Shown: positions 1 to 64,000 of the stretch, one piece after another
Position numbering within the stretch: position 1 is the stretch's first letter
Layout of the letters: each line of letters begins with the position of its first letter
NCBI GenBank assembly: GCA_003510435.1
Contig: DOMK01000018.1
Span: 14,121 to 78,120, forward strand
DNA length: 64,000 bases
DNA from: Candidatus Magasanikiibacteriota bacterium
Lineage (GTDB): Bacteria > Patescibacteriota > Patescibacteriia > Magasanikbacterales > UBA922
Reading direction: 5' to 3'
Position numbers and translations under genes: made by a program
The notes under the pieces: generated by a model
Told to the model about the DNA's origin: nothing
What the model saw: the letters and a program-made list of their open reading frames with translations, nothing else
Database searches by the model: none

Positions 1-1
1 T

Positions 2-694
2 AATCTTGATTGGGTACTAATTTTATCAGTAATTCCACTCTTGCTCTCAGCTTTTTTTGCTCTTCTTATCAAAGAAACACCCAAAGTACAGTCCACAGAG
101 GAAGTCCATTATCTTGACCACATAAAATCAGCATACAAGGAAGTAAAACAAAACAAAATCCTCTTATACTTTTTTGCCTTTGCTGTTGGCATAGATATTT
201 TTGGTGGTCTGGAAGAGTTTGACCAATTATATTACCAATTGGCTGGTTTACCTTTATTCGCTTTTGGTATTATAGGGTTTGTGTGGTCAATGCTTAATTC
301 TCTCGGTTCATATTTTGCCCATAAGTTAAAAAATGTACATTGGATTTATTATGGTTTACCTTTTTTTGGTTTTATTCTTTTACTTCTCGTCGGATTTTTT
401 CCGAGCATTCCAATGATTAGTTTATTATTACTATCCTACTTCATAACTTCACCTTTGATTGTCTTAATGGATAGTAAAATTCAACACAATATAAAATCAA
501 TAAGTAGAGCGACAGTAACTTCGGTTAGTCGTCTTCTCATAAACCTTTCTGGAGTCATCATGGCTCCACTCTTTGGACTTATAGCCAAGGTGTGGAATTT
601 ACAAGCAATCTATATTGCGACGGCAGTTTTTTTACTTTTATTTACCATATGGACATTGATAAGACGAAGGGTGTTTAATGAAAATAAAATTTAA
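2..694 (+). CDS. MFS-type transporter, C-terminal half (5' partial; reading frame is open to the window edge)
   Basis: About six hydrophobic TM segments. ORF has no stop between position 2 and the listed Met at 41, so the gene continues upstream of the window. Confidence 0.55.
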   Translation, partial: NLDWVLILSVIPLLLSAFFALLIKETPKVQSTEEVHYLDHIKSAYKEVKQNKILLYFFAFAVGIDIFGGLEEFDQLYYQLAGLPLFAFGIIGFVWSMLNSLGSYFAHKLKNVHWIYYGLPFFGFILLLLVGFFPSIPMISLLLLSYFITSPLIVLMDSKIQHNIKSISRATVTSVSRLLINLSGVIMAPLFGLIAKVWNLQAIYIATAVFLLLFTIWTLIRRRVFNENKI

Positions 695-702
695 TAAATA
701 TT

Positions 703-996
703 TTGACTTCAAAAAAATTCGATACAATTCATCTTACCAATATGAACGACATCAAACGCAAATGGGATCTAATACCTAAAGAAAAAAGAGAATCTTGTCT
801 TAAGGAAATCATTACTTTTTTCAAGACTGAAAGAGATGAAGAAATTGGTGTAATTGCCGCCGAAGATATTTTGAATTTCTTTTTAGAAAATATTGGCACT
901 GATATTTATAATAAGGGCGTGGCCGATGCCAAAGAAACTCTTAAAAAACGTTTTGATGATTTAGAATTAGATTTAGAGCTTTTGTTAAATAAATAA
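703..996 (+). CDS. DUF2164-like small conserved protein
   Basis: 97 aa. Pattern EEIGVIAAEDILNFF..IG..IYNKGV.DA resembles the DUF2164 family. Confidence 0.45.
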   Translation: MTSKKFDTIHLTNMNDIKRKWDLIPKEKRESCLKEIITFFKTERDEEIGVIAAEDILNFFLENIGTDIYNKGVADAKETLKKRFDDLELDLELLLNK

Positions 997-1152
997 TTTT
1001 AGAACCAAACTCCGGGAGTTTGTTATCATCAACATTTAGATTTAATTAAATAAAAGATATTGTTAAAGAAAATATTTTCCACAAACAACAACTCCCGGAG
1101 TCTGTCTGGTGTATAATACCCAAACATTTTAATTGAAAAATAATTTTAATTT

Positions 1153-1401
1153 ATGACCAAAGAAAAAATATTTAATAACCTAACCCAGTTTGCCTTGCCC
1201 TCTCTAACTGTGGGCGCGCAAATCGCCACTTCATTAAAATTTCCTGAATGGGGATTAATTCTAAATTTATCAGTCCAACCTTTTTGGCTTTATTCGGCTT
1301 GGAAAGCTTATAAAAATGCCGGACAAATTGGCATTCTAATCACTTCTATAATCATGAGTATAGTAATCAGTTTGGGAATTATAAATTATTGGCTGTTGTA
1401 A
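1153..1401 (+). CDS. Small hypothetical membrane protein (2 TM)
   Basis: 82 aa, two hydrophobic helices. Preceded by a TATAAT-like -10 (tggtgtataatacc). Confidence 0.4.
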   Translation: MTKEKIFNNLTQFALPSLTVGAQIATSLKFPEWGLILNLSVQPFWLYSAWKAYKNAGQIGILITSIIMSIVISLGIINYWLL

Positions 1402-1481
1402 AACAAAACTAAATTATCAAAACAAAAAACTACCTTACCATAAGATAGTTTTTTAATTCTTCCTAGATTATTTAATTAAAA

Positions 1482-2483
1482 TCATTCACTTAATAAGTTA
1501 GTAATAATTTTGATCATCTTATCTTTTTCTTTTGGATCACTAATAGCAATTAAAAGAGACAATGCAGTCAAAGCATTATCATTAATTTTCTTTTCTCCAG
1601 TCTTTCTATAAAGAAAATTATTCCTGTCCAAAAAATATACAAACAAAAATGCGCCAACCCGCTTATTACCATCAACAAAAGGATGGTCTTTAATCACAAA
1701 ATACAAAAGATGGGCTGCTTTTTCTTCCAAAGAAGTATATAGATCTTTTCCGCCAAAAGTTTGATAAATATTACCCAGAATAGCTTCAAATTTATTAGTA
1801 TTTTCCTGTCCAAACAAATCACTAGCTTCCCTTTTATTAATCAACTCTTTCTTTACACCGGCCACAACTTCTCTGGCCTCTTTATAATATAAAATAAATT
1901 TTGCCTTAGACTTTTTGGCCAAACTTAATTTATTATGATCATAATTTTTGAGTAAAGTGAGTGTCTTGGCATAATTATTTAGCAGAGTCAAAATCTCTTG
2001 TTCCTGCCCGGCCATAAGGTCGTGTCTAGCTTTTGTTTGCAAAAATGAAATAGTTTCTTTTAATTCTTTAAATTTATTCTCAGCCTGAAGCAAATATTTT
2101 TTATTTATAGCATAACCATGTATTAAATATTTATTGAGAATCCCACTCGCCCATTGACGAAAATGAATGGCTCTAGAAGAACTAGTTCTGTAACCCACAG
2201 ACAGAATTACATCAAGACTATAAAATGCCACAGGCTTATCGGATTTTGCAATGTGCAAATAATGCACATTGCTTTCTTTACCCACTTCTTTGTCTTTAAA
2301 AATCTTATTGATATGTTTAGATATAACAGAACGTTCTTTTCCAAACAATTTAGCAATTTCATCCTGCTTCAACCAGACTGTTTCCTGTTCAAAATGTACG
2401 TCCAATTTAGGACCATCCTTAGTCCTGTAAATTACAATCTCATCTTTTTTAATTTTTTTCTCTTTTTTCTTTTTCATACCCAA
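1482..2483 (-). CDS. RhuM-family virulence protein with C-terminal Fic/Doc (Fido) domain
   Basis: N-terminus (IVIYRTKDGPKLDVHFEQETVWLKQDEIAKLFGKERSVISKHINKIF) matches the RhuM N-terminal region. C-terminus carries the HPFVDGNKRVGA Fic/Doc active-site motif. Confidence 0.8.
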   Translation of the reverse strand: MGMKKKKEKKIKKDEIVIYRTKDGPKLDVHFEQETVWLKQDEIAKLFGKERSVISKHINKIFKDKEVGKESNVHYLHIAKSDKPVAFYSLDVILSVGYRTSSSRAIHFRQWASGILNKYLIHGYAINKKYLLQAENKFKELKETISFLQTKARHDLMAGQEQEILTLLNNYAKTLTLLKNYDHNKLSLAKKSKAKFILYYKEAREVVAGVKKELINKREASDLFGQENTNKFEAILGNIYQTFGGKDLYTSLEEKAAHLLYFVIKDHPFVDGNKRVGAFLFVYFLDRNNFLYRKTGEKKINDNALTALSLLIAISDPKEKDKMIKIITNLLSE

Positions 2484-2510
2484 ATATTATACCATAAAAA
2501 TCAAAAACAA

Positions 2511-2552
2511 AAATCCCCCTCCGAAGCTTTATGCGAAGGAGGGGGATTTTTT
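2511..2552 (-). terminator. Rho-independent terminator of rpoC (bidirectional hairpin)
   Basis: ccccctcc (2515-2522) pairs with ggaggggg (2538-2545). A-run on one side and T-run (2547-2552) on the other. Confidence 0.75.
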
Positions 2553-2594
2553 ATTCTTATTTATCTGTAGATCCGGATTATCAGTAATCAGTAG

Positions 2595-5500
2595 CTATTC
2601 GTGATACCCCGTACCCGCTGGAATCCGACGACCGATAATAACATTTTCTTTCAAGCCTTCTAAATAATCTACTTTGCCAGTAATGGCCGCATTGATAAGA
2701 ACACGAGCGGTCTCTTGGAATGAAGCAGCCGACAAGAAGCTCTGAGTAGAAAGAGAAACTTTGGAAATACCAAGGAATAATTCTCTACCAGCTGATTCTT
2801 TTTTACTATCTTTCAAGGCATCAGTATTAGCGTTCATAAATTGCGTTCGTTCCACTGTCTCACCTGGCAATAAATCTGTCTCACCTGGATCTTCAATATA
2901 AATACGAGAGAACATTTGCTTGATAATAATTTCTACATGTTTATCATTCAAACGTTGACCTTGAGAAGCATAGATTTCTTGAATCTCTTTCAAAATATAA
3001 TTTTGTACTGCATACCGGCCTTTTAACTCATACAACTCTTGCAAATTAATTGCTCCTTCAGTCAACTGGTCTCCTTTCTTTACTTCATCACCAGTCTTTG
3101 CCCACAATTTATAACCCATTGGAGTAATATATTCTTTGGTGTGTCTGCCTTCATAAGTCAGGACTAATTGCTTATCATCCATATGCACTGTGCCTTCGTA
3201 CTTGGCTCTAAATTCCTCACCAGAACTACCCCGAACAATCAAAATATCATCTTGATTTACTTTTTGACCATCCACGACTTGCACTTCATCTTCAGATTTT
3301 ACTTTTACTTTTATTTCATCCACGCCTTCAAAATGAACTTTGACAATTTTTTGTCCTCTCCGACCTTCAAAAATCTTACGGCCAGTTGGGCTAGTAATTA
3401 CTTTACCATCAGCATCTTCAATTTCTACCGTACCATCGACTTCAGACAAGACGGCTTTTCTTTTTGGATTGCGCGCTTCAAACAATTCTTCTACTCTTGG
3501 TAAACCCTGAGTAATATCTCCACCACCAGCGACCCCACCAAGGTGGAAGGTTCTCATGGTAAGTTGGGTACCAGGTTCACCAATGGATTGAGCAGCGATA
3601 ATACCAACGGCTGTACCTTTTTTGACCAATTCACGATTGGACAAATCATAACCATAACATTTTACGCACACGCCTTTTGGTAATTTGCATTTCAATACTG
3701 AACGGACATGAACTTCTTCGACTTCAGTTTCTTCAATTTGACGTACATGTTCTGGAGAAATTACTTCACCCGCTTTTACCAAAACTTTACCTTTGACATC
3801 TTTTACATCTGATAGAACAAACCGACCAAGCACGCGTTCAGAAATCTTTTCACCCATATCAATTGATTGTTCTTTGGTAAACACTTCACCACTATTATCA
3901 CCACAATCTTCATCGAGAACAACCACATCTTGGGCTACATCTACCAAACGACGAGTGAGATAACCAGCGTTGGCCGTACGAAGAGCCGTATCAGACAAAC
4001 CTTTTCTGGTACCGTGAGAAGAGATAAAAAATTCTAGTACATCAAAGCCTTCTTTAAAGTTGCCTTTGACTGGCAATTCAATAATTTCTCCGGATGGTGA
4101 AGCTACCAAGCCTTTCATACCAATCACCTGACCCAGCTGACCCCAAGAACCGCGGGCGCCAGAATCAATCATGGCAAAGACTGAACCATCTTTATTCAAA
4201 GCTTCTTTGTTGAAAGACACAACTTTGTCTTTTACTTCAGTCCAAATTTCCAAAATTTTAGAATGTCTTTCACTATCAGTGAGTAAACCATCTTTATATT
4301 GATCCCAAACTTCTTCTACCCGGTCATCACCTTCAATCAAAATATTTTTCTTTTCGGCAATATGACCAAAGTTGTCCATGCCGAGTGAATAACCAGACTT
4401 GGTAACATATTTGAAACCTAATTTTTTAATTCTATCCAAAAATTTAGCTGTTTCTTCTTGACCATAAAATTCGAGCAAGAGCTTGATGATTTGGGCTAAG
4501 TGTTTTTTGGTAATAGTTTCATTATAATAAGCTAATTTTTCTGGCATGACTTCATTAAACAAAATTCTTCCTATTGAGGTTTCAATAATTGGCCCATCAC
4601 CTTCTGGAAATTTTGCTAAATCATCAAATCGAACTTTGATTCTTTCTTTCAAAGTAATCCGACGAACTTTGTAAGCAAAACGTGCTTCTTTTTCATTGGA
4701 GAAAAATTTCTTTACTTCTTTGGTATCATCTTCAGCGTATTTGGTTAGATAATAACAACCCAGAGCAATATCCTGTTGTGGAGTAGTCACTGGCGCACCT
4801 GTGGCCGGCTTCAATAAATTCTTTTCTGCGGCCATCAAATTTTCTGCTTCCCAACGAGCTTCATCAGTTAGAGGTAAATGAACAGCCATTTGGTCACCGT
4901 CAAAGTCAGCGTTGAAAGCTGGACAAACTAATGGGTGTAAGCGAATCGCTTTACCTTCTACCAATTGTGGTTTGAAAGCTTGGATACCAAGACGGTGCAA
5001 GGTTGGAGCACGGTTTAATAAGACACGACTCTTCTTGGTCATTTCTTCCAAAATATCCCAAACTTCTGGCGCATTGGTTTCAATAAACCGAGAAGCACTC
5101 CTTACATTATGAGCCAATTCGCGTTTTATAATTTCGGCCATAACAAATGGTTTGAATAATTCCAAAGCCATTCTTTTTGGGATACCACATTCGCTAATGG
5201 CCAAATTTGGTCCAACCACGATTACCGAACGACCAGAATAATCTACCCGTTTACCAAGTAAGTTTTGACGGAAACGACCTTGCTTACCTTTCAAAATATC
5301 AGCCAAAGAACGTAACTGTCTTTTTTGACCTGTCGAAGCGGTCACAGTCTTAGAAGCGCGAGCATTGTTATCAATCAAAGCATCTACCGCTTCTTGCAAC
5401 ATACGCTTTTCATTACGACAAATAACTTCTGGAGCATTCAGTTCAATCAACCTTTTCAAACGATTATTACGATTGATCACTCGGCGATACAAATCATTCA

Positions 5501-6473
5501 AATCTGAAGTGGCAAATCGACCACCATCAAGCGCTACCATTGGCCGTAAATCTGGTGGTACCACTGGAATCGTAGTCATGATCATCCATTCTGGTCTAAT
5601 CGCATTCTTGTCCAAACTCTTCAAAAGTTTTACGCGACGAACCAAACGATCACGTTTGGCTCCTTTAGATTTTTCAGTTTCTGCTTCCAAATTTTTAATA
5701 GTTTGAGGAAGATTTAATTTTTCAAGCAAACTACGAACAGCACCCGCACCAATCTCCGCGTCAAACAAATGACCAAAACGCACTGACAATTCTTGATAAC
5801 GATTTTCTGAAACAATCTTCAACATCTGAATATCTTTTAGATCCAATTCAGCACTTTTGAAATCTTCATCCAAAGATTCATTTTTTCGATCACGTTCTTT
5901 GGCAATTTCTTCTATCACGTCTCGGCCTTGTTTCTTGGCATTAGCATCAGCCACGCTCATTTCAAATTCTTTTTCAATTTGTTTTTTCTTAGACTTATAT
6001 TCTTGTTTCAACAGTTCATGAGTTTGTTTTTTCACTTCTTCATCAATTTTGGTAATAATGAACGAAGCAAAATAAATCACTTTTTCCAAAGCTTGAATAG
6101 ATAAATCCAAAACTAAACCAACTTTTGATGGAATAGAACGTAAAAACCAAATATGAGAAACTGGTGCAGCCAATTCAATATGCCCCATTCGTTCCCGACG
6201 AACGAGAGAGTGAGTCACTTCAACTCCGCACTTGTCACAAACAATTCCTTTGTAACGAATTTTTTTATACTTGCCACAGTAACATTCCCAATCTTTGGTT
6301 GGTCCAAAAATTTCTTCGGCAAACAAACCACCTTTTTCTGGTTTTTGCGTACGATAATTTATGGTTTCTGGTTTTGACACCTCGCCATAAGACCAGCCCT
6401 TAATAACTTCTGGGCTAGCCACCTTTAGTCTCAAGGCATCAAAATCCATAGAGTGAATAGTATCGCGTATCAT
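2595..6473 (-). CDS. rpoC: DNA-directed RNA polymerase subunit beta'
   Basis: 1292 aa. NADFDGDQMAVH catalytic motif, N-terminal Zn-binding Cys cluster, bridge and trigger-loop regions. Confidence 0.98.
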   Translation of the reverse strand: MIRDTIHSMDFDALRLKVASPEVIKGWSYGEVSKPETINYRTQKPEKGGLFAEEIFGPTKDWECYCGKYKKIRYKGIVCDKCGVEVTHSLVRRERMGHIELAAPVSHIWFLRSIPSKVGLVLDLSIQALEKVIYFASFIITKIDEEVKKQTHELLKQEYKSKKKQIEKEFEMSVADANAKKQGRDVIEEIAKERDRKNESLDEDFKSAELDLKDIQMLKIVSENRYQELSVRFGHLFDAEIGAGAVRSLLEKLNLPQTIKNLEAETEKSKGAKRDRLVRRVKLLKSLDKNAIRPEWMIMTTIPVVPPDLRPMVALDGGRFATSDLNDLYRRVINRNNRLKRLIELNAPEVICRNEKRMLQEAVDALIDNNARASKTVTASTGQKRQLRSLADILKGKQGRFRQNLLGKRVDYSGRSVIVVGPNLAISECGIPKRMALELFKPFVMAEIIKRELAHNVRSASRFIETNAPEVWDILEEMTKKSRVLLNRAPTLHRLGIQAFKPQLVEGKAIRLHPLVCPAFNADFDGDQMAVHLPLTDEARWEAENLMAAEKNLLKPATGAPVTTPQQDIALGCYYLTKYAEDDTKEVKKFFSNEKEARFAYKVRRITLKERIKVRFDDLAKFPEGDGPIIETSIGRILFNEVMPEKLAYYNETITKKHLAQIIKLLLEFYGQEETAKFLDRIKKLGFKYVTKSGYSLGMDNFGHIAEKKNILIEGDDRVEEVWDQYKDGLLTDSERHSKILEIWTEVKDKVVSFNKEALNKDGSVFAMIDSGARGSWGQLGQVIGMKGLVASPSGEIIELPVKGNFKEGFDVLEFFISSHGTRKGLSDTALRTANAGYLTRRLVDVAQDVVVLDEDCGDNSGEVFTKEQSIDMGEKISERVLGRFVLSDVKDVKGKVLVKAGEVISPEHVRQIEETEVEEVHVRSVLKCKLPKGVCVKCYGYDLSNRELVKKGTAVGIIAAQSIGEPGTQLTMRTFHLGGVAGGGDITQGLPRVEELFEARNPKRKAVLSEVDGTVEIEDADGKVITSPTGRKIFEGRRGQKIVKVHFEGVDEIKVKVKSEDEVQVVDGQKVNQDDILIVRGSSGEEFRAKYEGTVHMDDKQLVLTYEGRHTKEYITPMGYKLWAKTGDEVKKGDQLTEGAINLQELYELKGRYAVQNYILKEIQEIYASQGQRLNDKHVEIIIKQMFSRIYIEDPGETDLLPGETVERTQFMNANTDALKDSKKESAGRELFLGISKVSLSTQSFLSAASFQETARVLINAAITGKVDYLEGLKENVIIGRRIPAGTGYHE

Positions 6474-6519
6474 ATTTTTTTAATTAGCTTTTATTTAGGT
6501 AAGTAAGTTAGTAATTAAT

Positions 6520-9500
6520 TTAATCTTCAATTTCAGTTTTTACATCATCACTATTTGATTCAGTAAAATTTCCTTCTTGCAATTCACGTTCTTTTCTTCT
6601 TGTTTCCCTTACTTCCTCAGCTGGCAAATAAACTCCACTATCATCTTTGGATAACAATTCTACATCTAGACCTAGGCCTTTCATTTCTCTAACTAATACA
6701 TTGAATGATTCTGGAATATTTACCTTGCTAATCTTTTCACCTTTAATAATGGCTTCATAAGCTTTTGATCTACCTGGTACATCATCAGATTTGATGGTCA
6801 AAATCTCTTGTAGAGTATGGGAAGCACCATAAGCTTCTAAGGCCCAAACTTCCATTTCTCCAAATCTCTGACCACCCGATTGAGCTTTACCACCCAAAGG
6901 CTGTTGTGTAATCAAACTGTATGGACCAATTGATCTCTGATGAATTTTATCTTCCACCATATGATTCAATTTGAGCATGTAGTTGTAACCTACAGTAGTT
7001 TTGTGATCAAATGGTTCACCAGTTCTACCATCGCATAATTGTAATTGACCATCAACTGGAAAACCAGCCCGTTCCAATTCAGTTTTAATTTGTTCTTCTG
7101 TAATACCATTTAGAACTGGAGTGGCAGATTTGTAGCCCAAAGAATTGGCCGCTAAACCTAGGTGGGTTTCTAACAATTGTCCCAGGTTCATACGAGAGAT
7201 AACGCCAAGTGGAGATAAAATAATATCGACTGGCGTACCATCTTCCAAAAATGGCATGTCTTCGACTGGCACTACGCGAGAAATAACACCTTTGTTACCA
7301 TGACGACCAGCCATCTTATCACCCGGTTGCATTTTTCTCATGTCAGCGACTGTCACCTGGACTTGTTTGCTCACGCCTGGCTGTAATTTGTCACCAACTT
7401 CGGCCGAGAAAACTTTGATATCAATTACTTTACCATGTTCACCATGTTCTAGATAAAGAGAAGAATCACGCACATCACGCGCTTTTTCTCCAAAGATGGC
7501 ACGTAATAATCTTTCTTCAGCTGACAATTCAGTTTCACCTTTTGGGGTAATCTTACCAACCAAAATGTCACCAGACTGGACTTCAGCCCCAATTCGAACG
7601 ACACCTTCAGCATCAAGATTTTTTAATTTTTCTTCACTCACGTTTGGAATATCCGCGGTCACAACTTCTGGTCCTAATTTGGTATCACGGACATCGGTGG
7701 CATAATCTTCAATATGAATAGAAGTGAATTTATCTTTTTGGACTAAACGTTCAGAAATAATTACCGCATCTTCATAGTTGAAACCATCCCAAACCATATA
7801 GGCTACCAAAACGTTTTGACCTAGAGCTAATTCACCACCTTGAGTAGATGGACCATCAGCCAACACATCACCTTTTTTCACCTTATCATGTAGATTGGTA
7901 ATTATTCTTTGATTAATTGAACTGGAAGCATTGGATCTAACAAATTTATTCAAATTATATTTAAAGACTTTACCTTTTTTGGTTGTTAATTCAATTCTTC
8001 CGCCATCAACATAAGTAATTTCGCCATCATCATCAGCCAAAATAACATGTCCACTATTTTCTGCCGCGGCTTTTTCTACCCCCGTACCCACCAATGGTGA
8101 ATCTGGAGTAATACAAGGCACAGCTTGTCTTTGCATGTTTGTACCCATGAGAGCCCGAGTCGCGTCATCATGTTCTAGAAAAGGAATCAAGCTGGTCGCA
8201 ATGCTCAAAATCTGATTGGAAGCCACATCAATGTAGTCAATCTTATGAGTCTTGGACATGCCTGGTTCACCTTTAATACGAGCCGGCACTCTTTCGGCTA
8301 ACAAGAAACCATCTTTATCTACTTCCACAGTCGAAGAAGCAGTCACAGTTCTTTCTTCTTCAAAAGAATTGAGATAAACAATTTCATTGGTCACGCGCGG
8401 TTTGACAGCAATAGTTTTCAAATCCTTTTTACCTTCTAATTTTTTTGCAATCTCTTTGGTAATTTTCTCTCCCGCATCTACCGCCCCTTTTATATCTTCG
8501 CGAGCAATTTCACCTTCAGTAAAACGAGCTTCATTTGGTACATCATGGTTCACTTTACGATATGGTGTTTCCAAGAAACCAAAAGTGTTTACTTTTGAAT
8601 GGCTAGCTAAGTGACCAACCAAACCAATGTTTGGACCTTCTGGCGTAGCAATCGGACAGATTCTACCATAGTGAGTAGTGTGAACGTCACGAACTTCAAA
8701 ACCAGCCCGATCACGAGACAAACCTCCCGGTCCAAGAGCGGAGATTCTACGTTTGTGTTCCAATTCAGCCAAAGGATTTACTTGGTCCATGAATTGAGAC
8801 AATTGTGAGCTCATGAAAAATTCATGCACCGCCCCAATTACCGGACGAGCATTAATAAGCTTATTAGGTGATAGACCTTCTAATTCATATGTACTCATTC
8901 TATCTTTCACAATTCTTTCCATACGAGCCATACCAACGCGGAAACGATTCTGGACCAATTCACCCACGGCGCGAATCCGACGATTACCCAAATGATCAAT
9001 ATCATCTGGCTCTTCTTGAGTGACATTTAATCTCACGACTTCTTTTAAAACTAATAATAATTTTTCTGGACTTAAGATCCGATTTTCTTTTTGATCAAAA
9101 TCTTCCCGTTTCAAATTCAATTGAAATTTGATATTGAATTTGTAAATACCAACCTTGCCTAAATCATAACGATCAAAATTAAAAAACATGGCATGAACCA
9201 AACTCTTGGCATTGTCCGATGTAGCCAAATCTCCTGGACGAATTCTTTTATAAACTTCAATCAAACCTTCATCTTCATTGGCCGCCGCATCTTTCTTGAT
9301 CGTATTTTCTACAAAATCAATATTAGGATGATTGTTAACATCAGTAAATAATTTTTTAATATCATCATCAGTAGAATAACCAAAAGCCCGGAGTAATGAA
9401 GTGGCCGCCACTTTACGTTTGCGATCTACTTTTATCCAGACCACATTGTTTTGGTCAGTTTCAATTTCAATCCAAGCCCCACGGTTAGGAATAATCTTGG

Positions 9501-9978
9501 CGCCATAATACTTTCTACCACGAACATTTTCAGCTGTAAAAAAAGCCCCGGCACTTCTAATCAATTGGGAAACCACACATCGTTCAATCCCATTGATAAT
9601 AAAAGTTCCGCGCTTGGTCATAACGGGCACATCACCCAAATATATTTCTTGACTATTTTCTTCTTTGGTTCTCTTGTTTAATAACCGAGCAATCACGCGC
9701 AATGGAGCATCATAAGAAATATTTTTTTCACGACAATTTACTTCATCAAATTTTGGTTCATCAATAAAATAATCTTCTAGATATAATTCCAAATCACGAC
9801 CAGTAAAATCTGTAATCGGTGAAATTTCTTCAAAAAGTTCTTTAATCCCTTCTTTAAAAAACCAATCATAAGAATCCTTTTGCACTTGAATTAAATCTGG
9901 TAGAGGTTGAGCATCTCTCTTGTCAGTAAAAAACTTGCGGTCTTTTACTGTTGTCACCTGTCGTCTACATGTAGGCAT
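6520..9978 (-). CDS. rpoB: DNA-directed RNA polymerase subunit beta
   Basis: 1152 aa, conserved beta-subunit blocks throughout; directly upstream of rpoC. Confidence 0.98.
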   Translation of the reverse strand: MPTCRRQVTTVKDRKFFTDKRDAQPLPDLIQVQKDSYDWFFKEGIKELFEEISPITDFTGRDLELYLEDYFIDEPKFDEVNCREKNISYDAPLRVIARLLNKRTKEENSQEIYLGDVPVMTKRGTFIINGIERCVVSQLIRSAGAFFTAENVRGRKYYGAKIIPNRGAWIEIETDQNNVVWIKVDRKRKVAATSLLRAFGYSTDDDIKKLFTDVNNHPNIDFVENTIKKDAAANEDEGLIEVYKRIRPGDLATSDNAKSLVHAMFFNFDRYDLGKVGIYKFNIKFQLNLKREDFDQKENRILSPEKLLLVLKEVVRLNVTQEEPDDIDHLGNRRIRAVGELVQNRFRVGMARMERIVKDRMSTYELEGLSPNKLINARPVIGAVHEFFMSSQLSQFMDQVNPLAELEHKRRISALGPGGLSRDRAGFEVRDVHTTHYGRICPIATPEGPNIGLVGHLASHSKVNTFGFLETPYRKVNHDVPNEARFTEGEIAREDIKGAVDAGEKITKEIAKKLEGKKDLKTIAVKPRVTNEIVYLNSFEEERTVTASSTVEVDKDGFLLAERVPARIKGEPGMSKTHKIDYIDVASNQILSIATSLIPFLEHDDATRALMGTNMQRQAVPCITPDSPLVGTGVEKAAAENSGHVILADDDGEITYVDGGRIELTTKKGKVFKYNLNKFVRSNASSSINQRIITNLHDKVKKGDVLADGPSTQGGELALGQNVLVAYMVWDGFNYEDAVIISERLVQKDKFTSIHIEDYATDVRDTKLGPEVVTADIPNVSEEKLKNLDAEGVVRIGAEVQSGDILVGKITPKGETELSAEERLLRAIFGEKARDVRDSSLYLEHGEHGKVIDIKVFSAEVGDKLQPGVSKQVQVTVADMRKMQPGDKMAGRHGNKGVISRVVPVEDMPFLEDGTPVDIILSPLGVISRMNLGQLLETHLGLAANSLGYKSATPVLNGITEEQIKTELERAGFPVDGQLQLCDGRTGEPFDHKTTVGYNYMLKLNHMVEDKIHQRSIGPYSLITQQPLGGKAQSGGQRFGEMEVWALEAYGASHTLQEILTIKSDDVPGRSKAYEAIIKGEKISKVNIPESFNVLVREMKGLGLDVELLSKDDSGVYLPAEEVRETRRKERELQEGNFTESNSDDVKTEIED

Positions 9979-10254
9979 AGATTTTATATTAATTTTTATC
10001 TGAATGAAATTTGGATTTTTCTAAGTAAAACCCCATATCTCACTCCGAAAATTATTATACGAACACAAAAGACAGCCCTCGCTGTTAGCTGGTCATAAAA
10101 ATTAACTTATTTTTTGTCGAAGACTATGAAAGTCATGTGGTCTTAGGTACTTTTACCCTCAACAGGATCCTCGTAAGGTATCCAGAGAGTATATGCACCC
10201 CAGGTTTTCTGTTTCAGACACATTGAAGATCTTTGGGGCATCCCCGGAGAAATT
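9979..10254 (-). other. Long (~275 nt) 5' leader of rpoB containing a GC-rich structured segment (10130-10260)
   Basis: Local GC about 50% in an AT-rich intergenic region. Several imperfect hairpins (ggatcc..ggtatcc; gcacccc..ggggcat). Lies between the consensus promoter and the rpoB ATG. Confidence 0.4.
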
Positions 10255-10261
10255 AGGCTCA

Positions 10262-10290
10262 ATTATATAGGAAAGCTGAGATATTGTCAA
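10262..10290 (-). promoter_or_regulatory. Perfect-consensus sigma70 promoter (TTGACA-17-TATAAT) reading toward rpoB
   Basis: Minus strand: TTGACA (rc of 10285-10290), 17-nt spacer, TATAAT (rc of 10262-10267). Confidence 0.55.
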
Positions 10291-10390
10291 ATATGGAGCT
10301 TTTGTCAATAACTTTGTTTTTTGGCTTATTTTAGCTAAAAAATTAAATTAGTGGATTTTTTATCCACAGGTTGTACCGAATTATTCGTTT

Positions 10391-10681
10391 TTAGACGAAT
10401 TTTATTTCCAAAGTCTTGCCCAAAGCTGAAGCCACTTTGACCAACATATCAGTAGAAAAGTTCTGTTTTCCCGCTTCCATTCTCGCCACATTACTTTGAG
10501 TGGTACCAATTTTCTTGGCCAATTGACTTTGTGATACTTTTTTCTTTTTGCGCAATTGCAAAATTTGGTAAGCAATTTCTAACTGTTTACCATACTCATC
10601 AAACATTAGTTTGAATTCAGGATTTTTAAGTTCTCTTTTTAGATCTTCTTCAAAATCATTTGTTTTATTTTTATTCTTCAT
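10391..10681 (-). CDS. XRE-family HTH antitoxin (HigA-like)
   Basis: 96 aa; C-terminal HTH (SQSQLAKKIGTTQSNVARMEAG). Overlaps the upstream toxin gene by 11 nt. Confidence 0.75.
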   Translation of the reverse strand: MKNKNKTNDFEEDLKRELKNPEFKLMFDEYGKQLEIAYQILQLRKKKKVSQSQLAKKIGTTQSNVARMEAGKQNFSTDMLVKVASALGKTLEIKFV

Positions 10682-11036
10682 ATAAATTTGTGTTATTGAT
10701 TATATCAAAATAATATTGTATGGCTTTTTCAATTTCATTTTCCGGAGTCTTGGTGGTTCTCTTAGTAAATCCATTTAATAAAATAATTTTTTTATTAATG
10801 AAAGTAAAATAAAAAATTCTATGATGTTCTTTGGCAAAGTCAACTCTTAACTCTCTTATTTTATTTTTTATATGCCGTGAATATGGTTCGTCCAAATATC
10901 CATTGTTTAACCTTAAATACTCCAGATACTTAAAAACTTTTGCTCTAACTTTTTTGTCTAAACTAAAAATAAATTCCCTGGCCGGTTGTTTTCCATTTGA
11001 ACTATTTTTGTAATAAAATACTTTATATTCTTCCAT
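10671..11036 (-). CDS. RelE/ParE-superfamily toxin (HigB / Gp49-like)
   Basis: 121 aa. Pattern ..IRELRVDFAKEHHRIFYF...KIILLNGFTKRTTKTP typical of HigB/Gp49-like toxins. Toxin-first order as in higBA. Confidence 0.75.
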   Translation of the reverse strand: MEEYKVFYYKNSSNGKQPAREFIFSLDKKVRAKVFKYLEYLRLNNGYLDEPYSRHIKNKIRELRVDFAKEHHRIFYFTFINKKIILLNGFTKRTTKTPENEIEKAIQYYFDIINNTNLYEE

Positions 11037-11052
11037 ATATATTATATATCAT

Positions 11053-11068
11053 ATATCATATATGATAT
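11053..11068. promoter_or_regulatory. 16-bp perfect palindrome atatcatatatgatat; candidate operator of the toxin-antitoxin operon
   Basis: Perfect inverted repeat 17 nt upstream of the toxin ATG. Overlaps the spacer and -10 of a TTGACA(rc 11072-11077)-17-TATGAT promoter on the minus strand. Confidence 0.5.
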
Positions 11069-11103
11069 GTTGTCAATGGCATTACCCACATAAAAAATAT
11101 ATC

Positions 11104-11880
11104 CTAATTTTTATGAGCTTTTACCCCATTCCAAGACAATTCATAAGCCTGACGCATCGCTTCTGCTAAAGGCGCGCTCTCAATAATTATTGACATTTGT
11201 TCAGCATAATTCAAAAATGCTACTTTATTTTTATATATATTAACTTCAATATGTGGATTGAATTTTTCTTTTGGAGCAACCAAAGTTTCTGATAGTTCTT
11301 CCTTGTCTCTGCTTTTGTGAGACATATCCCACTCAGAACCATAGCTAGCAATCCGTCGCGCTTTGATATTTAATTTTACTCGCTTTTTTATATATTCAGG
11401 ATCCACATCAAAAGTATCAAATTTAAAATAATCATCTGTGTTCCATTCCAAAATTTCTTCTGGTTTTTCTAAAAGAGTATCATCATAGACTTTTTGCATG
11501 GCATCTCTGCCTTCATAAAATAATATTTTGGGTTTTTTATCACTCTTATTATAAACCGCTTCTAGTTCTGGTAAAGCTTTTTCCAAATTATTTTTTAAAT
11601 CTTCCACTCCAGAAATTAATTTACTAGGATGATCAGCGACAAATTTCATATTGCCATTTTCCAATGTCTGACCAACAAACCCTCGACCAACTAATTTTTT
11701 CAAAACTGAATAAACTGTAGTGCGTGGCAATCCAGCTTTGACCGCAATATCTTGCGCTGCCGCCTGACCAGATTCCAAAGAGGCAAGATAAACTTTTATT
11801 TCTCGCTTTGACAAACCAAGTTGTGACAATAATCTTTCTATTTGCATATTAATATTAGATGACGAAATATTCGTCGTCAT
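11104..11880 (-). CDS. TrmB-family HTH transcriptional regulator (paralog 1)
   Basis: LGLSKREIKVYLASLESGQAAAQDIAVKAGLPRTTVYSVLKKLVGRGFV is a TrmB-type winged helix. Start is probably Met at 11880 or 11847 rather than the listed ORF start at 11943. Confidence 0.7.
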   Translation of the reverse strand: MTTNISSSNINMQIERLLSQLGLSKREIKVYLASLESGQAAAQDIAVKAGLPRTTVYSVLKKLVGRGFVGQTLENGNMKFVADHPSKLISGVEDLKNNLEKALPELEAVYNKSDKKPKILFYEGRDAMQKVYDDTLLEKPEEILEWNTDDYFKFDTFDVDPEYIKKRVKLNIKARRIASYGSEWDMSHKSRDKEELSETLVAPKEKFNPHIEVNIYKNKVAFLNYAEQMSIIIESAPLAEAMRQAYELSWNGVKAHKN

Positions 11881-11901
11881 TATATAATTAAAAAATGCCT
11901 T

Positions 11902-11942
11902 TGTCAAGAGACATTTTTGATTATGTCTAAAATATTTAGACA
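11902..11942. promoter_or_regulatory. TGTC-N-GACA palindromic operator-like sites upstream of TrmB paralog 1
   Basis: tgtcaagagaca (11902-11913) and tgtctaaaatatttagaca (11924-11942). A similar palindrome sits upstream of paralog 2 at 58723-58739. Confidence 0.45.
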
Positions 11943-12073
11943 ATGACGACGAAAATACTAGATTATTAAACTATTTTCAAATATAATTCATTGTTCAACC
12001 AGAGAAATGGGTCTGTGGTTGAAAACGTTCCTTACTACCCCGCTACCGAGGGCTGATATCGGAGAAAGGGGAA

Positions 12074-12340
12074 ATGATGAGCGGACGAATTTTAATGAAC
12101 GAATACTACTGCACCAACAAAGGATGTATATGGTATTCAGCAGAATTACACAAGGACAAAAAGTATTGCCCAAAATGTGGTTCTCCGGTTGAGTTTGACG
12201 GGGGAGTTCAGTGCCAGTGTGGTGTTAAGTATGCGAGCGGCGAAGAAGGTTTTTGTTCCAAGTGTGGTCGTCCGTTGTCCGAAGCAACGCCCATCACGTC
12301 GCAGAAAGGTTTTTGGTCCCGCATGTTTCATCGTAAGTAA
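12074..12340 (+). CDS. Double zinc-ribbon protein (GC-rich cassette gene 1)
   Basis: 88 aa with four CxxC/Cx4C pairs (CTNKGC, CPKCG, CQCG, CSKCG). GGAGAAAGGGG Shine-Dalgarno. Local GC about 50%. Confidence 0.55.
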   Translation: MMSGRILMNEYYCTNKGCIWYSAELHKDKKYCPKCGSPVEFDGGVQCQCGVKYASGEEGFCSKCGRPLSEATPITSQKGFWSRMFHRK

Positions 12341-12355
12341 TTGGAGAATAAATAC

Positions 12356-12685
12356 ATGAGCAAAGCCTCCAGACACTACAAAGTAGTACGATTACCTAGA
12401 ACGATGACGCCAAAAGAACTGTCTGAATTTGTAGGGGGAATTAAACCGCCACCAAATTCATCTTCTTACCGCGTAGCTGGCCCAACAGCACTAGCTACTT
12501 GGACAATTTTGGGAGGAGGAAAGCACAATAATACTAAGGTAGTTTTTGGCAGTGGCAATCGCTTTGGTAATCTGAGAGATAGGACAGTAATGTCAAGCAC
12601 TCCATGGAGTGTCCTTCCAACCAGACGAAAGACTGTCAACTGGGCAAAAGGAACGTGTGTCCTTCTTATGTCCTTCATCCATTAG
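12356..12685 (+). CDS. Hypothetical protein (GC-rich cassette gene 2)
   Basis: Met at 12356 preceded by a GGAG Shine-Dalgarno. No recognisable domain. Confidence 0.4.
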   Translation: MSKASRHYKVVRLPRTMTPKELSEFVGGIKPPPNSSSYRVAGPTALATWTILGGGKHNNTKVVFGSGNRFGNLRDRTVMSSTPWSVLPTRRKTVNWAKGTCVLLMSFIH

Positions 12686-12760
12686 CGTCGCCTGACCGCG
12701 TTTCAAATAGTCAGGCACTACATCCCTCCGTATAAATATTTTGTACGGAGAGATACAAAA

Positions 12761-12789
12761 AAACATCCCGATTTAATCGGGATGTTTTT
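12761..12789. terminator. Bidirectional rho-independent terminator; member of the tcccgattaaatcggga palindromic repeat family
   Basis: aaacatcccgatttaatcgggatgttttt: 9-bp stem flanked by an A-run and a T-run. Sits between the cassette and the rpsR 3' end. Confidence 0.6.
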
Positions 12790-12792
12790 ATG

Positions 12793-12810
12793 CCTGCCTG
12801 CGCAGGCAGG
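12793..12810. repeat. 18-bp perfect palindrome cctgcctgcgcaggcagg (GC-rich REP-like element)
   Basis: Perfect inverted repeat. A related cctgcct..ggcaggcagg element occurs at 33948-33968 inside a CDS. Confidence 0.4.
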
Positions 12811-12837
12811 TTTAAGTGTTTAAATGTTTCAATGTCT

Positions 12838-13065
12838 TTATTTTGCTACATAACCCATCAAACTAGAAATTCTAGCTTGCTTGATTGCTCGAGCTACTTT
12901 TCTCTGATGCAAGGCACACAAACCACTTCGACGGCGAGGGGCAATCTTTAGATAAGATGACACGAACCGACGTAAAGTTTGGACATCTTTGTAATCAACT
13001 TCAATTTTGTTATCAGCACAAAAATGACATTGTTTTTCTACGACTTTTTTTGTTGGTATTACCAT
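12838..13065 (-). CDS. rpsR: 30S ribosomal protein S18
   Basis: 75 aa; CHFCADNKIEVDYKDVQTLRRFVS...APRRRSGLCALHQRKVARAIKQAR is a canonical S18 sequence. Confidence 0.9.
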   Translation of the reverse strand: MVIPTKKVVEKQCHFCADNKIEVDYKDVQTLRRFVSSYLKIAPRRRSGLCALHQRKVARAIKQARISSLMGYVAK

Positions 13066-13118
13066 AATTAATATATTATCAGACTCTACCAGTGGCTCTT
13101 GCCACTTGAATCAAGCTT

Positions 13119-13544
13119 CTAAAAGGGTATATCTTCTACTTTAATTTCTTCTTCTATAACTTCCTCGACTGGTGGTGGAACATTGTCATTATTAGAATTT
13201 GAATTAGTTGAACCACGTGGTCCATCAAGCATAATCATATTATCAACAATAATCTCAGTGCGATATTTTTTTACGCCATCTTGACCAACCCAATCGCGAG
13301 TTTCCAATCTTCCTTCCAAATAAACACGACGGCCTTTGCTAAGATATTGAGCAGCAATTTCTGCCAATTTACCCCAGATGACACAGTTGTGATATTCCAC
13401 TTTTTCTTGTTTAGCACCACTTTGGTCAGTCCACACTCGATTAGTGGCCACGCCAAGAGAAGTGACATTTTTCCCAGTGGGAGTAGTCCGCATTTCTGGA
13501 TCGCGGGTTAGACGTCCCAAAATGCTTGCACGATTTAGATCCAT
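13119..13544 (-). CDS. ssb: Single-stranded DNA-binding protein
   Basis: OB-fold N-terminal region (ILGRLTRDPEMRTT..G..V....VA) and acidic C-terminal DIPF tail. Confidence 0.9.
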   Translation of the reverse strand: MDLNRASILGRLTRDPEMRTTPTGKNVTSLGVATNRVWTDQSGAKQEKVEYHNCVIWGKLAEIAAQYLSKGRRVYLEGRLETRDWVGQDGVKKYRTEIIVDNMIMLDGPRGSTNSNSNNDNVPPPVEEVIEEEIKVEDIPF

Positions 13545-13576
13545 AGAAGATATAATTAATAATTAATTTTCAATTT

Positions 13577-13617
13577 ATCCCGATTAAATTCGGGATCCCG
13601 TGCTATGTCGGGACAAT
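13577..13617. repeat. Two adjacent palindromic hairpins between rpsF and ssb
   Basis: atcccgattaaattcgggat plus atcccgtgctatgtcgggacaat. The second hairpin recurs at 33443-33465; the first at 12765-12785 and 34802-34820. Confidence 0.5.
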
Positions 13618-13674
13618 TTTCATTTTATAAATATTTTGAAAATTGAAAATTGGTTTTTATAATTTGTTGTATTA

Positions 13675-14250
13675 TTATACCTTATCCAATTCCATATCCA
13701 AAATTTCATCCAATTTTTTATCAATATCATCCAGTTTGACTCTCTTATCTTCTTTTTTGGCTCTCGGTTTTTTTACTTCTTCTACTTCTTTAACTTTTGG
13801 TGCCACATTGGCAGCAATGTCATCAACTACGGTTGTTTCTTCTTTTTTGACTTCTACTCTTTTTGTATAATGTTCAGTTCTGCCTTCTGATCTTGGTTCA
13901 AAAACCCTATCATCAGAATTAGTCGGCATGTGACCAAAACTAATTTTATTTGAAACTGGTTTATTAGCTTCCAATTTGGTCAGTAAAACGCGTAACAATT
14001 CTGACATCAAACGTAATTTCCCATTAATTATCACTATGGCATTATTTTCTGCTTCAAAATGAGCTAGACTAAAATAACCATAACGAATATGTTTGATCGG
14101 GTAAGCCAAACGGCTCTTGCCCATATCACTGATTGTCAATTTTTCCACACCATTCTCTTCAAGAACAGCTTTTACTTTGTTAACCAAAGCAGGCACTTCG
14201 TCTTCTGAGAGAGTACCAGGTAAAATAAACATTAACTCGTAATTTTGCAT
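13675..14250 (-). CDS. rpsF: 30S ribosomal protein S6 with a long K/E-rich C-terminal extension
   Basis: N-terminus MQNYELMFILPGTLSEDEV....LAYPIK is canonical S6; 191 aa total. Forms an rpsF-ssb-rpsR operon. Confidence 0.9.
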   Translation of the reverse strand: MQNYELMFILPGTLSEDEVPALVNKVKAVLEENGVEKLTISDMGKSRLAYPIKHIRYGYFSLAHFEAENNAIVIINGKLRLMSELLRVLLTKLEANKPVSNKISFGHMPTNSDDRVFEPRSEGRTEHYTKRVEVKKEETTVVDDIAANVAPKVKEVEEVKKPRAKKEDKRVKLDDIDKKLDEILDMELDKV

Positions 14251-14435
14251 AATTTTATATCATTAACCTCTGTATCCTTCCTACCCCTTTCGACCTCGGG
14301 GCATACAAAGTAAGCGCTGATATAATGAAAACAATATACCAGAATAGGGTGAGTTTGTCAAATCCTTTGTCTTTGAAAGATTTTTTGATAATTTAAAACC
14401 AAAAAATGTAAAATTTATTCATTATTCTTTATTCC

Positions 14436-14473
14436 TTGACGATATTCCTTACAACACCTATATATGCTATAAT
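14436..14473 (+). promoter_or_regulatory. Candidate promoter for pilB (TTGACG-17-TATATA, with an overlapping extended -10 TGcTATAAT)
   Basis: TTGACG 14436-14441; TATATA 14459-14464; TGcTATAAT 14465-14473. Confidence 0.4.
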
Positions 14474-14519
14474 ATAAATACTTTATACTTTAAAACTTTA
14501 CAAACTTCAACTCAATTCT

Positions 14520-16247
14520 ATGCTTCCAAATGAAATTCTTCGCACAATCCTAAAAGATGATTTTAATATAAAAAACGAGGATTATAAAAAACATGAAATC
14601 CAAGCCAAAAAGCTAAATAAAACATTGGAACAATATTTATTTGATGAAAATATTGTGGATGAAGTGGAACTATATACCAAAGCTTCCAATCGTTATGAAG
14701 TCCCATTTGTCACTCTCAAAGGGGTAGAGATCAAAAAAGAAATTCTAAATCTAGTTCCGCCACCTCTGGCTCAAACTCACAATGTAGTGGCTTTTGACAA
14801 AGACAAACAAGAAGTAAAATTGGCCATGCTAGATCCAATGGATATCCAAACCATTGAATTTTTGCACAGAAAAATTGGTCTTATTCCCAAAGTATTTTTT
14901 ACTACTCCCAGCGATATTAAAGAAGCTCTCCATCGCTATCATGCTGATTTGGAAAGTGATGTTTCGATCAGACAATTATCTGATGGCGAAGTCGCGAGTG
15001 AAAAAGATCTGAAAAAAGCCGCTGAGGAATTACCCATTATTAATATCGTGAATAGTATTTTGGAACACGCGGTTTATGAAGGCGCGAGTGATATTCACAT
15101 TGAACCAGCTGAAAAAGAAATTGTCGTGCGCTATCGGGTAGATGGAATTTTGAAAAATGTGATGAACCTACCAAAGACTGTCCGGAGTGGGATTGTGGCT
15201 CGTATCAAAGTGTTGTCAAATTTAAAAATTGATGAACACATGAAACCCCAAGATGGCCGATTCAAAATTCAAATTCAAGATGAAAAACTATCTTTCCGTG
15301 TTTCTATTATGCCTGTCTATGATGGAGAAAAAATTGTGATGCGTCTTTTGCACGAAGGCCAAAAACCTCTCAACCTGGATCAACTTGGATTTTTACCTGA
15401 AGCCAGAAAATTAGTAGAAGAAGCAATCAAAAAACCTCATGGTATGATCCTAGTGACTGGGCCAACAGGTTCTGGAAAAACTACCACTCTTTATTCTTTA
15501 CTCGGAATTTTGAATCAGCCTGATGTAAATATTTCTACGATTGAAGACCCGATTGAATACCATGTCAAAGGTATAAATCAAAGTCAGACAAATGCGCAAG
15601 TTGGTTTTACTTTTGCGATTGGTCTACGGGCTTTCTTACGTCAAGATCCAGATATTATTATGGTCGGAGAAATTCGTGATAATGAAACTGCCCAAATCGC
15701 TGTCCATGCGGCTATGACTGGGCACTTGGTACTCTCTACACTTCATACCAATGATGCCCCAACGACTTTACCTCGTTTGTTAGACATGGACATTCCTCCA
15801 TTCTTGATTGCCTTTACCGCCAATATTATTGTGGCCCAAAGATTGGTAAGAAAAATTTGTGAACACTGTAAAAAGGAATATTATTTGGACAAGACCGAAA
15901 TTTCTGAACTAGAAAAATCGACTGACATCAAAAAAATAAAAGAACTATTTAATAAACAAAAAATAAAATTGGCTGACAAAGAAAAAAATGTCGAAACTTT
16001 AATTTTTTATCGTGGTGAAGGTTGTCGACGGTGTAATAATACTGGCTACAAAGGCAGAATTGGTATTTATGAAGTCTTGGATATTGATAAGGATATGGCC
16101 AAAAAAATTAATGAACGCGCCACCGCTGATGTGATAAAAGATTATGCCAGACAAAAAGGTATGACCACAATTATGGAAGATGGAATTGTAAAAGCTAAAC
16201 AAGGCATTACCACGATTGAGGAAATTTTGCGAGTGAGTAAGGACTAA
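14520..16247 (+). CDS. pilB: Type IV pilus assembly ATPase PilB (GspE family)
   Basis: 575 aa. Walker A GPTGSGKTTT, Asp/His boxes, C-terminal CxxC..CxxC tetracysteine motif. Confidence 0.92.
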   Translation: MLPNEILRTILKDDFNIKNEDYKKHEIQAKKLNKTLEQYLFDENIVDEVELYTKASNRYEVPFVTLKGVEIKKEILNLVPPPLAQTHNVVAFDKDKQEVKLAMLDPMDIQTIEFLHRKIGLIPKVFFTTPSDIKEALHRYHADLESDVSIRQLSDGEVASEKDLKKAAEELPIINIVNSILEHAVYEGASDIHIEPAEKEIVVRYRVDGILKNVMNLPKTVRSGIVARIKVLSNLKIDEHMKPQDGRFKIQIQDEKLSFRVSIMPVYDGEKIVMRLLHEGQKPLNLDQLGFLPEARKLVEEAIKKPHGMILVTGPTGSGKTTTLYSLLGILNQPDVNISTIEDPIEYHVKGINQSQTNAQVGFTFAIGLRAFLRQDPDIIMVGEIRDNETAQIAVHAAMTGHLVLSTLHTNDAPTTLPRLLDMDIPPFLIAFTANIIVAQRLVRKICEHCKKEYYLDKTEISELEKSTDIKKIKELFNKQKIKLADKEKNVETLIFYRGEGCRRCNNTGYKGRIGIYEVLDIDKDMAKKINERATADVIKDYARQKGMTTIMEDGIVKAKQGITTIEEILRVSKD

Positions 16248-16323
16248 ACAAATTTATATCTATTTATCTCAATGTATAAAAAATCTTGCTAAAAAATAAA
16301 AACTTCCAAGTTATTACAAGTCT

Positions 16324-17436
16324 ATGAAAAAACCTCGTGAACTTTCGTCACTAGAAATAAAACTAAACGCCTGGGTCACTAAATATCTGACTAGAATTCC
16401 TTTTATCCAAAAGATGTTTTTTATTGACCACTTGAAAACCATGATTCACGCGGGCTTGTCTATTACCGAATCTCTAGATACTTTGAGCAAAGAAATTGAA
16501 AACAAAAAACTAAAAGGCATTATTGCCGAAATTAAGATTGGTATAGAAAAAGGCAATCAACTAAGTGAAGTGCTAGCAAAATATCCCCAAGCTTTTCCCC
16601 CAATTTATGTAAAAATGGTTGAATCGGGCGAAGTCTCTGGTAAACTAGAAGAATCTCTAACTCAAATCGTAGAACAAATGCAAAAAACTCAAGAACTAAA
16701 CTCCAGTATCCGTGGGGCTATGATTTATCCAGCAGTAATCTTAGTCGCTATGGGTGGAATTGGTATTATGATGGTGACTGTAGTCTTGCCAAAATTAATG
16801 ACCTTGTTTGAAGAATTTGATACTGAATTGCCTTTGGCTACCAGAATGTTAATGGCCATCACCAACTTCATGAGCAAACCACTAAACCTAATTATAATGG
16901 TCTTGGTTATTACTGCCATAATTACGGCCTTTGTCATGTCTCTAAAAAGAATTCCTGAATTCAAAAAATTTGTTCATAAATTAAATCTTCACCTGCCTAT
17001 CATTGGCATGGTAGTAAAAAAAATAAACTTAGCCCGTTTTTCGCTTACCTTATCTTCACTTTTAAAAAGTACCATTCCAATCGTGGACGCCACAGATATT
17101 ACGGCCGAGACTTGTGGTAATGTATTATACAAAAATGCTCTGCACGAAGCAGCCGAAAGAATAAAGACTGGCACACCTTTATCAGAAATCTTGGCTGATT
17201 ATCCCAAACTTTTTCCACCGATGGTGACAGAAATGATTATGGTTGGCGAACGTTCCGGAGAAATTGATCACTTGCTCGAAGAACTGGCAAAATTTTATAG
17301 TAGTGAAGTAGACAAAACCATGAAAAATTTCACTCAAGTAATAGAACCTATCATCATTCTTCTCTTGGGTGTAGCGGTTGCCATTATGGCGGTCGCTGTG
17401 ATCACACCCATGTATACATTGGTACAGAATTTTTAA
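16324..17436 (+). CDS. pilC: Type IV pilus inner-membrane platform protein PilC (GspF family)
   Basis: 370 aa, two T2SSF repeats, three TM segments, conserved P..V..M...GE.SG blocks. Confidence 0.88.
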   Translation: MKKPRELSSLEIKLNAWVTKYLTRIPFIQKMFFIDHLKTMIHAGLSITESLDTLSKEIENKKLKGIIAEIKIGIEKGNQLSEVLAKYPQAFPPIYVKMVESGEVSGKLEESLTQIVEQMQKTQELNSSIRGAMIYPAVILVAMGGIGIMMVTVVLPKLMTLFEEFDTELPLATRMLMAITNFMSKPLNLIIMVLVITAIITAFVMSLKRIPEFKKFVHKLNLHLPIIGMVVKKINLARFSLTLSSLLKSTIPIVDATDITAETCGNVLYKNALHEAAERIKTGTPLSEILADYPKLFPPMVTEMIMVGERSGEIDHLLEELAKFYSSEVDKTMKNFTQVIEPIIILLLGVAVAIMAVAVITPMYTLVQNF

Positions 17437-17441
17437 AAATT

Positions 17442-17783
17442 ATGAATCCAATTTTTTACTACATACTACAATTTATTCTCGGTGGGGCTTCAGTAATTAT
17501 TATTACATTAATTGCAAAACATATTGATCCAAAATATACTGGTATTGCCTATGCTTTACCTGTCATTTTGATTTTGGCAGTAATTTTTATTTACTTAAAT
17601 CAAGGTTTGGAAATTGCTCAAAAAACCCTCAAATCAACCTTTGTTTATGAATTCACTTTGGTATATTTTGTACTAGCTTTTTATTTATTTTTACAATGGA
17701 TAAATTTTTGGTGGGCATTAGGAATTGCTTTTATTAGCTGGGCCATTATTGCGACATTAATTCAATTAATTTTTAAACTGTAA
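17442..17783 (+). CDS. Small 4-TM membrane protein, unknown function
   Basis: 113 aa, four hydrophobic helices; tightly linked downstream of pilC. Confidence 0.45.
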   Translation: MNPIFYYILQFILGGASVIIITLIAKHIDPKYTGIAYALPVILILAVIFIYLNQGLEIAQKTLKSTFVYEFTLVYFVLAFYLFLQWINFWWALGIAFISWAIIATLIQLIFKL

Positions 17784-17790
17784 TTATTTT

Positions 17791-18903
17791 ATGAATGAAT
17801 TTAGAACAGACAGAGAAGGACTAGGTATTACAGAAACTGATTTTGTTTTTTCAAAACCAGTTGAATTTAAAAAAGAAAATCCCTACAGAATCATGGGGCT
17901 TTTAAAAAGAGTTCGTGATTTATTTAGAAAAAAAATATCAGAAGAAACCGATGATAAGAAAAGAGAAAAAATAGAAACTGAATTTAAAACAGAATTAGCA
18001 AAAATTGAAGAACAAGATACACGTAATGGTGTTAACTTTTCCCGTTGTCAAATGGTTGACGTCATTAATGACTATCAAAAAGGTAAACCAGTTGAATTTG
18101 AAGCGCTTGGTCCATACATAATGGACTATAATTTAAAGACTGGTGAAATCAAGCCAGAAAATTTAACCAAAACTGATATAGTTGGCCTTGAAATTTCAAG
18201 ACTGCTTAGACAAAAATTTCCCAAAGCGAGATTGATATCCCTGTGTGATGAATACAATACTGGCATATTAGACTCAACAAATTTTCGTGGTATACCAACA
18301 GAAAAAATTATTTCTGATCCCTCTATAAAAGGATTTGTACCAAAGAAAAAAGGCTACGAAGATGATGAACCAAAAGTCACTCCACCAAATGCCACTCAAT
18401 TAACTTTACCAGATGAAACTAAAACAAATTTTAGAAAAAATTATGAACAGCTTTTAAAAAACCAAGGAATTATTAGAGACGACGACAAAGATGGCAAAGA
18501 CTATTTATTAGTTTCAGAAAGTGCAAAAACACAAGAAGCAGATGAATTAGTTAGAAGATTAGAAAAATTAGAAAAAATAAACCGAATAGACCAAGCCATA
18601 TATTTCATAAATCCTAAAGCAGAAAACGCTCTTTATCAAAAAATTAAATTAAAAGACGAAAACGGACAATGGACATGCACCGCTTTAGACGCTGCCTCCT
18701 TTCTAGGAAAAGATAATTCTAAAATAACTCACCTCATTATTTTGCCAAATGATTTTATTAAACAACAAGATCAGGTATGGGAAATTTTAAGGGTACTAGA
18801 CATACAACCAGCTAATTATCATAATATTTTTTATGATGAAAATACCCCGCCAGAACAAGTCGTTGAAACCATTCGCGAAGAAATAGAAAAATATTTAAAA
18901 TAA
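17791..18903 (+). CDS. Hypothetical charged soluble protein (370 aa) in the pilB-pilC operon
   Basis: Long intact ORF, same strand, 8 nt after the preceding gene. No recognisable motif. Confidence 0.5.
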   Translation: MNEFRTDREGLGITETDFVFSKPVEFKKENPYRIMGLLKRVRDLFRKKISEETDDKKREKIETEFKTELAKIEEQDTRNGVNFSRCQMVDVINDYQKGKPVEFEALGPYIMDYNLKTGEIKPENLTKTDIVGLEISRLLRQKFPKARLISLCDEYNTGILDSTNFRGIPTEKIISDPSIKGFVPKKKGYEDDEPKVTPPNATQLTLPDETKTNFRKNYEQLLKNQGIIRDDDKDGKDYLLVSESAKTQEADELVRRLEKLEKINRIDQAIYFINPKAENALYQKIKLKDENGQWTCTALDAASFLGKDNSKITHLIILPNDFIKQQDQVWEILRVLDIQPANYHNIFYDENTPPEQVVETIREEIEKYLK

Positions 18904-18922
18904 AAAATCCAAAAAACCATAC

Positions 18923-18954
18923 AGACTCCCCATAAAGGAGTTTTTTATTTTTTG
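18923..18954. terminator. Terminator hairpin actcc-N7-ggagt followed by a T-run (shared motif actcccca[ct]aaaggagttttt)
   Basis: agactccccataaaggagttttttattttttg. The same motif recurs at 22737-22761. Confidence 0.5.
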
Positions 18955-20396
18955 ATTCTTACAAAATTCTGGTCAGCATTCACTTCTACTACGTCACCAG
19001 TTTGAAATAATTTTGTTGCCAAACCAGTACCAACAATACAAGGCACACCAATTTCACGCGATAATATAGCCGCATGGCACATTATTCCACCTTGATCAGT
19101 CACTACTGCCCCAGCCAATCTCAGAGCAGGGACATATTCCGGGCTCGTCATAGTTGTTATCAAAACTTCGCCTTTTTTAATATTTTTAATTTCACTAGCC
19201 TCGCGAATAATCCGCACTTTACCAATATAACAACCAGCCGAAGCCGTCACACCCAAAAGTAAAGATTTTTTATTTATTACTATTTTTTTGTGTTCCATTA
19301 AAATTTTACTTGCTTCTGCACCCAAAAATATTTTTATGCTATTCTGATTAAATACAAATAAACTGTTGATACTTCTATTTTTTAATTCATCATCTTTTAC
19401 AAAAAGATTATTTAATAAAGCTTTTTCTAATTCTTTTGGCAAATAATATTGCATCAATTCGCGTTGGATATTTAATCTCTTGGCAATTTCTTCTAGTAAA
19501 CCCACAATGTAATAATGAACCAGAGTAAATTTTCCTTTTTTATAATCTTGCAAATAAGTAGCCAAACGTAAATTATTAAACAAATCTTTGTGTACTTTAT
19601 CAATTTTATATTTTTTTTCTAATTCTGTTTGCTGTTTTGGTAATTGATTAAAATATCTTTTGCTACTTAGTAGCCGACTTTCCATATCACCTTGTTTTAA
19701 AATGTGATCCAGCACGATAGAAAAATATTTTTCATTCCACAGATCCAATCCATAATCATAGGGTAACCAAGAATATTTTTGGGCATGTATTTTGATTACT
19801 TTCTCCAAATTAATATTTTTTTTGTTTTTAATTTTTAAAGCAATATTTAACAAATCATCTTCTTCCTGTTTGGCAAAAGATTTTTCTCGTGGGGCTGAAA
19901 GAATTGAATAAGTGGTTGTTAATTCTTCTGAATTATTAATTTTTTTACTTAAATATTCTTTTAAATAGCTACCCAATGACTCTTCTAAACCCAAAACTAT
20001 CGGCTCACTCCAAGGATAAGCTTGCTTATACAACTTTAAATACTTATCAAACATCTGCCAAAGTTCCTGATTGGTTTTTTTATTTAAATTAGTTTTATAA
20101 ATACCAGAAGCCAATTTGGCTAACGGCAACATTTTTTGATTATATTTTTTAATAATTTTATTTAAAAAAATTTTATCTTTTTTAACCAAGACCAAAGCTT
20201 GTTTGGCGACTTTTTTTACTCCAGCTTCCGAAGCATACCAGTACATTACCCCATTCAAATATTCCACCAGAGTAATTCCAAAAGATAGACCCAAAGAATC
20301 TTGCATATTTTTACAATAGGATTGGGCAATAATATATGCATTAGGTATTAAATGAATTCTCTCTTTTTGTTGCATGAAAATATAATCTTTATTCAT
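18945..20396 (-). CDS. PEP-utilizing enzyme mobile (swivel) domain protein
   Basis: C-terminus GGIMCHAAILSREIGVPCIVGTG....GDVVEVNADQNFVRI is the phospho-His swivel domain (PF00391-like). N-terminal ~380 aa unassigned. Confidence 0.7.
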   Translation of the reverse strand: MNKDYIFMQQKERIHLIPNAYIIAQSYCKNMQDSLGLSFGITLVEYLNGVMYWYASEAGVKKVAKQALVLVKKDKIFLNKIIKKYNQKMLPLAKLASGIYKTNLNKKTNQELWQMFDKYLKLYKQAYPWSEPIVLGLEESLGSYLKEYLSKKINNSEELTTTYSILSAPREKSFAKQEEDDLLNIALKIKNKKNINLEKVIKIHAQKYSWLPYDYGLDLWNEKYFSIVLDHILKQGDMESRLLSSKRYFNQLPKQQTELEKKYKIDKVHKDLFNNLRLATYLQDYKKGKFTLVHYYIVGLLEEIAKRLNIQRELMQYYLPKELEKALLNNLFVKDDELKNRSINSLFVFNQNSIKIFLGAEASKILMEHKKIVINKKSLLLGVTASAGCYIGKVRIIREASEIKNIKKGEVLITTMTSPEYVPALRLAGAVVTDQGGIMCHAAILSREIGVPCIVGTGLATKLFQTGDVVEVNADQNFVRIKK

Positions 20397-20401
20397 AAAA
20401 T

Positions 20402-21889
20402 TTAATTATTATTTTGTGGAGTAAGAATCCTTACTGTGCCATGATTAGCTCGCACAGCCACAACATCACCAGTCTTAATTTGGGTAGTGGCGGTGTGAGT
20501 ATCTATTATACATGGTTTACCAGCCAAACGAGCATTAATAGCGGCATGACAAAGCATTCCCCCAGCATTAGTAATTATGGCCCCGGCTTTTTTTATAATT
20601 TCTAACATTTTGTCATCAGTCATCTCGGTAATCAAAATTTCTCCAGCCTGAAACTTTTTTATATCCTCGGCTTTTTCTATCACCCGAGCAACACCTTGGG
20701 CATAGCCCTGTGCCCCCACCTTGCCAGCAATGGCTCGACCCAATTCACTTTGCTGTAAAATTTCTTGCAATTCTTCATAAACTTTTTTAACTTCCACCCC
20801 TTCAATAATTTTGTAATCCTTACCCAATACCGAAAGCAAAAAACCCTGACTAAAACGATTTTTTAGAATTTGTTTTTTTATTAAGCCACGCAACAAATTG
20901 TCCAATTCTTCAAAAGTCAAAAAAAATAAATATTTCTCATCAATGCCTGAAATTTTTGCCAGCAGTTTAAATAGCTTAATCCACAACTCTTGAACTTGCA
21001 AATTAACTCCCTGCCGATATTCGCGCCATTGTCCCAACTCTTTAAAAAACTCCAAAGGATTGGTATCCAATTTATATTTTTTCAAAATTATCATGGTCAA
21101 CTGGCGGTGTTTTTTGGCACGCGCAATCTCCTCTTTGGTATTTTTATTTTTGTCTAAAACTTTTTCACTGGTTAAAAGTTCAGCAATTTCCATTTGCGAA
21201 AAATTATAAATCTTGCCAATTCGTGCTACTTCTTTGTTGTCATAGCCCAAATCAAAACTATCAATAAATATTGCTGTAGACCAAAACTTTTCCAAAATGC
21301 TTTGCCATTGTTTCAAAAATTCTAATAATTCATTTGTATCCCATTCTGCTGGTAAACCAGTCGCATATTCCTGGCAAAACGCTTCTACTTTTTTTCCATA
21401 ATCAAAAAAACTTTCTTTTAGTTCAAAATGTCGCCGGCTTAATTCTCCATATTCTTTATAAACACTTTCTGCCATCTCTGCAAATGCCAAGGTAGTGTGC
21501 CAAAAAACCTCACAAGTGCCATTTTTAAAATACACATCACAAGTCCCCAGACCCTCATCAAAAAATTTGGGGTTAGGATGAACAATACCAGTAATTCTGG
21601 GCCAAAAAATGATCGGGCTTAAAGCCAATATTTGCCGATACATTTTGGGAGCACTCTCTTCGCTTTGTTTTGGTTCAAACTCCACAATATCATTAATTTT
21701 CAGACCATATCTTTCGCACAGCTTGTCCAGGGTGGAAAACCAGACTCCTTCAGCTTTGCCATGAAAAAGTGCAGTAATAGTATTGCGATTTATGCCAGTT
21801 TCTTGGCTAATTTCAGACATATTCTTGCCAAGTTTCTTAGCAATGGTATGGATTTTTAGTTTAATCATACTTTTTTTCAGTGGAATCAT
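20402..21889 (-). CDS. XRE-type HTH fused to a PEP-utilizing enzyme mobile domain
   Basis: N-terminal HTH (IAKKLGKNMSEISQETGINRNTITALFHG). C-terminus AGGMLCHAAINARLAGKPCIIDT...GDVVAVRANHGTVRIL is a swivel domain with the catalytic His context. Confidence 0.7.
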   Translation of the reverse strand: MIPLKKSMIKLKIHTIAKKLGKNMSEISQETGINRNTITALFHGKAEGVWFSTLDKLCERYGLKINDIVEFEPKQSEESAPKMYRQILALSPIIFWPRITGIVHPNPKFFDEGLGTCDVYFKNGTCEVFWHTTLAFAEMAESVYKEYGELSRRHFELKESFFDYGKKVEAFCQEYATGLPAEWDTNELLEFLKQWQSILEKFWSTAIFIDSFDLGYDNKEVARIGKIYNFSQMEIAELLTSEKVLDKNKNTKEEIARAKKHRQLTMIILKKYKLDTNPLEFFKELGQWREYRQGVNLQVQELWIKLFKLLAKISGIDEKYLFFLTFEELDNLLRGLIKKQILKNRFSQGFLLSVLGKDYKIIEGVEVKKVYEELQEILQQSELGRAIAGKVGAQGYAQGVARVIEKAEDIKKFQAGEILITEMTDDKMLEIIKKAGAIITNAGGMLCHAAINARLAGKPCIIDTHTATTQIKTGDVVAVRANHGTVRILTPQNNN

Positions 21890-21997
21890 TAATAATCAGT
21901 GTAATCAATGTTACGCATATTATAGTATATTCAGATAACTTTGTCAATATTTCACAGTTTTTGTAATGGTTTTATTACAAAAATGACCATAATATCA

Positions 21998-22026
21998 TTG
22001 ACAATTAGGGGAAAAATGATTATAAT
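21998..22026 (+). promoter_or_regulatory. Perfect-consensus sigma70 promoter TTGACA-17-TATAAT
   Basis: TTGACA 21998-22003, 17-nt spacer, TATAAT 22021-22026. Drives the leader and ORF at 22155. Confidence 0.55.
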
Positions 22027-22033
22027 ATCCTGT

Positions 22034-22154
22034 TTTACCTAGTGGGTAAGACGCTGATCTTTAAAAACTACTGTTTCCTGGAGGGGAATAGTAGAAAAAA
22101 TATTGTTTTACCCAGTTGGTGAAACAAAACGCTCTTTACAACGGAGGACATAAC
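22034..22154 (+). promoter_or_regulatory. ~120-nt 5' UTR with two direct repeats tgttttaccYagtNggtRa...acgct and a GGAGG Shine-Dalgarno
   Basis: Copy 1: ctgttttacctagtgggtaagacgct (22031-22056). Copy 2: ttgttttacccagttggtgaaacaaaacgct (22103-22133). GGAGG lies 8 nt before the ATG. Confidence 0.35.
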
Positions 22155-22580
22155 ATGAGCGACTGGTTTTTGCCGACAATTCCCGAAATTCTTGTCGGGA
22201 AAAAAATCGCATTCGTGTGGCCAGAAGAAAAGGGCCAGAGTGATTGGGAAAAGATAGAAGGATATGGGGCACCGGAACATTTCGTGGCTCGCGACATTCG
22301 CGAGGGGCTGAGCATTCCTCTCGAGAGAATTGATTATATAGTTCTTTACCAGGGAAAATCTGCAATTTGCACGTACAGAATATTGAGATACCTTAAAGCC
22401 TGTGGGTTCCCCGCGAAAAAAGTATTTGTTGCCCTGTGTGGATGTTCAAGGGAAGACCACGAAATCGTCATGAAAGACATGGGTTTCGAAAGTCTCGCAG
22501 GGGTGATTCCAGTACCCTGCCAAGCTTTCCATCATGTGATTTGTCAGTGGGTTCTCGCACACCACGCTTCTCCTTCTTAG
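22155..22580 (+). CDS. Hypothetical protein (GC-rich island, 141 aa)
   Basis: Strong Shine-Dalgarno; local GC about 50% against a ~33% background. No known domain. Confidence 0.5.
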   Translation: MSDWFLPTIPEILVGKKIAFVWPEEKGQSDWEKIEGYGAPEHFVARDIREGLSIPLERIDYIVLYQGKSAICTYRILRYLKACGFPAKKVFVALCGCSREDHEIVMKDMGFESLAGVIPVPCQAFHHVICQWVLAHHASPS

Positions 22581-22736
22581 ATCACTAGGTGCACAACCTG
22601 GATGATCATCGGGTTTTGCTCGATTACCCTTCAAGTCTGCACAGACAAATCGAGCCTTCCATTGTTTTATTCTTCCCTCCTTCGCTCTACCAAGCTACGG
22701 AGGATAATAAAAGGATAAAATTTAGAAAGAAAAAAA

Positions 22737-22761
22737 CAAAACTCCCCACAAAGGAGTTTTT
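22737..22761 (+). terminator. Terminator hairpin aaaactcc-ccacaaa-ggagtttt
   Basis: 8-bp stem followed by a T-run; same motif as 18923-18954. Confidence 0.5.
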
Positions 22762-22784
22762 GTGATATAATATTACCAACACAT

Positions 22785-22809
22785 AACACGAGACACATAT
22801 CACGTAACA
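22785..22809 (-). repeat. Interspersed repeat; 25-nt exact copy (reverse orientation) of 59763-59787
   Basis: rc of aacacgagacacatatcacgtaaca equals tgttacgtgatatgtgtctcgtgtt, identical to 59763-59787. Diverged copies at 27214-27250 and 32891-32920. Confidence 0.6.
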
Positions 22810-22845
22810 ATTGATATGTGATATGTGTTATATGATACGTGAATT

Positions 22846-23940
22846 ATGTTCAACAACCCTTTCCCCAACGCCTTTGGTCTAGATATTGGGGACCTATCAA
22901 TAAAATTAGTTCAACTTAGAAATGTTTCCTTGATCCGTAGGAAGCCAACTTATCAACTAATAAATTTTCGTTCTATAAGTTTACCACCTGGTTTAATTGT
23001 TAATGGTGAATTGCAAAAACCAGAAGAGGTTAGACTGCGTATTCAACGTTTATTAAAAGGTAATAAAAATCAAAAACCAATTACTGACCCATGGGTCATA
23101 TCAGTCTTACCCGAAATGCAAAGCTTTATAAAATTGATTGATACTGAACAAAATATTGAGGATCTGCTAGATGAGGATATAAAAGAACTAGCCAAAAAAC
23201 ATATTCCTTATGATGATGATGGTAGTTATTATGTGGAATGGCAAATTATGCCAAAAGTTGGTGATAAAAATAGAATCCTCATTGGCGCTGTACCAAAAAC
23301 TATTGCTGATAGTTATACTTATTTATTAGAAAGTTTAGGCTTGGGTGTAGTGGCTTTAGAAATTGAGGCCTTGCCCATTGCCCGGTCTATGATTACCGCG
23401 AGTAAAGAATATGAAAACGAAGCCAGAGCCCTTCTAGATCTCGGCGCAGCCAGGTCTAGTTTTATTGTTTATGATCATGACATTGTCCAATTTAGCACGA
23501 GCATTCCTTTTTCTGGAGAAATTATTACCACAGCTCTATCACAACAATTACATGTTAGCCATGAAGAAGCCGAGGCTTTAAAAATAAAACAGGGTTTGGA
23601 ATATAATAAAGGTAATAAAGTGTGGCGAGTAAATACTAAAATAATTGATGACTTGGTCAAAAATATAAAAGATGCCATTGAATTTTATTATTCTCATTTT
23701 TCCAATCCAAATAAAATAACCAGAATTACCATGTGTGGTGGTACGGCTAATATAAAAAAATTAGACAAAATATTATCTACCAAATTAAAAATCACGACTC
23801 GACCCGGGCACCCTTGGAAAAATCTTTCTTCCAACAAATCTATCCCTATGTCCGAAGAAGAGTCTATTAGTTATTCCACTGCTATTGGCCTAGCCCTAAG
23901 GGCGGCTGATAATCCATTTTTTACTTACGACGCTCTATGA
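22846..23940 (+). CDS. pilM: Type IV pilus assembly protein PilM (actin-like ATPase fold)
   Basis: N-terminus FGLDIGDLSIKLVQL; 364 aa; followed by pilN and pilO with overlapping stops and starts. Confidence 0.8.
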   Translation: MFNNPFPNAFGLDIGDLSIKLVQLRNVSLIRRKPTYQLINFRSISLPPGLIVNGELQKPEEVRLRIQRLLKGNKNQKPITDPWVISVLPEMQSFIKLIDTEQNIEDLLDEDIKELAKKHIPYDDDGSYYVEWQIMPKVGDKNRILIGAVPKTIADSYTYLLESLGLGVVALEIEALPIARSMITASKEYENEARALLDLGAARSSFIVYDHDIVQFSTSIPFSGEIITTALSQQLHVSHEEAEALKIKQGLEYNKGNKVWRVNTKIIDDLVKNIKDAIEFYYSHFSNPNKITRITMCGGTANIKKLDKILSTKLKITTRPGHPWKNLSSNKSIPMSEEESISYSTAIGLALRAADNPFFTYDAL

Positions 23941-24464
23941 TCCCCCACCGCTTAAATTTATTATCACCAGACAAAAGAAAACTATTAAAAAGAATGGTCA
24001 ATTTTCAATTTTTAAAAAGTTTATTAGAAATGATTTTATTTTTCTTGAGTATATTTGGGATTGCCCTCCTGGGTGGACAGTGGGTATTACAAGATCATTT
24101 TTATGCTATTACTGGTCATATTAATTCGGTCAACAATAAATACGCTGATAAAAACTTAGAAATAAAAAGTATAAATAAAACTTTAATTCAAACCGAAAAA
24201 ATCCAAAAAGAATACACGGTTTGGACCGTCAAGATAGTTGAACTGACCAATAATATTCCTGATGATATTACTTTGACTGGATTATCATTTGATAAAAATA
24301 GTAAAAAAATAAATATTACTGGTGAGGCTAACAATCGCAATGACCTACTTTTATTTAAACAAAAATTGGAAAACATCCAATGGATAAATTTGGTAGAAGT
24401 CCCCCCTGATCAATTAATCCAAAAAGATAAAATCCAATTTTCTATTACTCCACTCATGAAATAG
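23937..24464 (+). CDS. pilN: PilN-like bitopic membrane protein
   Basis: Short cytoplasmic N-terminus (RLNLLSPDKRK), one TM, periplasmic domain. Overlaps the pilM stop. Confidence 0.6.
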   Translation: MIPHRLNLLSPDKRKLLKRMVNFQFLKSLLEMILFFLSIFGIALLGGQWVLQDHFYAITGHINSVNNKYADKNLEIKSINKTLIQTEKIQKEYTVWTVKIVELTNNIPDDITLTGLSFDKNSKKINITGEANNRNDLLLFKQKLENIQWINLVEVPPDQLIQKDKIQFSITPLMK

Positions 24465-24465
24465 T

Positions 24466-25056
24466 ATGAACATGTCTCTTAAACAAAAACTTTTGATCTA
24501 TATCCTCGCCATTTTTGTCGTGGTGGTGATTGTGGGCGGATTTATCATTACTCCTACGGTTATAAAAATACTATCTTTGCGCAATGATATTAATAATATT
24601 GAGGGTGAAATGGAATCACGTTATAAAAAAATCCAATCCTTAAAGCTATCTGTTCAGAAATTGCCAATCATAAAATCTGAAACAAATAAATTTTCTGAAA
24701 TCACTATCAAACCTGGTGAAGAATTAAATGTTATTACTGAGTTAGAAAAAATTGCTATTGAAAATAATATCGAGCAAAATACTGATTTAGTTTTTGTGGA
24801 TACCAAAAAAGACAAACCTACAAATGCTACCACAAAAAAAGATAACACAGAAAAACCCTTACCCCAATATTACAAATTTTCATTTTTAAATAATGGTTAT
24901 TTTGCTGATCATATAAAATATTTACAAGCTTTGGAAAAGCTACCATATTATATGGTAATAGATAAATTAAGTTTTGAAAAAAAAAATAATGACGAAAAAC
25001 AACCAAATAAAATTACTCTTCGTTTTGATGCAATTATCTATGTGGACAATAAATAA
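24466..25056 (+). CDS. pilO: PilO-like bitopic membrane protein
   Basis: N-terminal TM followed by a coiled-coil segment; same operon. Confidence 0.5.
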   Translation: MNMSLKQKLLIYILAIFVVVVIVGGFIITPTVIKILSLRNDINNIEGEMESRYKKIQSLKLSVQKLPIIKSETNKFSEITIKPGEELNVITELEKIAIENNIEQNTDLVFVDTKKDKPTNATTKKDNTEKPLPQYYKFSFLNNGYFADHIKYLQALEKLPYYMVIDKLSFEKKNNDEKQPNKITLRFDAIIYVDNK

Positions 25057-25381
25057 AACTCAAAAAAAAGATGCTTACCAATCAAAAGAATATGGCCAAT
25101 TTATACAATTGCGCATTGTTAGTCTTATTTTTATTGGCTTATTATTAATTGGTTCTACCGTTAGTATTCTTTTCATTTATAAAAATATTTTTGATACCAT
25201 TACCCAAGCTGAAGCGATTATTATGGCCAAAAATAGCCCTATGGTAGAAATAATTGATTTTAGTAGATATGAAACAACAAAAAAAGCTTGGGAAGAAAAA
25301 AATAATCGTGAAACAATAAATCTTACCAAAGACCCTTTTAACGTCATTCAGGTGGTGGTGGAAAAAATAAAACCAAAATAA
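25040..25381 (+). CDS. Small single-TM protein downstream of pilO (possible PilP-like component)
   Basis: Met at 25040 overlaps the pilO stop by 17 nt; one TM (IVSLIFIGLLLIGSTVSILFIY). Confidence 0.4.
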   Translation: MWTINKTQKKDAYQSKEYGQFIQLRIVSLIFIGLLLIGSTVSILFIYKNIFDTITQAEAIIMAKNSPMVEIIDFSRYETTKKAWEEKNNRETINLTKDPFNVIQVVVEKIKPK

Positions 25382-25385
25382 TTTT

Positions 25386-26477
25386 ATGTTATATCTTTTT
25401 CAACTTGGTCATCAGCCCCACATCTCTACTGCCGAACTTGAGGCAGTTTTTTCACAAAGAAAAATTTCTTACAAAGAAGTATTTAAAAATAATGAATATT
25501 TAATTTTGGAAATTAAAAAAAAGCTTGATACTGATGAACTAATTAACCAACTAGGTGGTATTATAAAAATTGGTGAACAAATTGAATTGGATTTAATTGA
25601 TTATTTAAAAACCAAATATGGAAAGATAATTTTTTCTATTAATGATCAAAAACTTGGCATTAACACTAAAAAAGAATTGAAATCTGCTGGTCTGTCTGCT
25701 CGCTATGTAGAACCAAAAAATACCGCCACTATTCTCCACAATAATCTAGTCAAAAGACAAACTGATTTAACTGTAATTGATAAAAAACTTTTTTACACGT
25801 CAGCGATCCAGCCTTTTGAAGCTATGGGCGAGCGTGATTTTGATCGGCCTGGGAGTGATGACAAATCTGGCATGCTCCCTCCAAAATTAGCCAAAATAAT
25901 GATTAATTTGTCTTTGGTAGATAAAGCAAAAACTATTTTAGATCCATTCTGCGGTTCTGGAACTGTTTTGACCGAAGCCATGGTAATGGGTTATAAATAT
26001 TTGCTTGGTTCGGATATTTCTCCCAAAGCAATCGATGATACAGAAAAAAATATACTGTGGATAAAAGACAACTATCAAATAACCGATCTGAAATACAAAC
26101 TTCATGAATGCGATGCCACCCAACTTCATCAGATTATAATTCCAAACTCAATAAACACCATCGTCACCGAGCCATATTTGGGTAAACCATTGCGTGGTAA
26201 TGAAAATAAAATCACTTTACAAAAACAAGCTAATGAACTCTCAAAATTATATATAGAAAGTTTCAAATCTTTTTACAAAATTCTCAAAGAGAATGGCACA
26301 GCGGTAATAGTAATTCCCCAGTTTAGATATCAAGACGAATGGATAAAAATTGATTGCATAAAAGAAATTTTAAAATCTGGTTTTGAATTAATGCCATTTG
26401 ACAAAGACGACTGTCTGCTCTATCATCGCCCAAAACAACACGTGGGGCGAACAATTTATAGATTTAAAAAAACCTGA
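25386..26477 (+). CDS. Class I SAM-dependent methyltransferase, UPF0020/Trm11/RlmL-like (putative RNA m2G methylase)
   Basis: Motif I DPFCGSGTVLTEA; motif IV-like VTEPYLG. Confidence 0.7.
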   Translation: MLYLFQLGHQPHISTAELEAVFSQRKISYKEVFKNNEYLILEIKKKLDTDELINQLGGIIKIGEQIELDLIDYLKTKYGKIIFSINDQKLGINTKKELKSAGLSARYVEPKNTATILHNNLVKRQTDLTVIDKKLFYTSAIQPFEAMGERDFDRPGSDDKSGMLPPKLAKIMINLSLVDKAKTILDPFCGSGTVLTEAMVMGYKYLLGSDISPKAIDDTEKNILWIKDNYQITDLKYKLHECDATQLHQIIIPNSINTIVTEPYLGKPLRGNENKITLQKQANELSKLYIESFKSFYKILKENGTAVIVIPQFRYQDEWIKIDCIKEILKSGFELMPFDKDDCLLYHRPKQHVGRTIYRFKKT

Positions 26478-26513
26478 TTTTAATCAGGTTTTTTTAAATC
26501 TAATTACTAACTC

Positions 26514-27113
26514 CTATTCTGTTCTCAATTCACTTAAATCACCTCTCTCTAATTGTGCCTTATAATTATGAACGTAATGCCAAAGATTCCAAAAATTTAT
26601 AACCTCATCTCTATTCTTAGTCATATCAGATAATTTAAAACCTAATTTTTCCAATAATAATTTAAATTCTGGCTCACCTATCCAAGGATATTGTTTGATA
26701 TCAATGTTAAACTCCACACTACTAATGCCACCTTGTTCATCTTTGTATAAAAGATCTCCACTAAAACCAGAGTCAGTTTTTGTAATTTCACCTCCTCTAA
26801 AAAAAGCCGTCTTCGGCGCAAAATCTTCAAAACCATTAATGCCCTCTACCACCAAACCAGAAGCATTTCCACCTAAGGCTGAATCGGTCTGTATCTCGGC
26901 ATCGCTTTGTTGTCCAATCATCCCAAGATTGTGTTCACGAAAAGCCCTGACCCTCTCCCCAGCTTGTCTAATTGTTTCTGCATCAGCAAAAGACTTGGTG
27001 TTCGTTGTGAGATGTTCACCTACTTTATCTAGAACTTCTTGGTGTTTTTCCTCATTTGCCCAAAAAGCCCCGTAGTCATGTGCACCCCATCCACTTTTTC
27101 CAAAGTCATTCAT
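26514..27113 (-). CDS. Hypothetical protein (199 aa), moderately GC-rich
   Basis: Intact ORF with about 45% GC; no recognisable domain. Confidence 0.45.
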   Translation of the reverse strand: MNDFGKSGWGAHDYGAFWANEEKHQEVLDKVGEHLTTNTKSFADAETIRQAGERVRAFREHNLGMIGQQSDAEIQTDSALGGNASGLVVEGINGFEDFAPKTAFFRGGEITKTDSGFSGDLLYKDEQGGISSVEFNIDIKQYPWIGEPEFKLLLEKLGFKLSDMTKNRDEVINFWNLWHYVHNYKAQLERGDLSELRTE

Positions 27114-27213
27114 ATTTTTATTTTTAAAAATTAATATATATAAACATTATCATTTCAACCAAAAATAGTCAAATAGCACACTTTATAAAAATTAAACTCC
27201 AAAAACATATAAT

Positions 27214-27250
27214 TTGTGTTATGTGGTTCGTGATATGTGATCGTGTTATT
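27214..27250 (+). repeat. Diverged copy of the gtgttaYgtg..gatatgtg interspersed repeat
   Basis: tttgtgttatgtggttcgtgatatgtgatcgtgtt; about 85% identical to 59758-59790. Confidence 0.5.
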
Positions 27251-29060
27251 CAAACAACTTTTCCACTTTCACCCCTGTATAATAATGCTTTAATAATTCT
27301 ACAAAATCAGCCCCTTCATTTTTCGCTCGCAAATTGGCATCGCGCTGACTCATACCCACACCATGACCTAGTATCTTTTTACCTTTGTCATATTCTGCTG
27401 TCACTGGCACTAACCACGGCTTATTGGCTCCACCCCAAACGCTAGAAAAGCTCTTAGTTTTGCCATTACTATTACCAAAATATGGTGTAGTCACGACTTC
27501 ATCATTATAAGTCACAAACACTCCTCGTGTAGCTTCCTGAGCCTCTACGACCATTGGTAAGACTTCTTCGGCTTCATAGCCAAGATAGAGTTGATCATAA
27601 GTATTGGCCACCACATCAAAAAATGGATATTTATTTCTTGAAACATAAACATAATTACGTGCGGCTACCAAATTCGCTTTGATAAATTCAATTGAATCAG
27701 CTCTGCCAACTTCGGCCATACCCTTTACATAATCCTCTATTAACAAATCATTAACAATATACATTTTTTTATCAACTATTCCCTGACGGTACTCCACTGC
27801 CCCACGATATTTATTAAACAATTTATTTGGATCCACCCACTTAGCTACTCGAGTATTCAAATTTGGAATATGAAAAACTGCATTGGGCTTCGTAGTTGGT
27901 TCCAGACGAATAAAATTTTCACTACTAAAATCTAAATCCCCACCTTTAAAACTATATTCACCATCATTATATTTAATAACAACAAATTTTCTTTCTAATA
28001 AAATTCCTTTTAATTCATTACCACTAAATACATTATAATCATCTTCATAAGATCGAAATTGAATAAAATTTGTTTCCGGTGCAGTTATGCCTACTCTTAC
28101 TCTTGGCTCATTTTCCAAACGAATATTATTTACTACACCATTATCTTCTACTTCAGTTTCCAATTCTGATACTTCATATTCATCTGGTGCATCAGCTGTC
28201 ACTGTAACTGGGATGTTAACTTCATCAATGAATTTTCCTTCATCAATCTCTAATTTAAATTTGGCAACATAATCACCTTTTTTGGCTGGGGTACGGAAAT
28301 AAAATGTTTCCCGTAAAAACTTAGCTGGTAAAATCTCTTCTTCTTTTTCAAATACTTTACCACTACTATTCCAAGTTCTATCTGAATAAATTTTATCTTC
28401 ATTAGTCAATTTATATTTATTCCAAGTGTTCTGACCTTCATTTTGATAACCAAGAATAATTTTAATTTGTTCTCCCCCGATAGCTGTCACCGACTTCTTA
28501 CTCAAAATTAATCTTTTAGCGCTATAACTAGAATCATTGACACTAGGCGCTATTTCATCTTCTACTGGTACTTCCACCACTATCTTTTTTGGTACAACTT
28601 TTATTTTAAAATAAAAATAGCCACTCTTTACCCAAGAATAATTTTCTGCAGCCAAATAAAATTTTTCTATATATTCTCCAGTCTTTTCTGGCGCTTGCAA
28701 ATCAATGGTCAGTTCGGCCACTCCACCTGGTTTTACTTGAGCGGATATTTTCCCAGTTTGTTTGCCATTCGTCCAATTTTTGCCTTTAAAAACAGATACT
28801 CGATCTCTTGGCTCCATAGTATAGGCAGAAATAAAACGACTACCAGAAGAATTCCAAGTAGCTGTCCCGGTATTTTTAAATTTTATTACCACGGTCTTCG
28901 TACTACCAGCCTCAATTTCAATTGGGTCAGATACTGACTGAGAGACATATTTGGCAGAATAGGCCTCGTCTTTTATCACTACCTCTGGTTCAACGGCTTT
29001 AGCTGAATTCATTAAAAATAAACTAAATATTATAGCGAAAAATATGGTTTTTTTATTCAT
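27246..29060 (-). CDS. SpoIID/LytB-domain protein with N-terminal signal peptide
   Basis: Signal peptide MNKKTIFFAIIFSLFLMNSAKA. C-terminus GHGVGMSQ...HYYTGVKVEKL is a SpoIID/LytB signature. Confidence 0.8.
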   Translation of the reverse strand: MNKKTIFFAIIFSLFLMNSAKAVEPEVVIKDEAYSAKYVSQSVSDPIEIEAGSTKTVVIKFKNTGTATWNSSGSRFISAYTMEPRDRVSVFKGKNWTNGKQTGKISAQVKPGGVAELTIDLQAPEKTGEYIEKFYLAAENYSWVKSGYFYFKIKVVPKKIVVEVPVEDEIAPSVNDSSYSAKRLILSKKSVTAIGGEQIKIILGYQNEGQNTWNKYKLTNEDKIYSDRTWNSSGKVFEKEEEILPAKFLRETFYFRTPAKKGDYVAKFKLEIDEGKFIDEVNIPVTVTADAPDEYEVSELETEVEDNGVVNNIRLENEPRVRVGITAPETNFIQFRSYEDDYNVFSGNELKGILLERKFVVIKYNDGEYSFKGGDLDFSSENFIRLEPTTKPNAVFHIPNLNTRVAKWVDPNKLFNKYRGAVEYRQGIVDKKMYIVNDLLIEDYVKGMAEVGRADSIEFIKANLVAARNYVYVSRNKYPFFDVVANTYDQLYLGYEAEEVLPMVVEAQEATRGVFVTYNDEVVTTPYFGNSNGKTKSFSSVWGGANKPWLVPVTAEYDKGKKILGHGVGMSQRDANLRAKNEGADFVELLKHYYTGVKVEKLFE

Positions 29061-29205
29061 AGATGAATATTATAACAAAATTTTAGTGATTTGAAAACAT
29101 GTCACACAATCAATTGATATTTTAGCCAAAAAATGATAAACATACAACAAAAAACCAAATAACTTTGGTCATTTGGTCTTATTAAAATTAAAATATTTAA
29201 AGCTT

Positions 29206-30180
29206 CTATTCTTTATCAATTTCATCACCAACTGCACCAAGAGTAGGTCTATCTTTACTTTCAATTGCAGGAGTACCACCAACAACCTCAAAACTGTATA
29301 CTCGTTTCAAAATCAATGCGATTACTAATTTAGCATTAATAACGCTGGGTCTTTTTTCAAAAAAATTACTTTTTGGCAAAAAATCTTGCACCAAACGTAA
29401 TATTTCAGGATCTTTGGGTTTTTCTTTTAACAGTTTAGGAATAATATCGCATAACAAATCAATGTTTTCAGTACCTAAATGGCCTAGTTTAAGTGCAAAA
29501 TCGGCTGCTTCTTTTAATCTACCCATATCTTTCAGTGCACGAGTAAAATTTTCATCTTTTCCTTTAAATTTTGTACGTTCTTTAAGTGAATGAATTTCTG
29601 CTAAAAAAAATTCCACAAAATCTTCCTCGCCTAACTTTTGAATCCTAGGCATTATAGCACATAAAAAATCAAATAATTCATCTTCACCATTTGCACCGGA
29701 TAATCTTAATTTTGGACCACCAGTCACAGCTTTTTTCAACCTTTCATAAAAACTTTTAAATTTTTCTAAAGCCTCTATTGTTTTTCCTCCTAATTTTGCA
29801 ATTTCTTCAACTGACATAAATACATCAACAAGACAGACACCCGGTGCCTGCAGATTTAAATTCCCATTTACAAAATTATCTAGAGAAGTCTCAAGAAGCA
29901 TTAAAGCTTGTTCAATTTCTCCAGCATCTTCACAATTACGGGCCATTTGTCGCATGGCTGATGCTTCATTATTAACTCTATATGACCAAGATGTCATATC
30001 TCTAGTATCTAAACCAGCAGTGCCTCCTATTGCTTCACCAAAAATATTTAACGCTTGCTTATCAACAGATAATTTTAAGTCATCACCAGACTCTGGTTTA
30101 ACTAGATCACCAGCTTTATCACCAGATTGTCCAACTACTTCTGCTGGTGGTAATATAAAGGGTTTTCTTTCATCTGTCAT
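29206..30180 (-). CDS. Hypothetical acidic protein (324 aa)
   Basis: Long intact ORF; no known domain. Confidence 0.5.
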   Translation of the reverse strand: MTDERKPFILPPAEVVGQSGDKAGDLVKPESGDDLKLSVDKQALNIFGEAIGGTAGLDTRDMTSWSYRVNNEASAMRQMARNCEDAGEIEQALMLLETSLDNFVNGNLNLQAPGVCLVDVFMSVEEIAKLGGKTIEALEKFKSFYERLKKAVTGGPKLRLSGANGEDELFDFLCAIMPRIQKLGEEDFVEFFLAEIHSLKERTKFKGKDENFTRALKDMGRLKEAADFALKLGHLGTENIDLLCDIIPKLLKEKPKDPEILRLVQDFLPKSNFFEKRPSVINAKLVIALILKRVYSFEVVGGTPAIESKDRPTLGAVGDEIDKE

Positions 30181-30347
30181 ATAAATATTGGTTATAAATT
30201 TATAATTATTACAATAATATTATGGAATATTTTTATATTAACATAATGTATATAAAAAAACAAGATTATTGTAATCTTAGAGAAAAAATGATAAACTGGA
30301 CATACACATACAAAATATAGCGGACAAAATACAACCTGTATGTTGAT

Positions 30348-31799
30348 ATGTGTATTTTGTATATTGTTAATATGACTACAACCAGAACAATCGCCCACAA
30401 TACAATTTACCAAATAATTGGCAAAATATTCTCCACCGCTTTAGGTCTTTTGGCCTTGGGTATGATGACCAGGTACTTGGGCCAAGAAAAATTTGGTTGG
30501 TATATTACGACCATGGCTTTTTTGCAATTTATTGGTATTATGATAGATTTTGGCTTAATTCCAGTCACCTCCCAAATGATGAGTGAACCTGACCATGATA
30601 AAACCAAATTATTCAAAAATTTACTAGGCTTTAGATTTGTAACCGCCATTATTTTCTTAGCATTGGCTCCAGCCATTGCTTTATTTTTCCCCTATAATGC
30701 TGAAATAAAAATCGCGATTGCCATTAGTACTATTACTTTTTTATCAGTCGCCATAAACCAAGTCTTACTGGGTTTTTTTCAAACTAGATTAAAAATGCAT
30801 ATTCAAGCAATTGGCGAAAATATTGGTAGGATCGTTTTGGTGATTGGACTTTGGTTAGTAATCAAACAACAAATGGATTTCATTTCTGTTATGTGGATCG
30901 TAGTTTTAAACAGTGTGGCTTATACCGCTTTTCTATTGTTATCAGCCAAAAAATACACCCCAATATCTTTTGGCTTTGATTGGTCAATTTGGAAAAGTAT
31001 CATGACAAAAATGTGGCCCATTGCCATTTCCATTATTTTCAATGTGATTTATCTCAAGGGCGATACTGTTTTATTATCTATTTTCAAAACTCAAGCTGAA
31101 GTTGGTCTCTATGGTGCGGCTTATCGCGTAATAGATATTTTTTCTCAGACTGCTATGATGATTATGGGTGTTATGCTCCCACTGATGGCATATAATTGGT
31201 CACGCGATATCAAAGACCATTTTAAAAAATATTATCAAATGTCTTTTGACATTCTCATGCTCTTGGCTGTGCCAATTTTGGTAGCTTCTATAATTTTGGC
31301 TGAAAAAATAATTTTATTAGTTGGTGGAATAAAATTTGTAGGTGCCACACCAATTTTACAGATTTTATCTTTAGCTGTTTTTGGTCTTTATCTTGGGGCA
31401 GTCTTTGGTCACACCGCAGTAGCCATTGATAAACAAAAACAAACCATGTGGATTTACATTTCTGATTCTATTATTACTCTTACTGGTTATTTAATATTTA
31501 TTCCCCTCTATGGTATGTACGGCGCGGCCTGGATGACAGTATTTTCCGAACTCTATGCAGGAATTTTATTATGGTTTGTAATAAAAAAACATACAAAAGA
31601 AAAACTAAAATTAAATACTTTTGGAAAGATTATTTTTGCCAGTCTAGTGATGGGAGCCACACTTTTATATTTAAAACAATTAAATATTATTGTGTTAGCC
31701 ATAATTGGTATTGTCGTCTATGGTTTAATATTAATCTTGACCAAGGGAATTTCTAAACAAACGATTTCAGAAATTATTTCTATTAAAAAAGATGTTTAA
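30348..31799 (+). CDS. Polysaccharide biosynthesis protein, MOP/Wzx-type flippase
   Basis: About 12-14 TM segments; the true start is possibly the Met at 30372. Confidence 0.75.
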   Translation: MCILYIVNMTTTRTIAHNTIYQIIGKIFSTALGLLALGMMTRYLGQEKFGWYITTMAFLQFIGIMIDFGLIPVTSQMMSEPDHDKTKLFKNLLGFRFVTAIIFLALAPAIALFFPYNAEIKIAIAISTITFLSVAINQVLLGFFQTRLKMHIQAIGENIGRIVLVIGLWLVIKQQMDFISVMWIVVLNSVAYTAFLLLSAKKYTPISFGFDWSIWKSIMTKMWPIAISIIFNVIYLKGDTVLLSIFKTQAEVGLYGAAYRVIDIFSQTAMMIMGVMLPLMAYNWSRDIKDHFKKYYQMSFDILMLLAVPILVASIILAEKIILLVGGIKFVGATPILQILSLAVFGLYLGAVFGHTAVAIDKQKQTMWIYISDSIITLTGYLIFIPLYGMYGAAWMTVFSELYAGILLWFVIKKHTKEKLKLNTFGKIIFASLVMGATLLYLKQLNIIVLAIIGIVVYGLILILTKGISKQTISEIISIKKDV

Positions 31800-32700
31800 A
31801 TTAAAACCAGAAACAATTGGAACGATTTTTATTTTACTCGGCAACATCTTGTACGGAGCGTTTATTGTAATCGTAAATCAAACCACCAAACAAATTCAGC
31901 CATTATTTTTTGCTTCAATTTCTGTTCTTATCGCCAGTTTGACTACTCTAGTCTATGCTTTTTACAAGGGTAAATTAAAAGAACTCAAAATACGCAAGAG
32001 TTATTATCCAATTTTAATGACCACATTATTTATTGTAATAATTCCTTTCACTTTATTTTTTATTGGGGCTAGCAAAACATCTGGTATCAATTCTTCTTTA
32101 CTCCTCTTATCTGAAATCATTTTTACTGTCATTATCACCCCATTTTTTGGCGAAACAACTTCTCTTTATAAAATTCTTGGCGCGGGTGGAATTTTTTTAG
32201 GAGCAATTTTTATTTTATATAATAATAATTTTAAAATAAATATTGGTGACATTCTTATTATATTAAGCACCTTAACATTCCCCTTAGGAAATTTTTATGC
32301 CAAAAAAGCCCTTAATTTAGTTTCTTCAGAAATAATTCTTTTCATCAGGTTTTTATTAGGTGGTCTAGTTATTGGTACTCTTTCCTTAATGTTTGAACCC
32401 ACAAACTTAATCAAAAATTCAATTGTAAATCATTGGCCAATCATTTTATTAAATGGCATATTACTATTAAGTGTTAGCAAAATGTTTTATTATGAGGCTC
32501 TGAAAAGAATGGACATCTCAAAAACCATTTCACTTGGTATGACCTTTCCCATATATAGTTTGTTAATTCTAACTATATTTTTTAAAGAAGAAATAACTCC
32601 ATACAAATGGATTGGTATAGCTGTAATGCTAATTGGTGTATATTTCACCATAAAAAGAAAATCTGTTGATCCAAAACTAACCAAATATGCTCACAACTAA
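31792..32700 (+). CDS. DMT-superfamily (EamA-like) transporter
   Basis: 10 TM segments, two EamA-like halves. Confidence 0.7.
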   Translation: MFKLKPETIGTIFILLGNILYGAFIVIVNQTTKQIQPLFFASISVLIASLTTLVYAFYKGKLKELKIRKSYYPILMTTLFIVIIPFTLFFIGASKTSGINSSLLLLSEIIFTVIITPFFGETTSLYKILGAGGIFLGAIFILYNNNFKINIGDILIILSTLTFPLGNFYAKKALNLVSSEIILFIRFLLGGLVIGTLSLMFEPTNLIKNSIVNHWPIILLNGILLLSVSKMFYYEALKRMDISKTISLGMTFPIYSLLILTIFFKEEITPYKWIGIAVMLIGVYFTIKRKSVDPKLTKYAHN

Positions 32701-34174
32701 CACAATACTGTTTACTGTTTACTGTTTACTGTTTACTTATCTGGCCTGGAAAAATTTTCCCTGGGGACTTTATCTTTTCTTTTTTCTTTTACCAACCTAT
32801 TTAATTAGATTTAATATTGGCCCATTACCTACTACCTTATTGGAAGTTATGCTGTGGATAATTACCATAATCTGGCTAATAAAATATCATTCACATATCA
32901 TATACCACATAACACATACCACAAAACAAAATAAAATATTATTTATTGGAATCGCCGTATTTCTATTATCCGCGACAGTATCTATCTTTACTTCCACAGA
33001 CGTTCGTTCGGCACTCGGAGAATGGAAAGCCTTTTATATTGAACCAATAATATTATTTTTAATTTTGATAACCACTTTTAACCCTAAAAATTACCCACCG
33101 GAACAGACTCAACTGGATCAAAAGATCAAAAGATCAAAAGATCAATTTTCTGTCCGATCTTCCGATCTTCCGATCTTCCGATCTTCGATTATCAACCACA
33201 TAATCTTCGCTCTAATTCTATCCGGACTAATTACTTCAGTATTAGCAATATATCAACACTTCACCGGCTGGATGGTACCATACGCCTTTTGGCAAAACCA
33301 AAACACATTTCGTGTCACAGCTTGGTATGGTTTTCCCAACGCGGTCGGATTATTTTTGACACCACTTTTTCCGTTAGCAATATATGGTCTGAAAGAAAGC
33401 ATAAAAAATAAATCTTTCAATCTTTTCCCGACAGAGTACGGGATCCCGTATTATATCGGGACAATCTTTCAATCTTTAATAAAAATTATTCTTTATTCCT
33501 TATTCCTTATTTTATCTCCACTAGCAATACTATATTCAAAAGGTACCGGTCCACTCATTGGACTTGTCGCTGGCATTGGCATATTATTACTATTTTACAA
33601 AAAAACTCGCTGGCCAACTGTTATTTTAAGTCTAATTTGCCTTTCAAGCCTTTTTAGCTTTTCCAGCCTTTCAAGCCTGAAGAATGAGGTTCTTCTCCAA
33701 GATCGCTCTGGTCAAATTCGTTTATCTATTTGGAACGAGACTTGGCAATTTCTTAAAGACAACCCTATTACTGGCGCTGGTCTAGCTTCCTATCAAGAAA
33801 AAATCAAACCTTATCACACAACAGTTAATGGTGAAGGCATAGAAATTTTTCATCATCCACACAATATATTTTTGACTATGTGGATTAATCTGGGTCTATT
33901 AGGTTTAGCAAGTTTTATTGGAATTTTAGTTTCCTTATTCCTTATTCCCTGCCTCACCGGCAGGCAGGCTTATTCCTTATTCAAAAAAAATGAAAACATC
34001 CCAATCATACAATACTTTCTAACTGCTTCTTTAACAACGATAATTGTCACTGGCTTAGTCGACAGTCCATATATCAAAAACGATCTCTCAATTTTATTCT
34101 GGCTTTTGCCAGCTTTATTAATCATGAATTCGTCCAAATCACAATCAGTGAAATCTTTAAATAAATCAACGTAA
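32687..34174 (+). CDS. O-antigen ligase / Wzy_C family membrane protein
   Basis: HHPHNIFLTMWINLGLLGL motif (H.HN....E.G..G of O-antigen ligases); many TM segments. Contains several in-frame repeat elements. Confidence 0.7.
   Translation: MLTTNTILFTVYCLLFTYLAWKNFPWGLYLFFFLLPTYLIRFNIGPLPTTLLEVMLWIITIIWLIKYHSHIIYHITHTTKQNKILFIGIAVFLLSATVSIFTSTDVRSALGEWKAFYIEPIILFLILITTFNPKNYPPEQTQLDQKIKRSKDQFSVRSSDLPIFRSSIINHIIFALILSGLITSVLAIYQHFTGWMVPYAFWQNQNTFRVTAWYGFPNAVGLFLTPLFPLAIYGLKESIKNKSFNLFPTEYGIPYYIGTIFQSLIKIILYSLFLILSPLAILYSKGTGPLIGLVAGIGILLLFYKKTRWPTVILSLICLSSLFSFSSLSSLKNEVLLQDRSGQIRLSIWNETWQFLKDNPITGAGLASYQEKIKPYHTTVNGEGIEIFHHPHNIFLTMWINLGLLGLASFIGILVSLFLIPCLTGRQAYSLFKKNENIPIIQYFLTASLTTIIVTGLVDSPYIKNDLSILFWLLPALLIMNSSKSQSVKSLNKST
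32706..32733 (+). repeat. Tandem heptanucleotide repeat (tactgtt) x4 in codons 7-16 of the Wzy ligase gene
   Basis: tactgtttactgtttactgtttactgtt; unit length is not a multiple of 3. Confidence 0.7.
32891..32920 (-). repeat. In-CDS copy of the gtgttatgtgg..gatatgtga interspersed repeat
   Basis: rc is ggtatgtgttatgtggtatatgatatgtga; 22 of 25 positions match 27219-27243. Confidence 0.45.
33116..33186 (+). repeat. Inverted pair of 8-nt tandem repeat arrays, (gatcaaaa)x3.5 then (cgatcttc)x4, inside the Wzy ligase CDS
   Basis: Period-8 arrays that are near reverse complements of each other; eight GATC sites in 71 nt. Confidence 0.7.
33426..33465 (+). repeat. Two REP-like hairpins inserted in frame in the Wzy ligase CDS
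   Basis: tcccgacagagtacggga plus atcccgtattatatcgggacaat; the second is about 88% identical to 13595-13617. Confidence 0.5.
33948..33968 (+). repeat. GC-rich palindrome cctgcctcaccggcaggcagg flanked by direct repeats cttattccttattc
   Basis: Related to the 12793-12810 palindrome; flanks ttccttattccttattc / cttattccttattc. Confidence 0.4.
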
Positions 34175-34235
34175 TCAACGTTAAACCAATAATACAATTC
34201 CGTATAATCCTTTAATTCCTTTTAATCCGTGTCTT

Positions 34236-34520
34236 ATGTCAACCTGGAAAACCCCTCAACTTAAAAGTTTGTCCCAAGCAATAGCCCTACTAGACAATGA
34301 AAAAGATGTTACAAATTTTTTACGTGATCTCTGCACTTTGGAAGAATTAACCGAGATATCACATCGTTGGGAAGCAGTCAAAATGATAAGTAATAAAAAA
34401 ACTTATCGGGACATTGCCACCAAAACTGGTATGAGTACAGCCACTATCACCCGCATTGCTCGCTGGTTAAAACATGGTGAGGGCGGTTATAAAAAAACTT
34501 TAGAAAAACTGGCCAAATAA
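34236..34520 (+). CDS. TrpR-like YerC/YecD family protein
   Basis: KTYRDIATKTGMSTATITRIARWLKHGEGGYKKTLEKL matches the YerC family signature. Confidence 0.75.
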   Translation: MSTWKTPQLKSLSQAIALLDNEKDVTNFLRDLCTLEELTEISHRWEAVKMISNKKTYRDIATKTGMSTATITRIARWLKHGEGGYKKTLEKLAK

Positions 34521-34801
34521 GCCAGTTTTTTAGTATAAATTAATTTAAAGATTAGTGCCGATTCGTGTTAAGATTAGTGTTTATCCACAGACCTACTTGA
34601 CAAATCATTTTATTTGTATTAATATGTTAATACAAAGATATGAATAAAAAAACCCAACAAAATTCAAACCATCACAAAATAGACCTCAGATAAAATTTTG
34701 AAGAAGTTTTATTTTGAGGTCACCTAGAATCGCCAAACAAGCGGTTCTTTTATTTAACCTGAGTGAGTCCGAATGGACGATTTAAAGGGTTTACTCTCCG
34801 C

Positions 34802-34820
34802 CTCCCGATTAAATCGGGAT
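34802..34820. repeat. Palindromic repeat ctcccgattaaatcgggat upstream of hisG
   Basis: Same family as 12765-12785 and 13577-13596. Confidence 0.5.
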
Positions 34821-34859
34821 TGCGGGCAGACTTATTCCTCACTCCTTATTCCTTATACT

Positions 34860-35480
34860 ATGACTAATCTAAAAATAGCAATTCAAAAAAAAGGCCACCT
34901 TAGAGACGAGAGTATATTATTTCTTAATTCTTTAGGTATAAGTTGTCAACAAAAAAACAACCAACTGATTACCAAATGCCCTAATACCAATATAGAAATT
35001 ATATTTCTTCGTGATGATGATATTCCAAATTATGTAAATAAAAATCTAATTGATTTTGGTATTATTGGCGAAGATGTGATTAAAGAAAATAATAATCAGA
35101 CTAAACTAGTAAAAAAACTTGGCTTTAGCAAATGTCAACTAGTCATGGCTAGTCCTAAAGATAGTGACATAAACAGTATAAATGATCTACAAGGTAAAAG
35201 AATTGCCACTTCTTATCCCAATATTCTAAAAAAATTTCTTGATTTAAACAAAATTCAGAGCAGTATAGTACAAGTCTCTGGTTCAGTTGAAGTGGCACCA
35301 TGCTTAAACCTGGCTGACGCAGTCTGTGATCTTACTCAAACTGGTAATACTCTGAGACAATGTGGTTTAGAACAATTTACTACTGTCTTAAAATCAGAAG
35401 CAGTACTAATTGAAAACAAATTAATAAAACCAGAAAAACAGAAACTTTTAGATCTTATAAAACAATATGCAAATAGTTAA
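34860..35480 (+). CDS. hisG: ATP phosphoribosyltransferase (short form)
   Basis: MTNLKIAIQKKGHLRDESILFL...; about 206 aa. Start at 34860 rather than the listed ORF start at 34773. Confidence 0.85.
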   Translation: MTNLKIAIQKKGHLRDESILFLNSLGISCQQKNNQLITKCPNTNIEIIFLRDDDIPNYVNKNLIDFGIIGEDVIKENNNQTKLVKKLGFSKCQLVMASPKDSDINSINDLQGKRIATSYPNILKKFLDLNKIQSSIVQVSGSVEVAPCLNLADAVCDLTQTGNTLRQCGLEQFTTVLKSEAVLIENKLIKPEKQKLLDLIKQYANS

Positions 35481-36765
35481 ATTAGCACAATTTAAAACCA
35501 CAAAACGCTACAAAATTATAATGAAACGTAGTTGTCAAAATTATGATGCACTTTTTCCTATGGTAAAAAAAATTATGAATGATATTGAAAAAAATGGCGA
35601 TACCGCTATAAAAAAATACACCAAAAAATTTGATGGGATAAATATTGATAACCCAAAAGTTAGCACAAATGAAATTAAAACTGCTTACAAAAAAGTTAGT
35701 AAACAATTTCTAACAGCACTAAATCAAGCCATATCAAACATCACTGCCGTACACCAAACACAATTACCAAGTTCTGCCGAAAAAATAGTTAAACCTACAC
35801 CTGGTATAAAAATCTGGAAAAAATGGCAATCAATAGAACGAGTTGGTCTTTATGTCCCCGGTGGAAAAGCCCTTTATCCTTCTTCGGTTCTAATGAATGG
35901 TATACCAGCTAAAATTGCCGGCTGTAAAAATATTTCTATTATTACTCCACCCCGAAAAGATGGCACGATTGCACCGGAAATATTAGTAACAGCTAACATG
36001 ATTGGTATAAAAAATATTTATAAAATTGGCGGGATTCAGGCAATTGGTGCTCTCACTTATGGAACCGAAACCATACCAAAAGTAGATAAAATAGTGGGTC
36101 CTGGCAATGCTTATGTAACTGTAGCCAAAATGATTGGTCTCATGAGTGGTAAAATTGCTATTGACTCTCCAGCTGGACCATCGGAAAATTTAATTATTGC
36201 TGATAATATTGCTAATCCAAAATTTGTCACCGCTGATCTAATGTGTGATATAGAGCATGGTGGTGATTCGGCTGCCATTCTTGCTACCACTTCAAATAAA
36301 TTAGCCGAGGAAGTGAGGCGACTAATTAAAAAAGAAATCAATAAATTTAGTACTAAAAATTATATCAAACAATCAATAAAAAAATACAGTCAAATTATAA
36401 TTGCAAATTCTATCAAAGATTGTATTACTTTTGCCAATGACTACGCCCCAGAGCACATTCAGATTATGACAACCAATTCTAAAGCAATAGCAAAACAAAT
36501 CACTAATGCTGGATCAATCTTTATTGGCAGTTATACTTGTAAATCAGCTGGCGACTATGCTACTGGTGCAAACCATGTACTACCAACAGGTGGCTCAGCC
36601 AAAATGTTTTCTGGATTATCAGTCTTGGACTTTGTCCGTCTGGTAGAATATCAAACTTGTACTAAACAAGGCTTAAAAAATATTAAAAAAACCATTGAAA
36701 CTTTTGCTGAGGTAGAAAATCTACCAGCTCACAAATATTCTTGTTCAATTCGATTCAATCAATAA
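35467..36765 (+). CDS. hisD: Histidinol dehydrogenase
   Basis: 432 aa; GDTAIKKYTKKFD and conserved Zn/NAD motifs (HGGDS, DYA.G.NHVLPT). Confidence 0.9.
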   Translation: MQIVKLAQFKTTKRYKIIMKRSCQNYDALFPMVKKIMNDIEKNGDTAIKKYTKKFDGINIDNPKVSTNEIKTAYKKVSKQFLTALNQAISNITAVHQTQLPSSAEKIVKPTPGIKIWKKWQSIERVGLYVPGGKALYPSSVLMNGIPAKIAGCKNISIITPPRKDGTIAPEILVTANMIGIKNIYKIGGIQAIGALTYGTETIPKVDKIVGPGNAYVTVAKMIGLMSGKIAIDSPAGPSENLIIADNIANPKFVTADLMCDIEHGGDSAAILATTSNKLAEEVRRLIKKEINKFSTKNYIKQSIKKYSQIIIANSIKDCITFANDYAPEHIQIMTTNSKAIAKQITNAGSIFIGSYTCKSAGDYATGANHVLPTGGSAKMFSGLSVLDFVRLVEYQTCTKQGLKNIKKTIETFAEVENLPAHKYSCSIRFNQ

Positions 36766-36790
36766 TTACTTGTAGTGAGTTTATCGAACT

Positions 36791-37855
36791 ATGAAAAACT
36801 TAGTTAACAACAACATACTAAAGATGCAACCCTACAACCCGCCCATCGAAGGCCGGGCGGGTTTGGGTTATCTTTTATTAGATTTTAATGAAAGAACTGA
36901 ACCTTATGACAAATATATTAACCAATATCTAAAAAAATGCTTAAACAATAATACTCTAAATATTTACCCAGCTTATAAAAATATTTATGAAAAAATTGCC
37001 AAATATGCTGGTGTTAAAAAAGACAATATTTTAATCACAAATGGTTCTGGCCAAGCCATTGAAATAATTTTTAAAACTTTTACCCAAAAAAATGATCAAG
37101 TTATTATCCCCTCACCCAGTTTTGCTAGATTTTATCAAAATGCAAACATAAGTAATAATATTATCATCACACCACAATACAATAAAAGTGATCTTTCTTT
37201 TCCATTAAATAAAGTACTTAAAAATATAACTTCTAAAACAAAAATGATTATTATTTGTAATCCCAATAATCCCACTGGCACCAGTCTATCACTAATAGAA
37301 ATTGAGCAAATATTACAAAAAACTAAAAATTCTCTTGTCTATATTGATGAAGCATATTTTGAATTTTCAAATATTACGGCGGTGCCATTATTGAAAAAAT
37401 ATCCAAACTTAGTAATTAGTCGAACATTTTCCAAAGCCTTTGGCTTAGCTTCATTACGGATTGGTTATATTATCGCCAACGAAAAACTAATAAAAGAAAT
37501 GCAAAAAGTTCGTGGGCCTTATGATATTAATACTCTGGGTATCAAAGCAGTTGAATATGTATTAAAAAATATTTCTGGATTAAAAAATTATGTAGATGAA
37601 GTGATGACAAAATCCAAACCAATTTTAGAAAAATATTTAACACAAAAAAATATTAAATATTATAATAGCAATGCTAATTTTGTTTTGATCAAACCCACAA
37701 ATCCTAAAAAAGTTTTTAATCATCTCAAAACTAATAACATTCTAACCCGTCCTCGTATTGACTCAGTTATTGAAGGCACAATTCGGATAACTATTGGTAC
37801 AATCAAACAAACTAAAAAACTAATAGCTATACTAGATAAATTAAATATATGTTAA
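36791..37855 (+). CDS. hisC: Histidinol-phosphate aminotransferase
   Basis: Class II aminotransferase; PLP lysine context SRTFSKAFGLASLRIGY. Confidence 0.85.
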   Translation: MKNLVNNNILKMQPYNPPIEGRAGLGYLLLDFNERTEPYDKYINQYLKKCLNNNTLNIYPAYKNIYEKIAKYAGVKKDNILITNGSGQAIEIIFKTFTQKNDQVIIPSPSFARFYQNANISNNIIITPQYNKSDLSFPLNKVLKNITSKTKMIIICNPNNPTGTSLSLIEIEQILQKTKNSLVYIDEAYFEFSNITAVPLLKKYPNLVISRTFSKAFGLASLRIGYIIANEKLIKEMQKVRGPYDINTLGIKAVEYVLKNISGLKNYVDEVMTKSKPILEKYLTQKNIKYYNSNANFVLIKPTNPKKVFNHLKTNNILTRPRIDSVIEGTIRITIGTIKQTKKLIAILDKLNIC

Positions 37856-38895
37856 ACAAATACGCTTTTATAGACAGGGATGGTGTACTAATCTTTGAAC
37901 CTGAGGATACCAAACAAATTGATTCTCTAAATAAACTAAAGATATTAGACGGCGTTATTCCTGTTTTAAAACAATTAATAGTTGATGATTATAAATTAAT
38001 TATGGTTTCTAACCAAGATGGTTTGGGTACAACCAGTTTTCCCCGAACTAATTTTGATATTGTCCAAGATAAATTATTAGATAATTTGAAAAAAAAAGGG
38101 ATAAAATTTTATAGAATATTTATCTGTCCACATCTGCCAAGTAATAATTGTTCTTGTCGAAAACCAGAGACTGGTTTAATTAAAGAATTTTTATTAGTAA
38201 AACCAATGGATAAAGCCAGATCTTTTATGATTGGTGATAGGGATTCTGATAAACAATTTGCCAAAAATCTTGGTATAAAATTTTATCAAACCAATACTAA
38301 TTCAAGTTTTCCTCGTTTAGCAGAACTAGAACGTAATACAAATGAAACCAAAATTTTTACTCAACTAAATCTAGATGGAATCGGTAATTATAATATTGAT
38401 ACTGGTATAAAATTTTTTGATCACATGCTAGAACAAATTGCTAAAAATTCTTTAATTGATATAGACATAAAATGCACTGGTGATTTGTCTGTAGATGAAC
38501 ACCACACCGTAGAAGACGTAGGTTTAGCTTTGGGAGCTACAATAAACAAAGCTCTAACCAATAAAAAAGGTATAAACCGTTATGGGTTTTTGTTACCCAT
38601 GGATGAAGCCTTGGCAGAAGTGGCCATTGATTTAAGTGGACGACCATTTCTAGTCTGGAATGCAAAATTCAAACGCGAAAAAATTGGGGACATACCAACT
38701 GAATTATTTGAAGATTTTTTTCGTGCTCTTAGCAACAATCTACAAGCTAACATTCACATCAACATCCGTTATGGTCGAAATGAACACCACATGGCTGAAG
38801 CTATTTTCAAGGCTATTGGCAGAACCTTGCGCCAAGCAATTGAAAATGACCCTAGACAAAAAAACTTAATCACTAGTACCAAAGGAATCTTATGA
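37849..38895 (+). CDS. hisB: Bifunctional histidinol-phosphatase / imidazoleglycerol-phosphate dehydratase
   Basis: N-terminal HAD motif FIDRDGVL..MVSNQDGLG..GDRDSD; C-terminal IGPD motifs (DEHHTVEDVG, GRNEHHMAEAIFKA). Confidence 0.9.
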   Translation: MLNKYAFIDRDGVLIFEPEDTKQIDSLNKLKILDGVIPVLKQLIVDDYKLIMVSNQDGLGTTSFPRTNFDIVQDKLLDNLKKKGIKFYRIFICPHLPSNNCSCRKPETGLIKEFLLVKPMDKARSFMIGDRDSDKQFAKNLGIKFYQTNTNSSFPRLAELERNTNETKIFTQLNLDGIGNYNIDTGIKFFDHMLEQIAKNSLIDIDIKCTGDLSVDEHHTVEDVGLALGATINKALTNKKGINRYGFLLPMDEALAEVAIDLSGRPFLVWNAKFKREKIGDIPTELFEDFFRALSNNLQANIHINIRYGRNEHHMAEAIFKAIGRTLRQAIENDPRQKNLITSTKGIL

Positions 38896-39479
38896 TCGCT
38901 ATTATAAATTATCAAGCTGGAAATATTACCTCAGTGGCCAATGCTCTTAATAAATTAGGCGTAGATTATGTTATCACCGCTGACAAAGAAATAATTAGAA
39001 AAGCTGACAAAATAATTTTTCCAGGCCAAGGCAGAGCGGGCCAGGCTATTAAGGAACTTAAAAAAGCGGGACTGATTGATCTGATTAAAAACACTTCAGT
39101 CCCCTTTCTTGGTATTTGTTTGGGATTACAAATCTTAGCCACGTCTTCTGATGAAGACAATACCAGATGCTTAGGTATAATTCCTGGCACAGTAAAAAAA
39201 TTCTCTTCAGAATTGAAAATACCACAAATTGGTTGGAATAAAGTAAACCTAACCAAACGATCGTTCCTAACGCAAGATATACCAGACAGTACTTATTTTT
39301 ATTTTGTCCACTCTTATTATCTCATAACTGAAAACAAATATATTATTGGTAAAACCAACTATGATATTGAATATCCAACCATTATAAATAAAAATAATTT
39401 TTATGCCACTCAATTTCACCCAGAAAAATCTGGTGACGTTGGTTTAAAATTATTAAATAATTTCTGCAAGTTATGTTAG
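38892..39479 (+). CDS. hisH: Imidazole glycerol phosphate synthase, glutaminase subunit
   Basis: Class I glutamine amidotransferase; GICLGLQ catalytic Cys, QFHPEKS. Confidence 0.85.
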   Translation: MIAIINYQAGNITSVANALNKLGVDYVITADKEIIRKADKIIFPGQGRAGQAIKELKKAGLIDLIKNTSVPFLGICLGLQILATSSDEDNTRCLGIIPGTVKKFSSELKIPQIGWNKVNLTKRSFLTQDIPDSTYFYFVHSYYLITENKYIIGKTNYDIEYPTIINKNNFYATQFHPEKSGDVGLKLLNNFCKLC

Positions 39480-40948
39480 TTATTCCCGCAATTGATATTC
39501 TAAATGGTAAATGTGTCCGTTTGACCCAGGGTAATTTTAGTTTGGCTAAAAAATATTCTAATAATCCCGTACAAATGGCTAAAAGGTTTACCCAAGCTGG
39601 TGCCACTCGTATACACATTGTAGACCTAGACGGCGCTAAATCTGGTAAACCAATAAACTTTACTCTTATTAAAAAAACTAGACAATCAACTCCGGCTATT
39701 CTTGAAATTGGTGGCGGAATAAGAAATTTAAAAACTGCCAAAACTTACTTAGATCTTGGTATTGATAAAATTATTATTGGCACCAGTGTAATTAAAAATT
39801 TAAAATTAATAAAAAATCTTATTGATAAATACGGCAGTCAAAGAATAATTATCGGCTTGGACTTAAATAAAGATAAAATTGTCATTAACGGCTGGAAAAA
39901 AACTAGTCAACAAAATTATTTATCACTGGCAAAAAAACTAAAGAAAATTGGCACTAGAGAAATAATTTGCACTGATATTTCCCGTGACGGAATGCTTTCC
40001 AATCCAAATTTAGAACCAATTAAAAAATTACAGGCTCTAGGCTTCTGGGTAATAATCTCTGGTGGTATAGCTAATATAAATACAATAAAAAAACTACAAA
40101 CCCAAAAATTCTATGGTGCAATTTTAGGTAAAGCCTTGTATGAAAATAAAATCAACTTTAAACAAGCAATTAAATTAACCAAAACAACCAATAATTTAAC
40201 CAAACGAATTATTCCTTGTTTAGATGTTAAAAATAATCAAGTGGTAAAAGGTATAAAATTCAAAAAACTTACTTTTGCTGGTGATCCAGCTGAACTTGGC
40301 AAAAAATATGCCGAGGCTGGCGCGGATGAATTGGTTTTTTTAGACATCACGGCCACCTTAGAAAAAAGAAAAACCCTATGCTCTATGGTACAAAAAATCG
40401 CTAACAATATTTTTATTCCTTTTACCGTGGGTGGTGGAATTAAATCAGTCAAAGATATTAGCGCAGTATTAAAAGCCGGAGCTGACAAAATTGCTATAAA
40501 TACGGCTGGAGTTTTAAATCCCAAATTGATTAAACAAGCGAGTAAAAAATTTGGTTCACAATGCATTGTCGTAGCGATTGATACTAAAAAAGTTAATAAT
40601 GATTATTTTGTCTATATTAATAGTGGTAAAACAAAAACCAAACTAAAAGTTCTGGATTGGGTAAGGCAAGTAGAAAAACTGGGGGCAGGAGAAATATTAT
40701 TAACTGCCATTGACCGCGATGGTACCAAATCTGGCTTTGATAACAATCTACTCCGACAAATTTGCTCAACTGTTAATATTCCAATAATTGCTTCTGGTGG
40801 CGCTGGTAAATTGGCTGACTTTAAAAATGCCATAATAAAAGGTGGAGCTGACGCTGTCTTAGCTGCCAGTATTTTTCACTACAATAAAAAAACCATAAAT
40901 ACTCTAAAAAAATATTTAAAGAAAAATAATATTAATGTCAGAATATGA
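39473..40948 (+). CDS. hisAF: HisA::HisF fusion (ProFAR isomerase fused to imidazole glycerol phosphate synthase cyclase subunit)
   Basis: Residues 1-240: HisA ([15 protein letters not shown]...[10 protein letters not shown]). Residues 245-491: HisF ([33 protein letters not shown]...[15 protein letters not shown]). One 491-aa ORF. Confidence 0.9.
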
Positions 40949-41550
40949 AACTAATTCCTACAATTATCCAAGATGAAAGTACTGACGTGGTGCTGATGTT
41001 AGGTTATATGAATGATGAGTCACTCAAAAAAACTAAAAAGACAAAAAAAGTCTGGTTTTATAGTCGCTCAAAAAAACGTCTCTGGCTTAAAGGTGAAACC
41101 AGTAAAAATTATTTATTTGTAAAAAGCATAGACTTTGATTGTGACAAAGATACCATTCTTATTAAAGTAAAACCCGCTGGACCAACCTGCCACACTGGTA
41201 ATTATTCTTGTTTTAAAAAAAAGCCTGAGATAAATCCCTTGGTTGAATTGTTTTCCACAATAGAAGATAGAAAAAAGAATCTACCTAAAAATTCTTACAC
41301 CACCAGTTTATTTAAAGGTGGTATAAATAAAATTATTGGTAAAGTAATGGAAGAAACTACTGAGGTAATTAATGCCTCTATCCGAGAAACAAAAAAACGT
41401 TTAATAGAAGAAACGGTCGATTTACTTTACCACCTTTTTGTTTTATTAAGTAAAAAAAATATTAAATTGGAAGATGTTTTTAAGGAGATTGAAAAACGCA
41501 GAAACAAAAAATCCCGGGCTTCATCTGCGACTACGCCCGGCAAGCCCTAA
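40945..41550 (+). CDS. hisI: Bifunctional phosphoribosyl-AMP cyclohydrolase / phosphoribosyl-ATP pyrophosphatase
   Basis: HisI motif CHTGNYSCF followed by a HisE-like C-terminus. The last ~13 codons are supplied by repeat element R1. Confidence 0.85.
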
Positions 41551-41607
41551 CATCTTTTCTAAAAAAAGACTGACCTGCCCAGCGTAGCTTTAGCGAAGCC
41601 TGGGTTT
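41507..41607 (+). repeat. ~100-nt structured repeat element R1 (second copy R2 at 53926-54035)
   Basis: Conserved blocks gactacgcccggcaagc and tgcccagcgtagctttagcgaRgcYgggtt around a variable loop; outer stem cccgggcttc/gaagcctggg. Overlaps the hisI 3' end. Confidence 0.6.
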
Positions 41608-41705
41608 CTTGCCTTGTGTTTGCGCGCAAGCTTGGGTGCTGGAGTTGGTCCGCGGCTCCAGCACCGCGGGTGACATTCCTATGCCACCATACCCCCTTCT
41701 TGTTG

Positions 41706-42329
41706 TTAGATTGCCAGACACTCTGCGACGATATAGCGATTCATCACCGCCATACCATCGACCATCTCACCCTCCTCAATTCTGTGTGTCTCTACAATCT
41801 TAAAACTACCCCAAAGAACATAATCACGCAAAGAATTCTCTGAAAAGTAGAAATCTTCACGCTTACCCCCGTTACCATTCCCATTTAAGATTTTCACGGG
41901 AAATGGCTCATCACCTTCGGCCACTCTAACAGCCAAAAGCAATGGAGCTCCAAGACACATAACTCTACGCAATTCTCGTACAGATGCCATAATCTCTTGT
42001 ACACTATGCATGTTATGCAATACTCTCCAAGAGAGTACTGCACTAAAATAATCATCTGGAAAAGGAAGCTGAGAAAATCTTTGTACCTCAACAAAATTTT
42101 CCAAACCAATAGTAGCTTGACGAGCCCATGGTCCGTCTACTGCGACAACTTCTCTACCGAGAGATCGCAGAACTGATAGATTTCGCCCTCTCCATGCTCC
42201 CCAGTCCAGAACTGGGTTGCGTTCTGAACTCGTAAGGTGGTGGAGCAGGAATTCTTGACCGGAACCAGCCACGAACCCACTAGGTTCATAGCCGATTTCA
42301 TACTTACTCCCTCCGTGCCACTTATCCAT
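41706..42329 (-). CDS. Class I SAM-dependent methyltransferase-like protein (GC-rich island)
   Basis: Degenerate motif I VLDWGAWRGRN, acidic post-I VAVD, motif II-like region. About 48% GC. Strong Shine-Dalgarno AAGGGAGGAAAAAG. Confidence 0.5.
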   Translation of the reverse strand: MDKWHGGSKYEIGYEPSGFVAGSGQEFLLHHLTSSERNPVLDWGAWRGRNLSVLRSLGREVVAVDGPWARQATIGLENFVEVQRFSQLPFPDDYFSAVLSWRVLHNMHSVQEIMASVRELRRVMCLGAPLLLAVRVAEGDEPFPVKILNGNGNGGKREDFYFSENSLRDYVLWGSFKIVETHRIEEGEMVDGMAVMNRYIVAECLAI

Positions 42330-42414
42330 CTTTTTCCTCCCTTTGTTGGGTTGTAGACTCTACCACAATATCGACTTTACAAATCAATATTATGGTAAAG
42401 TCTATTACATAATT

Positions 42415-44199
42415 CTAACTATATTTTTTTCGCAAAATTTTTCCTGCGCCTACTTCATTTTTTAATTTTAAGTAAGCTTCATCCAACGGCACATTAGCTT
42501 GCGAACCAGGAGCAAAACCACAATCCGGATTTAAAATAATTCTGTTCGGTGCCACATACTGCAAAGCTTTTTCTACTCGTGTCACAATTTCTTCTGGTGT
42601 ATCAATGTGTTCAAATCTGCACTCCACACAACCAAGACCTACTTTAAATTTTTCTGGTAAATTTTTTAAGGCGCTAAAATCACCGGCAACTGGGATGCTA
42701 TATTCCAACACAAATTGATCTACATCAATGGCGCTAATGGCAGAAATAATAGCCTCATAGCCACCTTTACCAATCCAACCTTGTCTACCTTTATTGCGCC
42801 GACATAAATGTAATGCTGTTTCTATTCCGTCAATTCCTTTCACAACTTCATTAACTACTTGACAGGCATAATTTAACTCTTTTTTCGGGTCAGAAAATTG
42901 AGTTCGTAATTCTTTATCAACAAATAGACAAATATGAGGATCATCAATTTGCACAATATTAGCACCAGCCTCCCGTAATAAAATAATTTCATTGCGAAGT
43001 ATAGGAATAAGGGCTTCCACAAAAGCCTCACGAGTTGGATAGGCTTTTATAGATTTTTTTTCATCCCACAATCGTTGACCAAGAAGATAAGGCGACGGCA
43101 GGCACACTTTAATTTTTTTAATAGTATGTAATTTCAAAAATTTTGCTTCACGTGCAAAAAACCCAGGTTTATCATAAACCAATTTTTCTTCCACCGTATG
43201 CCATGAACGGCCATCACTTGAATTAAAATAATGTTTAAAACCAGAAGCTATATTGGCTATTACTCCCACATAAGATTTGCGTCGCCATTCTCCATCAGAA
43301 ATTACATCCAAACCAGCCTGCTCTTGCAGTGCTATGGCATAAGCCACTGCCTTATCCAAAATAGGAGAAAAAGGATCACCCTCATTTAGAATAACATCTT
43401 GAACAAATTGTGGTCGCGGCAAACTACCTACAACACTTGCTGGAAATAGCTGTGAGGCAGGTTTCCAAAATTTTTGAGCATAAGCATAATCTTCCAGAGT
43501 ATCAATTTCAATATAGTCACCATGAGTAGTAACAAAATTAATTTTTACACCTTGCTGAACCAAATAATTTAAATAATGTAAAAGATAAGCACGATTTAGC
43601 GGAATGTTTTTTTCAAACTGAAAATTTTTTGGAAGGTTACAAAAATATTCTTTAAATATTTTAGCACCGGCTCGAGAAAATTTAGCCAAGCCAATAAATT
43701 CTCCTGTTGCCAAATCATCTGGAATTGTGCGGCTAAGAGTAGTAATTAGTTCGCCATCCGCTGTTACTTTTTCTGCATCAATGGAGGGGTGAAGACTACG
43801 ATGTACATACCGAGCACGCCAATCAGTATCTACTGCTATGGTAATATCCGCCGGGCTAGCCAATAGTTTTTTAACAATCTCTGGTTTATACAGAATATCC
43901 GAATATGAGCAGATAAAACCATCGCCCATATCATTTATCGCGTAAAAGAGCGATTTTAAAATATTATTATTTTCCCAATTAGTATTATGTCGAAAAGTAA
44001 AATAAGGATATTGTTTTCTTACAACGTCAATTAAATAACCCCCAATAAAAACAATATCCCGTAGTTCTTTTGCTTGATGCGCTTCCAAAATCCAATCTAA
44101 TATCCTTTTATTGTGAACACGAGTAAAAGTTTTTGGTTCAGTATTAGTTAGATGCTCCAACCGCTTACCACGGCCAGCACCTATAATAATTGTTTTCAT
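42415..44199 (-). CDS. Fusion protein: N-terminal sugar-phosphate nucleotidyltransferase plus C-terminal MetE-like (cobalamin-independent methionine synthase family) Zn-dependent domain
   Basis: N-terminus MKTIIIGAGRGKRLEHLT (G-rich NTP-transferase loop). C-terminus VGSLPRP, VQIDDPHI, LHLCRRN, LEYSIP, NPDCGF align with the MetE C-terminal IGSFPQT, IQIDE, HMCY, ENS, NPDCGL Zn-site motifs. Confidence 0.75.
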   Translation of the reverse strand: MKTIIIGAGRGKRLEHLTNTEPKTFTRVHNKRILDWILEAHQAKELRDIVFIGGYLIDVVRKQYPYFTFRHNTNWENNNILKSLFYAINDMGDGFICSYSDILYKPEIVKKLLASPADITIAVDTDWRARYVHRSLHPSIDAEKVTADGELITTLSRTIPDDLATGEFIGLAKFSRAGAKIFKEYFCNLPKNFQFEKNIPLNRAYLLHYLNYLVQQGVKINFVTTHGDYIEIDTLEDYAYAQKFWKPASQLFPASVVGSLPRPQFVQDVILNEGDPFSPILDKAVAYAIALQEQAGLDVISDGEWRRKSYVGVIANIASGFKHYFNSSDGRSWHTVEEKLVYDKPGFFAREAKFLKLHTIKKIKVCLPSPYLLGQRLWDEKKSIKAYPTREAFVEALIPILRNEIILLREAGANIVQIDDPHICLFVDKELRTQFSDPKKELNYACQVVNEVVKGIDGIETALHLCRRNKGRQGWIGKGGYEAIISAISAIDVDQFVLEYSIPVAGDFSALKNLPEKFKVGLGCVECRFEHIDTPEEIVTRVEKALQYVAPNRIILNPDCGFAPGSQANVPLDEAYLKLKNEVGAGKILRKKYS

Positions 44200-44216
44200 A
44201 GTATAATATTAATAAA

Positions 44217-44311
44217 TAAAAAACCTTCGCTCTGTTAAGCGAAGGTGGATAAAATTAAGAATAAACTTAATCAGGCCTTCGCTTAAAAGACATCATCATC
44301 GCCATCATCAT
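44217..44311 (-). promoter_or_regulatory. Candidate leader-peptide transcription attenuator (antiterminator/terminator alternative)
   Basis: Segment A AAGCGAAGG (44284-44276, inside the leader ORF) and segment C AGCGAAGG (44231-44224) are both perfectly complementary to segment B CCTTCGCTT (44245-44237). B:C is an 8-bp stem with a 6-nt loop followed by 6-7 U, ending about 20 nt before the downstream ATG. Confidence 0.5.
44267..44311 (-). CDS. Candidate leader peptide MMMAMMMSFKRRPD (6 Met in the first 7 codons)
   Basis: ATG ATG ATG GCG ATG ATG ATG TCT TTT AAG CGA AGG CCT GAT TAA on the minus strand. Confidence 0.35.
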   Translation of the reverse strand: MMMAMMMSFKRRPD

Positions 44312-44535
44312 ATTTAGTTTGCAATAAAATTCCATAAAAAAACTTCTAACCATAGGTAGAAGTAGTATATAAAACATCTTCCCCTTATGGGTTGGAATTA
44401 CCACCTTGTCTTAAAGATAGGTTGGTAGAGAGTCATTGGGCCAATTCCCTCGTCTCTTCTTGATATAAATTAATTGTCTGTATTTAGATTATCACCACAT
44501 CATTAAATCGTCAAACAACGACTGTGGATAACTAA

Positions 44536-44958
44536 CTACTTTATTTTTAACATCTCAATCACCTGCCAATGATCAAACGCCATATCATCTGATTTAAGTT
44601 CATCTATATTTTTTATTATTAATTCTTTAGCATCACTATCTGCTTTACAATCTTTGAGCATCTCTTCTGAAGGCAAATTTATTTTATAAACAATAGAAAT
44701 TCTTCTTCCTGGTCTTGGATCACGATTCAACCCATCTAAAATAATTAAAAAAACTAAATCTTTAGGATCGATAATTAATCCAGTTTCTTCTTGCAGTTCC
44801 CGAGCACAAGCATGTCTGATATCAATATCATCTAGATCAACATGTCCACCAGGAAAAGCAAATTTCTCCATGAACGGTTCTTTGGCACGCTTAATTAATA
44901 ATATTTTTTCATTATTGATTGTCACTACCGGATCTACTGTAAGTAATATTTCATTCAT
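44536..44958 (-). CDS. Nudix hydrolase
   Basis: Nudix box GGHVDLDDIDIRHACARELQEETGL. Confidence 0.85.
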   Translation of the reverse strand: MNEILLTVDPVVTINNEKILLIKRAKEPFMEKFAFPGGHVDLDDIDIRHACARELQEETGLIIDPKDLVFLIILDGLNRDPRPGRRISIVYKINLPSEEMLKDCKADSDAKELIIKNIDELKSDDMAFDHWQVIEMLKIK

Positions 44959-45032
44959 ATAAATTTATAAAAAATCAATCAAAATTATTTACTATCAGTG
45001 AAATCATTTTGTAAATCTGTATAATCAGTGTT

Positions 45033-47870
45033 TTACTTTAAAAATTTCTTAAGATAAAATCCAGTCAAACTTTTCTTCACTTTAACAATATCTTTTGGCG
45101 TACCCTGAGCCACTACTTCTCCACCCTTCTTACCACCCTCTGGTCCCAAGTCAATTATCCAATCAGCACATTTAATCACATCAAGATTGTGTTCAATGAT
45201 AAGTACAGAATTACCTTTTTCAACCAATTGATTCAAAACATGTAATAATTTTTTTATATCTTCAAAATGCAAACCAGTCGTTGGTTCGTCCAATATATAC
45301 AATGTTTTACCAGTAGCCCGACGCGCCAATTCGGTGGCCAATTTCACTCGCTGTGCCTCACCACCAGACAAGGTCGTGGCTGGTTGACCTAGGTGAACAT
45401 AACTCAAACCCACATCGCGCAAAATTTGTAGTTTATCCGCAATGGCTGGCGTATCCCGGAAAAATCTATATGATTCTTCTACCGTCATATCTAGTACATC
45501 AGCAATATCTTTTTGACGATAATGAATTTCCAAAGCTTCTTGATTATATCTTTTACCTTTACATTCTGGACACTCTACAAATACATCTGATAAAAATTGC
45601 ATGGGAATCCGAACATAACCTTCACCCGCACAAGCTTCGCATCTGCCCCCACCTTTAACATTAAAACTAAATTTACCCGCATCATAACCGCGCATCTTGG
45701 CTTCTGGTACAGCCGTAAACAAATCTCTAATCGCACTAAACACGCCGGTATAAGTCGCTGGATTGGAACGTGGCGTTCGGCCAATTGGTGTTTGGTCAAT
45801 TACAATGACTTTATCAATATTACTTAGGCCTTTTATTTTTTTGTGCTCAGCTGGTTCTGCTTTGGCGCGGTAAAAATGTTGATTCAAAGCTTTGCCTAAA
45901 ATCTCAGTAATCAAAGTTGATTTGCCCGAGCCAGATACGCCAGTCACACAGAGCAATTGACCTAAAGGAATTTTGACATCAATATTTTTCAAATTAAAAG
46001 CTTTAGCCCCAATAATTTCTATACTCTTACCATTACCTTTATGTAATTTTTTTGGTATGTCAATTTTTTCTTTGCCAGTCAAATATCTACCCGTCAAAGA
46101 TTTTGGGCTCTTTTTTATTTGCGCCGCTGTCCCAGTAGCCATTATTTCTCCACCATATTCACCCGCTCCTGGACCGACATCCACCACAAAATCAGCCGCT
46201 TCCATCATGGCACTATCATGTTCTACCACAATCACAGTATTTCCCTGGTCGCGTAAAGTTTTTAGAGTGGTAATTAATTTATCATTATCTCTGGGGTGCA
46301 AACCAATTGAGGGTTCATCCAAAATATAAATTACCCCAGTCAAACCAGTTGAAAGTTGAGTGGATAGACGAACCCGTTGACCTTCACCACCAGACAGAGT
46401 CGCGACTGATCTGTCTAGAGTTAAATAATACAGCCCAACTCTTAATAAATCTTCCAATCGTTTACTAATTTCCTTGGCAATTGGCAAAGCAATCAACAAA
46501 TCAGTCTTAGAAAATAGACTTTGCATTTTACCTTTAACATTTTGCAATTCTTTAAAAAATTCATTAGCTTCTTCTACACTCATCTCTACCATGTCAGCAA
46601 TAGAATGGTCACCTACTTTTACAAACAAAGATTCATTTTTTAATCTTTTTCCATTACAAGACGGACAAATTTTTTCTTTCATATACTGTTCAATTTCTTT
46701 TCTAATATAATCAGAATCTGTCTCGGCATGACGTTGGGTAAGATTTGGAACTATACCTTCAAAATGAAATTTTTTATTATCAACACTATAGACTGTACCA
46801 TCAGTTCCAAAAAACAAAATATCCATCACCTCTTTTGGCAAATCTTTGACTGGAGTATCAATGGAAAAACCTTGAGTCTTGGCCACTTCTACTAATAATT
46901 TTTGATAAAAAGTTTGATTACCTACAATTCTTGTCCAGGGCTGAATTGCCCCTTCGGCCAAAGTAAGGCGAGGATTAGGAATAACTAATTCTGGATCAAC
47001 ATCTAGAGTTCGACCCAAACCAGTACAACGTGGACAAGCGCCATAGGGACTATTAAAACTAAAACTCCGTGGCTCGACTGGATTAAATTGACGATTACAC
47101 CCCCGACAAACTGGCTGAGTAGAATAATAATATTCATCGCCACTGTCTTCATCCAAAACTACAATCTCACCATTTGATAAATCAATGGCCTTATCAACCA
47201 ATACCACGACATCTTGCTTTTTTATGTCAGTTATTTTTCCAATTAATAATTCTACGGTATAATTTTTTTCTGCATCAAATTTATATTTGGCCAATTCCAA
47301 CATTTTCATGATTATGCCATTTAGACGTACACTCTCATAACCAGTTTGTTCTAAGTGAGATAATAAATCTTTGGCTTTGATGGTTTTACCTTTTACTATT
47401 GGAGCCAAAATAATTAATTCTGAACTCTTGCGTGCCAAACTTCTCACGGCTTCAGAAATTTCTCCAATAGAAAAACTTTTTACTGGCAAATTGCAATCAG
47501 GACAATATTGTACACCCATGCGAGAAAATAAAAGACGCAAGTGGTCATAAATCTCGGTCACGGTTCCCACAGTTGAACGTGGATTTTGGGAAACACTTTT
47601 TTGATCAATCGCAATCGTTGGTGACAAACCCTTTATTTCATCCACATTTGGTCTATCTTGTACGTCCATAAATTGCCGAGCATAAGATGACAAACTCTCA
47701 GCATAACGTCTTTGCCCTTCAGCGTAGATAGTGTCAAAGGCTAAAGAAGACTTTCCTGATCCGGAAAGTCCTGTAATCACTGTTAATTTGTTTTTTGGTA
47801 TTTCTAGTGAAACGCCCTTCAAATTATGAACCTTGGCGTTCTTGATAATTATTTTATTTTGTTCACTCAT
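45033..47870 (-). CDS. uvrA: Excinuclease ABC subunit A
   Basis: 945 aa; two ABC ATPase modules ([20 protein letters not shown]), LSGGE signatures, Zn-finger Cys clusters. Confidence 0.97.
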
Positions 47871-47964
47871 AATAAAATTACTTGCCCCGTACCCCCATTT
47901 GTTGGGATAAAATAAATATATTTTAAAGTTAAAATATAATATTAAAAATAATTAATAACTGATT

Positions 47965-49401
47965 TTAATTATAAAATTTAATTTCACCAACATAAATATC
48001 AAGTTGCTGACTTTCCCCATCCAAAATACTAGGTGACAATAAAAATTCTTTTGGTTTTCCACCTCCGCCACCGTCATAAGAATCTTTTACAAAACTATTA
48101 AAAAATCCCGTAGAAACACTACTATTACCCAAATCAAACGATCTTGTTTTATTTCCCGAATCTACACCAATAAAATGGGCTTCATCCACAGGCCAATAAG
48201 TTTCATCAAGGTCCACATTTAAAACAAAACCTGCAACATTTTCCTTGTTACCACAGTCATTAGCTCCTTCTTCCAAATCTTTTGTCGATGCACTAGTAAT
48301 ATAACTCATATTTGTCCCATCAAAAAAAATACTATCTACAAAATTTGGTATTGGAAAATAACGACCAGAGTCACATACAACATACAAATCAAAATCATTA
48401 ACTAAAGTAGGAGAATCAAAATCCCAACTCCAATCAAAAGCTGCTAAAAGTGGTTTAACTACATGTCCCCAAATTATGGCTTTCTTACAACCATATTTTG
48501 GCTTATCAGAAGAAAAATCTTTCAAACAAGTATAAGTCGAGGTTTTATTAGTATTTTCATTTTCTGTACAATAATCTCCGCGACACACGTCAGCCCCACC
48601 TGAAACATATACTAACTGATTACCACAACTAAAATTAGTTTTTAAGGCTACTTTATCTTTTGTGTCATATATAATTGTATATGATTCTGCTTTTTTTGCT
48701 CCACCCGAAGGATCTTTTAATTTTTCCTTTATTGAATCTTCGGTCAAGACTGTATCTTTATTTCCCACAATCAAAAATTTTTCATTGTCTCGTCCACTCA
48801 AATCTTTACAAAATTCTTGTGGGGCCAAGCGTTTATTAATCAACCAAATCTGGGGCATACGAAGATTAACCAAATTAGGATTTAAAACATTTAAAAGGCT
48901 GTAGGACAACAAAGCAATGATCAAACCAATTATCGAGCCAGAAATTAATTTCTGTGCTTCTTTAATTTTTTCTGCACTACCACCCGATGTCACCCATACC
49001 AGACCAGATCGAATAATCATAAAAACTGCTAAAAGACCAACTACTACTACGCCATATCGATAAATATACTGAATAAAATCACCAAGATGAGCAAAATTAT
49101 TTTTACCACCAAATTTAATTGAGGTATTAGTTTGCCCAACTGGTAAACAAAAACCCATTGTTTTATCTTTACCTGTATTTATTTCTTTTCCACACACTTC
49201 AGCCGCGTCAGCTCCAGAATAAAAACCATTTTCAGCTTCCTTTTGTGGTAAATTTAATTCTTGCCGACGAAATTCCCAACAATCCTTTTCTGTCCAACAG
49301 CGAGCATCTACGGCCTGAACTGATTTAAGAGGTAAAAAAGCCAAAAAACCAATTATTATAATAAAAAAAGACAAGACTTTTTTTTGTTTAATAAAATACA
49401 T
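47965..49401 (-). CDS. Hypothetical secreted/membrane Cys-rich protein with an internal 2-TM hairpin
   Basis: Signal/TM MYFIKQKKVLSFFIIIIGFLAFLPLKSVQA; hydrophobic hairpin GVVVVGLLAVFMIIRSGLVWVTSGG...IIGLIIALLSYSLL; at least 14 Cys in the extracytoplasmic part. Confidence 0.5.
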   Translation of the reverse strand: MYFIKQKKVLSFFIIIIGFLAFLPLKSVQAVDARCWTEKDCWEFRRQELNLPQKEAENGFYSGADAAEVCGKEINTGKDKTMGFCLPVGQTNTSIKFGGKNNFAHLGDFIQYIYRYGVVVVGLLAVFMIIRSGLVWVTSGGSAEKIKEAQKLISGSIIGLIIALLSYSLLNVLNPNLVNLRMPQIWLINKRLAPQEFCKDLSGRDNEKFLIVGNKDTVLTEDSIKEKLKDPSGGAKKAESYTIIYDTKDKVALKTNFSCGNQLVYVSGGADVCRGDYCTENENTNKTSTYTCLKDFSSDKPKYGCKKAIIWGHVVKPLLAAFDWSWDFDSPTLVNDFDLYVVCDSGRYFPIPNFVDSIFFDGTNMSYITSASTKDLEEGANDCGNKENVAGFVLNVDLDETYWPVDEAHFIGVDSGNKTRSFDLGNSSVSTGFFNSFVKDSYDGGGGGKPKEFLLSPSILDGESQQLDIYVGEIKFYN

Positions 49402-49406
49402 AATTT

Positions 49407-50195
49407 TTAATTATTTTTTAAAAAATTTAAAATAACTTTATCCCATTCCTCCAAAGTTAAAACCCCTTCAATCTTAACATTATTTACAAAATATGTTGGT
49501 GAGCCAATCACCCCAAGTTTAACGGCATCAGACAAATCAGTCTCCAGTTCTGTTTGAATTTTTTCGCTAGTTATACAACTTTGAAACTTATCTTTATTCA
49601 AATTTAAATTTTGAGCATAAAGCAACAAAGAATCTTGATCTAATTTTTTTTGAGTAAACAATAAATTATAATAAGACCAAAATTTATTTTGGGCTAAGGC
49701 GCACATAGCCGAAGCATGGGCCGATGTGGCATTAGGATGAATTTCTTGTAAAGGTAAATTTTTAAATACTACTTTTACTATTGGTTCATATTTATTTAAA
49801 AATTTAGAAAAATCACTATAGGCTTGCTGGCTATAAGGACATTCAAAATCCAAAAAAGCTAGAACTGTAATCTTGGCTTCTAGATTACCAAAAACTGGAT
49901 TATAATCCCTGACATAATCAGCCAAATTAGAAATTGATGGATCAGTTGTACTTTTATTTTGGGTCAACTTTGTACCCACAGTAAATTTGCTAGAAGTAAA
50001 ACTCTGGTTTATTTTTTCTACAGTAGCCAAACTGCCATATTTTATTTGCCAAGCATAATAACTAAAAAGAGCCATAAAACCAACGGCTCCTAAAATTATT
50101 AGACTAATAAAAAATAAAAATATTATTCCTCCAGCCGTATGATGCCATGGTTTTTTATTTTCTGGTAAAAAATTTTCCGAAAGATTATCAGACAT
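49407..50195 (-). CDS. DsbA-like thioredoxin-fold protein with N-terminal TM anchor (CPYS motif)
   Basis: N-terminal TM plus thioredoxin fold with FECPYSQ (CxxS variant). Confidence 0.65.
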   Translation of the reverse strand: MSDNLSENFLPENKKPWHHTAGGIIFLFFISLIILGAVGFMALFSYYAWQIKYGSLATVEKINQSFTSSKFTVGTKLTQNKSTTDPSISNLADYVRDYNPVFGNLEAKITVLAFLDFECPYSQQAYSDFSKFLNKYEPIVKVVFKNLPLQEIHPNATSAHASAMCALAQNKFWSYYNLLFTQKKLDQDSLLLYAQNLNLNKDKFQSCITSEKIQTELETDLSDAVKLGVIGSPTYFVNNVKIEGVLTLEEWDKVILNFLKNN

Positions 50196-50263
50196 AAATT
50201 GATTTTATCAAGCTGATATATTATACCATATTTTATGATTTGTCAACAGTTTTCTGTAAACAA

Positions 50264-51025
50264 CTAAACAATGGATTCTTTTCTCACAAACCGCCATCTT
50301 CCTACCGGTAATGTCCCAAGTGATAATCTTCCAATTCTCATCCTTTTCAAACTAATAATATGATAACCAAGATTACCAAACATTTTTCTAATTTGGCGAT
50401 TTTTTCCTTCTTCCAAAATTACTGTCACTACCACCCGCCGACCAAGATTTAATTCTTTTATAATTCTAATTCCTTTTACCCACTCGTCCTCGCCAATATC
50501 CATGCCACTGGCCAAAACTTTTTTTGCATCTTTTGAAAGAGTTTTATCAATCATTACTTCATATTCTTTTTCATGTTCAAACTTGGGATGAGTTAGTTGG
50601 TTAGTTAATTCACCATCATTAGTAAGCAGAACTAACCCTTCGGAATCTTTGTCTAAGCGACCAACTGGATAAACCCGTGTTTGAATTTCTTGTTTTTCAT
50701 TTTTCCAAAAATTTGCTGGTGTCAATAAATCCAAAACTGTTTGCCCTTGTTCATTATCAGCACTACAAATATAATCCACTGGTTTGTTTATAGCAATGTA
50801 AACCTTGTCTTGAAAAAATTTTTTGTTCTCTATCTTTTCACCAACCAAAGCATCAACTTCAACCTTATCTTTTTCACCATCTATCTTTATTCCCATTTCT
50901 CTTACTACCTCCCCATTAACTCTTACTTTTCCGTCAGCAATCAAAACTTCAGCTTTGCGTCTAGAACAAATCCCTTGGTCAGCTATATATTTTTGTAAAC
51001 GAATATCTTTCATAGTAAAACCCAT
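50264..51025 (-). CDS. Pseudouridine synthase, RsuA/RluB family
   Basis: S4 domain (LQKYIADQGICSRRKAEVLIADGKVRVNG) and catalytic VGRLDKDSEGLVLLTNDG. Confidence 0.85.
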   Translation of the reverse strand: MGFTMKDIRLQKYIADQGICSRRKAEVLIADGKVRVNGEVVREMGIKIDGEKDKVEVDALVGEKIENKKFFQDKVYIAINKPVDYICSADNEQGQTVLDLLTPANFWKNEKQEIQTRVYPVGRLDKDSEGLVLLTNDGELTNQLTHPKFEHEKEYEVMIDKTLSKDAKKVLASGMDIGEDEWVKGIRIIKELNLGRRVVVTVILEEGKNRQIRKMFGNLGYHIISLKRMRIGRLSLGTLPVGRWRFVRKESIV

Positions 51026-51126
51026 TATAGCAAAAATAATTTATATTTTCAAGATTAGAAATAAAAAAACACCCAGTCTATAAAGAGGGGGTGTTTTGTA
51101 ATTTTGTATATTCTGTATTTTGTATA

Positions 51127-51774
51127 TTATGCTAATTGTTCAGCGACTTCAGCCGCAAAATCAGACACTTTCTTTTCAATGCCTTCTCCCAATTCATAAC
51201 GAGTAAACCGACGTAAAGTAGTTTTTTCTCCCATTTCACCAGTCTTTTGGGTTAACAATTGTTCAATAGTCTTGTCTTCATCTTTAATAAAAGGCTGTTC
51301 CAATACACATACTTCACTATAATAACGACCCATCTTACCTTCAAGAATTTTTTCAATCATTTCAACTGGTTTACCTTCATTTTTCAATTGCTCGCGATAA
51401 ATATTTTTCTCTTTTTCCATGTCTTCTGCCTTGACTTCTTCCCGAGATAAATATTTTGGATTGGCTGCGGCAATATGCATAGCAATATCATGAGCCAAAG
51501 CTTTGAAGCCATCGGTCTTAGCCACAAAATCAGTCTCACAATTTAATTCCAAAAGTACACCAATTTTACCTTCACCGTGAATATATGAATAAACTAAACC
51601 TTCGGCCGCAATCTTACCAGCGCGCTTAGCTGCTTTGGCAATTCCTTTGGTTCGTAAAATTTCTCCCGCTTTTTCTGCATCACCATCAGCCTCAACTAAA
51701 GCATTTTTACAATCAAGCATCCCTGCTCCTGTTTGGGCTCGGAGCTCAGCAATCATTTTAGCATTTATTTCCAT
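51127..51774 (-). CDS. tsf: Elongation factor Ts (short form)
   Basis: MEINAKMIAELRAQTGAGMLDCKNAL UBA-like N-terminus; 215 aa; downstream of rpsB. Confidence 0.9.
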   Translation of the reverse strand: MEINAKMIAELRAQTGAGMLDCKNALVEADGDAEKAGEILRTKGIAKAAKRAGKIAAEGLVYSYIHGEGKIGVLLELNCETDFVAKTDGFKALAHDIAMHIAAANPKYLSREEVKAEDMEKEKNIYREQLKNEGKPVEMIEKILEGKMGRYYSEVCVLEQPFIKDEDKTIEQLLTQKTGEMGEKTTLRRFTRYELGEGIEKKVSDFAAEVAEQLA

Positions 51775-51805
51775 ATTTTTGTTTTAAAAAATTTATTATT
51801 AACTA

Positions 51806-52522
51806 CTATTTTGTAGCTTCTTGTCCAGCAACTTTAGCCTTTTCTGCCAAACCTTCTTTAATTGCTTCGGCTACTAAGTTGGTAATCATATTTATAGAAT
51901 TTACTGCATCATCATTGGCTGGAATAATATAATCAGCATTGTCTGGATTCGCATTAGTATCACAAACACCAATTATTTCAATTCCCATTCTCTTGGCTTC
52001 GAGCATGGCAGTTTTTTCTTTTTGTAAAGCAGGAATAAACAAAACATCTGGTTTCTTTTCCAATTTGGCCAAACCACCTAAAGATTTATCCATTTTTTCT
52101 AGTTCTCTGGCAATATCCAATTGTTCTTTTTTGGTATATTTTTCCAATTCTCCGCTAGCTTGTTCTTCTTTAAGACGATTATATTTTTTGATCAAACGTT
52201 TGATCTCTGTAAAATTCGTTAACAAACCACCAATCCAACGATCTAATAAAAATGGCATGTCACAACTTAGAGCGGCTGCTTTAACTATTTCTCTGGCTTG
52301 TGGCTTAGTTGTCACAAACAAAATAACCTTGCCGTCTTTAGCAAGATTTTTTACTGACTCCAAAGTGGTCTTCAATATTTCTTGGGTTTTTTCCAAATCA
52401 ATGACATGAATGCCATTTCTTTGACCAAAAATGTATTGCTTCATCTTTGGGTGCCAGCGGGAAATCTGATGGCCAAAGTGAACACCGGCCTTCAACATTT
52501 CCATAATACTAGGAATTTTCAT
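51806..52522 (-). CDS. rpsB: 30S ribosomal protein S2
   Basis: GVHFGHQ..WNPKM-like N-terminus (AGVHFGHQISRWHPKM); 238 aa. Confidence 0.95.
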   Translation of the reverse strand: MKIPSIMEMLKAGVHFGHQISRWHPKMKQYIFGQRNGIHVIDLEKTQEILKTTLESVKNLAKDGKVILFVTTKPQAREIVKAAALSCDMPFLLDRWIGGLLTNFTEIKRLIKKYNRLKEEQASGELEKYTKKEQLDIARELEKMDKSLGGLAKLEKKPDVLFIPALQKEKTAMLEAKRMGIEIIGVCDTNANPDNADYIIPANDDAVNSINMITNLVAEAIKEGLAEKAKVAGQEATK

Positions 52523-52816
52523 AATTTTTCCTTTGTCCTCCCAATCGCGGCTCTAACAAGTGGTTGTTAAAGAGGAAAAAATGCGAAAGGTGAGGGATAA
52601 ATTAGTGCCAATATAATACTAAATCTAACCTTATTTGTCAATGGCATATATAATATAAGTGTTAATAACATAATTTTAAAATACAATATACACACAACAA
52701 AATACAAAATTGTATATTGTTCCATGTATTTTGTATGTTATTAATCTACACAAACATGGTATTTACACCCAAACTTTGATATAATATAAACACTTTTATA
52801 ATTAAACATAAATTAT

Positions 52817-53881
52817 ATGCCAAAAATATCAGATAACTTTGCTAGAATAAGAACAATTTTCTTTTTTAGCCTCATTATAATTTTGGGAATTGCCCTCCTC
52901 TATGTTATTAGTCCATTTATTTATCCAATTTTTTGGGCAGCGGTAATAGCGGTTTTAGCTCACCCAACTTACAAAAAACTATTAAAATTCTTTAGATCAG
53001 CCACTCTAAGTTCAATAATTACCATTGTCCTAGTCGTTGCTATAATATTTTTACCTTTAGCTGGTTTGTCTACTTTACTTGTCAATGAATCTATTAGTTT
53101 ATACCAAAAAGTCACAAACACAGGCATAACAAACACTGTCGATAATGTCAGTAATTGGTTAAGCCATAATCAACTACTGGCTCCTTATATAAAGACTATC
53201 CAAAATAGCTGGGCACAATATGCGTCCAACTTTACAAAAACAATTAGTATATTTTTATTTGACAATATAAAAAGTGTCACCCAAAATTCACTCTGGTTTT
53301 TGTTAAGATTCTTCTTAATGCTCTATGCCTTATTTTTCTTTTTAAAAGATGGGCCAAGAATGTTAAAATGTTTAATGCATTTATCTCCTCTGGGGGACAA
53401 ATATGAAACCATGTTGTACGAAAAATTTTCTTCTACCACCAGAGCAACTTTAAAAAGTACTTTATTAGTCGGTGGTATCCAAGGTACCTTGGGTGGAATA
53501 TTGTTTTGGGTCACTGGAGTCGAAGGCGCTCTTGTCTGGTGTGTCATCATGATTGCCTTATCTGTTATACCAGCTGTTGGTTCTTCCATAGTCTGGTTTC
53601 CAGCTGGTATTATAATGCTCGCTACTGGCAACATCTGGCAAGGTATCTTGATTCTATTTTTTGGTCTAACAGTTATCAGTTTAATTGATAATTTCCTTCG
53701 TCCAATTTTTGTTGGCCGAGACACCCAAATGCATCCCATGCTGGCTCTATTTTCTACTTTAGGTGGAATTATAATTTTTGGCATTTCTGGTTTTATTATT
53801 GGACCAGTCTTAGCTTCACTGTTCTTGGCAATCATGAGTATATATGAACACCATTATAATAGTGAGTTGAGTGAAAATTAA
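52817..53881 (+). CDS. AI-2E family transporter (PerM/YhhT-like, UPF0118)
   Basis: 8 TM segments; conserved NFLRPIFVGRD block. Confidence 0.85.
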   Translation: MPKISDNFARIRTIFFFSLIIILGIALLYVISPFIYPIFWAAVIAVLAHPTYKKLLKFFRSATLSSIITIVLVVAIIFLPLAGLSTLLVNESISLYQKVTNTGITNTVDNVSNWLSHNQLLAPYIKTIQNSWAQYASNFTKTISIFLFDNIKSVTQNSLWFLLRFFLMLYALFFFLKDGPRMLKCLMHLSPLGDKYETMLYEKFSSTTRATLKSTLLVGGIQGTLGGILFWVTGVEGALVWCVIMIALSVIPAVGSSIVWFPAGIIMLATGNIWQGILILFFGLTVISLIDNFLRPIFVGRDTQMHPMLALFSTLGGIIIFGISGFIIGPVLASLFLAIMSIYEHHYNSELSEN

Positions 53882-53925
53882 CATTGATTACACTGATTGT
53901 GAGTTGAGATTACACAGATTAAAAC

Positions 53926-54035
53926 AAAAAACCCCGGTCTTTGTCTATGACTACGCCCGGCAAGCTAGATAATCTTTATATCAAAGAATTCAGCTTGCCC
54001 AGCGTAGCTTTAGCGAGGCTGGGGTTTTATTTTTG
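53926..54035 (+). repeat. ~100-nt structured repeat element R2 (copy of R1); also a terminator with T-run
   Basis: accccggtctttgtctatgactacgcccggcaagc...ttgcccagcgtagctttagcgaggctggggttttatttttg. Stem positions maintained relative to R1 by compensatory and wobble changes. Confidence 0.6.
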
Positions 54036-54084
54036 TTAAATATTTGTAAAATTTCTATTAAATTTATTTTAATTTTTTGTTCAA

Positions 54085-54621
54085 TTACCCTTTCACACTA
54101 TCAATCAACTGCTGTACCATTTCTTCTGCCTTTTTCTGTAATTGCGCGCTCGTCATACCCACCCCAATACCATTCTTAAGTTCCTCCATCTGTTCACGAA
54201 CCAACTCACCACGCATTTTTTCTAGTTCTTCTAAATAACCACCAATTTTCTTTTTTAATTCCTCAACTTTTTTCTTATCTTGTTTTAAAGACGAAACATC
54301 ATCATCAGTCTGAGCTAGTTGCAGTTGAGCCCGAAGTTGTCTAATCGCTGTCTGCACCTCTTGCATATGGCGGACAATATTTTGCATTTGTTTCTGGCTA
54401 TTTTTTACTTCACGAATCATAACATCCGCTCGCTCCATGGCCACGGCTGCTTGTAATTCTTTATTCGCTTCACCTTCTTTATTTTCTCTTTGCTCAGCCG
54501 AACTTTCTCTACCTTCCCTAGATCGACGAAGATTATTTTGTTCTGATTCAAATGACATAAAATTACTGTTGCTTATCGACATTATTTTTTTGATCAATTT
54601 CCCAAATCTCTTTTTGCGCAT
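54085..54621 (-). CDS. Hypothetical coiled-coil protein
   Basis: Charged, heptad-rich sequence. Start uncertain: overlaps the upstream gene unless Met 54582 or 54555 is used. Confidence 0.45.
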   Translation of the reverse strand: MRKKRFGKLIKKIMSISNSNFMSFESEQNNLRRSREGRESSAEQRENKEGEANKELQAAVAMERADVMIREVKNSQKQMQNIVRHMQEVQTAIRQLRAQLQLAQTDDDVSSLKQDKKKVEELKKKIGGYLEELEKMRGELVREQMEELKNGIGVGMTSAQLQKKAEEMVQQLIDSVKG

Positions 54622-55234
54622 TATAAACCACCCAACACAGACCTAAGAAAGAAAATACTAAAACATAAGGTAAAAATTGAACTAAATATGTTTTGTGAAA
54701 AAACACTAATAAAGTATTTATAATAATAAAAAGCAATCTCACTTCTGTCGGACCAATACCTAGATATGATATTTTAAATTTATTGGTCGCAGAAAAATAC
54801 AAATAAGAATTCACAATATAAGCACCAAAGATAGCTAGGATAAAAAATAAGGAATTGAATTTATCATTAAACAAAAAAGAATAACCAATTAAAATGGAAC
54901 ACAAAAACATGTAATCTAAAAAATGATCCATATAATGCCCCCAGCGCAAAAGCCCAGCCTGACGGTATCGGCCTAAAGCACCATCCAGTGAATCTGTTAT
55001 ATACTGTGCTATGATTGATAATGATACTAGCCAAATCCAATGGATATTATATTGGGCCAAATAACTAAAGACTATAATCAACACACACCAAATAATTGTC
55101 GTTAGTGTCAGATGGTTACCACCTAACCAAGCAGGTAAGCGTGGCACTGCCCAATTAATCCATTTTTTTTCTAAACTGGCAAAAAACCATTTACCAACTT
55201 TTTTATCCGCGGCTAACTTTTCTGTTTCTGACAT
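54563..55234 (-). CDS. CDP-alcohol phosphatidyltransferase family protein
   Basis: DSLDGALGRYRQAG....DHFLDY matches D(x)2DG(x)2AR...G(x)3D(x)3D; multi-TM. Confidence 0.8.
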   Translation of the reverse strand: MSETEKLAADKKVGKWFFASLEKKWINWAVPRLPAWLGGNHLTLTTIIWCVLIIVFSYLAQYNIHWIWLVSLSIIAQYITDSLDGALGRYRQAGLLRWGHYMDHFLDYMFLCSILIGYSFLFNDKFNSLFFILAIFGAYIVNSYLYFSATNKFKISYLGIGPTEVRLLFIIINTLLVFFHKTYLVQFLPYVLVFSFLGLCWVVYNAQKEIWEIDQKNNVDKQQ

Positions 55235-55328
55235 AAAATATTTATTAATATTATGGAAGTATCATAACAAATTAAATAAAAAAACTCAATCTTATACAGA
55301 CTGAGCCTTAAAATAAAAAGTAGAGAAA

Positions 55329-56348
55329 TTATGGATTATTTTTTAATGCTCTAACTGCAAACTCATCGGCATATTGTTCTTTTGGTAAAGACCGATAAGC
55401 AATATTTTGATCATCCACCAATCTAGCCACATCCACCACACCATCTACTACATATTTTTCCCGTAATACGTCACTGTCTTTAACTGCTTGCTCAATTAAG
55501 CCATTCTCAATCATATTATTCAGTGTTGCTGGATTCACATTTGGTAAAGGCAGACTGGCCATTTCCACTCGATTTTTTTGTTTCCAAGCTTCACTTGGAG
55601 ATAATTCAAGATCATTATTATTTTTAAAATTTATTATATAATCATGAGCATGACCAAGTTCGTGTGCAAAAATAAAAGATTGTAATATTTCGGCCGTGAC
55701 CTCTTCTGCTTTCAAACCCAATAATCCAGCTACAATTTCTACTGATTTTTTTCTAGAAACTAATAACTTTCTATAATGTTCTTCATTACCGGGTACAACA
55801 TAAATAGTCGGAGCAGAATCAAACCCTGAAGGATCAGCAAAATAACCACCAGTATGTGACAAAGTTTCTCCAGACTTGGGTTTACCTAATCTTACTTCCA
55901 CTTGACGTAATTCTGGATTGGCTTGTAATATTGTAGCCCACATATTTCCCAAATGTTCTCCTCCTTCTTCAACAATTTTCCTATCAGAAATATCTTTGAT
56001 TTCTTGTTTTCGTTTTTCAATATTTAATAATAAATTTGAAAAATTAATATCATCACCACATAATGTTGAAAATTCCGACATTTGTATATCCAAAACACGA
56101 ATAATATCCTTTACTTTTTCAATTGCAAAACTATCCATTGAATCAACGTGAGTAAACAAATCATCTAATTTTTGTGAAACTAAAATAAACTTGCGTTCTC
56201 GGGTAAGCGCATTGACAATTTCTTTCCTAAACAAATCCAAATCAGTCTCTCTTTTTTTGAGGTCGCCTCCAGTACTACTAGCATCTAAAATTTTTCCATC
56301 TCCTACTGTTAATGACATATAATTTAATAGACATAACATCAATATCAT
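55329..56348 (-). CDS. Hypothetical protein with HExxH zinc-metallopeptidase-like motif
   Basis: FIFAHELGHAHDYI; no further family assignment. Confidence 0.5.
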   Translation of the reverse strand: MILMLCLLNYMSLTVGDGKILDASSTGGDLKKRETDLDLFRKEIVNALTRERKFILVSQKLDDLFTHVDSMDSFAIEKVKDIIRVLDIQMSEFSTLCGDDINFSNLLLNIEKRKQEIKDISDRKIVEEGGEHLGNMWATILQANPELRQVEVRLGKPKSGETLSHTGGYFADPSGFDSAPTIYVVPGNEEHYRKLLVSRKKSVEIVAGLLGLKAEEVTAEILQSFIFAHELGHAHDYIINFKNNNDLELSPSEAWKQKNRVEMASLPLPNVNPATLNNMIENGLIEQAVKDSDVLREKYVVDGVVDVARLVDDQNIAYRSLPKEQYADEFAVRALKNNP

Positions 56349-56394
56349 AACAAATTAAATAAAAAAACTCAATCTGATATAAATTGAGCTTCTG

Positions 56395-56478
56395 TGCCCG
56401 AGGCGGGAATCGAACCCGCACTCTATTGCTAGAACAGGATTTTAAGTCCTGCGCGTCTACCAATTTCGCCACCCGGGC
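56395..56478 (-). tRNA. tRNA-Leu (anticodon UAA), 84 nt, long variable arm, no encoded CCA
   Basis: rc is GCCCGGGTGGCGAAATTGGTAGACGCGCAGGACTTAAAATCCTGTTCTAGCAATAGAGTGCGGGTTCGATTCCCGCCTCGGGCA. 7-bp acceptor stem, GGTTCGATTCC T-arm, anticodon loop CUUAAAA. Confidence 0.9.
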
Positions 56479-56637
56479 TTATTTGTTTGAACATTATAGC
56501 ACAAACAAAAAATATTTCAAGAGCCAAGCTAAATCCATTTTCGCCATTACAGTACTTAATTATTTTATATCCTAACAATAAAAAACGACTCAATTTCAAT
56601 CACTAATTTTTAAATCTTTCAATCTTAAATTTTTAAA

Positions 56638-57282
56638 TTATTTTCTCCACTTCACTTCCTTTACTCCACTTTTCAAATTTAACCATCGACCCAAAACAAA
56701 TAACAAATCACTCAAACGATTTAGATATTTCATTATATTCTGGTCAACCCCAGAAGTAGAACTTCGTTCACTACGGGGCAAGCTCTTGTATTTCAAACTC
56801 AAATCAATTACCCGTCTTTCTGCTCGCCGACAAATCGCCCGCACATAAAAACTCTTGGCTGATTCTTCACTTCCACCTGGTAAAATAAAATTAGTCAGCT
56901 TGGGTAAATCTTTTTCCATTTTATCAATCCACTTCTCAAGTTTTTTAACTTCTGCACTTTTTAATTTTGGTATAGTTTTTATTTTAGCTTGGACAGACGC
57001 TAGGTTTGCACCGATAACAAATAGACAATGTTGAATATTAATCAATTTCTTTTTTACTTCCGTGTAATCCTTTCCTTCCGTACCCTCCCGGCCTGCAACG
57101 CTATCGCTTGCATTGCGGGCAGGCGTGTCACCGTCAATCTCTTCAATCAAAATTCCCAAAAAAGCATTGAGTTCATCCACTTCGCCGATTGCTTCCATCT
57201 CCAAACACGACTTGGAAACTCGTTTCCCGCCAAGCATACTGGTTTGTCCTGAGTCGCCGGTTTTTGTATAGATTTTTGGCAT
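56638..57282 (-). CDS. ATP:cob(I)alamin adenosyltransferase, PduO type, with an in-frame GC-rich insertion
   Basis: MPKIYTKTGDSGQTSMLGGKRVSKSCLEMEAIGEVDELNAFLG matches the PduO-type N-terminus. Extra segment EIDGDTPARNASDSVAGREGTEGK is encoded by a GC-rich imperfect palindrome (57086-57125). Confidence 0.85.
   Translation of the reverse strand: MPKIYTKTGDSGQTSMLGGKRVSKSCLEMEAIGEVDELNAFLGILIEEIDGDTPARNASDSVAGREGTEGKDYTEVKKKLINIQHCLFVIGANLASVQAKIKTIPKLKSAEVKKLEKWIDKMEKDLPKLTNFILPGGSEESAKSFYVRAICRRAERRVIDLSLKYKSLPRSERSSTSGVDQNIMKYLNRLSDLLFVLGRWLNLKSGVKEVKWRK
57086..57125. repeat. GC-rich imperfect palindrome inserted in frame in the PduO gene
   Basis: tcccggcctgcaacgctatcgcttgcattgcgggcaggcg; shares attgcgggcag with 34819-34829. 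Confidence 0.4.
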
Positions 57283-57284
57283 AA

Positions 57285-57836
57285 TTAAAATAATGAAGTA
57301 AATTCAAATTTTTTCAAATCACTCACTGTAAGAAGACGTGATCTATTTACATACTTTTGCATACCCAAACTAGGATTGTGAGAAAAACCAATATATTCTA
57401 TTTCTTTATCAAGATGACGAATTTTACTTATAGCTGGAATTAAATCTGTATCAGAAGAAATTAGAATAGCAGTATCATACAAATCATCATAAGCGCCTAC
57501 TAATAAATCTACTGCCAATTTTACATCAACACCTTTTTCATGATAAACACCACCACTTTTCATCATATAACCATTCTTTACAACAAAATTTTGATTTGAA
57601 GATTGCAAGTGCGATAATAATCTTTGTTGATTTTTTCTTAATTCTTGACCTTTTTCATTACCTTCTTCTGCCCTAATAATACCAATATAATAACGACAGG
57701 AAATGATTTCTCTTCCTCCAGCCAACCATTTTGATAAACTACGATAATCAAATTTAACTAAATTGGACAAACCCAATTCTTTTACTTTGTGATAAAAATT
57801 ACTTCCATCTATATAAATTGCAACTCTATTATTCAT
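57285..57836 (-). CDS. NYN-domain (LabA-like) protein
   Basis: VAIYIDGSNFYH and a D-rich core typical of NYN/PIN-like nucleases. Confidence 0.8.
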   Translation of the reverse strand: MNNRVAIYIDGSNFYHKVKELGLSNLVKFDYRSLSKWLAGGREIISCRYYIGIIRAEEGNEKGQELRKNQQRLLSHLQSSNQNFVVKNGYMMKSGGVYHEKGVDVKLAVDLLVGAYDDLYDTAILISSDTDLIPAISKIRHLDKEIEYIGFSHNPSLGMQKYVNRSRLLTVSDLKKFEFTSLF

Positions 57837-57842
57837 AAAATA

Positions 57843-57893
57843 AAAAACCCACCGTGTGTCTTCTCAAGGAAGACTCCAGAGCGGGTGTTTTTA
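57843..57893 (-). terminator. Rho-independent terminator of TrmB paralog 2 (bidirectional)
   Basis: Minus strand reads aaaaacacccgctctggagtcttccttgagaagacacacggtgggttttttatt: nested hairpin followed by a U-run. Confidence 0.55.
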
Positions 57894-57985
57894 GCTAAAG
57901 TAATTATACGATAGTCTGTAGTTTTTGTCAATAGCTATAGTGGACAGACTAAAACCGCTCCTGGATATATTAAACCACAAAATTT

Positions 57986-58714
57986 TTACTCTGGCAATGT
58001 ATCCCAAAGCATTTCAAAAACCGACCGAAAAACATCCACCATAGCTGGCACAGCAATCACTACGGCCAAAGATGATAACTCTGGACTAACCACCAAAATT
58101 TTATCTTTAAAAATATCAATTGAGCTTTTGAATTTATATTTTGCTGGTAGATATTTATAACTGCGCAGTAATTTTATATCAGGAGGATTTATCTTCTTTG
58201 ATTCAGCAGTAATTAAAAGCTTGGTATGAATGCCGGCTTGCGCGCGATCTTTACGATACCGCACAAACCACTCAGCATCTAACTTTTCCCAATTGGGCAC
58301 ACTACCAATAACATAATAAGATTTATTTTTAAAATCATTCAAAACGCCGGTATAAAATTTTTTTAATTCATGCACGGTCTCAATAAAACGCAAACCTCCC
58401 ATTTGTAATTTCTTTTTTTCCATGGATTCAAGCACGGGCACTAAATTATTAAAAGCGTCTAATTTTTTTTCAAAATAATCTGCCACGCGCTGTGGTTTTT
58501 CCGCATAAAAAAATTGTTTGCTTTTGCGGTAATAAGTTGTCACAAAACCTTTTTCTGCCAATGATTTTAAAAGAGCATAAACCGTAGTGCGTTTTATGCC
58601 AACACTTTTGGCAACCGCACTGGCAATTGAGCCACCAATCTTCAGCAAACCTAAGTACACTTCTGCTTCGTGTTCATTTAATCCTAATTCTTTTAAGGCT
58701 GTTTTTTCTTGCAT
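57986..58714 (-). CDS. TrmB-family HTH transcriptional regulator (paralog 2)
   Basis: LGLNEHEAEVYLGLLKIGGSIASAVAKSVGIKRTTVYALLKSLAEKGFV; paralogous to 11104-11880. Confidence 0.7.
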   Translation of the reverse strand: MQEKTALKELGLNEHEAEVYLGLLKIGGSIASAVAKSVGIKRTTVYALLKSLAEKGFVTTYYRKSKQFFYAEKPQRVADYFEKKLDAFNNLVPVLESMEKKKLQMGGLRFIETVHELKKFYTGVLNDFKNKSYYVIGSVPNWEKLDAEWFVRYRKDRAQAGIHTKLLITAESKKINPPDIKLLRSYKYLPAKYKFKSSIDIFKDKILVVSPELSSLAVVIAVPAMVDVFRSVFEMLWDTLPE

Positions 58715-58722
58715 ATTTTGTT

Positions 58723-58739
58723 GTCAAAATTATTAGACA
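58723..58739. promoter_or_regulatory. Palindrome tgtcaaaattattagaca (TGTC-N10-GACA) 9 nt upstream of the TrmB paralog 2 start
   Basis: Same architecture as tgtctaaaatatttagaca upstream of paralog 1. Confidence 0.45.
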
Positions 58740-58886
58740 CTTTTTACTGTTAATAATATTATAGCTTATTTTAGCTATTTTGTCAAATATAGCTGTTTAA
58801 AATGGTTGACGATAAAGCCAAATAACATTAAAATAACTAGTCAAACTATAGTGGTTTGATAACGATCTTTACAAGGAGAAACGAAA

Positions 58887-59237
58887 ATGATCTCAAACGC
58901 GGTTCATACAGATGACCTGAGCGGAGTCGACTGGACGCTTCTTCACCAGGTTCAATTTGGTTTTGACCCCTTTTTCCCCCATGGCGCTTCACTTTTTTTT
59001 GACTACCCAGGAGTACAATGCAACGGGCAATGGACAACCAACATAGTCATTGAAAAATATAGACTAGGTTGGACTGCTGGAATGCTCCAAGGGAAAGAAA
59101 AACCAGATTTCATTCAAGGACTAGAGAAGCTGTCTGGTAAAACTTCTTCAAGCAGAGGAGAACTTAAAAGGCTCAACATAGATCGTGCCTGGCGTGTTTG
59201 GACGTTTCATGTTTTCTACGAACCAGGAAGGGGATAG
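58887..59237 (+). CDS. Hypothetical protein (GC-rich cassette gene 1, 116 aa)
   Basis: AAGGAGA Shine-Dalgarno; about 50% GC; no known domain. Confidence 0.5.
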   Translation: MISNAVHTDDLSGVDWTLLHQVQFGFDPFFPHGASLFFDYPGVQCNGQWTTNIVIEKYRLGWTAGMLQGKEKPDFIQGLEKLSGKTSSSRGELKRLNIDRAWRVWTFHVFYEPGRG

Positions 59238-59238
59238 T

Positions 59239-59625
59239 ATGAAGAAGAACACTGTTCTCGATCCTGAACAGGTCAAAGCCGTCTTTATAGACTGTCTCTT
59301 TCAAGATGGCGAGGATACCACCGACCACATCGGAATCAAAGGCATCACCAAGGACGTCTGGTTTCACTCCAAACGTCTCCAAAGCCACAAGGCCGAGATC
59401 GAAGTGATGCTGGGAGAACTCCCTGACGAATTCAAAAAGTCCGGTGGTGGCTGGTCATTCCTCAAGGCGGACAAAGACAGACACGGCCACCAGTGGACCA
59501 TGCTCCACCAACGTGTAGAACAGCTCTTTATGCTCGGCATGGGAATTGGTAAGGTTCAGTACCAGATGCCGAAAGAAGTATGGCCAGCTCTGCCAGGTGG
59601 CATGCCATACTACATCATCAATTAG
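59239..59625 (+). CDS. Hypothetical protein (GC-rich cassette gene 2, 128 aa)
   Basis: GGAAGGGGA Shine-Dalgarno, start 2 nt after the upstream stop; about 52% GC. Confidence 0.5.
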   Translation: MKKNTVLDPEQVKAVFIDCLFQDGEDTTDHIGIKGITKDVWFHSKRLQSHKAEIEVMLGELPDEFKKSGGGWSFLKADKDRHGHQWTMLHQRVEQLFMLGMGIGKVQYQMPKEVWPALPGGMPYYIIN

Positions 59626-59723
59626 TTTGTCTTTCCATCCTAAACGCTCTTTCATCGTGTGCCGGACACTTCAAACCGGCACTCCCTCAAAGTATTTTAC
59701 TTTATTGAATATTTTGAGAAAAA

Positions 59724-59756
59724 CAAAATCCGCTGATCAGGCAGATTTTATTTTTT
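59724..59756 (+). terminator. Terminator of the GC-rich cassette
   Basis: aaaatccgctgatcaggcagattttattttttg; imperfect palindrome around tgatca plus T-run. An additional 7-bp hairpin gtgccgg/ccggcac lies at 59659-59682. Confidence 0.5.
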
Positions 59757-59760
59757 GTTA

Positions 59761-59790
59761 TGTGTTACGTGATATGTGTCTCGTGTTTTA
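59761..59790 (+). repeat. Interspersed repeat copy (tgttacgtgatatgtgtctcgtgtt)
   Basis: Exact 25-nt reverse-complement match to 22785-22809. Confidence 0.6.
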
Positions 59791-62700
59791 TGAACACCCA
59801 AGCGACTCCCCACAATTCAAACACTTATAACACGCCCCATTCCTCACAGTCACATGCCCACAAGTAGGACAAGCCGGCGCATCCCCCATCATATTTTTCA
59901 AAGCTTCATCAGAGGCATTGAGTGGTTTATTTCCCAAACTTGGTAAAACTTCTTGTTTTTCTGCGAGCATAACTTCTTCACCATCTTCCATTTCTATTTT
60001 GGTCTCAACCTCTACTTTGGTTTCTAGTGTCATGGTTTCTTGGGCTGGACTATGTTCGGCTAGTTTGGCCAAATTTTCAAATTTATTTTTTTGAATTCCT
60101 TTTGGTGGCACTTGGACAAAATCTGTTCTACCCAGATATTCCATACCCAACACACGGAAAACAAAATCAATAATAGAATTGCAAGACTTGATATTGGGAT
60201 GATCAGTAAATCCGGCCGGAGCAAAATTGGTAAACAAGAAATTTTCTACATATTTTTCTAATGGCACACCGTATTGCAAACCCATAGAGACTGATATCGC
60301 AAACATGTTGAGAAGGGATCTAACTGTTGCACCCTCCTTATACATATCAATAAAAATCTCAGCTACTTTTCCATCTGGATATTCTCCAGTACGGAGCCAA
60401 ATTTGTTGATTACCAACTTTGGCCGCTACTGTAATACCACTCCGTTTGGCTGGAAGTCTTCTTTTTTCACCATGCAGATAAACCCGGCGTTCAGCCACCT
60501 GACCATCACGAGTATATGATTCCATTGGCGTATGAATACCAACATGATTAGAAAGAATTTCACTCGCTTGTCTTACCGCATCTTCTACATTATCAGTGTT
60601 AATCATTTTTGAGACTTGCAATACTTCTTCTTCTGTAATGACTGGCTTTCTCTCTTCAGCCATTACTTTCACCTCAATCTCCGTGTCCTCCTTACTTTCC
60701 GTGTCCTCCGTGTTTTTCTTATCACCTTTATTTTTGGAACTGGTTGAAAGTGGTTGACTTAGTTTGGATCCATCACGATATAGAGCCACCGCTTTTAGAC
60801 CAAGACGCCAGGATTCTTCATAAGCAAATTTTACATCTTCCAATGTGGCATCATTGGGCATGTTGATAGTTTTGGAAATTGCCCCTGATAAAAATGGCTG
60901 TACCGCCGACATCATTCTTACATGACCCATATAATGGATATATCGTTTACCTTTCTTGCCATTTTTATTGGCCGTATCAAACACGGGATAATCTTCTATT
61001 TTCAAATGTGGCGCGCCTTCAATTGTCATGGTACCGCACACATATTGGTTAGCCTCTTCAATTTCACTTTCAGAAAAACCAAGGGCAATAAGCATACTAA
61101 AATTTGGATCATTGTATTGACTTGGGGCAAATCCAACTCGCTTCATACAATCTTCACCGAGTGTCCAAACATTAAAAGCAAATTTAATTTCAAATGCACC
61201 TTTGAGAGCTTTGTTAACCGCTTCAATATCTTCATCATTAAAACCTTTGGCCTTTAAACTAGCTTCGTTAACATGGGGAGCATTTTTAATATCAGCTGTT
61301 CCACGCATGTAGTTAATAACATCAATTACTTCTTGTTCATTATATTTTAGATTTTTTAAAGCCAAAGGTACGGCTTCATTGGCAATGCGGAAATATCCCC
61401 CACCAGCCAATTTTTTAAATTTCACCAAAGCAAAATCTGGTTCTACACCAGTTGTGGCACAGTCCATAAGCAAACCAATTGTACCAGTTGGTGCCAGCAA
61501 TGTAGTTTGGGCATTTCTATAACCATATTTTTCTCCCATAGCCAAAGCCTCATTCCAACTTTCCCTGGCTGCAGCGACTAAATAGGCGGGAGCAAATTCT
61601 GGATTAATGCCTTTTGGTTTAATTACCATTTTTTCATATTCACTTTCTTCAGCATTGAAAGCTGCTCGGCGATGATTACGAATTACGCGCAACATTTCAG
61701 ACCGATTAAATTCAAATTTTGGAAATGTTCCCAAGAGTCTAGCCAATTCTGCGCTAGTCTTATAACTCTCGGCTGTCATAAGAGCAGTCACTGAAGCCGT
61801 AAAAGCATAAGCATCTTCTGATTCATAAGGAATGCCACTCATCATTAATACTGAACCAACATTGGCATAACCCAAACCAAGAGTACGAAAATCATAACTA
61901 CCTTGGGCAATTTCTTTGCTTGGGAATTGAGCCATGAGAATACTAATTTCCAAAACTGTTGTCACTACTCTGGTCGCATGTCTAAAATCTTCTACTAAAA
62001 ATTCTTTGGTATCAGTATTAAAAAATTTTACAAGGTTGAATGATGCCAAATTGCAAGCTGTGTTATCAATAAACATGTATTCACTGCAAGGATTGGAAGC
62101 ATTAATACGACCAGACTCTGGACAAGTATGCCAGTCATTGATTGTCCCATCATACTGTACACCTGGATCAGCACACGCCCAAGCCGCAAAAGCAATTTGA
62201 TCCCACAGAGCTTGCGCTTTCAAAATCTTGCAAGTACTACCATCTACGCGCCAAGTCAAATTCCATGAACCATCATTTTTTACGGCTTCCATAAACTTAT
62301 GAGCCACGCGCACGGAATTATTAGAATTTTGTCCAGACACAGTACCATAGGCTTCACCTTCATAATCAGCGGAATAGCCAGCCGCAATCAAAGCGGCGAC
62401 TTTCTTTTCTTCATTCACTTTCCAATTTATAAATTGTTCAATATCTGGGTGATCAATATCCAATGTCACCATCTTGGCTGCGCGCCGAGTCGTACCACCG
62501 GACTTTATTGCCCCAGCGGCTCGGTCGCCAATTCTAAGCCAGCTCATGAGACCAGAAGATTTGCCACCACCAGACAATGGTTCACCGTTTCCCCGCAGTC
62601 CAGAAAAATTAGTCCCTGTCCCAGAACCATATTTAAATAATCTGGCTTCCCGTACCCAGAGATCCATAATACCACCTTCATTTACCAAGTCATCGGAAAC

Positions 62701-63348
62701 TGATTGGATAAAACAAGCATGTGGCTGAGGATGAGTATAAGCATCTTTTGATCTAGTCATCACCCCAGTATCTGGATCAACGTAATAATGACCTTGGGAA
62801 CTACTATTAATACCATAAGCCCAATTCAAACCTGTGTTGAACCATTGGGGTGAGTTTGGTGCCATCATTTGTTTTAGAAGCATGACCACGAGCTCATCAT
62901 AAAAAATCTCTGCATCTTCCTGGCTAGCAAAATAGCCATACTTTTCTCCCCAATAACGCCAAGTACCAGCCAGGCGATGCATGGTTTGTTTGACGCTGGT
63001 TTCGGGCCCAAGCACGGGCGACCCATCAGCGTTCAACTTTGACATACCATTGTTATCATATTGAGGTACGCCAGTTTTACGAAAATATTTTTGCGCAATA
63101 ATATCAGTCGCCACTTGTGACCAACCAGCCGGAATTTCAATATCCTTCATTTCAAACACGACTGTACCATCTGGTTCGCGAATTACTGATTGGCGTTTTT
63201 CATAAACTACACTATCAAACGGACTCTCATTGTCTTTACTAAAAACCCGCTTAAAACGCAAACCAAATTCAGGATTATATTTGAATGCCACATCAAGTTC
63301 TTGCCCAAAGTGGATACCTTGGATCAATTTGGAATCAGTTGGTCCCAT
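59788..63348 (-). CDS. nrdJ: Class II (adenosylcobalamin-dependent) ribonucleotide reductase
   Basis: 1186 aa; conserved RNR barrel blocks (NPCSE, ISKTINMP); C-terminal Zn-ribbon tail CPTCG...CYKCLNCG typical of NrdJ. Confidence 0.9.
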   Translation of the reverse strand: MGPTDSKLIQGIHFGQELDVAFKYNPEFGLRFKRVFSKDNESPFDSVVYEKRQSVIREPDGTVVFEMKDIEIPAGWSQVATDIIAQKYFRKTGVPQYDNNGMSKLNADGSPVLGPETSVKQTMHRLAGTWRYWGEKYGYFASQEDAEIFYDELVVMLLKQMMAPNSPQWFNTGLNWAYGINSSSQGHYYVDPDTGVMTRSKDAYTHPQPHACFIQSVSDDLVNEGGIMDLWVREARLFKYGSGTGTNFSGLRGNGEPLSGGGKSSGLMSWLRIGDRAAGAIKSGGTTRRAAKMVTLDIDHPDIEQFINWKVNEEKKVAALIAAGYSADYEGEAYGTVSGQNSNNSVRVAHKFMEAVKNDGSWNLTWRVDGSTCKILKAQALWDQIAFAAWACADPGVQYDGTINDWHTCPESGRINASNPCSEYMFIDNTACNLASFNLVKFFNTDTKEFLVEDFRHATRVVTTVLEISILMAQFPSKEIAQGSYDFRTLGLGYANVGSVLMMSGIPYESEDAYAFTASVTALMTAESYKTSAELARLLGTFPKFEFNRSEMLRVIRNHRRAAFNAEESEYEKMVIKPKGINPEFAPAYLVAAARESWNEALAMGEKYGYRNAQTTLLAPTGTIGLLMDCATTGVEPDFALVKFKKLAGGGYFRIANEAVPLALKNLKYNEQEVIDVINYMRGTADIKNAPHVNEASLKAKGFNDEDIEAVNKALKGAFEIKFAFNVWTLGEDCMKRVGFAPSQYNDPNFSMLIALGFSESEIEEANQYVCGTMTIEGAPHLKIEDYPVFDTANKNGKKGKRYIHYMGHVRMMSAVQPFLSGAISKTINMPNDATLEDVKFAYEESWRLGLKAVALYRDGSKLSQPLSTSSKNKGDKKNTEDTESKEDTEIEVKVMAEERKPVITEEEVLQVSKMINTDNVEDAVRQASEILSNHVGIHTPMESYTRDGQVAERRVYLHGEKRRLPAKRSGITVAAKVGNQQIWLRTGEYPDGKVAEIFIDMYKEGATVRSLLNMFAISVSMGLQYGVPLEKYVENFLFTNFAPAGFTDHPNIKSCNSIIDFVFRVLGMEYLGRTDFVQVPPKGIQKNKFENLAKLAEHSPAQETMTLETKVEVETKIEMEDGEEVMLAEKQEVLPSLGNKPLNASDEALKNMMGDAPACPTCGHVTVRNGACYKCLNCGESLGCS

Positions 63349-63549
63349 AAATAAAGAGATTAGAAGTTAGTGGCTAGTAAGATAAATTACCAGTTATTAA
63401 TTTCCAATTTTTACAGATTAGCGAGCTACCATTTTATCACTATTTTCTCAAACCTGCAAAGGAATTTTATCCCCTTATAATCAACAGGTGATGGGGATAA
63501 AAAAACGCCCTAATTTACTTCAATGGCGCTTGTACCCCTAGCAATCAAA

Positions 63550-63598
63550 CTACTATATATAGTGTTTCAAATTAGTTTCAAACCACAATAGGTTGTGT
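63550..63598. promoter_or_regulatory. Two candidate NrdR boxes upstream of nrdJ
   Basis: ctactatatatagtgt (63550-63565, 14/16 to acaCwAtATaTwGtgt) and ccacaataggttgtgt (63583-63598, about 12/16); centres about 33 bp apart. Confidence 0.35.
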
Positions 63599-63875
63599 TT
63601 ATGACAAGCATTAACAATTATACCACATTAAAAATACCTCGCCAAATATGACTACAAAATTTAAATTTTGGCTAGACTTAGTTAAGAATTGAAATTGTAC
63701 TGGAGTAGTATGAGTTAGTTATCCACATGTCTCACATAATCACTAAAACACCTAAACACTTAAACACAAAAATATAACAAAAAAAACACCAATTTTAATC
63801 CACCCAAACCTATTGACAAAAGTGTCAAAATATGATAAAGTGCCTTAACTTTAATATTAAACTAATCAATAAGCT

Positions 63876-64000
63876 ATGAAAAACACTAATTTAAAAATCG
63901 TAATCTTATCTGGTCTCTCTGTTTTAATTATTGGCGCTACAGCTGTTAGTGCTGGTGGCTCAATAAAATGGACCAAAAATATTGTCTCCGTGACCAAGTG
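63876..64000 (+). CDS. Start of a secreted/membrane protein (3' partial)
   Basis: MKNTNLKIVILSGLSVLIIGATAVSA signal-like N-terminus; ORF runs off the window. Confidence 0.4.
   Translation, partial: MKNTNLKIVILSGLSVLIIGATAVSAGGSIKWTKNIVSVTK

What the first reader, a model, noticed from the sequence alone, without database searches (positions are those of the whole stretch)
41507..41607. ~100-nt structured repeat (R1/R2) with compensatory stem changes; R1 supplies the C-terminal 13 codons of HisIE
R1 (41507-41607) and R2 (53926-54035) share two conserved blocks (gactacgcccggcaagc and tgcccagcgtagctttagcgaRgcYgggtt) around a variable 30-nt centre.
- The blocks pair as a long nested hairpin: ggcaagc/gcttgcc, ctacgc/gcgtag, and outer ccccgg/cYgggg.
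- Differences between copies preserve pairing through compensatory and G-U changes, arguing for selection at the RNA level.
- R2 ends in a U-run and acts as a terminator.
- R1 begins inside the hisIE ORF, so the last 13 codons of HisIE ([13 protein letters not shown]) are encoded by the element.
This could be a terminator family or a small mobile structured RNA.
Basis: seen in the sequence. Interest (0 to 1): 0.6.

Follow-up and report, generated by a model that had tools for sequence, protein, structure and literature searches.

The report
Palindromic repeat terminators built from mobile hairpin
Two ~100-base hairpin repeats that sit where convergent genes end (one lengthening the HisIE protein by about a dozen residues) are each an inverted pair of a 30-base GC-rich hairpin module that also occurs in about 90 other places in environmental bacterial DNA, including in-frame inside housekeeping genes; I found no published description of it.

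Summary
The repeat is real. R1 (41502-41612) and R2 (53921-54036) share exact 17-nt and 21-nt blocks (0 expected by chance), and each folds into one long hairpin on either strand. Each lies between an A-tract and a T-tract where two convergent genes end. The claim of compensatory changes fails: of 25 predicted pairs, none changed on both sides and 6 show one-sided wobble changes (n=2).

Each copy is an inverted doublet of a sharply bounded 30-nt unit, C[CT]TG-N-CCAGCGTAGCTTTAGCGAAG-NN-GG-N'. An 18-mer from it hit 106 metagenome loci, about 90 unique contexts. The unit's closing pair covaries in all four Watson-Crick forms (78/90 paired; shuffles 38.6±4). Units are mostly intergenic, but some sit in-frame in SerRS, ArgRS, RecF, trigger factor and Kdo transferase. 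Some are flanked by 7-16-nt direct repeats.

Relatives at 81-88% HisIE identity carry short plain terminators at the R1 site, and their HisIE ends 9-14 residues earlier.

Best reading: a REP/MITE-like mobile hairpin module, co-opted here as bidirectional intrinsic terminators. What moves it is unknown. No RayT gene is linked to it, and small GIY-YIG nuclease genes are enriched beside units elsewhere. It is a new variant of a known kind, of moderate interest.

The parts
41502..41612 (.). R1, whole composite: A-tract, long imperfect palindrome, T-rich tail
   Evidence: The covariance model built from R1+R2 scores 124.5 bits on + and 40.9 bits on -.
40945..41550 (+). hisIE (PRA-CH/PRA-PH, 201 aa). 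Its last 13 codons (41509-41547) and stop (41548-41550) lie inside R1.
   Evidence: relatives at 81-88% identity are 187-192 aa and lack the tail.
41502..41511 (+). A-tract AAACAAAAAA. It reads as a U/T-run for transcripts arriving on the minus strand.
   Evidence: The same tract precedes R2, and it is also present at hisIE ends in L018/L019.
41512..41545 (-). R1 5' arm. Read on the minus strand it is a variant unit: CTTG-CCGGGC-GTA-GTC GCA GAT-GAA-GCCCGG.
   Evidence: Sequence; its own hairpin is -14.8 kcal/mol. It has the same design as the unit superfamily.
41546..41573 (.). R1 variable centre (28 nt) with a small apical hairpin TCTTTT/AAAAGA
41574..41604 (+). R1 3' arm: canonical unit CCTGCCCAGCGTAGCTTTAGCGAAGCCTGGG
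   Evidence: It contains the 18-mer found in 106 metagenome loci.
41605..41612 (+). T-rich tail TTTCTTGC (a weak U-tract for plus-strand transcripts)
41608..41665 (.). Two further GC-rich hairpins just after R1: CTTGC..GCAAG (41608-41630) and GGTGCTGGAG..CTCCAGCACC (41635-41665). The first is shared with relative L018.
41706..42329 (-). Convergent partner gene of hisIE: methyltransferase-like ORF (207 aa), the last gene of a ~3-kb block absent from relatives
53921..54036 (.). R2, whole composite: A-tract, long imperfect palindrome, T-tract
   Evidence: Covariance model 130.1 bits on + and 45.7 bits on -.
53932..53965 (-). R2 5' arm (variant unit on the minus strand)
53966..53993 (.). R2 variable centre (28 nt) with apical hairpin TCTTT/AAAGA
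53994..54024 (+). R2 3' arm: canonical unit CTTGCCCAGCGTAGCTTTAGCGAGGCTGGG(G), with a perfect 6-bp stem of its own (CCCAGC/GCTGGG)
54025..54036 (+). T-tract TTTTATTTTTGT. The mirror A-tract is 53921-53931.
52817..53881 (+). AI-2E family transporter gene that ends 40 nt before R2
   Evidence: (Pfam family on the orthologue in L020)
54085..54621 (-). Convergent ORF (178 aa) that ends 48 nt after R2

Best explanation
R1 and R2 are two copies of one ~95-nt composite palindrome in an AT-rich Patescibacteria (CPR) genome.

Anatomy:
- Each copy is an inverted doublet of a 30-nt GC-rich hairpin module.
- One arm is the canonical module, CYTG + stem + GTAGCTTTAGCGAAG loop + stem'.
- The other arm is a diverged module on the opposite strand.
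- A 28-nt variable spacer separates the arms.

What the module is:
- It is a discrete structured DNA element that has spread by insertion into many genomes.
- It lands mostly between genes, sometimes in-frame within genes as about 10 extra codons, and sometimes with a duplication of the target.

What it does here (inferred):
- The composite replaced the stem-loop of ordinary short bidirectional terminators at two convergent gene junctions.
- It probably does the same job. Transcribed from either side, it forms a very stable hairpin followed by a U-run and stops transcription.
- As a side effect, the R1 arm displaced the hisIE stop codon and gave HisIE an element-encoded tail.

Shown: repeat, fold, position, family, unit covariation, empty sites, flanking repeats.
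Inferred: termination, and the way the element moves. The enzyme that moves it is unknown.
For: Repeat and fold.

Position:
- Both copies lie between convergent ORFs with an A-run upstream and a T-run downstream.
- Relatives have plain terminators whose loop holds the hisIE stop codon: L019 AAAAAAATCCCGG-CCTAAA-CCGGGATTTTT, L020 AAAAACCGCT-GACT-AGCGGTTTTTT and L134 AAAAAAATCCGCTAATTAGCGGATTTTTTT. L020 also has AAAAAAATCTTCAAC-ACTTA-GTTGAAGATTTTATTT at the R2 site.
- L018 shares both flanks of R1 but has 17 nt where the window has 86 nt.

Family:
- The 18-mer hit 106 metagenome loci. Conservation ends sharply at a 30-nt unit.
- The closing pair is Watson-Crick in 78/90 contexts, in all four types, against 38.6±4.0 in shuffles and 0 of 10000 shuffles reaching it.
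- Related units have different but complementary stems and mini-hairpins.
- Doublets of the same design occur in L039/L067 and L073.

Insertion:
- 10-aa inserts occur in Pfam-confirmed TrwB, Kdo transferase, RecF, IF-2B, ArgRS and trigger factor.
- SerRS carries the unit in one sub-lineage, while relatives at 75-83% identity lack it.
- Anchored flanking direct repeats of at least 7 nt occur in 7 of 50 independent contexts against 0.16 expected.
- In RecF a perfect 16-nt repeat abuts both ends of exactly 30 nt.
Against: - Termination is not measured. The stems (about 40 bp with mismatches) are far longer than usual for intrinsic terminators.
- R1's plus-strand tail (UUUCUUGC) is a poor U-tract.
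- Only two copies were found in about 81 kb of this genome, and none in about 60 kb from close relatives. High copy number is therefore not shown here.
- R1 and R2 have no flanking direct repeats.
- The R1 site differs from the 'empty' L018 site by a replacement, not a clean insertion. The composite may have arrived by recombination rather than transposition.
- No transposase or nuclease gene is linked to R1/R2 in the window.
- Only about a fifth of independent unit contexts show flanking repeats.
Confidence: 0.6

Rival explanations
1. R1/R2 are REPINs: inverted REP doublets mobilised on single-stranded DNA by a single-copy RAYT (Y1/HUH) transposase encoded elsewhere in the genome.
For: - The architecture matches: two inverted short hairpin units, a less conserved spacer and one long hairpin (REPIN definition in PMC3116915 and PMC3337134, seen).
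- Each unit has a conserved tetranucleotide (CYTG) 5' of its stem.
- A RayT-like gene (Y1_Tnp, 28.3 bits against a cut-off of 23) sits next to the his operon in relative L134. The family is widespread in CPR.
Against: - No RayT-like gene was found in the window, in 17 kb more of the same contig, or in any of the 106 unit-bearing loci, about 970 kb in all.
- The CPR RayT genes carry a different palindrome in-frame, GTAGAGACGAGGCA.TGCCTCGTCTCTAC. It starts with the REP hallmark GTAG and is more likely their own REP.
- Flanking direct repeats of 7-16 nt are not what IS200/IS605-type enzymes produce (established knowledge of that family).
- REPs are normally lineage-specific, whereas this unit keeps 18 or more identical bases across very different hosts.
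Confidence: 0.12
2. They are just two related intrinsic terminators that arose by a local duplication or gene conversion. Nothing is mobile, and the resemblance to metagenome sequences reflects convergent GC-rich stems.
For: - Only two copies were found in 81 kb, both at terminator positions. They have no target duplications and share an A-tract (AAACAAAAAA).
Against: - An exact 18-mer plus 12 more conserved positions in about 90 unrelated contexts cannot be convergence.
- There are in-frame insertions with empty sites in relatives and a 16-nt target duplication.
Confidence: 0.1
3. R1/R2 encode a small structured RNA, or a cis-regulatory RNA, under selection at the RNA level.
For: - The folds are stable, with z-scores of -3.7 to -7.75.
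- The unit stem and mini-hairpin covary.
- The unit loop contains a symmetric GUA/GAA internal loop that would be purine-rich only in one orientation.
Against: - No Rfam family comes near its threshold.
- No promoter-like site lies beside either copy.
- The palindrome folds equally on both strands.
- Units occur in both orientations relative to host ORFs, 11 opposite and 9 same among those inside long ORFs.
- There is no double-sided change between R1 and R2.
Confidence: 0.05
4. R1 is an attC-like recombination site that marks the edge of an integrated gene cassette (the 3-kb SAM-riboswitch/MetE-like/methyltransferase block absent from relatives).
For: - R1 lies exactly at the left edge of a block that L020 and L134 lack.
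- attC sites are imperfect palindromes of similar size with a variable centre (established knowledge).
- L018 has a different foreign insert at the same point and shares the first 28 nt after R1.
Against: - There are no RYYYAAC/GTTRRRY core sites at the ends (read).
- No integrase gene is nearby among the called genes.
- R2 does not border an obvious cassette.
- The family is mostly solo 30-nt units, too short for attC.
Confidence: 0.03

Closest known systems
REP / REPIN elements with RAYT transposases (Pseudomonas, Enterobacteria; PMC3116915, PMC3337134)
   Same: - A short GC-rich hairpin unit with a conserved 5' tetranucleotide.
- Inverted doublets with a variable spacer that form a long hairpin.
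- Mostly extragenic, often at 3' ends of genes.
   Different: - The tetranucleotide is CYTG, not GTAG.
- The unit has a short stem with a large conserved loop instead of a long stem with a small loop.
- No linked RAYT gene was found.
- Flanking direct repeats are present.
- The same unit occurs in very different hosts, and it inserts inside genes.
SPRITE and other terminator-like MITEs (Streptococcus pneumoniae; reviewed in PMC10969869)
   Same: An interspersed repeat whose transcript looks like a Rho-independent terminator and sits at gene ends.
   Different: - No sequence relation.
- SPRITE is confined to one lineage.
- Here the terminator look comes from host A/T tracts around a palindrome assembled from two 30-nt modules.
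Rickettsia palindromic elements (RPE; PMC10969869)
   Same: Palindromic repeats that insert in-frame into unrelated housekeeping genes and add a peptide segment. R1 likewise adds a tail to HisIE.
   Different: - RPEs are about 100-150 bp and limited to Rickettsia.
- This unit is 30 nt (10 codons) and is found across diverse uncultivated bacteria.
GC clusters of yeast mitochondrial DNA (e.g. GC42; PMC4478555)
   Same: - Short GC-rich hairpin-forming elements scattered in a very AT-rich genome.
- Stems conserved.
- Putative target-site duplications.
- Merging and shuffling of palindromic modules into composites.
- Mobilising enzyme unknown, with endonucleases suspected.
   Different: - Organellar, not bacterial.
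- 2-3-nt flanking repeats (AG/ACT), not 7-16 nt.
- No sequence relation.
Canonical Rho-independent (intrinsic) terminators
   Same: - A GC-rich hairpin followed by a U-run at the end of a transcription unit.
- An A-run upstream makes it work in both directions.
- The same sites in relatives hold textbook examples.
   Different: - The hairpin is about 95 nt with internal loops, instead of 20-35 nt.
- It is a repeated, composite sequence.

Membership tests
Rho-independent terminator | Stable GC-rich stem-loop | tested here: met
   -36 to -54 kcal/mol, z -3.7 to -7.75, on both strands.
Rho-independent terminator | U-tract directly 3' of the stem | tested here: met
   - R2: TTTTATTTTT on + and TTTTTTGTTTT on -.
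- R1: TTTTTTGTTT on - but only TTTCTTGC on +, so it is weak for hisIE itself.
Rho-independent terminator | Located at the 3' end of transcription units | tested here: met
   Both copies lie between convergent ORFs. Orthologous sites in relatives carry short terminators.
Rho-independent terminator | Stops RNA polymerase | not testable with these tools
   Needs Term-seq or a reporter assay.
REPIN / REP-RAYT system | Two REP units in inverted orientation with a spacer, forming a hairpin | tested here: met
   similar doublets in L039 and L073.
REPIN / REP-RAYT system | REP unit is a palindrome preceded by a conserved GTAG (GT[AG]G) | tested here: not met
   The conserved 5' flank is C[CT]TG. GTAG lies inside the loop.
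REPIN / REP-RAYT system | Cognate RAYT gene in the genome, typically flanked by its REPs | tested here: inconclusive
   - None was found in 81 kb of this genome or in 106 unit loci.
- The whole genome is not available here.
- The RayT-like gene in relative L134 carries a different GTAG palindrome.
REPIN / REP-RAYT system | Tens to hundreds of copies per genome | tested here: inconclusive
   2 copies in about 81 kb.
MITE (DDE-transposase dependent) | Terminal inverted repeats and fixed-length target-site duplication | tested here: inconclusive
   - The unit ends are complementary over 5-7 bp.
- Flanking repeats exist but vary from 7 to 16 nt and are seen in about 20% of contexts.
- None flank R1/R2.
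MITE (DDE-transposase dependent) | A parent IS with matching ends | not tested
   No candidate was seen in the held loci.
Integron attC site | R''/R' core sites (RYYYAAC ... GTTRRRY) and an IntI integrase nearby | tested here: not met
   The sequence ends lack the cores. No integrase is among the called genes.
Any Rfam RNA family | Score at or above the family's gathering threshold | tested here: not met
   the best score is 17.7 bits against thresholds of 33 or more.

The most novel reading that the evidence does not exclude
The 30-nt unit may be a previously undescribed kind of bacterial 'nano' mobile element.
- It is a structured hairpin with a conserved loop (GTA-mini-hairpin-GAA) and a free-to-vary stem.
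- It crosses phylum boundaries: CPR hosts and LPS-making hosts.
- It inserts with variable-length target duplications into terminators, into tRNA-proximal spacers, and in-frame into essential genes.
- It would be moved by a structure-specific nuclease rather than a classical transposase. The small GIY-YIG genes enriched beside it are the leading candidate.
- On this reading, R1/R2 are domesticated composites of it.
Probability: 0.3. Interest if true: 0.8.

Novelty: new variant of a known kind. Interest (0 to 1): 0.57.

Why it matters
- CPR/Patescibacteria genomes are small and tightly packed, and little is known about their repeats or their transcription signals.
- Here a selfish-looking hairpin module supplies working parts (terminators, protein tails, 10-residue inserts in aminoacyl-tRNA synthetases and RecF).
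- It is conserved enough across hosts to be tracked by sequence.
- If the mobilising enzyme can be pinned down, it would add a mechanism for how very short structured DNA spreads. It would also give a marker for gene flow among uncultivated bacteria.
- For annotation, it explains a class of odd low-complexity peptides (..NFAKATLDK.., ..QRSFSEVG.., ..TSLKLRW..) and spurious ORF extensions.

Tried and rejected
- **Species-representative genomes.** I scanned them with a pattern requiring both arms. It returned 17 hits, all in unrelated, mostly high-GC genomes. The one CPR hit (L009) is a chance match inside a coding-looking region.
- **Other collections.** Viral contigs gave 0 hits for the 18-mer. 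Phage and plasmid records gave nothing meaningful.
- **Rfam.** Nothing at gathering or permissive thresholds.
- **Literature.** No paper holds the unit sequence or its peptide translations.
- **RayT link.** tblastn and a motif scan over about 970 kb found only the L134 gene.
No third copy appeared in the window, in 17 kb more of the contig or in relatives. It gave only weaker doublet-like hits in other metagenome loci.
- **CRISPR or TIGR-type array.** Rejected: units are mostly solo, and the one tandem array (L109) has no spacers.
- **attC site.** Rejected: no core sites and no integrase.
- **tmRNA or known RNA as the recurrent 'L028-type' host sequence of the unit.** Rfam and ARAGORN gave nothing.
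- **Clean insertion into the loop of the ancestral hisIE terminator.** The alignment shows a replacement of the right half, so the exact event is unresolved.

Full report
**1. The observation**

The 17-nt block GACTACGCCCGGCAAGC and the 21-nt block TGCCCAGCGTAGCTTTAGCGA each occur exactly twice in the 64-kb window, even with three mismatches allowed. Shuffles give 0.00 expected.

- The copies align at about 80% identity. They have the same 31-nt distance between blocks and a more divergent 28-nt centre.
- Each folds into one long nested hairpin on either strand. R1 gives -35.9 kcal/mol (z -3.7) on plus and -54.1 (z -7.2) on minus. R2 gives -49.9 (z -7.75) and -46.5 (z -6.5).
- hisIE (40945-41550) runs into R1, so residues 189-201, [13 protein letters not shown], are read from the 5' arm.
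- The same R1 sequence is present in four independent assemblies of two samples, and R2 in a second assembly. It is not an assembly artefact.

The 'compensatory change' claim does not hold. Of 25 consensus pairs, none changed on both sides and six changed on one side to or from a wobble pair. Two sequences cannot show selection.

**2. Where the copies sit**

The organism is an AT-rich (about 33% GC) Patescibacteria/CPR bacterium from groundwater.

- R1 lies between hisIE (+) and a methyltransferase-like ORF (-).
- R2 lies between an AI-2E-family transporter gene (+) and a 178-aa ORF (-).
- Each palindrome is bracketed by AAA(A)CAAAAAA on the left and a T-rich run on the right. Read from either strand it is therefore a hairpin followed by a U-run.
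- R2 has good U-runs both ways. R1 has a good one on the minus strand (TTTTTTGTTT) and a poor one on the plus strand (TTTCTTGC).

**3. The same sites in relatives**

HisIE proteins at 81-88% identity are 187-192 aa and stop 9-14 residues earlier. Their DNA shows short textbook bidirectional terminators whose loop contains the hisIE stop codon:

| Locus | Terminator at the hisIE end |
|---|---|
| L019 | AAAAAAATCCCGG-CCTAAA-CCGGGATTTTT |
| L020 | AAAAACCGCT-GACT-AGCGGTTTTTT |
| L134 | AAAAAAATCCGCTAATTAGCGGATTTTTTT |

- L018 (87% HisIE identity) shares both flanks of R1: AACAAAAAATCCC on the left and TTTCTTGCCTTGTGTTTGCGCGCAAGCT on the right. It has 17 nt where the window has 86 nt.
- At the R2 site the syntenic relative L020 has a different short terminator, AAAAAAATCTTCAAC-ACTTA-GTTGAAGATTTTATTT.
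- So both positions are terminator positions. In this lineage the plain stem-loop has been replaced by the same ~95-nt palindrome.
- The change at R1 is a replacement rather than a clean insertion, and there is no flanking duplication. How the composite arrived is unresolved.
- R1 also marks the left edge of a ~3-kb block that L020 and L134 lack. The block holds a methyltransferase, an NTP-transferase/MetE-like fusion and a SAM riboswitch.

**4. The composite is built from a 30-nt module**

An exact 18-mer from the 3' block (CCAGCGTAGCTTTAGCGA) hit 106 stretches of metagenome DNA. These come from groundwater, sediment and other environmental samples and give 90 unique 98-nt contexts.

- Conservation starts and stops abruptly. 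The unit is C[CT]TG-N-CCAGCGTAGCTTTAGCGAAG-NN-GG-N', 30 nt, with no conservation outside it.
- The closing pair N:N' is Watson-Crick in 78 of 90 contexts: T:A 46, C:G 22, G:C 5, A:T 5, plus 8 T:G. Shuffles give 38.6±4.0, and none of 10000 reached 78.
- The predicted fold is a 6-8-bp stem, a symmetric GUA/GAA internal loop, and a 2-bp GC/GC mini-helix closed by UUUA.
- Looser matches in the same loci keep this plan while changing both helices in step. Stem examples are TCCAGC/GTTGGA, CCCCGC/GTGGGG, CACCGC/GTGGTG, ATCCGCC/GGCGGAT and CCAGCC/GGCTGG. Mini-hairpin examples are GC-TTTA-GC, GCC-TT-GGC and GCC-CTTA-GGC.
- Read on the minus strand, the 5' arms of R1 and R2 are such variants. R1's is CTTG-CCGGGC-GTA-GTC GCA GAT-GAA-GCCCGG, with its own 6-bp stem.
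- R1 and R2 are therefore inverted doublets of two different module variants with a spacer. Doublets of the same design occur in L039/L067 and L073. Most units (83 of 92) are solo, and one locus has a spacer-less tandem array.

**5. Evidence that the module moves**

- Of 92 contexts, 55 are intergenic or in short ORFs, about 20 lie inside long ORFs, and the rest are at ORF ends. Both orientations occur.
- The in-ORF cases are real genes with a 10-residue insert: a TrwB-type coupling protein, Kdo transferase, RecF, an IF-2B/MtnA family protein, ArgRS and trigger factor. The insert reads ..NFAKATLDK....QRSFSE.. or ..TSLKLRW.., depending on frame.
- SerRS carries the unit at the tip of its N-terminal coiled coil in L029, L062, L096 and P0122. 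SerRS proteins at 75-83% identity lack it.
- A 97%-identical SerRS (L138) has a different unit variant, of the GCGAAGCCTTGGCGAAG type, at the same spot.
- Direct repeats that abut the unit are enriched. Repeats of at least 7 nt occur in 7 of 50 independent contexts against 0.16 expected, and 0 of 200 shuffles reached this. Three of the seven come from one host family.
- In RecF a perfect 16-nt repeat, TGGGACAATGAAACAA, touches both ends of exactly the 30-nt unit. The solved RecF aligned there has no counterpart for the insert.
- Taken together, these results indicate that the unit has inserted repeatedly.
- The hosts are diverse. SerRS relatives are named Patescibacteria or Nealsonbacteria. 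Kdo transferase implies a lipopolysaccharide-making host (inference). Host loci span 32-59% GC.

**6. Who moves it**

*RayT.* A RayT-like Y1 transposase gene lies beside the his operon in relative L134, and the family is common in CPR.

- There is none in the window, in 17 kb more of the same contig, or in the 106 unit-bearing loci.
- These genes carry a different palindrome in-frame, GTAGAGACGAGGCA.TGCCTCGTCTCTAC. It reads as CRDEALPRLY or VETRHCLVST. It starts with the REP hallmark GTAG and is the likelier RayT substrate.
- IS200/IS605-type enzymes do not make target duplications (established knowledge).
- REPIN membership is therefore not supported, although the architecture is REPIN-like.

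*GIY-YIG.* Clustering all ORFs of the unit loci gave one recurrent neighbour, an ~80-aa GIY-YIG nuclease (Pfam 50-73 bits).

- Six independent units have one within 500 nt.
- Only three such genes lie in about 550-665 kb further than 1 kb from a unit, and none in the window and relatives.
- In three loci the unit is 13-56 nt upstream of the ATG in the same orientation.
- These genes follow tRNA (or tmRNA-like) 3' ends. Units are mildly enriched near tRNAs, in 9 of 80 contexts against a background of 0.036 per kb.
- This is a lead, not a mechanism. Both may simply collect at tRNA-proximal hot spots.

**7. How it most likely works here**

- Shown: structure, position, and replacement of ordinary terminators.
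- Inferred: R1 and R2 act as bidirectional intrinsic terminators for the convergent gene pairs. The HisIE tail is a by-product of the 5' arm carrying no stop codon in that frame until TAA at 41548.
- The tail lies after the PRA-PH domain and is probably neutral (inference).

**8. Comparison with known systems**

- The architecture is closest to REP/REPIN.
- The likely role is closest to terminator-like MITEs such as SPRITE (PMC10969869).
- The in-frame habit is closest to Rickettsia palindromic elements (PMC10969869).
- The general biology is closest to the GC clusters of yeast mitochondria: GC hairpins in an AT-rich genome, putative target duplications, merging of modules, and an unknown enzyme (PMC4478555).
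- It is not a member of any of these by sequence or by their defining features.
- No Rfam family matches. No paper in the searchable library holds the sequence or its peptides.

**9. Verdict and limits**

R1 and R2 are real, and their local role is ordinary: they are terminator-like repeats. They belong to a short structured insertion module that appears undescribed and is unusually conserved across hosts.

Limits:
- Only about 81 kb of this genome was examined.
- The unit family was sampled through one exact 18-mer. This fixes part of the stem and hides much of its diversity.
- Host taxonomy is known for a few loci only.
- Nothing about transcription or mobility was measured.

Noticed in passing
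window 41551-44535: A ~3-kb block lies between hisIE and a NUDIX gene. It holds a methyltransferase-like ORF (41706-42329, -), a 594-aa NTP_transf_3 + Meth_synt_2 fusion (42415-44199, -) and a SAM riboswitch (44371-44469, -, 64.5 bits). Syntenic relatives L020 and L134 lack the block; there hisIE and NUDIX overlap tail to tail. GC is about 39% against about 32% around it. L018 has a different GC-rich insert at the same point.
   Followed up: partly
window 33935-33985: A different GC hairpin (CCTGCCTCACCGGCAGGCAGG) is flanked by a 14-nt direct repeat, CTTATTCCTTATTC, at the end of a membrane-protein ORF. The same CTTATTCCTTATTC motif recurs at 33493-33510. It shows the same 'GC hairpin plus flanking direct repeat' habit as the 30-nt unit.
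   Followed up: partly
window 13575-13620 and 33423-33468: A second palindromic repeat family is present (TTATCCCGA..TCGGGATCCCG..CGGGACAAT, 78-83% alike). Similar GTCCCG..CGGGAC hairpins occur beside units in metagenome loci L055, L065, L091 and L095.
   Followed up: no
window 22780-22841, 27210-27239, 59749-59792; L020:19885-19920: A motif ..ACACGAGACACATATCACGTAACA.. recurs in both orientations in the window. It also occurs downstream of the AI-2E gene in relative L020. Its function is unknown.
   Followed up: no
window 55260-55306 and 56343-56389: A 47-nt direct repeat (91% identical) lies upstream (on the minus strand) of two neighbouring genes and next to the tRNA at 56395-56478. It may be a duplicated promoter or leader.
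   Followed up: no
window 39473-40948: hisA and hisF are fused into one 491-aa ORF (two His_biosynth domains). The fusion is also present in most of the close relatives fetched.
   Followed up: no
L134:2887-3480 (relative); proteins P0241-P0360: RayT-like Y1 transposases of CPR carry a GC-rich perfect palindrome between the HUH and Tyr motifs, in-frame: GTAGAGACGAGGCA.TGCCTCGTCTCTAC. It is read as CRDEALPRLY or, in another frame, VETRHCLVST, and is often duplicated. It starts with GTAG, like a REP, so the transposase gene may carry its own substrate.
   Followed up: partly
L073:2321-2722, L054:295-700, L086:10387-10800, L045:8926-9448, L125:1747-2422, L060:5257-5853: A module recurs in which a tRNA (or tmRNA-like 3' end) is followed by unit-type hairpins and then a small GIY-YIG nuclease gene. 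GIY-YIG genes are about 20-fold denser within 500 nt of units than elsewhere in the same loci.
   Followed up: partly
L028:10150-10330 and the like in L033, L041, L046, L060, L072, L091, L095, L098, L103, L105, L114, L123: A ~150-nt conserved sequence hosts the unit in many contigs: ..GCGTTTTTT..GCCGACAGTTTTTGAGAGCGAGGCCGAC-[unit]-AGGCCGAGCAATATAAATAGTAGGAGCGA..GCGACTAC. The unit is flanked by a 7-nt repeat, AGGCCGA. There is no Rfam, tRNA or tmRNA match, so it may be an undescribed structured element.
   Followed up: partly
L138:660-700 vs L029 (SerRS genes, 97% identical proteins): The same codon position holds two different unit variants (the GCGTAGCTTTAGCGAAG type and the GCGAAGCCTTGGCGAAG type). 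This suggests either repeated hits at one site or conversion between variants.
   Followed up: partly
L109:262-350: At least three identical 30-nt units lie head to tail without spacers, next to two variant units. It is the only tandem array seen.
   Followed up: no

Follow-up and report, generated by a model that had tools for sequence, protein, structure and literature searches.

The window, a stretch of 64,000 nucleotides from a Candidatus Magasanikiibacteriota bacterium, carries on its reverse strand a gene (42415..44199) that starts with ATG and encodes 594 amino acids without an internal stop codon. The ORF, Pfam and NCBIfam matches, homologues and an AlphaFold2 (AF2) model identify the product as a cytidylyltransferase (N domain) joined to a core-MetE domain (C domain). 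The gene is a real fusion of a predicted small-molecule cytidylyltransferase with a folate-independent methionine-synthase core. An identical protein exists as an independent NCBI record from a Magasanikbacteria metagenome-assembled genome (MAG), and nine further clusters from different samples (72-81% identity) have the same length, junction and linker as the window fusion; about ten assemblies carry a matching fusion in this identity range. The AlphaFold model of the 594-residue protein has a mean pLDDT of 91.5 and a pTM of 0.69. The chance that two neighbouring genes were joined by an assembly, frameshift or gene-calling error is very slight. Such an error would fit the occurrence of the two halves as separate genes in most species, where their junctions are very short or overlapping, and one database entry, the "eukaryotic MFS-N-C triple fusion" of Durusdinium trenchii (P0023), does resemble a merged gene model. 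P0023 lacks the stretch that should join N to C, as though splicing had removed the spacer between the genes of a planctomycete-like operon, and this entry was not counted as evidence. Against an artefact in the window stand the single stop-free ORF and, above all, the recurrence of the architecture in independent assemblies, which for practical purposes refutes this explanation.

The initial annotation had recognized the two domains, and the Pfam search and structure prediction that it suggested bear out both assignments. The N domain (residues 1-246; 43462..44199, reverse strand) is a LicC/PntC-type nucleotidyltransferase, as indicated by PDB sequence matches, Foldseek and alignment A1. As a single sequence, it scores just below the Pfam cut-offs, with 26.6 bits for NTP_transf_3 (residues 4-139, cut-off 27) and 20.9 bits for NTP_transferase (cut-off 21.2). 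A profile of the N family matches LicC (PDB 1jyk, E = 8e-15) and PntC (PDB 6pd1, E = 3e-9), and the AlphaFold model superposes on LicC (1jyk) with a TM score of 0.78. The domain has the Rossmann-like nucleotidyltransferase fold, the G-x-G-x-R...K signature and the acidic metal-binding residues of this group. Its signature reads G7-A-G-R-G11...R13...P22-K23, D101 and E231/D233, in which G7-A-G-R-G11, R13, K23, D101 and E231/D233 are invariant in the family. The N domain is thus predicted to be a LicC/PntC-type cytidylyltransferase with intact catalytic residues. Two features are peculiar to the family: an insert rich in Arg, Lys and His (D124-T-D-W..R-Y..R..H-P..D-A-E-K144) and an invariant Tyr99 in place of the acidic residue that contacts the substrate amine in PntC (Glu104) and LicC (Asp). 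Because of Tyr99 and this insert, the head group may differ from choline.

The C domain (residues ~250-594; 42418..43452, reverse strand) corresponds to the catalytic (βα)8 barrel of MetE. Residues 280-583 match Pfam Meth_synt_2 (PF01717) with E = 1.8e-22 and 80.5 bits (cut-off 21), the nearest solved structures are the short MetE-like proteins 1ypx and 3rpd, and Foldseek matched both 3rpd (TM score 0.80) and MetE C-terminal barrels. Pejchal and Ludwig defined the residues of MetE that bind Zn and homocysteine (PMC539065). In an alignment with Escherichia coli MetE (A3), the Zn ligands H464, C466, E499 and C560 are present and invariant, so the Zn-motif set reported in the initial annotation is complete. 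The homocysteine ligands S259 (VGS), E304 (DGE) and D419 (IDDP) are also present and invariant, corresponding to the Ser of IGS, the Glu of HGE and the Asp of IDEP in the E. coli enzyme; the conservation of these three residues speaks against the annotation's alternative of a different UroD/MetE-superfamily member with no tie to homocysteine methylation. The folate determinants are lost: the DMV motif is replaced by KSY or xSY, and the residue at the Glu583 position varies among family members. The Pfam search did not match the N-terminal MetE barrel (Meth_synt_1) in the 594-residue protein, and the protein is set apart from canonical folate-dependent MetE by its TIGR01371 score (56 bits vs 930). 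The best NCBIfam match of the C domain is the archaeal short methionine synthase, at 133 bits with a cut-off of 406. By its residues, the C domain is a MetE-type Zn enzyme that has kept the homocysteine site and lost the folate site. Family-specific Arg residues adjoin the Zn ligands (DGEWRR and HLCRR) and could bind a phosphorylated donor.

The leader of the gene contains two regulatory elements on the same strand. A full-length match to the SAM-I riboswitch aptamer (Rfam RF00162; 44371..44469) scores 64.5 bits, above the gathering score of 44.4, and is followed 9 nt downstream by a candidate expression platform, a terminator-like hairpin with one bulge and a U-run (44336..44362). This hairpin was recognized by eye and by folding and is absent from a strict scan for terminator patterns. 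Next comes a short ORF (44267..44311) for the putative leader peptide MMMAMMMSFKRRPD, which ends at a stop codon and begins with MMMAMMM, that is, with six Met in the first seven codons. A terminator scan and folding together predict a three-segment attenuator at 44218..44284. Segment 1 (AAGCGAAGG, 44276-44284) lies inside the leader ORF and is able to base-pair with segment 2 (CCTTCGCTT, 44237-44245). In the competing fold, segment 2 is paired instead with segment 3 (44224-44231), which together with a U-run (44218-44223) would form a terminator (stem 44246..44223 in the scan). The two alternative folds have energies of -18.1 and -15.1 kcal/mol. The run of Met codons, the mutually exclusive hairpins and the conservation in relatives are those of a leader-peptide attenuator. 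In six related loci (L002, L004, L005, L007, L010 and L013), the operon is likewise preceded by a Met-run leader ORF, and all seven loci examined from the candidate phyla radiation (CPR), including the window, combine such a leader with a terminator. A homologous SAM-I riboswitch precedes the fusion in L010, the only other locus with a match at the gathering score. A scan of six loci by E-value returned no riboswitch match, and a SAM-I-like sequence was noted by eye in L012. No cobalamin riboswitch was found in the window or in the scanned loci of relatives. The Met leader noticed at first therefore exists, behind a bona fide SAM-I riboswitch, and its proposed tie to methionine supply is stronger than first seen because the leader holds the riboswitch as well as the Met-codon peptide. 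By these predicted elements, the gene would be switched on by shortage of SAM and methionine, and the tandem would be a clear and uncommon case of control by two signals.

A gene for a class I SAM-dependent methyltransferase of 207 amino acids (41706..42329, reverse strand; Pfam Methyltransf_11) lies 85 nt downstream of the fusion. The module has a homolog of this gene as a neighbor in L007, L010 and L013 and a different class I methyltransferase gene in L001, L002, L004, L005 and L090. In the CPR and archaeal-type loci, a class I methyltransferase is a conserved partner within the operon. These methyltransferases belong to at least three distant groups, and their PDB and NCBIfam matches are generic or far below threshold, the best being the "corrinoid protein-associated methyltransferase CpaM" (33.6 bits vs 180) and the DVU_1556 family. 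In L002-L004, the fusion is followed immediately by the gene for methionyl-tRNA synthetase (MetRS), and the archaeal-type loci contain a divergent Lrp/AsnC regulator and a CysK/CBS-like gene. An organophosphate:Pi antiporter of the GlpT/UhpC/PgtP family (TIGR00881, 211 bits) is encoded directly upstream of N-C in 10 sampled species loci of Planctomycetota and Verrucomicrobiota, and also in L093 and L094. N-like domains with the same insert occur fused to class I methyltransferases, and one such fusion is found in a glycan-decoration cluster with a CDP-alcohol phosphotransferase; this clade may therefore handle methylated CDP-amino-alcohol head groups. None of the sampled N-C pairs adjoins a gene for a CDP-alcohol phosphotransferase, LicD-type transferase or glycosyltransferase, and the Pfam-annotated neighborhoods contain no DUF1852, B12-binding domain, corrinoid protein, CoFeSP or methyl-THF:corrinoid methyltransferase. 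A NUDIX gene is located upstream in the window, and NUDIX genes occur near the N-C pair in several phyla. We rejected a NUDIX hydrolase as a conserved fourth component because the subfamilies are unrelated and most cases reflect synteny within Latescibacterota and Gemmatimonadota. As the initial annotation stated, the window also encodes a class II B12-dependent ribonucleotide reductase (NrdJ) and a PduO-type adenosyltransferase, and this organism does use cobalamin.

Relatives of the N domain are present in at least 547 GTDB species from about ten phyla, nearly all of them represented by MAGs. Genera and species with cultured carriers include Planctomicrobium piriforme, Fuerstiella, Gemmatimonas and Capsulimonas. 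In 67 of the 80 species loci that were kept, a C-type gene follows the N-type gene head-to-tail on the same strand, mostly at a distance of 10-150 nt, and seven loci from Poribacteria have an N gene without an adjacent C gene. Fusions within one ORF occur in three separate clades (CPR P0001-P0010; P0011, P0012, P0017 and P0022; and P0015), indicating that the N-C fusion arose at least three times. Four additional candidates (L017, L031, L050 and L066) proved to be separate ORFs in a six-frame HMM check. The two halves are thus shown to be obligately linked, as neighbors or as fusions; the adjacent gene pair is the common form and the fusion the rare one. The domain combination had been called unusual at the outset, which holds for the fused form, whereas the adjacent-gene form is a widespread module. 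We found no description of it in the literature; it is apparently undescribed and probably represents a new route to methionine. The module occurs in hundreds of mostly uncultivated bacterial species, and present annotations label its genes "methionine synthase II family" and "choline kinase / NTP transferase". In addition, C domains of this same MetE-like subfamily (45-47% identical) are fused on eukaryote-like contigs to other cytidylyltransferases: a CCT-like domain in P0247 and tandem ECT-like domains in P0251 and P0399, the P0251 enzyme being closer to ECT (ethanolamine-phosphate) than to CCT. The CCT/ECT-type partner is a non-homologous replacement of the N domain. Cytidylylation of phosphocholine- or phosphoethanolamine-type substrates is what LicC/PntC, CCT and ECT have in common. 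The replacement is an indirect hint that the N domain uses CTP and a substrate of the phosphocholine or aminoethylphosphonate type, and it points to a CDP-choline-type donor rather than a methylcorrinoid.

We favor, at slightly less than even chances, the interpretation that the fusion is a self-contained, folate-independent methionine synthase that takes its methyl group from a compound of the CDP-choline type, namely an N-methylated amino-alcohol phosphate carrying a CMP tag. The N domain would use CTP and a small N-methylated amino-alcohol phosphate or phosphonate (phosphocholine type) to make a CDP-choline-type conjugate, whose CMP moiety would act as a handle in place of the folate-binding barrel that MetE has and the fusion lacks. 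The quaternary ammonium group of the conjugate would then reach the Zn-homocysteine thiolate in the C domain, and transfer of a methyl group to sulfur, as in betaine-homocysteine methyltransferase (BHMT), would yield methionine. The demethylated CDP-amino-alcohol could be released by reversal with PPi or by hydrolysis. Given the two leader elements, the gene would be transcribed only when SAM and charged Met-tRNA are both low. We infer the identity of the methyl donor from the relatives of the partner enzyme; the points in favor of a choline-type donor are the domain anatomy, the coupling of N and C, the partner replacement, the antiporter, the N-like/methyltransferase fusions, the methionine-linked control and the Arg residues beside the Zn ligands. 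Several observations count against it. Tyr99 occupies the amine-contact position, and the family-specific insert is basic. Cytidylylation does not chemically activate an N-methyl group, so the handle argument has to account for the need for this step. In the CPR and archaeal-type loci, the module is co-transcribed with a class I methyltransferase that consumes SAM and would be induced by methionine shortage; if this enzyme built the donor from SAM, the cycle would be futile. The partner in P0251 is ECT-like, and CDP-ethanolamine has no methyl group. The seven Poribacteria N genes without an adjoining C gene and the use of cobalamin by the organism are further points of this kind.

An unlikely alternative to the CMP-handle interpretation is that the nucleotide serves as a leaving group. 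The N domain would make the CDP ester of a phospho-alcohol, possibly from phosphoethanolamine or O-phosphohomoserine, and the Zn-thiolate would attack carbon and displace CDP/CMP-P, so that either homocysteine and a CDP-alcohol give S-alkyl-homocysteine, or methanethiol or sulfide and CDP-homoserine give methionine or homocysteine directly. A cytidylylated phosphate leaves well and would supply a chemical rationale for the nucleotidyltransferase, and MetE relatives can alkylate thiols with non-methyl electrophiles, as does epoxyalkane:CoM transferase. The invariant Arg/Lys/His and Asp/Glu residues of the N insert suit an amino-acid-like phospho-substrate, in line with the JGI label "L-glutamine-phosphate cytidylyltransferase" on some family members; the Arg residues flanking the Zn ligands and the ECT-like partner in P0251, suggestive of methyl-free ethanolamine-phosphate, are also compatible with it. 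However, the residues that bind homocysteine match those of MetE exactly, in keeping with homocysteine as the nucleophile, and control by SAM and Met demands that the product be methionine. We know of no metabolite or pathway that needs S-aminoethyl-homocysteine, and the homoserine version leaves the CCT/ECT/LicC-type partners unexplained, as their known substrates are amino-alcohol phosphates.

A corrinoid-dependent core synthase is less likely still. The C domain would take its methyl group from a methylcorrinoid, the N domain would either act like CobY on cobinamide phosphate or be functionally separate, and the methyltransferase would re-methylate inactivated corrinoid with SAM, much as MetH is reactivated; such occasional, catalytic use of SAM would resolve the paradox of the methyltransferase. 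CobY belongs to the same Pfam clan as the N domain, NrdJ and PduO are encoded in the window, the methyltransferases have CpaM and DVU_1556 as their best, weak matches, and characterized core methionine synthases use methylcobalamin in vitro (PMC7857596). Nevertheless, the nearest solved relatives of the N domain are LicC and PntC, with CobY absent from the top 50 structural matches, and the CpaM score is far below its threshold. The CCT/ECT-type partners of the eukaryote-like fusions are unrelated to corrinoids, the transporter upstream in Planctomycetota is an organophosphate antiporter and not a corrinoid importer, the Pfam-annotated neighborhoods contain no B12-binding domain, corrinoid protein or methyl-THF:corrinoid methyltransferase, and the riboswitch scans found no cobalamin riboswitch. 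The hint in the initial annotation of corrinoid as the methyl source finds no support. Least probable of these mechanisms is mere metabolic co-location, in which the cytidylyltransferase (with the methyltransferase) supplies lipids or surface glycans with a methylated CDP-amino-alcohol head group at a cost of several SAM per molecule, and the MetE-like part recycles homocysteine locally with another methyl donor. LicC and PntC relatives do usually serve surface decoration (PMC6697681), the N-like/methyltransferase fusion in the glycan cluster fits this picture, and in CPR and archaeal-type loci the module comes with class I methyltransferases. In contrast, no head-group or glycosyl transferase adjoins the sampled N-C pairs, and co-regulation alone hardly accounts for repeated physical fusion with three types of cytidylyltransferase. 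Low SAM and low Met should not specifically turn on a decoration pathway that consumes SAM, and with the folate site missing, the methyl donor would still be unaccounted for.

More tentatively, and with the odds somewhat against us, we propose that the N-C module is a fifth, previously unrecognized class of methionine synthase that draws methyl groups from phospholipid-type head groups, such as phosphocholine or its phosphonate analogues, via a catalytic CMP handle that its own cytidylyltransferase attaches. If so, choline phosphate from membranes and hosts would feed straight into the methionine/SAM cycle with no need for folate or B12, in a route spanning CPR, DPANN-like archaea, Planctomycetota, Latescibacterota, Gemmatimonadota, Chloroflexota and some algae. 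The module is a concrete candidate answer to two open problems, namely where core methionine synthases obtain their methyl groups and how CPR and DPANN organisms with reduced genomes sustain the methionine/SAM cycle. Confirmation of this hypothesis would change the genome-based inference of B12 and folate dependence, add a path by which choline phosphate or methylated phosphonates feed one-carbon metabolism, and extend the "nucleotide handle" principle, known until now from phosphonate biosynthesis.

Among known systems, the MesA-MesD families, the Pyrococcus-type split MetE and the Dehalococcoides core-MetE resemble the C domain in having a single Zn/homocysteine barrel without a fused folate barrel, and their methyl donor is non-folate or supplied separately. 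The module differs in its obligate partner: a cytidylyltransferase takes the place of a Meth_synt_1 barrel, corrinoid protein or MesX/DUF1852. It is set apart from MesA-MesD by the sub-threshold NCBIfam scores for short synthases and by Pfam-annotated neighborhoods without their characteristic partners, a corrinoid protein/Wood-Ljungdahl context or MesX (DUF1852). None of the four core families described by Price et al. has a nucleotidyltransferase partner (PMC7857596); MesD/MesX and the other Mes families were rejected as precedents, as that study reports no such enzyme for them and no DUF1852 gene neighbors the module. BHMT and the bacterial Bmt are a working analogy, since they transfer a methyl group from a quaternary ammonium or sulfonium to Zn-activated homocysteine without folate or cobalamin (PMC12366255). 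Unlike the module, they belong to Pfam S-methyl_trans rather than Meth_synt_2, use free betaine or DMSP as the donor, and have neither a nucleotide handle nor a nucleotidyltransferase partner. The MetE-fusion of Phaeocystis antarctica, reported by Rao et al. (2024), contains a core barrel in a multidomain protein that is widespread in plankton, and an alternative methyl donor was proposed for it (PMC10861871). We rejected it as a precedent because the domains differ: its partners are PKS/acyltransferase, PP-binding and CzcO-type oxidoreductase domains and not a nucleotidyltransferase, and its methyl donor is probably different.

On the side of the N domain, LicC and PntC, including the PntC-AEPT and Fom1 fusions, share its fold, NTP-binding signature and size. 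They act on small cationic phospho- or phosphono-substrates, the cytidylyltransferase may be fused to the next enzyme of the pathway, and CMP serves as a handle for later tailoring (PMC6697681). The N clade is distinguished from them by its conserved insert of about 40 residues (DTDW..RY..R..HP..DAEK), by Tyr in place of the amine-contacting Glu/Asp, and by a thiol methyltransferase as partner with no head-group transferase nearby. A further parallel is the MetRS of Mycoplasma penetrans, which has N-terminal nucleotidyltransferase and aminotransferase domains (PMC13215547). Its methionine-forming domain is an aminotransferase and not MetE-like. Compared by fold description, this protein likewise ties a PntC-like nucleotidyltransferase fold to the last methionine-forming step and to MetRS (PMC13215547), as does the placement of the MetRS gene directly downstream of the fusion in L002-L004.

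The fusion gene is an ATG-started ORF of 594 aa at 42415..44199 (-), with exactly the boundaries given in the initial annotation, which had read it as a nucleotidyltransferase joined to a MetE-like Zn alkyltransferase. HMM searches and structure prediction, suggested there as checks, bear out both domain assignments. Pfam Meth_synt_2 covers residues 280-583 (E 1.8e-22), and the N-terminus scores slightly below the gathering scores of NTP_transf_3 (26.6 bits; gathering score 27) and NTP_transferase (20.9; 21.2). The NCBIfam matches, all sub-threshold, are to short methionine synthases of archaea and bacteria (best 133 bits vs a cut-off of 406) and to sugar-/alcohol-phosphate nucleotidyltransferases. 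The closest solved structures of the N half are LicC (CTP:phosphocholine cytidylyltransferase, 1jyk) and PntC (phosphonate cytidylyltransferase, 6pd1), and the N-family profile strengthened the LicC match to E 8e-15. For the C half they are the short MetE-like 1ypx and 3rpd, with the C-terminal barrels of full-length MetE ranking next. In a confident AlphaFold model (pLDDT 91.5, pTM 0.69), the C half superposes on 3rpd (TM 0.80) and the N half on LicC (TM 0.78); no solved entry among the structural matches to the model combines both halves.

The C domain was aligned with E. coli MetE, and its residues were interpreted via the T. maritima MetE structure (PMC539065). The Zn-ligand motifs recognized in the initial annotation form a complete set in this alignment (H464, C466, E499, and C560; 4/4), and all three homocysteine-holding side chains are retained: S259 (IGS -> VGS), E304 (HGE -> DGE), and D419 (IDEP -> IDDP). 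The folate side is missing: the N-terminal barrel is absent, the DMV motif is changed to xSY, and the position of the pterin-binding Glu583 is variable across the C family. Hallmarks of this family are DGEWRR and HLCRR, with arginines adjoining the Zn ligands, and an inserted CLFVD. Across 29 diverse members of the N family, three features are invariant: the NTase signature (G7-A-G-R-G11, R13, P22-K23), the acidic residues at D101 and E231/D233, and an insert of ~40 residues (D124-T-D-W..R-Y..R..H-P..D-A-E-K144). Judged by these retained residues, both halves look catalytically competent, and the C-half substrate would be homocysteine or a very close analogue.

An identical 594-aa protein is present in an NCBI Magasanikbacteria MAG, and nine more clusters (584-605 aa, 72-81% identity) share the architecture. 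The fusion is therefore real, and an assembly or frameshift artefact has a negligible probability. Remoter fusions are the cluster representatives P0011/12/17/22 (46-51% identity) and P0015. Same-ORF fusions occur only in the Patescibacteriota (CPR) clade, the P0011/12/17/22 clade, which has an archaeal-type context in locus L001, and P0015; therefore, the fusion arose at least three times. Homologues near either half are also stand-alone proteins of ~250 aa (N) and ~350 aa (C), and the separate N and C genes lie side by side on the CPR contigs L005 and L007 and in the 4.5-Mb genome L009. The N-family profile, run against one genome for each GTDB species, identified carriers in at least 547 species, in phyla including Planctomycetota, Latescibacterota, Poribacteria, Gemmatimonadota, Chloroflexota, Verrucomicrobiota, Myxococcota, Hydrogenedentota, and CPR. 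In a pairing census by six-frame HMM, a C-type gene lay immediately 3' of N on the same strand in 67 of the 80 retained loci, mostly with a gap of 10-150 nt; among the other 13, two are interrupted by contig ends and seven are a Poribacteria-specific variant. Unlike the fusion, the N and C pair is not rare; as a methionine-synthase candidate of two components, it is widespread and so far unstudied. The first interpretation is essentially right, and its subject is larger than a single odd fusion.

In the seven Poribacteria loci (L039, L040, L043, L054, L062, L072, and L077; 8001-13200), the N-type gene is followed by a conserved trio of proteins (241, 801, and 338 aa) and not by a MetE-like gene, and in this variant the same cytidylyltransferase may serve another purpose. 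A second, distantly related short MetE-like gene (~345-394 aa, TTVGSYP...HPDCGF motifs) lies two genes 3' of N-C in L019 (Planctomycetota), L020 (12133-13317) and L059 (13321-14373) (both Gemmatimonadota), L022 (unclassified), and L038 (Latescibacterota). P0023 (EukProt EP00913 Durusdinium trenchii P028352) is a 1036-aa dinoflagellate model comprising an organophosphate antiporter, N, and C, with ~25 residues missing at the N-C junction; the model may have merged the genes of a planctomycete-like operon, present by contamination or horizontal transfer.

The regulation of the module points to methionine. In the window, a full-length SAM-I riboswitch (44371-44469 (-); Rfam, 64.5 bits) is followed by a hairpin and U-run, after which a 14-codon leader ORF, MMMAMMMSFKRRPD, is read (44267-44311 (-)). 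Its 3' part, AAGCGAAGG, is able to pair with the downstream CCTTCGCTT, which alternatively builds a strong terminator with AGCGAAGG and U6, a predicted classical three-segment attenuator layout. In L010, the related fusion is likewise preceded by riboswitch, terminator, Met leader, and terminator, in that order. A Met-run leader ORF and terminator also precede the operon in L002, L004, L005, L007, and L013, irrespective of gene order. These leaders and terminators are located at 44218-44311 (-) in the window, ~4360-4440 in L010, ~160-300 in L002, ~6560-6700 in L004, ~2680-2830 in L005, ~5090-5225 in L007, and ~7290-7420 in L013, and the Met-codon runs, each followed by a terminator, include MMMAMMM, MMMTMM, MMMS, MMMGMM, and MMVAM. 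Their presence in 7/7 CPR loci examined cannot be due to chance, and together with the SAM-I riboswitch it suggests that transcription should proceed into the gene only at low SAM and scarce Met-tRNA. Such dual SAM/Met control is the signature of a methionine-supplying function; the initial annotation had tied the product to methionine supply from its candidate Met leader. Neighboring genes provide further links to methionine: MetRS directly 3' in L002-L004, a CysK/CBS-like gene in L001, and, in archaeal-type loci, a divergent Lrp/AsnC-type regulator. To our knowledge, methionine-keyed leader-peptide attenuation has rarely if ever been described.

Several other elements were observed around the module. 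In L012 (~4430-4560 (+)), 5' of a split N-C pair, a sequence resembling the SAM-I core by eye has an enlarged P2 region and a terminator after it; it has no Rfam match, even at E 0.1. In L002 (~300-560) and L004 (~6700-6960 (+)), a small IS1 InsA-like ORF with a Zn-ribbon (CPYC...CRDC) and helix-turn-helix has been inserted, separating the Met leader/terminator from the methyltransferase gene. Directly upstream of the window riboswitch is a NUDIX hydrolase gene (140 aa, 44536-44958 (-)), and NUDIX genes of other subfamilies occur near N-C in Planctomycetota, Gemmatimonadota, and Latescibacterota loci. A role in hydrolyzing a CDP by-product is tempting, but these NUDIX genes are not orthologous. 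In the histidine operon next door, read from translation alone, a 491-aa protein (39473-40948 (+)) has halves resembling HisA and HisF, and a 348-aa protein (37849-38895 (+)) is bifunctional HisB-like.

LicC/PntC enzymes share no common ancestry with the HxGH-fold phosphocholine- and phosphoethanolamine-type cytidylyltransferases (CCT and ECT), and the job common to all of them is cytidylylation of phosphocholine-/phosphoethanolamine-type head groups. An exhaustive search of protein representatives found the same MetE-like subfamily (45-47% identical; DGE-RR-SY and HLCRR motifs) joined to the unrelated HxGH-type fold. The partner is a CCT-like domain in P0247 (74 bits to CCT 3hl4) and a tandem ECT-like pair in P0251 and P0399 (E 1e-29 to ECT 3elb); all three are unbroken single ORFs, and their contigs have eukaryote-like gene content. 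This non-homologous replacement says that head-group cytidylylation is the activity the MetE-like enzyme needs. Furthermore, an organophosphate:phosphate antiporter family (GlpT/UhpC/PgtP) transporter is directly 5' of N-C in 10 sampled species loci of Planctomycetota/Verrucomicrobiota, and also upstream in L093/L094, which fits an imported phosphate monoester substrate. N-like domains with the family insert also occur in fusions with class I methyltransferases; one of these genes lies in a glycan cluster that includes a CDP-alcohol phosphotransferase, which indicates that the clade handles methylated CDP-amino-alcohols. These three independent lines converge on the role of the partner.

The domain identities, conserved sites, obligatory pairing, and regulation are shown by the data above; the steps of the mechanism proposed next are inferred. 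The N domain would convert CTP and an N-methylated amino-alcohol phosphate or phosphonate to a CDP-choline-type conjugate, whose CMP moiety would serve as a binding handle in place of the missing folate-binding barrel. The trimethylammonium head would thereby be brought to the Zn-homocysteine thiolate, and a methyl group transferred to homocysteine as in betaine-homocysteine methyltransferase. The demethylated conjugate would be released, possibly via PPi reversal, in which case CTP would be catalytic. In general terms, a folate-independent homocysteine methyltransferase dependent on its cytidylyltransferase partner is probable; the specific combination of CDP-choline-type donor, CMP handle, and methyl transfer to homocysteine is put forward tentatively. 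The N-C module thus offers a testable methyl-donor hypothesis.

Other chemistries can be considered for the same pair. Alkyl transfer with CDP as the leaving group, giving S-alkyl-homocysteine or joining CDP-homoserine to a small thiol, is unlikely. A methylcorrinoid donor, in which case the N domain would be CobY-like and the methyltransferase would serve reactivation, appears still less likely. As the initial annotation remarked, the window encodes both a PduO-type cobalamin adenosyltransferase (56638-57282 (-)) and a class II B12-dependent ribonucleotide reductase (NrdJ; 1186 aa, TSCPD domain, 59788-63348 (-)), and the organism therefore uses adenosylcobalamin; however, none of the Pfam-annotated neighborhoods contains a corrinoid protein, the upstream transporter is of the organophosphate type, and the partner is replaced by CCT/ECT in the eukaryote-like fusions. 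Plain metabolic co-location with head-group synthesis is the least probable of these readings.

Some features do not fit the methyl-donor model. The module in CPR and archaeal-type loci is invariably joined by a class I SAM-dependent methyltransferase, encoded at either end of the operon; at least three distant subfamilies are represented: A (L001/L090/L002/L004), B (window/L007/L010/L013), and a separate one (L005). In L002, L004, L005, and L013, the methyltransferase gene comes first behind the Met leader; that a shortage of SAM and Met should induce an enzyme consuming SAM is a paradox. As the maker of the methyl donor this enzyme would create a futile cycle; a methyl buffer filled at plentiful SAM, or occasional reactivation chemistry, would be a speculative reading. 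In the window, the methyltransferase gene and its 3' flank (41706-42329 (-) and 41500-42250) have a G+C of 0.44-0.48 vs ~0.30-0.38 around, which suggests recent acquisition or an origin different from the rest of the operon. The substrate amine is contacted by Glu104 in PntC (PMC6697681) and by an Asp in LicC; this position is an invariant Tyr in the N family. The N-family insert contains many basic residues, and a head group other than choline itself is therefore possible. The P0251 partner, nearer to ECT than to CCT, and the occurrence of N without C in Poribacteria also count against the model.

Compared with known systems, the C half is, from its sequence, a member of the MetE catalytic-domain superfamily and not a canonical MetE. 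It falls outside all four described core methionine synthase families (PMC7857596), both by score and by partner, and the N half belongs to a distinct clade of LicC/PntC-type nucleotidyltransferases. Full-text literature searches turned up no account of a module combining a nucleotidyltransferase with MetE. The domains of the Phaeocystis MetE-fusion (PMC10861871) differ from those of the N-C fusion. An intriguing parallel is the MetRS of M. penetrans (PMC13215547), whose PntC-like domain adjoins a methionine-forming aminotransferase.

Follow-up and report, generated by a model that had tools for sequence, protein, structure and literature searches.

A candidate methionine-codon leader-peptide attenuator downstream of a SAM-I riboswitch in uncultured CPR bacteria

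Leader-peptide attenuation and the control of methionine genes

Leader-peptide attenuation is the textbook mode of control for His, Trp, Leu, Thr, Ile/Val, and Phe, while SAM riboswitches, T-boxes, and regulatory proteins are held responsible for the control of methionine genes. In Firmicutes, for instance, Met-specific T-box leaders read the charging state of Met-tRNA and act on an intrinsic terminator before methionine genes. A Met leader peptide might have seemed unworkable because initiation itself requires Met-tRNAfMet; also, a ribosome that stalls while carrying di- or tripeptidyl-tRNA may dissociate. In the literature that we searched, mostly open-access full text in which absence is not proof, no Met leader peptide or attenuator was found described.

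Two further groups of leaders are close to the one described here. First, Bacillus clausii metE reportedly carries tandem SAM-I and AdoCbl riboswitches. The Salmonella mgtA and mgtCBR leaders, in the same group, join riboswitch or ATP sensing to proline-codon sORFs (PMC3641672). Second, cysteine-codon leader sORFs have been predicted upstream of actinobacterial cys/cbs operons (PMC1262725).

Here, we analyze a window of 64,000 nucleotides (the whole stretch of DNA under study) and describe the leader of one operon on its minus strand (Table 1). Going by its sequence and by its relatives, we put the probability at roughly 0.75 that this leader carries two serial transcription checkpoints, namely a SAM-I riboswitch and then a ribosome-mediated attenuator with Met regulatory codons. 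The second checkpoint is very probably a Met-sensing version of the trp/his attenuator, because the module recurs in related uncultured CPR bacteria. A preliminary description had proposed a Met-codon attenuator at this site, and the recurrence upstream of the same operon argues for that proposal; its positions for the sORF and for segments A, B, and C are exact.

Table 1. Positions of the leader elements and operon genes in the window
Feature	Position	Strand	Description
Probable promoter	44486..44514	minus	TTGACG (44514-44509), 17-nt spacer, TAATCT (44491-44486)
SAM-I (S-box) riboswitch aptamer	44371..44469	minus	Rfam RF00162, full model 1-108
Terminator 1 (S-box expression platform)	44336..44363	minus	ACUUCUACC-UAU-GGUUAGAAGU, then U7
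Leader sORF	44267..44311	minus	14 codons + stop, peptide MMMAMMMSFKRRPD*; codons ATG ATG ATG GCG ATG ATG ATG TCT TTT AAG CGA AGG CCT GAT TAA
Regulatory Met-codon run	44291..44311	minus	ATG at 6 of the first 7 codons
Segment A' (segment 1)	44286..44291	minus	GUCUUU; can pair with GAAGGC of A (44280-44275)
Segment A (segment 2)	44276..44284	minus	AAGCGAAGG; sORF codons 10-12, 5' antiterminator arm
Spacer hairpin	44253..44272	minus	AUUAAGU-UUAUUC-UUAAUUU; A/U-rich, small, over the stop codon; in MFE and centroid
Segment B (segment 3)	44237..44245	minus	CCTTCGCTT (RNA CCUUCGCUU); partner of A or C
Segment C (segment 4)	44224..44231	minus	AGCGAAGG; 3' arm of terminator 2
Terminator 2	44214..44246	minus	10-pair hairpin 44246-44223 + UUUUUUAUUU
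Regulated gene	42415..44199	minus	594-aa fusion: MobA-like nucleotidyltransferase + short ("core") cobalamin-independent methionine-synthase domain
Probable second operon gene	41706..42329	minus	207-aa class-I methyltransferase-fold protein, Pfam Methyltransf_11/23/25

Comparison with described systems

Like the classical trp/his-type attenuators, the leader has a short ORF rich in codons for the end-product amino acid and overlapping 1:2 (weak in the window), 2:3 (antiterminator), and 3:4 (intrinsic terminator) pairings just 5' of the first structural gene, and the position of the ribosome is proposed to pick the hairpin. The proportion of codons that are regulatory in the window leader (six of seven) is his-like. 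The regulatory amino acid here, in contrast, would be methionine, and the host is a Shine-Dalgarno (SD)-poor CPR bacterium. Moreover, the regulatory run in classical leaders lies in the middle of the peptide or at its end, whereas in the window and its relatives it runs from codon 1 or 2; because the run includes the initiation codon, the supply of initiator tRNA would also enter. Taken together, this would be a known mechanism for which both the amino-acid specificity and the host clade are new.

With respect to the S-box family (RF00162), the window has an aptamer and terminator before the same gene for which certain relatives use an S-box alone; the Met module differs in being a separate downstream element, also found without an S-box. 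As is said of B. clausii metE and described for mgtA/mgtCBR, two serial sensors would each make their own termination decision under AND/NOR-type logic, and, as in mgtA/mgtCBR, RNA sensing would be mixed with sORF translation. What differs from these tandem leaders is the combination of a SAM riboswitch with a Met-codon leader, through which a single pathway would be read at two consecutive metabolites (Met-tRNA charging and SAM), and the occurrence of each module alone in relatives. The Met T-boxes differ again: no T-box sequence or structure is recognized here by Rfam at E <=1, and sensing would use the translating ribosome instead of binding between tRNA and leader. The Cys-codon leaders share with the Met module a sulfur-amino-acid pathway, a short ORF in which the cognate codon is repeated in a run, and a place outside the classical proteobacterial set; however, they are without a recognizable terminator or antiterminator (PMC1262725) and their Cys run lies near the stop, whereas the Met module has both elements explicitly.

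A search of positions 42000-46000 against Rfam at E <=1 returned the S-box and two chance matches to miRNA models, with no T-box and no His/Trp/Leu/Thr-type leader, and no T-box reached the gathering score in 17 related loci.

A tandem leader

The probable promoter of the leader has the form TTGACN-N17-TAnnnT, which recurs in the same relative place in L001, L083, L096, L101, L089, L106, L107, L112, and L003, where the L003 copy scores 11/12 in a consensus scan. The window copy was not among the matches of that scan, and its promoter is therefore assigned by comparison. The aptamer is predicted by Rfam to be a SAM-I riboswitch, scoring 64.5 bits where the gathering threshold is 44.4 (E = 6.3e-14), and the terminator 1 hairpin appears in the fold of the whole leader. 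An equivalent of terminator 1, consisting of a hairpin and a U-run, was located by a terminator scan in L001 (2818-2836), and others are visible in L089, L106, and L107. Homologous S-boxes occupy the same place in these four loci and in L085/L109 and L097, the last of which (L085/L109 and L097) have the S-box only, without the Met module.

The S-box and terminator 1 together span 44469-44336, directly 5' of the Met module, forming a tandem leader. Since an S-box with its own terminator stands just upstream, the Met module would be a second, serial checkpoint and not a replacement. This changes the setting of one earlier argument, namely that a Met attenuator would be unusual because methionine genes use SAM riboswitches; that argument overlooked the S-box and terminator immediately upstream, to which the Met module is an addition.

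The Met module

The window sORF is a short leader ORF with a run of codons for a single amino acid, and the ATG columns of this run are invariant or nearly so in the alignment of leaders (A2). Only 4 of 44 window genes have an SD sequence, which equals the background of 6.5%, and the regulated gene is likewise without one; because the genome is SD-poor in this way, the lack of an SD sequence at the sORF is not counted against its translation. We infer from the sequence that the sORF is translated and that ribosomes stall at its AUG codons.

An intrinsic terminator separates the sORF from the first structural gene, as had been claimed from the B:C hairpin and its U-run. Terminator 2 was recovered by the terminator scan (44246..44223; loop of 4, T-rich tail) as the sole terminator-like site in 43900-45100, compared with 0.4 in shuffles. 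Its tail reads T6-A-T3 (44223..44214), and the gene's ATG at 44199 follows 14 nt on. The same hairpin is the consensus fold of 10 homologues, with covarying pairs at the base of the stem. Allowing at most one mismatch, the B box CCTTCGCTT has six copies in the 64-kb window, three of them within the 61 nt of the module, where by our own arithmetic about 0.009 would be expected.

In predicted folds, B pairs with either A or C. In the full fold of the window, B:C is in the MFE structure (-26.7 kcal/mol) and A:B, a helix of 9 bp, is in the centroid (-22.2 kcal/mol), in agreement with the two alternative structures first proposed. In folds of the RNA as it stands before C is made, 10/10 leaders have A:B (7-9 bp) as their MFE structure, whether A is free or a ribosome is placed on codon 2. 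A ribosome placed at the stop codon removes A:B in the window and in L003. The long sORFs of other relatives extend 6-7 codons beyond A, and there a ribosome at the stop codon leaves A uncovered, so that the earlier statement that such a ribosome covers A applies to the window and L003 but not to these long-tailed leaders. In about half of the full-length leaders, window included, B:C is at least as stable as A:B; because B:C is favored or equal in so many, the model depends on co-transcriptional kinetics. The spacer hairpin is absent from relatives, and the spacer is the least conserved portion of alignment A2.

The three segments first recognized are present, but a fourth, A', just 5' of A, had been missed. 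In the window, A':A has six pairs, two of them G-U, and about -4 kcal/mol for the whole stretch in a local fold. Equivalents in L112 (-10.0), L107, and L106 are stronger in local folds, the one in L100 is a 14-bp hairpin, and that in L001, a hairpin with a U-rich tail, was flagged by the terminator scan. The weak A' would complete the classical four-segment design, and, with an A' that is strong in L112 and L100 and weak in the window, the family as a whole appears to fit the classical 1:2 / 2:3 / 3:4 scheme. Because the window's 1:2 pairing is weak, its leader when untranslated would probably allow read-through by default, not super-attenuation.

Antiterminator pairing is conserved as well. 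The core of A, GCGA(A/U)GG, is invariant at 6/7 positions across 10 type-I leaders, and CCTTCGC of B is invariant in A2. In the alignment of the A:B helix, 87% of cells are paired; the seven core pairs never vary within type I, while two to three outer pairs covary, reading A-U/A-U in the window and U-A/G-C in other leaders. Covariation support for A:B comes from two outer pairs, effectively one event, and from two sequence-unrelated types, one lineage each. A 2:3 pairing that excludes the terminator, with segment 2 in or near the sORF, holds in the window and, with unrelated sequences, in L003 and L100.

Recurrence in related loci

A Met-run sORF with an antiterminator segment inside it, followed by a terminator, was found at 10 further non-identical homologous CPR loci, where the downstream proteins are 63-81% identical to the window protein. 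This conservation, on which the preliminary description had staked its interpretation, extends to two lineages with different helices. Type-I leaders (L001, L081/L083, L096, L099, L101, L089, L106, L107, and L112-114) have in common the GCGAAGG / CCTTCGC / CGAAGG core as well as a Met-rich sORF. When ten type-I leaders were used to build a covariance model, L112-114 matched it at 56.8 bits, and no other site in 517 kb came close. This model matches leaders of this operon and, in one lineage, a miniature internal copy. A dispersed repeat or mobile element was considered and rejected, as the B box elsewhere in the window is not beyond chance and the model is confined to the operon's leaders and that miniature copy.

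The Met module is sometimes found behind an S-box and sometimes alone, directly 3' of the promoter; L083, L096, L099, L101, L112, L003, and L100 have it without an S-box. Two of these keep the same layout with helix sequences unrelated to type I. L003 (Jacksonbacteria) has the sORF MMMGMMREDHQTAAG*, segments A ACGGCGGCUG and B CAGCCCUCGU, and a different terminator. L100 (Peregrinibacteria) has the sORF MMMSSTEFRGRLI* with its 1:2 hairpin and a terminator (z = -4.0), and a ribosome placed on its codons 2-3 lets segment 2 pair with the 5' arm of the terminator.

Homologous sORF peptides include MMMTMMPLKRRIVFGIFT, MMMAMMMSSWRRICFSLR, MMVAMMMSSWRRICFSLR, MMMAMMTSYGEGCVLCR, MMSMLSLWRRICFYLS, MMMNMPCYWRWAGFV, MMSMPSTWRRICFCF, and MMVAMPSRRRSGWSLR; Met codons are down to three in certain relatives (MMSM, MMM). 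In these leaders, the A box is conserved while the peptide is not. A TTCGCC box in the 5'-UTR of L083-type loci was tried as an extra partner for A and discarded, being absent from L101 and the tandem loci. L095 has a divergent leader without a Met run and with no Rfam match, and it may be an assembly chimera. Among 19 loci from other phyla, no riboswitch was found for the fusion gene outside CPR.

Proposed mechanism

At the first checkpoint, a SAM-I riboswitch of the ordinary kind would act through a terminator of its own. A polymerase that passes terminator 1 would transcribe the 14-codon sORF, with AUG at six of its first seven codons. When charged Met-tRNA is scarce, the ribosome would fail to start or would stall at codons 2-7, sitting on A' and leaving segment A (codons 10-12) free. 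Free A would pair with B once B emerges, no B:C terminator would form, and polymerase would read through into the methionine-synthase-like gene. When Met-tRNA is plentiful, the ribosome would cross A to the stop codon 6 nt past it; with A covered during the synthesis of B and C, B:C would form, and transcription would terminate at the U-run 14 nt before the gene. With the two checkpoints in series, full expression would need both low SAM and low Met-tRNA charging.

The sequences themselves show the features of the leader, their conservation, their modularity, and the alternative folds, whereas the order of folding in time and the regulatory outcome are proposed. For the long-tailed relatives, the model would have termination require a ribosome-polymerase trailing distance of about 50-60 nt or the re-formation of A':A (-4 to -10 kcal/mol).

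Alternative explanations

The alternative that survives best, unlikely as we consider it, is a translation-dependent switch that does not sense Met-tRNA. The AUG run would then be a set of alternative SD-less starts, a means of sensing initiator tRNA, formylation, or general translation capacity, or one portion of a peptide that arrests the ribosome in response to Met or SAM. Indeed, the start codon opens the run and each of its AUGs could serve for initiation, a cluster of start codons might help initiation in a genome without SD sequences, and type-I peptides have (W/K)RRI(C/V)F in common after the run. Ordinary genes here, however, start with a single ATG and no SD sequence, so clusters are not needed for initiation. 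Arrest is also hard to reconcile with a post-run peptide that differs among the three leader types, whose peptides have the Met run as their sole common part, and that is in another frame in L101. The cargo, too, speaks against this alternative, being methionine-specific (the MetE-like domain, the S-box, and a methionyl-tRNA synthetase in L100).

Less probable still is a switch made of RNA alone or mediated by a protein, in which the AUG repeats and the GCGAAGG/CCUUCGC boxes bind a factor, a ligand, or tRNA-Met in T-box-like fashion, without translation. All three boxes show high conservation of primary sequence in type I, which is unusual for a plain terminator, and AUG is complementary to the tRNA-Met anticodon. 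Nevertheless, the three-way pairing constraint already accounts for the frozen boxes, no T-box or other Rfam match arose at E <=1, and no conserved bulge or loop is fit for the tRNA acceptor end. Types II and III have nothing in common with type I beyond the AUG run and the architecture, which leaves no shared aptamer. The reading frame itself appears to matter, as evidenced by indels between the Met run and A, which are multiples of 3 in every locus except L101. There, a 1-nt deletion 5' of A and a 2-nt deletion 3' of A place A in another frame and compensate for each other; the ORF remains open, with the same AGATAA end as in relatives, and such compensating frameshifts speak against a switch without translation.

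We think it very improbable that the module has no regulatory role, with terminator 2 acting constitutively, as a back-up, or as the end of a small gene, and with the sORF arising by chance or encoding a micro-peptide. ATG-rich short ORFs with a T-run downstream do occur by chance elsewhere, and hairpins form easily in AT-rich leaders. The module nevertheless stands at the same position in the 10 further non-identical loci, with a conservation that covers its A box but does not extend to the peptide. In a scan of both strands of 1.5 Mb (the window and related loci), every run of five ATGs in six codons proved to be a leader of the MetE-like operon. Finally, five loci (L083, L096, L099, L101, and L112) have their only promoter 5' of the sORF, nothing but the module separates promoter and gene, and the distance from the end of the terminator to the gene's ATG is 11-18 nt, where a constitutive terminator would silence the operon; the terminator must therefore be conditional.

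Long-range pairing of the AUG run with AUC/AUU (Ile-Ile-Ile) codons 4-6, which would mask the gene start and act on translation, draws on the exact complementarity of AUGAUGAUG to AUCAUCAUC at the gene start in L001 and L112 and is highly improbable, given that the window codons AUU AUU AUA allow only a pairing that contains G-U, that the first gene in L089, L003, and L100 has no Ile run while the Met run is kept, and that IIIG is a generic nucleotide-binding N-terminus in all phyla, leaderless ones included. The complement of these Ile-Ile-Ile codons also produced the reverse-strand ATG-run matches in the 1.5-Mb scan, which are spurious.

Implications of a proposed Met-codon attenuator

Returning to the two-checkpoint reading, we regard it as likely from the sequences at hand that this is the first methionine-specific leader-peptide attenuator, a small family so far confined to CPR/Patescibacteria, with Magasanikbacteria-type, Jacksonbacteria, and Peregrinibacteria versions. 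Its run from the start codon would read both initiator and elongator Met-tRNA, and the module would be free-standing and combinable with an S-box to demand low SAM together with low Met-tRNA, giving ribosome-coupled attenuation in SD-poor, ultra-small bacteria.

If this is true, the methionine gap in the set of leader attenuators is filled, and the leaders offer a natural test of how RNA folding can still be steered by a ribosome stalled at codons 2-7. They would also provide a rare defined regulatory mechanism in CPR bacteria, in which gene regulation is almost unexplored, and a compact natural leader combining riboswitch and peptide attenuator that would be useful for synthetic biology and for studies of module gain and loss. 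Likewise, the widespread nucleotidyltransferase/core-MetE fusion gene and its partner methyltransferase would be marked as methionine-cycle genes.

The downstream operon

The first gene had been described as having a cobalamin-independent methionine-synthase-like domain, and Pfam bears this out as a fusion of PF12804 (NTP_transf_3) with PF01717 (Meth_synt_2). NCBIfam methionine-synthase models match residues 249-593 below their cut-offs, the PDB relatives are 1ypx and 3rpd, and H464/C466/E499/C560 are invariant in alignment A1. The window protein shares 100% identity with one from Candidatus Magasanikbacteria. Nearly every related locus has a methyltransferase gene together with the fusion gene or with split genes.

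The operon fits the amino acid of the leader codons, with a predicted MetE-type catalytic domain and an S-box on the same gene. In L100, the operon runs on into methionyl-tRNA synthetase, and an 86-codon CxxC/HTH ORF separates its leader from the met genes.

Two termination points in series

The leader of the fusion gene, which joins a nucleotidyltransferase to core MetE, contains a methionine module that probably functions as a Met-tRNA-sensing, ribosome-mediated attenuator; judged from sequence comparison, we put this at roughly three chances in four. The preliminary description had placed a Met-rich small open reading frame (sORF), boxes A, B, and C, a T-run, and the gene start on the minus strand, and a new reading of that strand reproduced each of them exactly. 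While the Met module is thus real, a complete S-box with its own terminator directly upstream had been overlooked. Because that S-box lies ahead of the Met module, the leader has two termination points in series, of which the Met module is the second. The tandem riboswitches of B. clausii metE are a precedent for such a tandem leader.

The mutually exclusive structures that had been proposed, an A:B antiterminator and a B:C terminator (terminator 2), both emerged when 44330-44200 was folded: the lowest-energy fold contains B:C (-26.7 kcal/mol), the centroid A:B (-22.2). A consensus scan likewise picked the B:C hairpin as an intrinsic terminator, the sole terminator-like site within 43900-45100. 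The idea that the box is a genomic repeat was rejected, as three of the six matches with at most one mismatch in the 64-kb window are the leader's own boxes.

Features of the leader and its relatives. Positions are those of the window unless a related locus (L number) is named; leader peptides end at the stop codon.
Feature	Position	Strand	Basis or content
Probable promoter TTGACG-N17-TAATCT, 5' of S-box	44514-44486	-	sequence reading
SAM-I (S-box) aptamer, complete	44469-44371	-	Rfam, 64.5 bits, gathering 44.4, E 6e-14
Terminator 1, hairpin + U7, S-box's own	44363-44336	-	sequence and fold
Leader sORF, 14 codons	44311-44267	-	ATG ATG ATG GCG ATG ATG ATG TCT TTT AAG CGA AGG CCT GAT TAA
Box A, AAGCGAAGG	44284-44276	-	sequence reading
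Box B, CCTTCGCTT	44245-44237	-	sequence reading
Box C, AGCGAAGG	44231-44224	-	sequence reading
T-run 3' of box C	44223-44214	-	sequence reading
Regulated gene, 594 codons	start at 44199	-	sequence reading
L001 sORF			MMMTMMPLKRRIVFGIFT; behind S-box
L089 sORF			MMSMLSLWRRICFYLS; behind S-box, ahead of stand-alone core-MetE
L106 sORF			MMMNMPCYWRWAGFV; behind S-box
L107 sORF			MMSMPSTWRRICFCF; behind S-box
L081/L083 and L096 sORF			MMMAMMMSSWRRICFSLR; without S-box
L099 sORF			MMVAMMM...; without S-box
L101 sORF			MMMAMMTSYGEGCVLCR; without S-box
L112-114 sORF			MMVAMPSRRRSGWSLR; without S-box
TTATCCACA copies, window	44523-44531	-
	34581-34589	+
	10360, 26056, 32853, 63719
TTATCCACA copies, relatives	L001 2640, L083 2772, L089 2326, L097 1053, L101 52, L106 374, L107 711, L112 1541

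Conservation of the leader

Homologous loci were drawn from genome and metagenome collections and from an exact-protein look-up, and the leaders of close relatives show four states. The first is window-like, with S-box, terminator 1, Met sORF, and A/B/C terminator (L001, L089, L106, and L107). In the second, the Met sORF and A/B/C directly follow the promoter without an S-box (L081/L083, L096, L099, L101, and L112-114), and the third has an S-box and single terminator only (L085/L109/L110, L097/L098, and L002, whose S-box scores under the Rfam threshold and was assigned by eye). In the fourth, comprising the Jacksonbacteria and Peregrinibacteria versions, the methyltransferase gene precedes the fusion gene and the leader lies farther upstream; L084 has this gene order too, and its sequence begins inside the upstream gene.

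Alignment of ten sequences shows ATG columns that vary little or not at all and no variation in GCGA.GG, CCTTCGC, and CGA.GG; the spacer is full of substitutions and indels. A covariance model built from these ten recovered L112-114, which were not among them, at 56.8 bits and gave no other strong match in 517 kb. Pairing reaches 88% for B:C, where the base of the stem covaries, and 87% for A:B, whose seven-pair core is invariant and whose two or three outer pairs show compensatory changes; such a frozen core is expected under a three-way pairing constraint and is not in itself proof of A:B.

Two versions are unrelated in sequence to these type I leaders, which share a GCGAAGG/CCTTCGC/CGAAGG core. 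In Jacksonbacteria (L003, L087, and L088), a promoter matching at 11/12 positions is followed by an sORF encoding MMMGMMREDHQTAAG, whose final codons (ACGGCGGCUG) base-pair with CAGCCCUCGU, a stretch that supplies both the 5' arm and the loop of a terminator of unrelated sequence (AACAGCCCUC-GUUU-GGGGGUUGUU). In the Peregrinibacteria locus L100, MMMSSTEFRGRLI is encoded within a 14-bp hairpin (segments 1:2), 3' of which stands a terminator (CCCCACGGA...UCCGCGGGG, then U7); taken as one structure, this fold scores z = -4.0. When the stretch under a ribosome at codon 2 or 3 is masked and C is still absent, the terminator's 5' arm becomes the partner of segment 2. The Met run, a segment 2 within the sORF, and a terminator are therefore kept with wholly different helices, which is as strong a form of covariation as these data offer. 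Comparison of homologous leaders, across a small number of independent lineages, thus supports the earlier Met-codon attenuator interpretation with three corrections: the S-box and two points of geometry taken up below.

The L100 operon runs methyltransferase, fusion gene, and then methionyl-tRNA synthetase. Between its Met-leader terminator and the methyltransferase gene lies an 86-codon ORF (206-466, plus strand) whose product (MTCPHCQKQE...RWKKRLKFFN) combines CxxC...CxxC with a helix-turn-helix-like C-terminus; it resembles IS1 InsA and may be either a remnant of an insertion or a regulator.

A miniature type I copy (31-32 bits, E about 4e-4) occurs inside the operon at L109 2534-2647, L085 2559-2672, L110, and L111 1308-1421, in the gap from the core-MetE stop to the methyltransferase gene. 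It consists of an sORF (MAMPHHR, then stop), an A box GGTGAAGG across the stop codon, and CCTTCGCC-ACC-CGCGAAGG plus T6; the 5' ends of these loci carry an S-box only. A weaker match over the last core-MetE codons of L112 (3531-3646; ...MMPPSLSGAG, then stop) is doubtful. The closest fusion homologue (L095, 81% identity) has a leader (640-868) without Met run, S-box, or Rfam match, though the final ~25 nt ahead of its ATG (GGTTTTTTAATTTTAAC) are common to type I leaders; it may reflect rearrangement or an assembly chimera.

Geometry and ribosome position

The A core starts 8-11 nt past the last Met codon and 21-27 nt past the first, a spacing by which a ribosome held on early Met codons would leave A free. 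Ten leaders were folded with simple ribosome masks. Before C exists, the fold of lowest energy is A:B, with 7-9 pairs, in 10/10, whether ribosome-free or with a ribosome on codon 2. The proposal that a ribosome at the stop codon covers A held in masked folds of the window and L003, where A:B is abolished, but not in relatives whose sORF runs 6-7 codons beyond A, where A stays uncovered. In these relatives, the pyrimidine-rich segment just 5' of A (A', CCUU[C]) is predicted to form a local A':A hairpin of -4 to -10 kcal/mol. The three-segment design stands for A, B, and C and gains a probable fourth member in the family, which would fit a four-segment scheme where segment 1 resembles 3 and segment 2 resembles 4. 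In the window copy segment 1 is weak, and a stop codon 6 nt after A may compensate for this. In L001, the scan scored the A':A hairpin and the conserved U-rich tract after A as terminator-like, a hint of a pause hairpin like those of trp and his.

Possible translation of the sORF

Indirect signs suggest that the sORF is translated. The distance from the Met run to A varies by multiples of three in every locus except L101. There, a 1-nt deletion ahead of A is accompanied by a 2-nt deletion behind it; A is read as GGC GAA GGA versus TGG CGA AGG, and the frame stays open to the same AGATAA end. The peptides of the three types have only the Met run in common; this speaks for the codons themselves and makes a functional or arrest peptide unlikely. 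Among window ORFs of at least 150 aa, 4/44 have a Shine-Dalgarno-like 4-5-mer at -20 to -4 (background, 6.5%), and the window genome is essentially free of Shine-Dalgarno sequences. With the fraction at the background level and no such sequence at the regulated gene, the lack of one at the sORF is uninformative.

In L001 (3010-3018) and L112 (1740-1748), codons 4-6 of the regulated gene (AUCAUCAUC, Ile-Ile-Ile) match the leader sequence AUGAUGAUG in perfect complementarity. This pairing is not kept in the window (44190-44182, AUU AUU AUA) or where the first gene differs, and the complementarity produces spurious reverse-strand "Met runs" at many loci.

Control logic and known attenuators

At five loci, there is no promoter other than the one upstream of the sORF, and 11-18 nt separate the terminator's end from the gene, so a constitutive terminator would shut the operon off. 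Under the attenuator model, which depends on folding kinetics, low Met-tRNA would leave A free and allow read-through into the methionine-synthase-like gene, a direction that makes physiological sense. In tandem leaders, expression would need both SAM and Met-tRNA to be low.

The proposed mechanism is that of classical leader-peptide attenuators, but amino acid specificity and host clade differ, the codon run lies near the start (it is unusual for regulatory codons to open an ORF), and the module is coupled in series to an S-box. Attenuated operons have been listed as trp, his, leu, thr, ilvGMEDA, and ilvBN, as well as pheA, with methionine absent (PMC1183508). The same work predicts that a large share of regulatory codons and an amino acid rare in proteins sharpen sensitivity (PMC1183508); the CPR Met leader has both features. 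An Actinobacteria survey did not find an RNA element at methionine operons (PMC1262725), no Met leader peptide turned up in full-text literature searches, and none of the Rfam 15 families matches the Met module. Salmonella mgtCBR offers a precedent for a mixed or tandem leader (PMC3641672). The candidate attenuator is of good interest for RNA regulation and CPR biology.

The operon and its surroundings

The fusion protein is identical to a protein of a Candidatus Magasanikbacteria MAG (CPR/Patescibacteria). It comprises a MobA-like nucleotidyltransferase domain and a short MetE-type catalytic domain with invariant H-x-C...E...C columns, and a methyltransferase-fold gene follows it in the window. 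In many phyla the methyltransferase accompanies the fusion or its two halves as separate genes. This trio (window 42415-44199 and 41706-42329, minus strand; L001-L080), with a class-I methyltransferase fold and core MetE fused or adjacent, is conserved in CPR, Planctomycetota, Verrucomicrobiota, Latescibacterota, Chloroflexota, and others. Presumed regulation by S-box and Met leader links it to the methionine/SAM cycle; no riboswitch was found beside the fusion or split genes in 19 non-CPR loci.

Between the fusion-gene stop and the methyltransferase gene sits a 24-bp near-perfect hairpin (42354-42404, minus strand; -35.6 kcal/mol, z = -8.05) without a U-run, which may be a processing/stability or translational control element. 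The methyltransferase gene has one of the window's very few strong Shine-Dalgarno sequences (AAAGGGAGGAAAAAGATG).

About 8-12 nt 5' of the operon's TTGAC -35 element stands the DnaA-box consensus TTATCCACA, which also occurs, in either orientation, at the matching promoter position of most CPR homologues of the locus. It is present in 6 exact copies in the window versus 0.8 expected, one of them (34581) directly 5' of a TTGACA-N17-TAATAT promoter; in these genomes the motif may serve generally as a promoter-proximal element or as a factor site. Finally, a 478-aa ORF upstream of uvrA (47965-49401, minus strand) weakly matches the type IV secretion pilin PF18895, which is common in CPR genomes, at 24.9 bits, just under the cut-off of 26.6.
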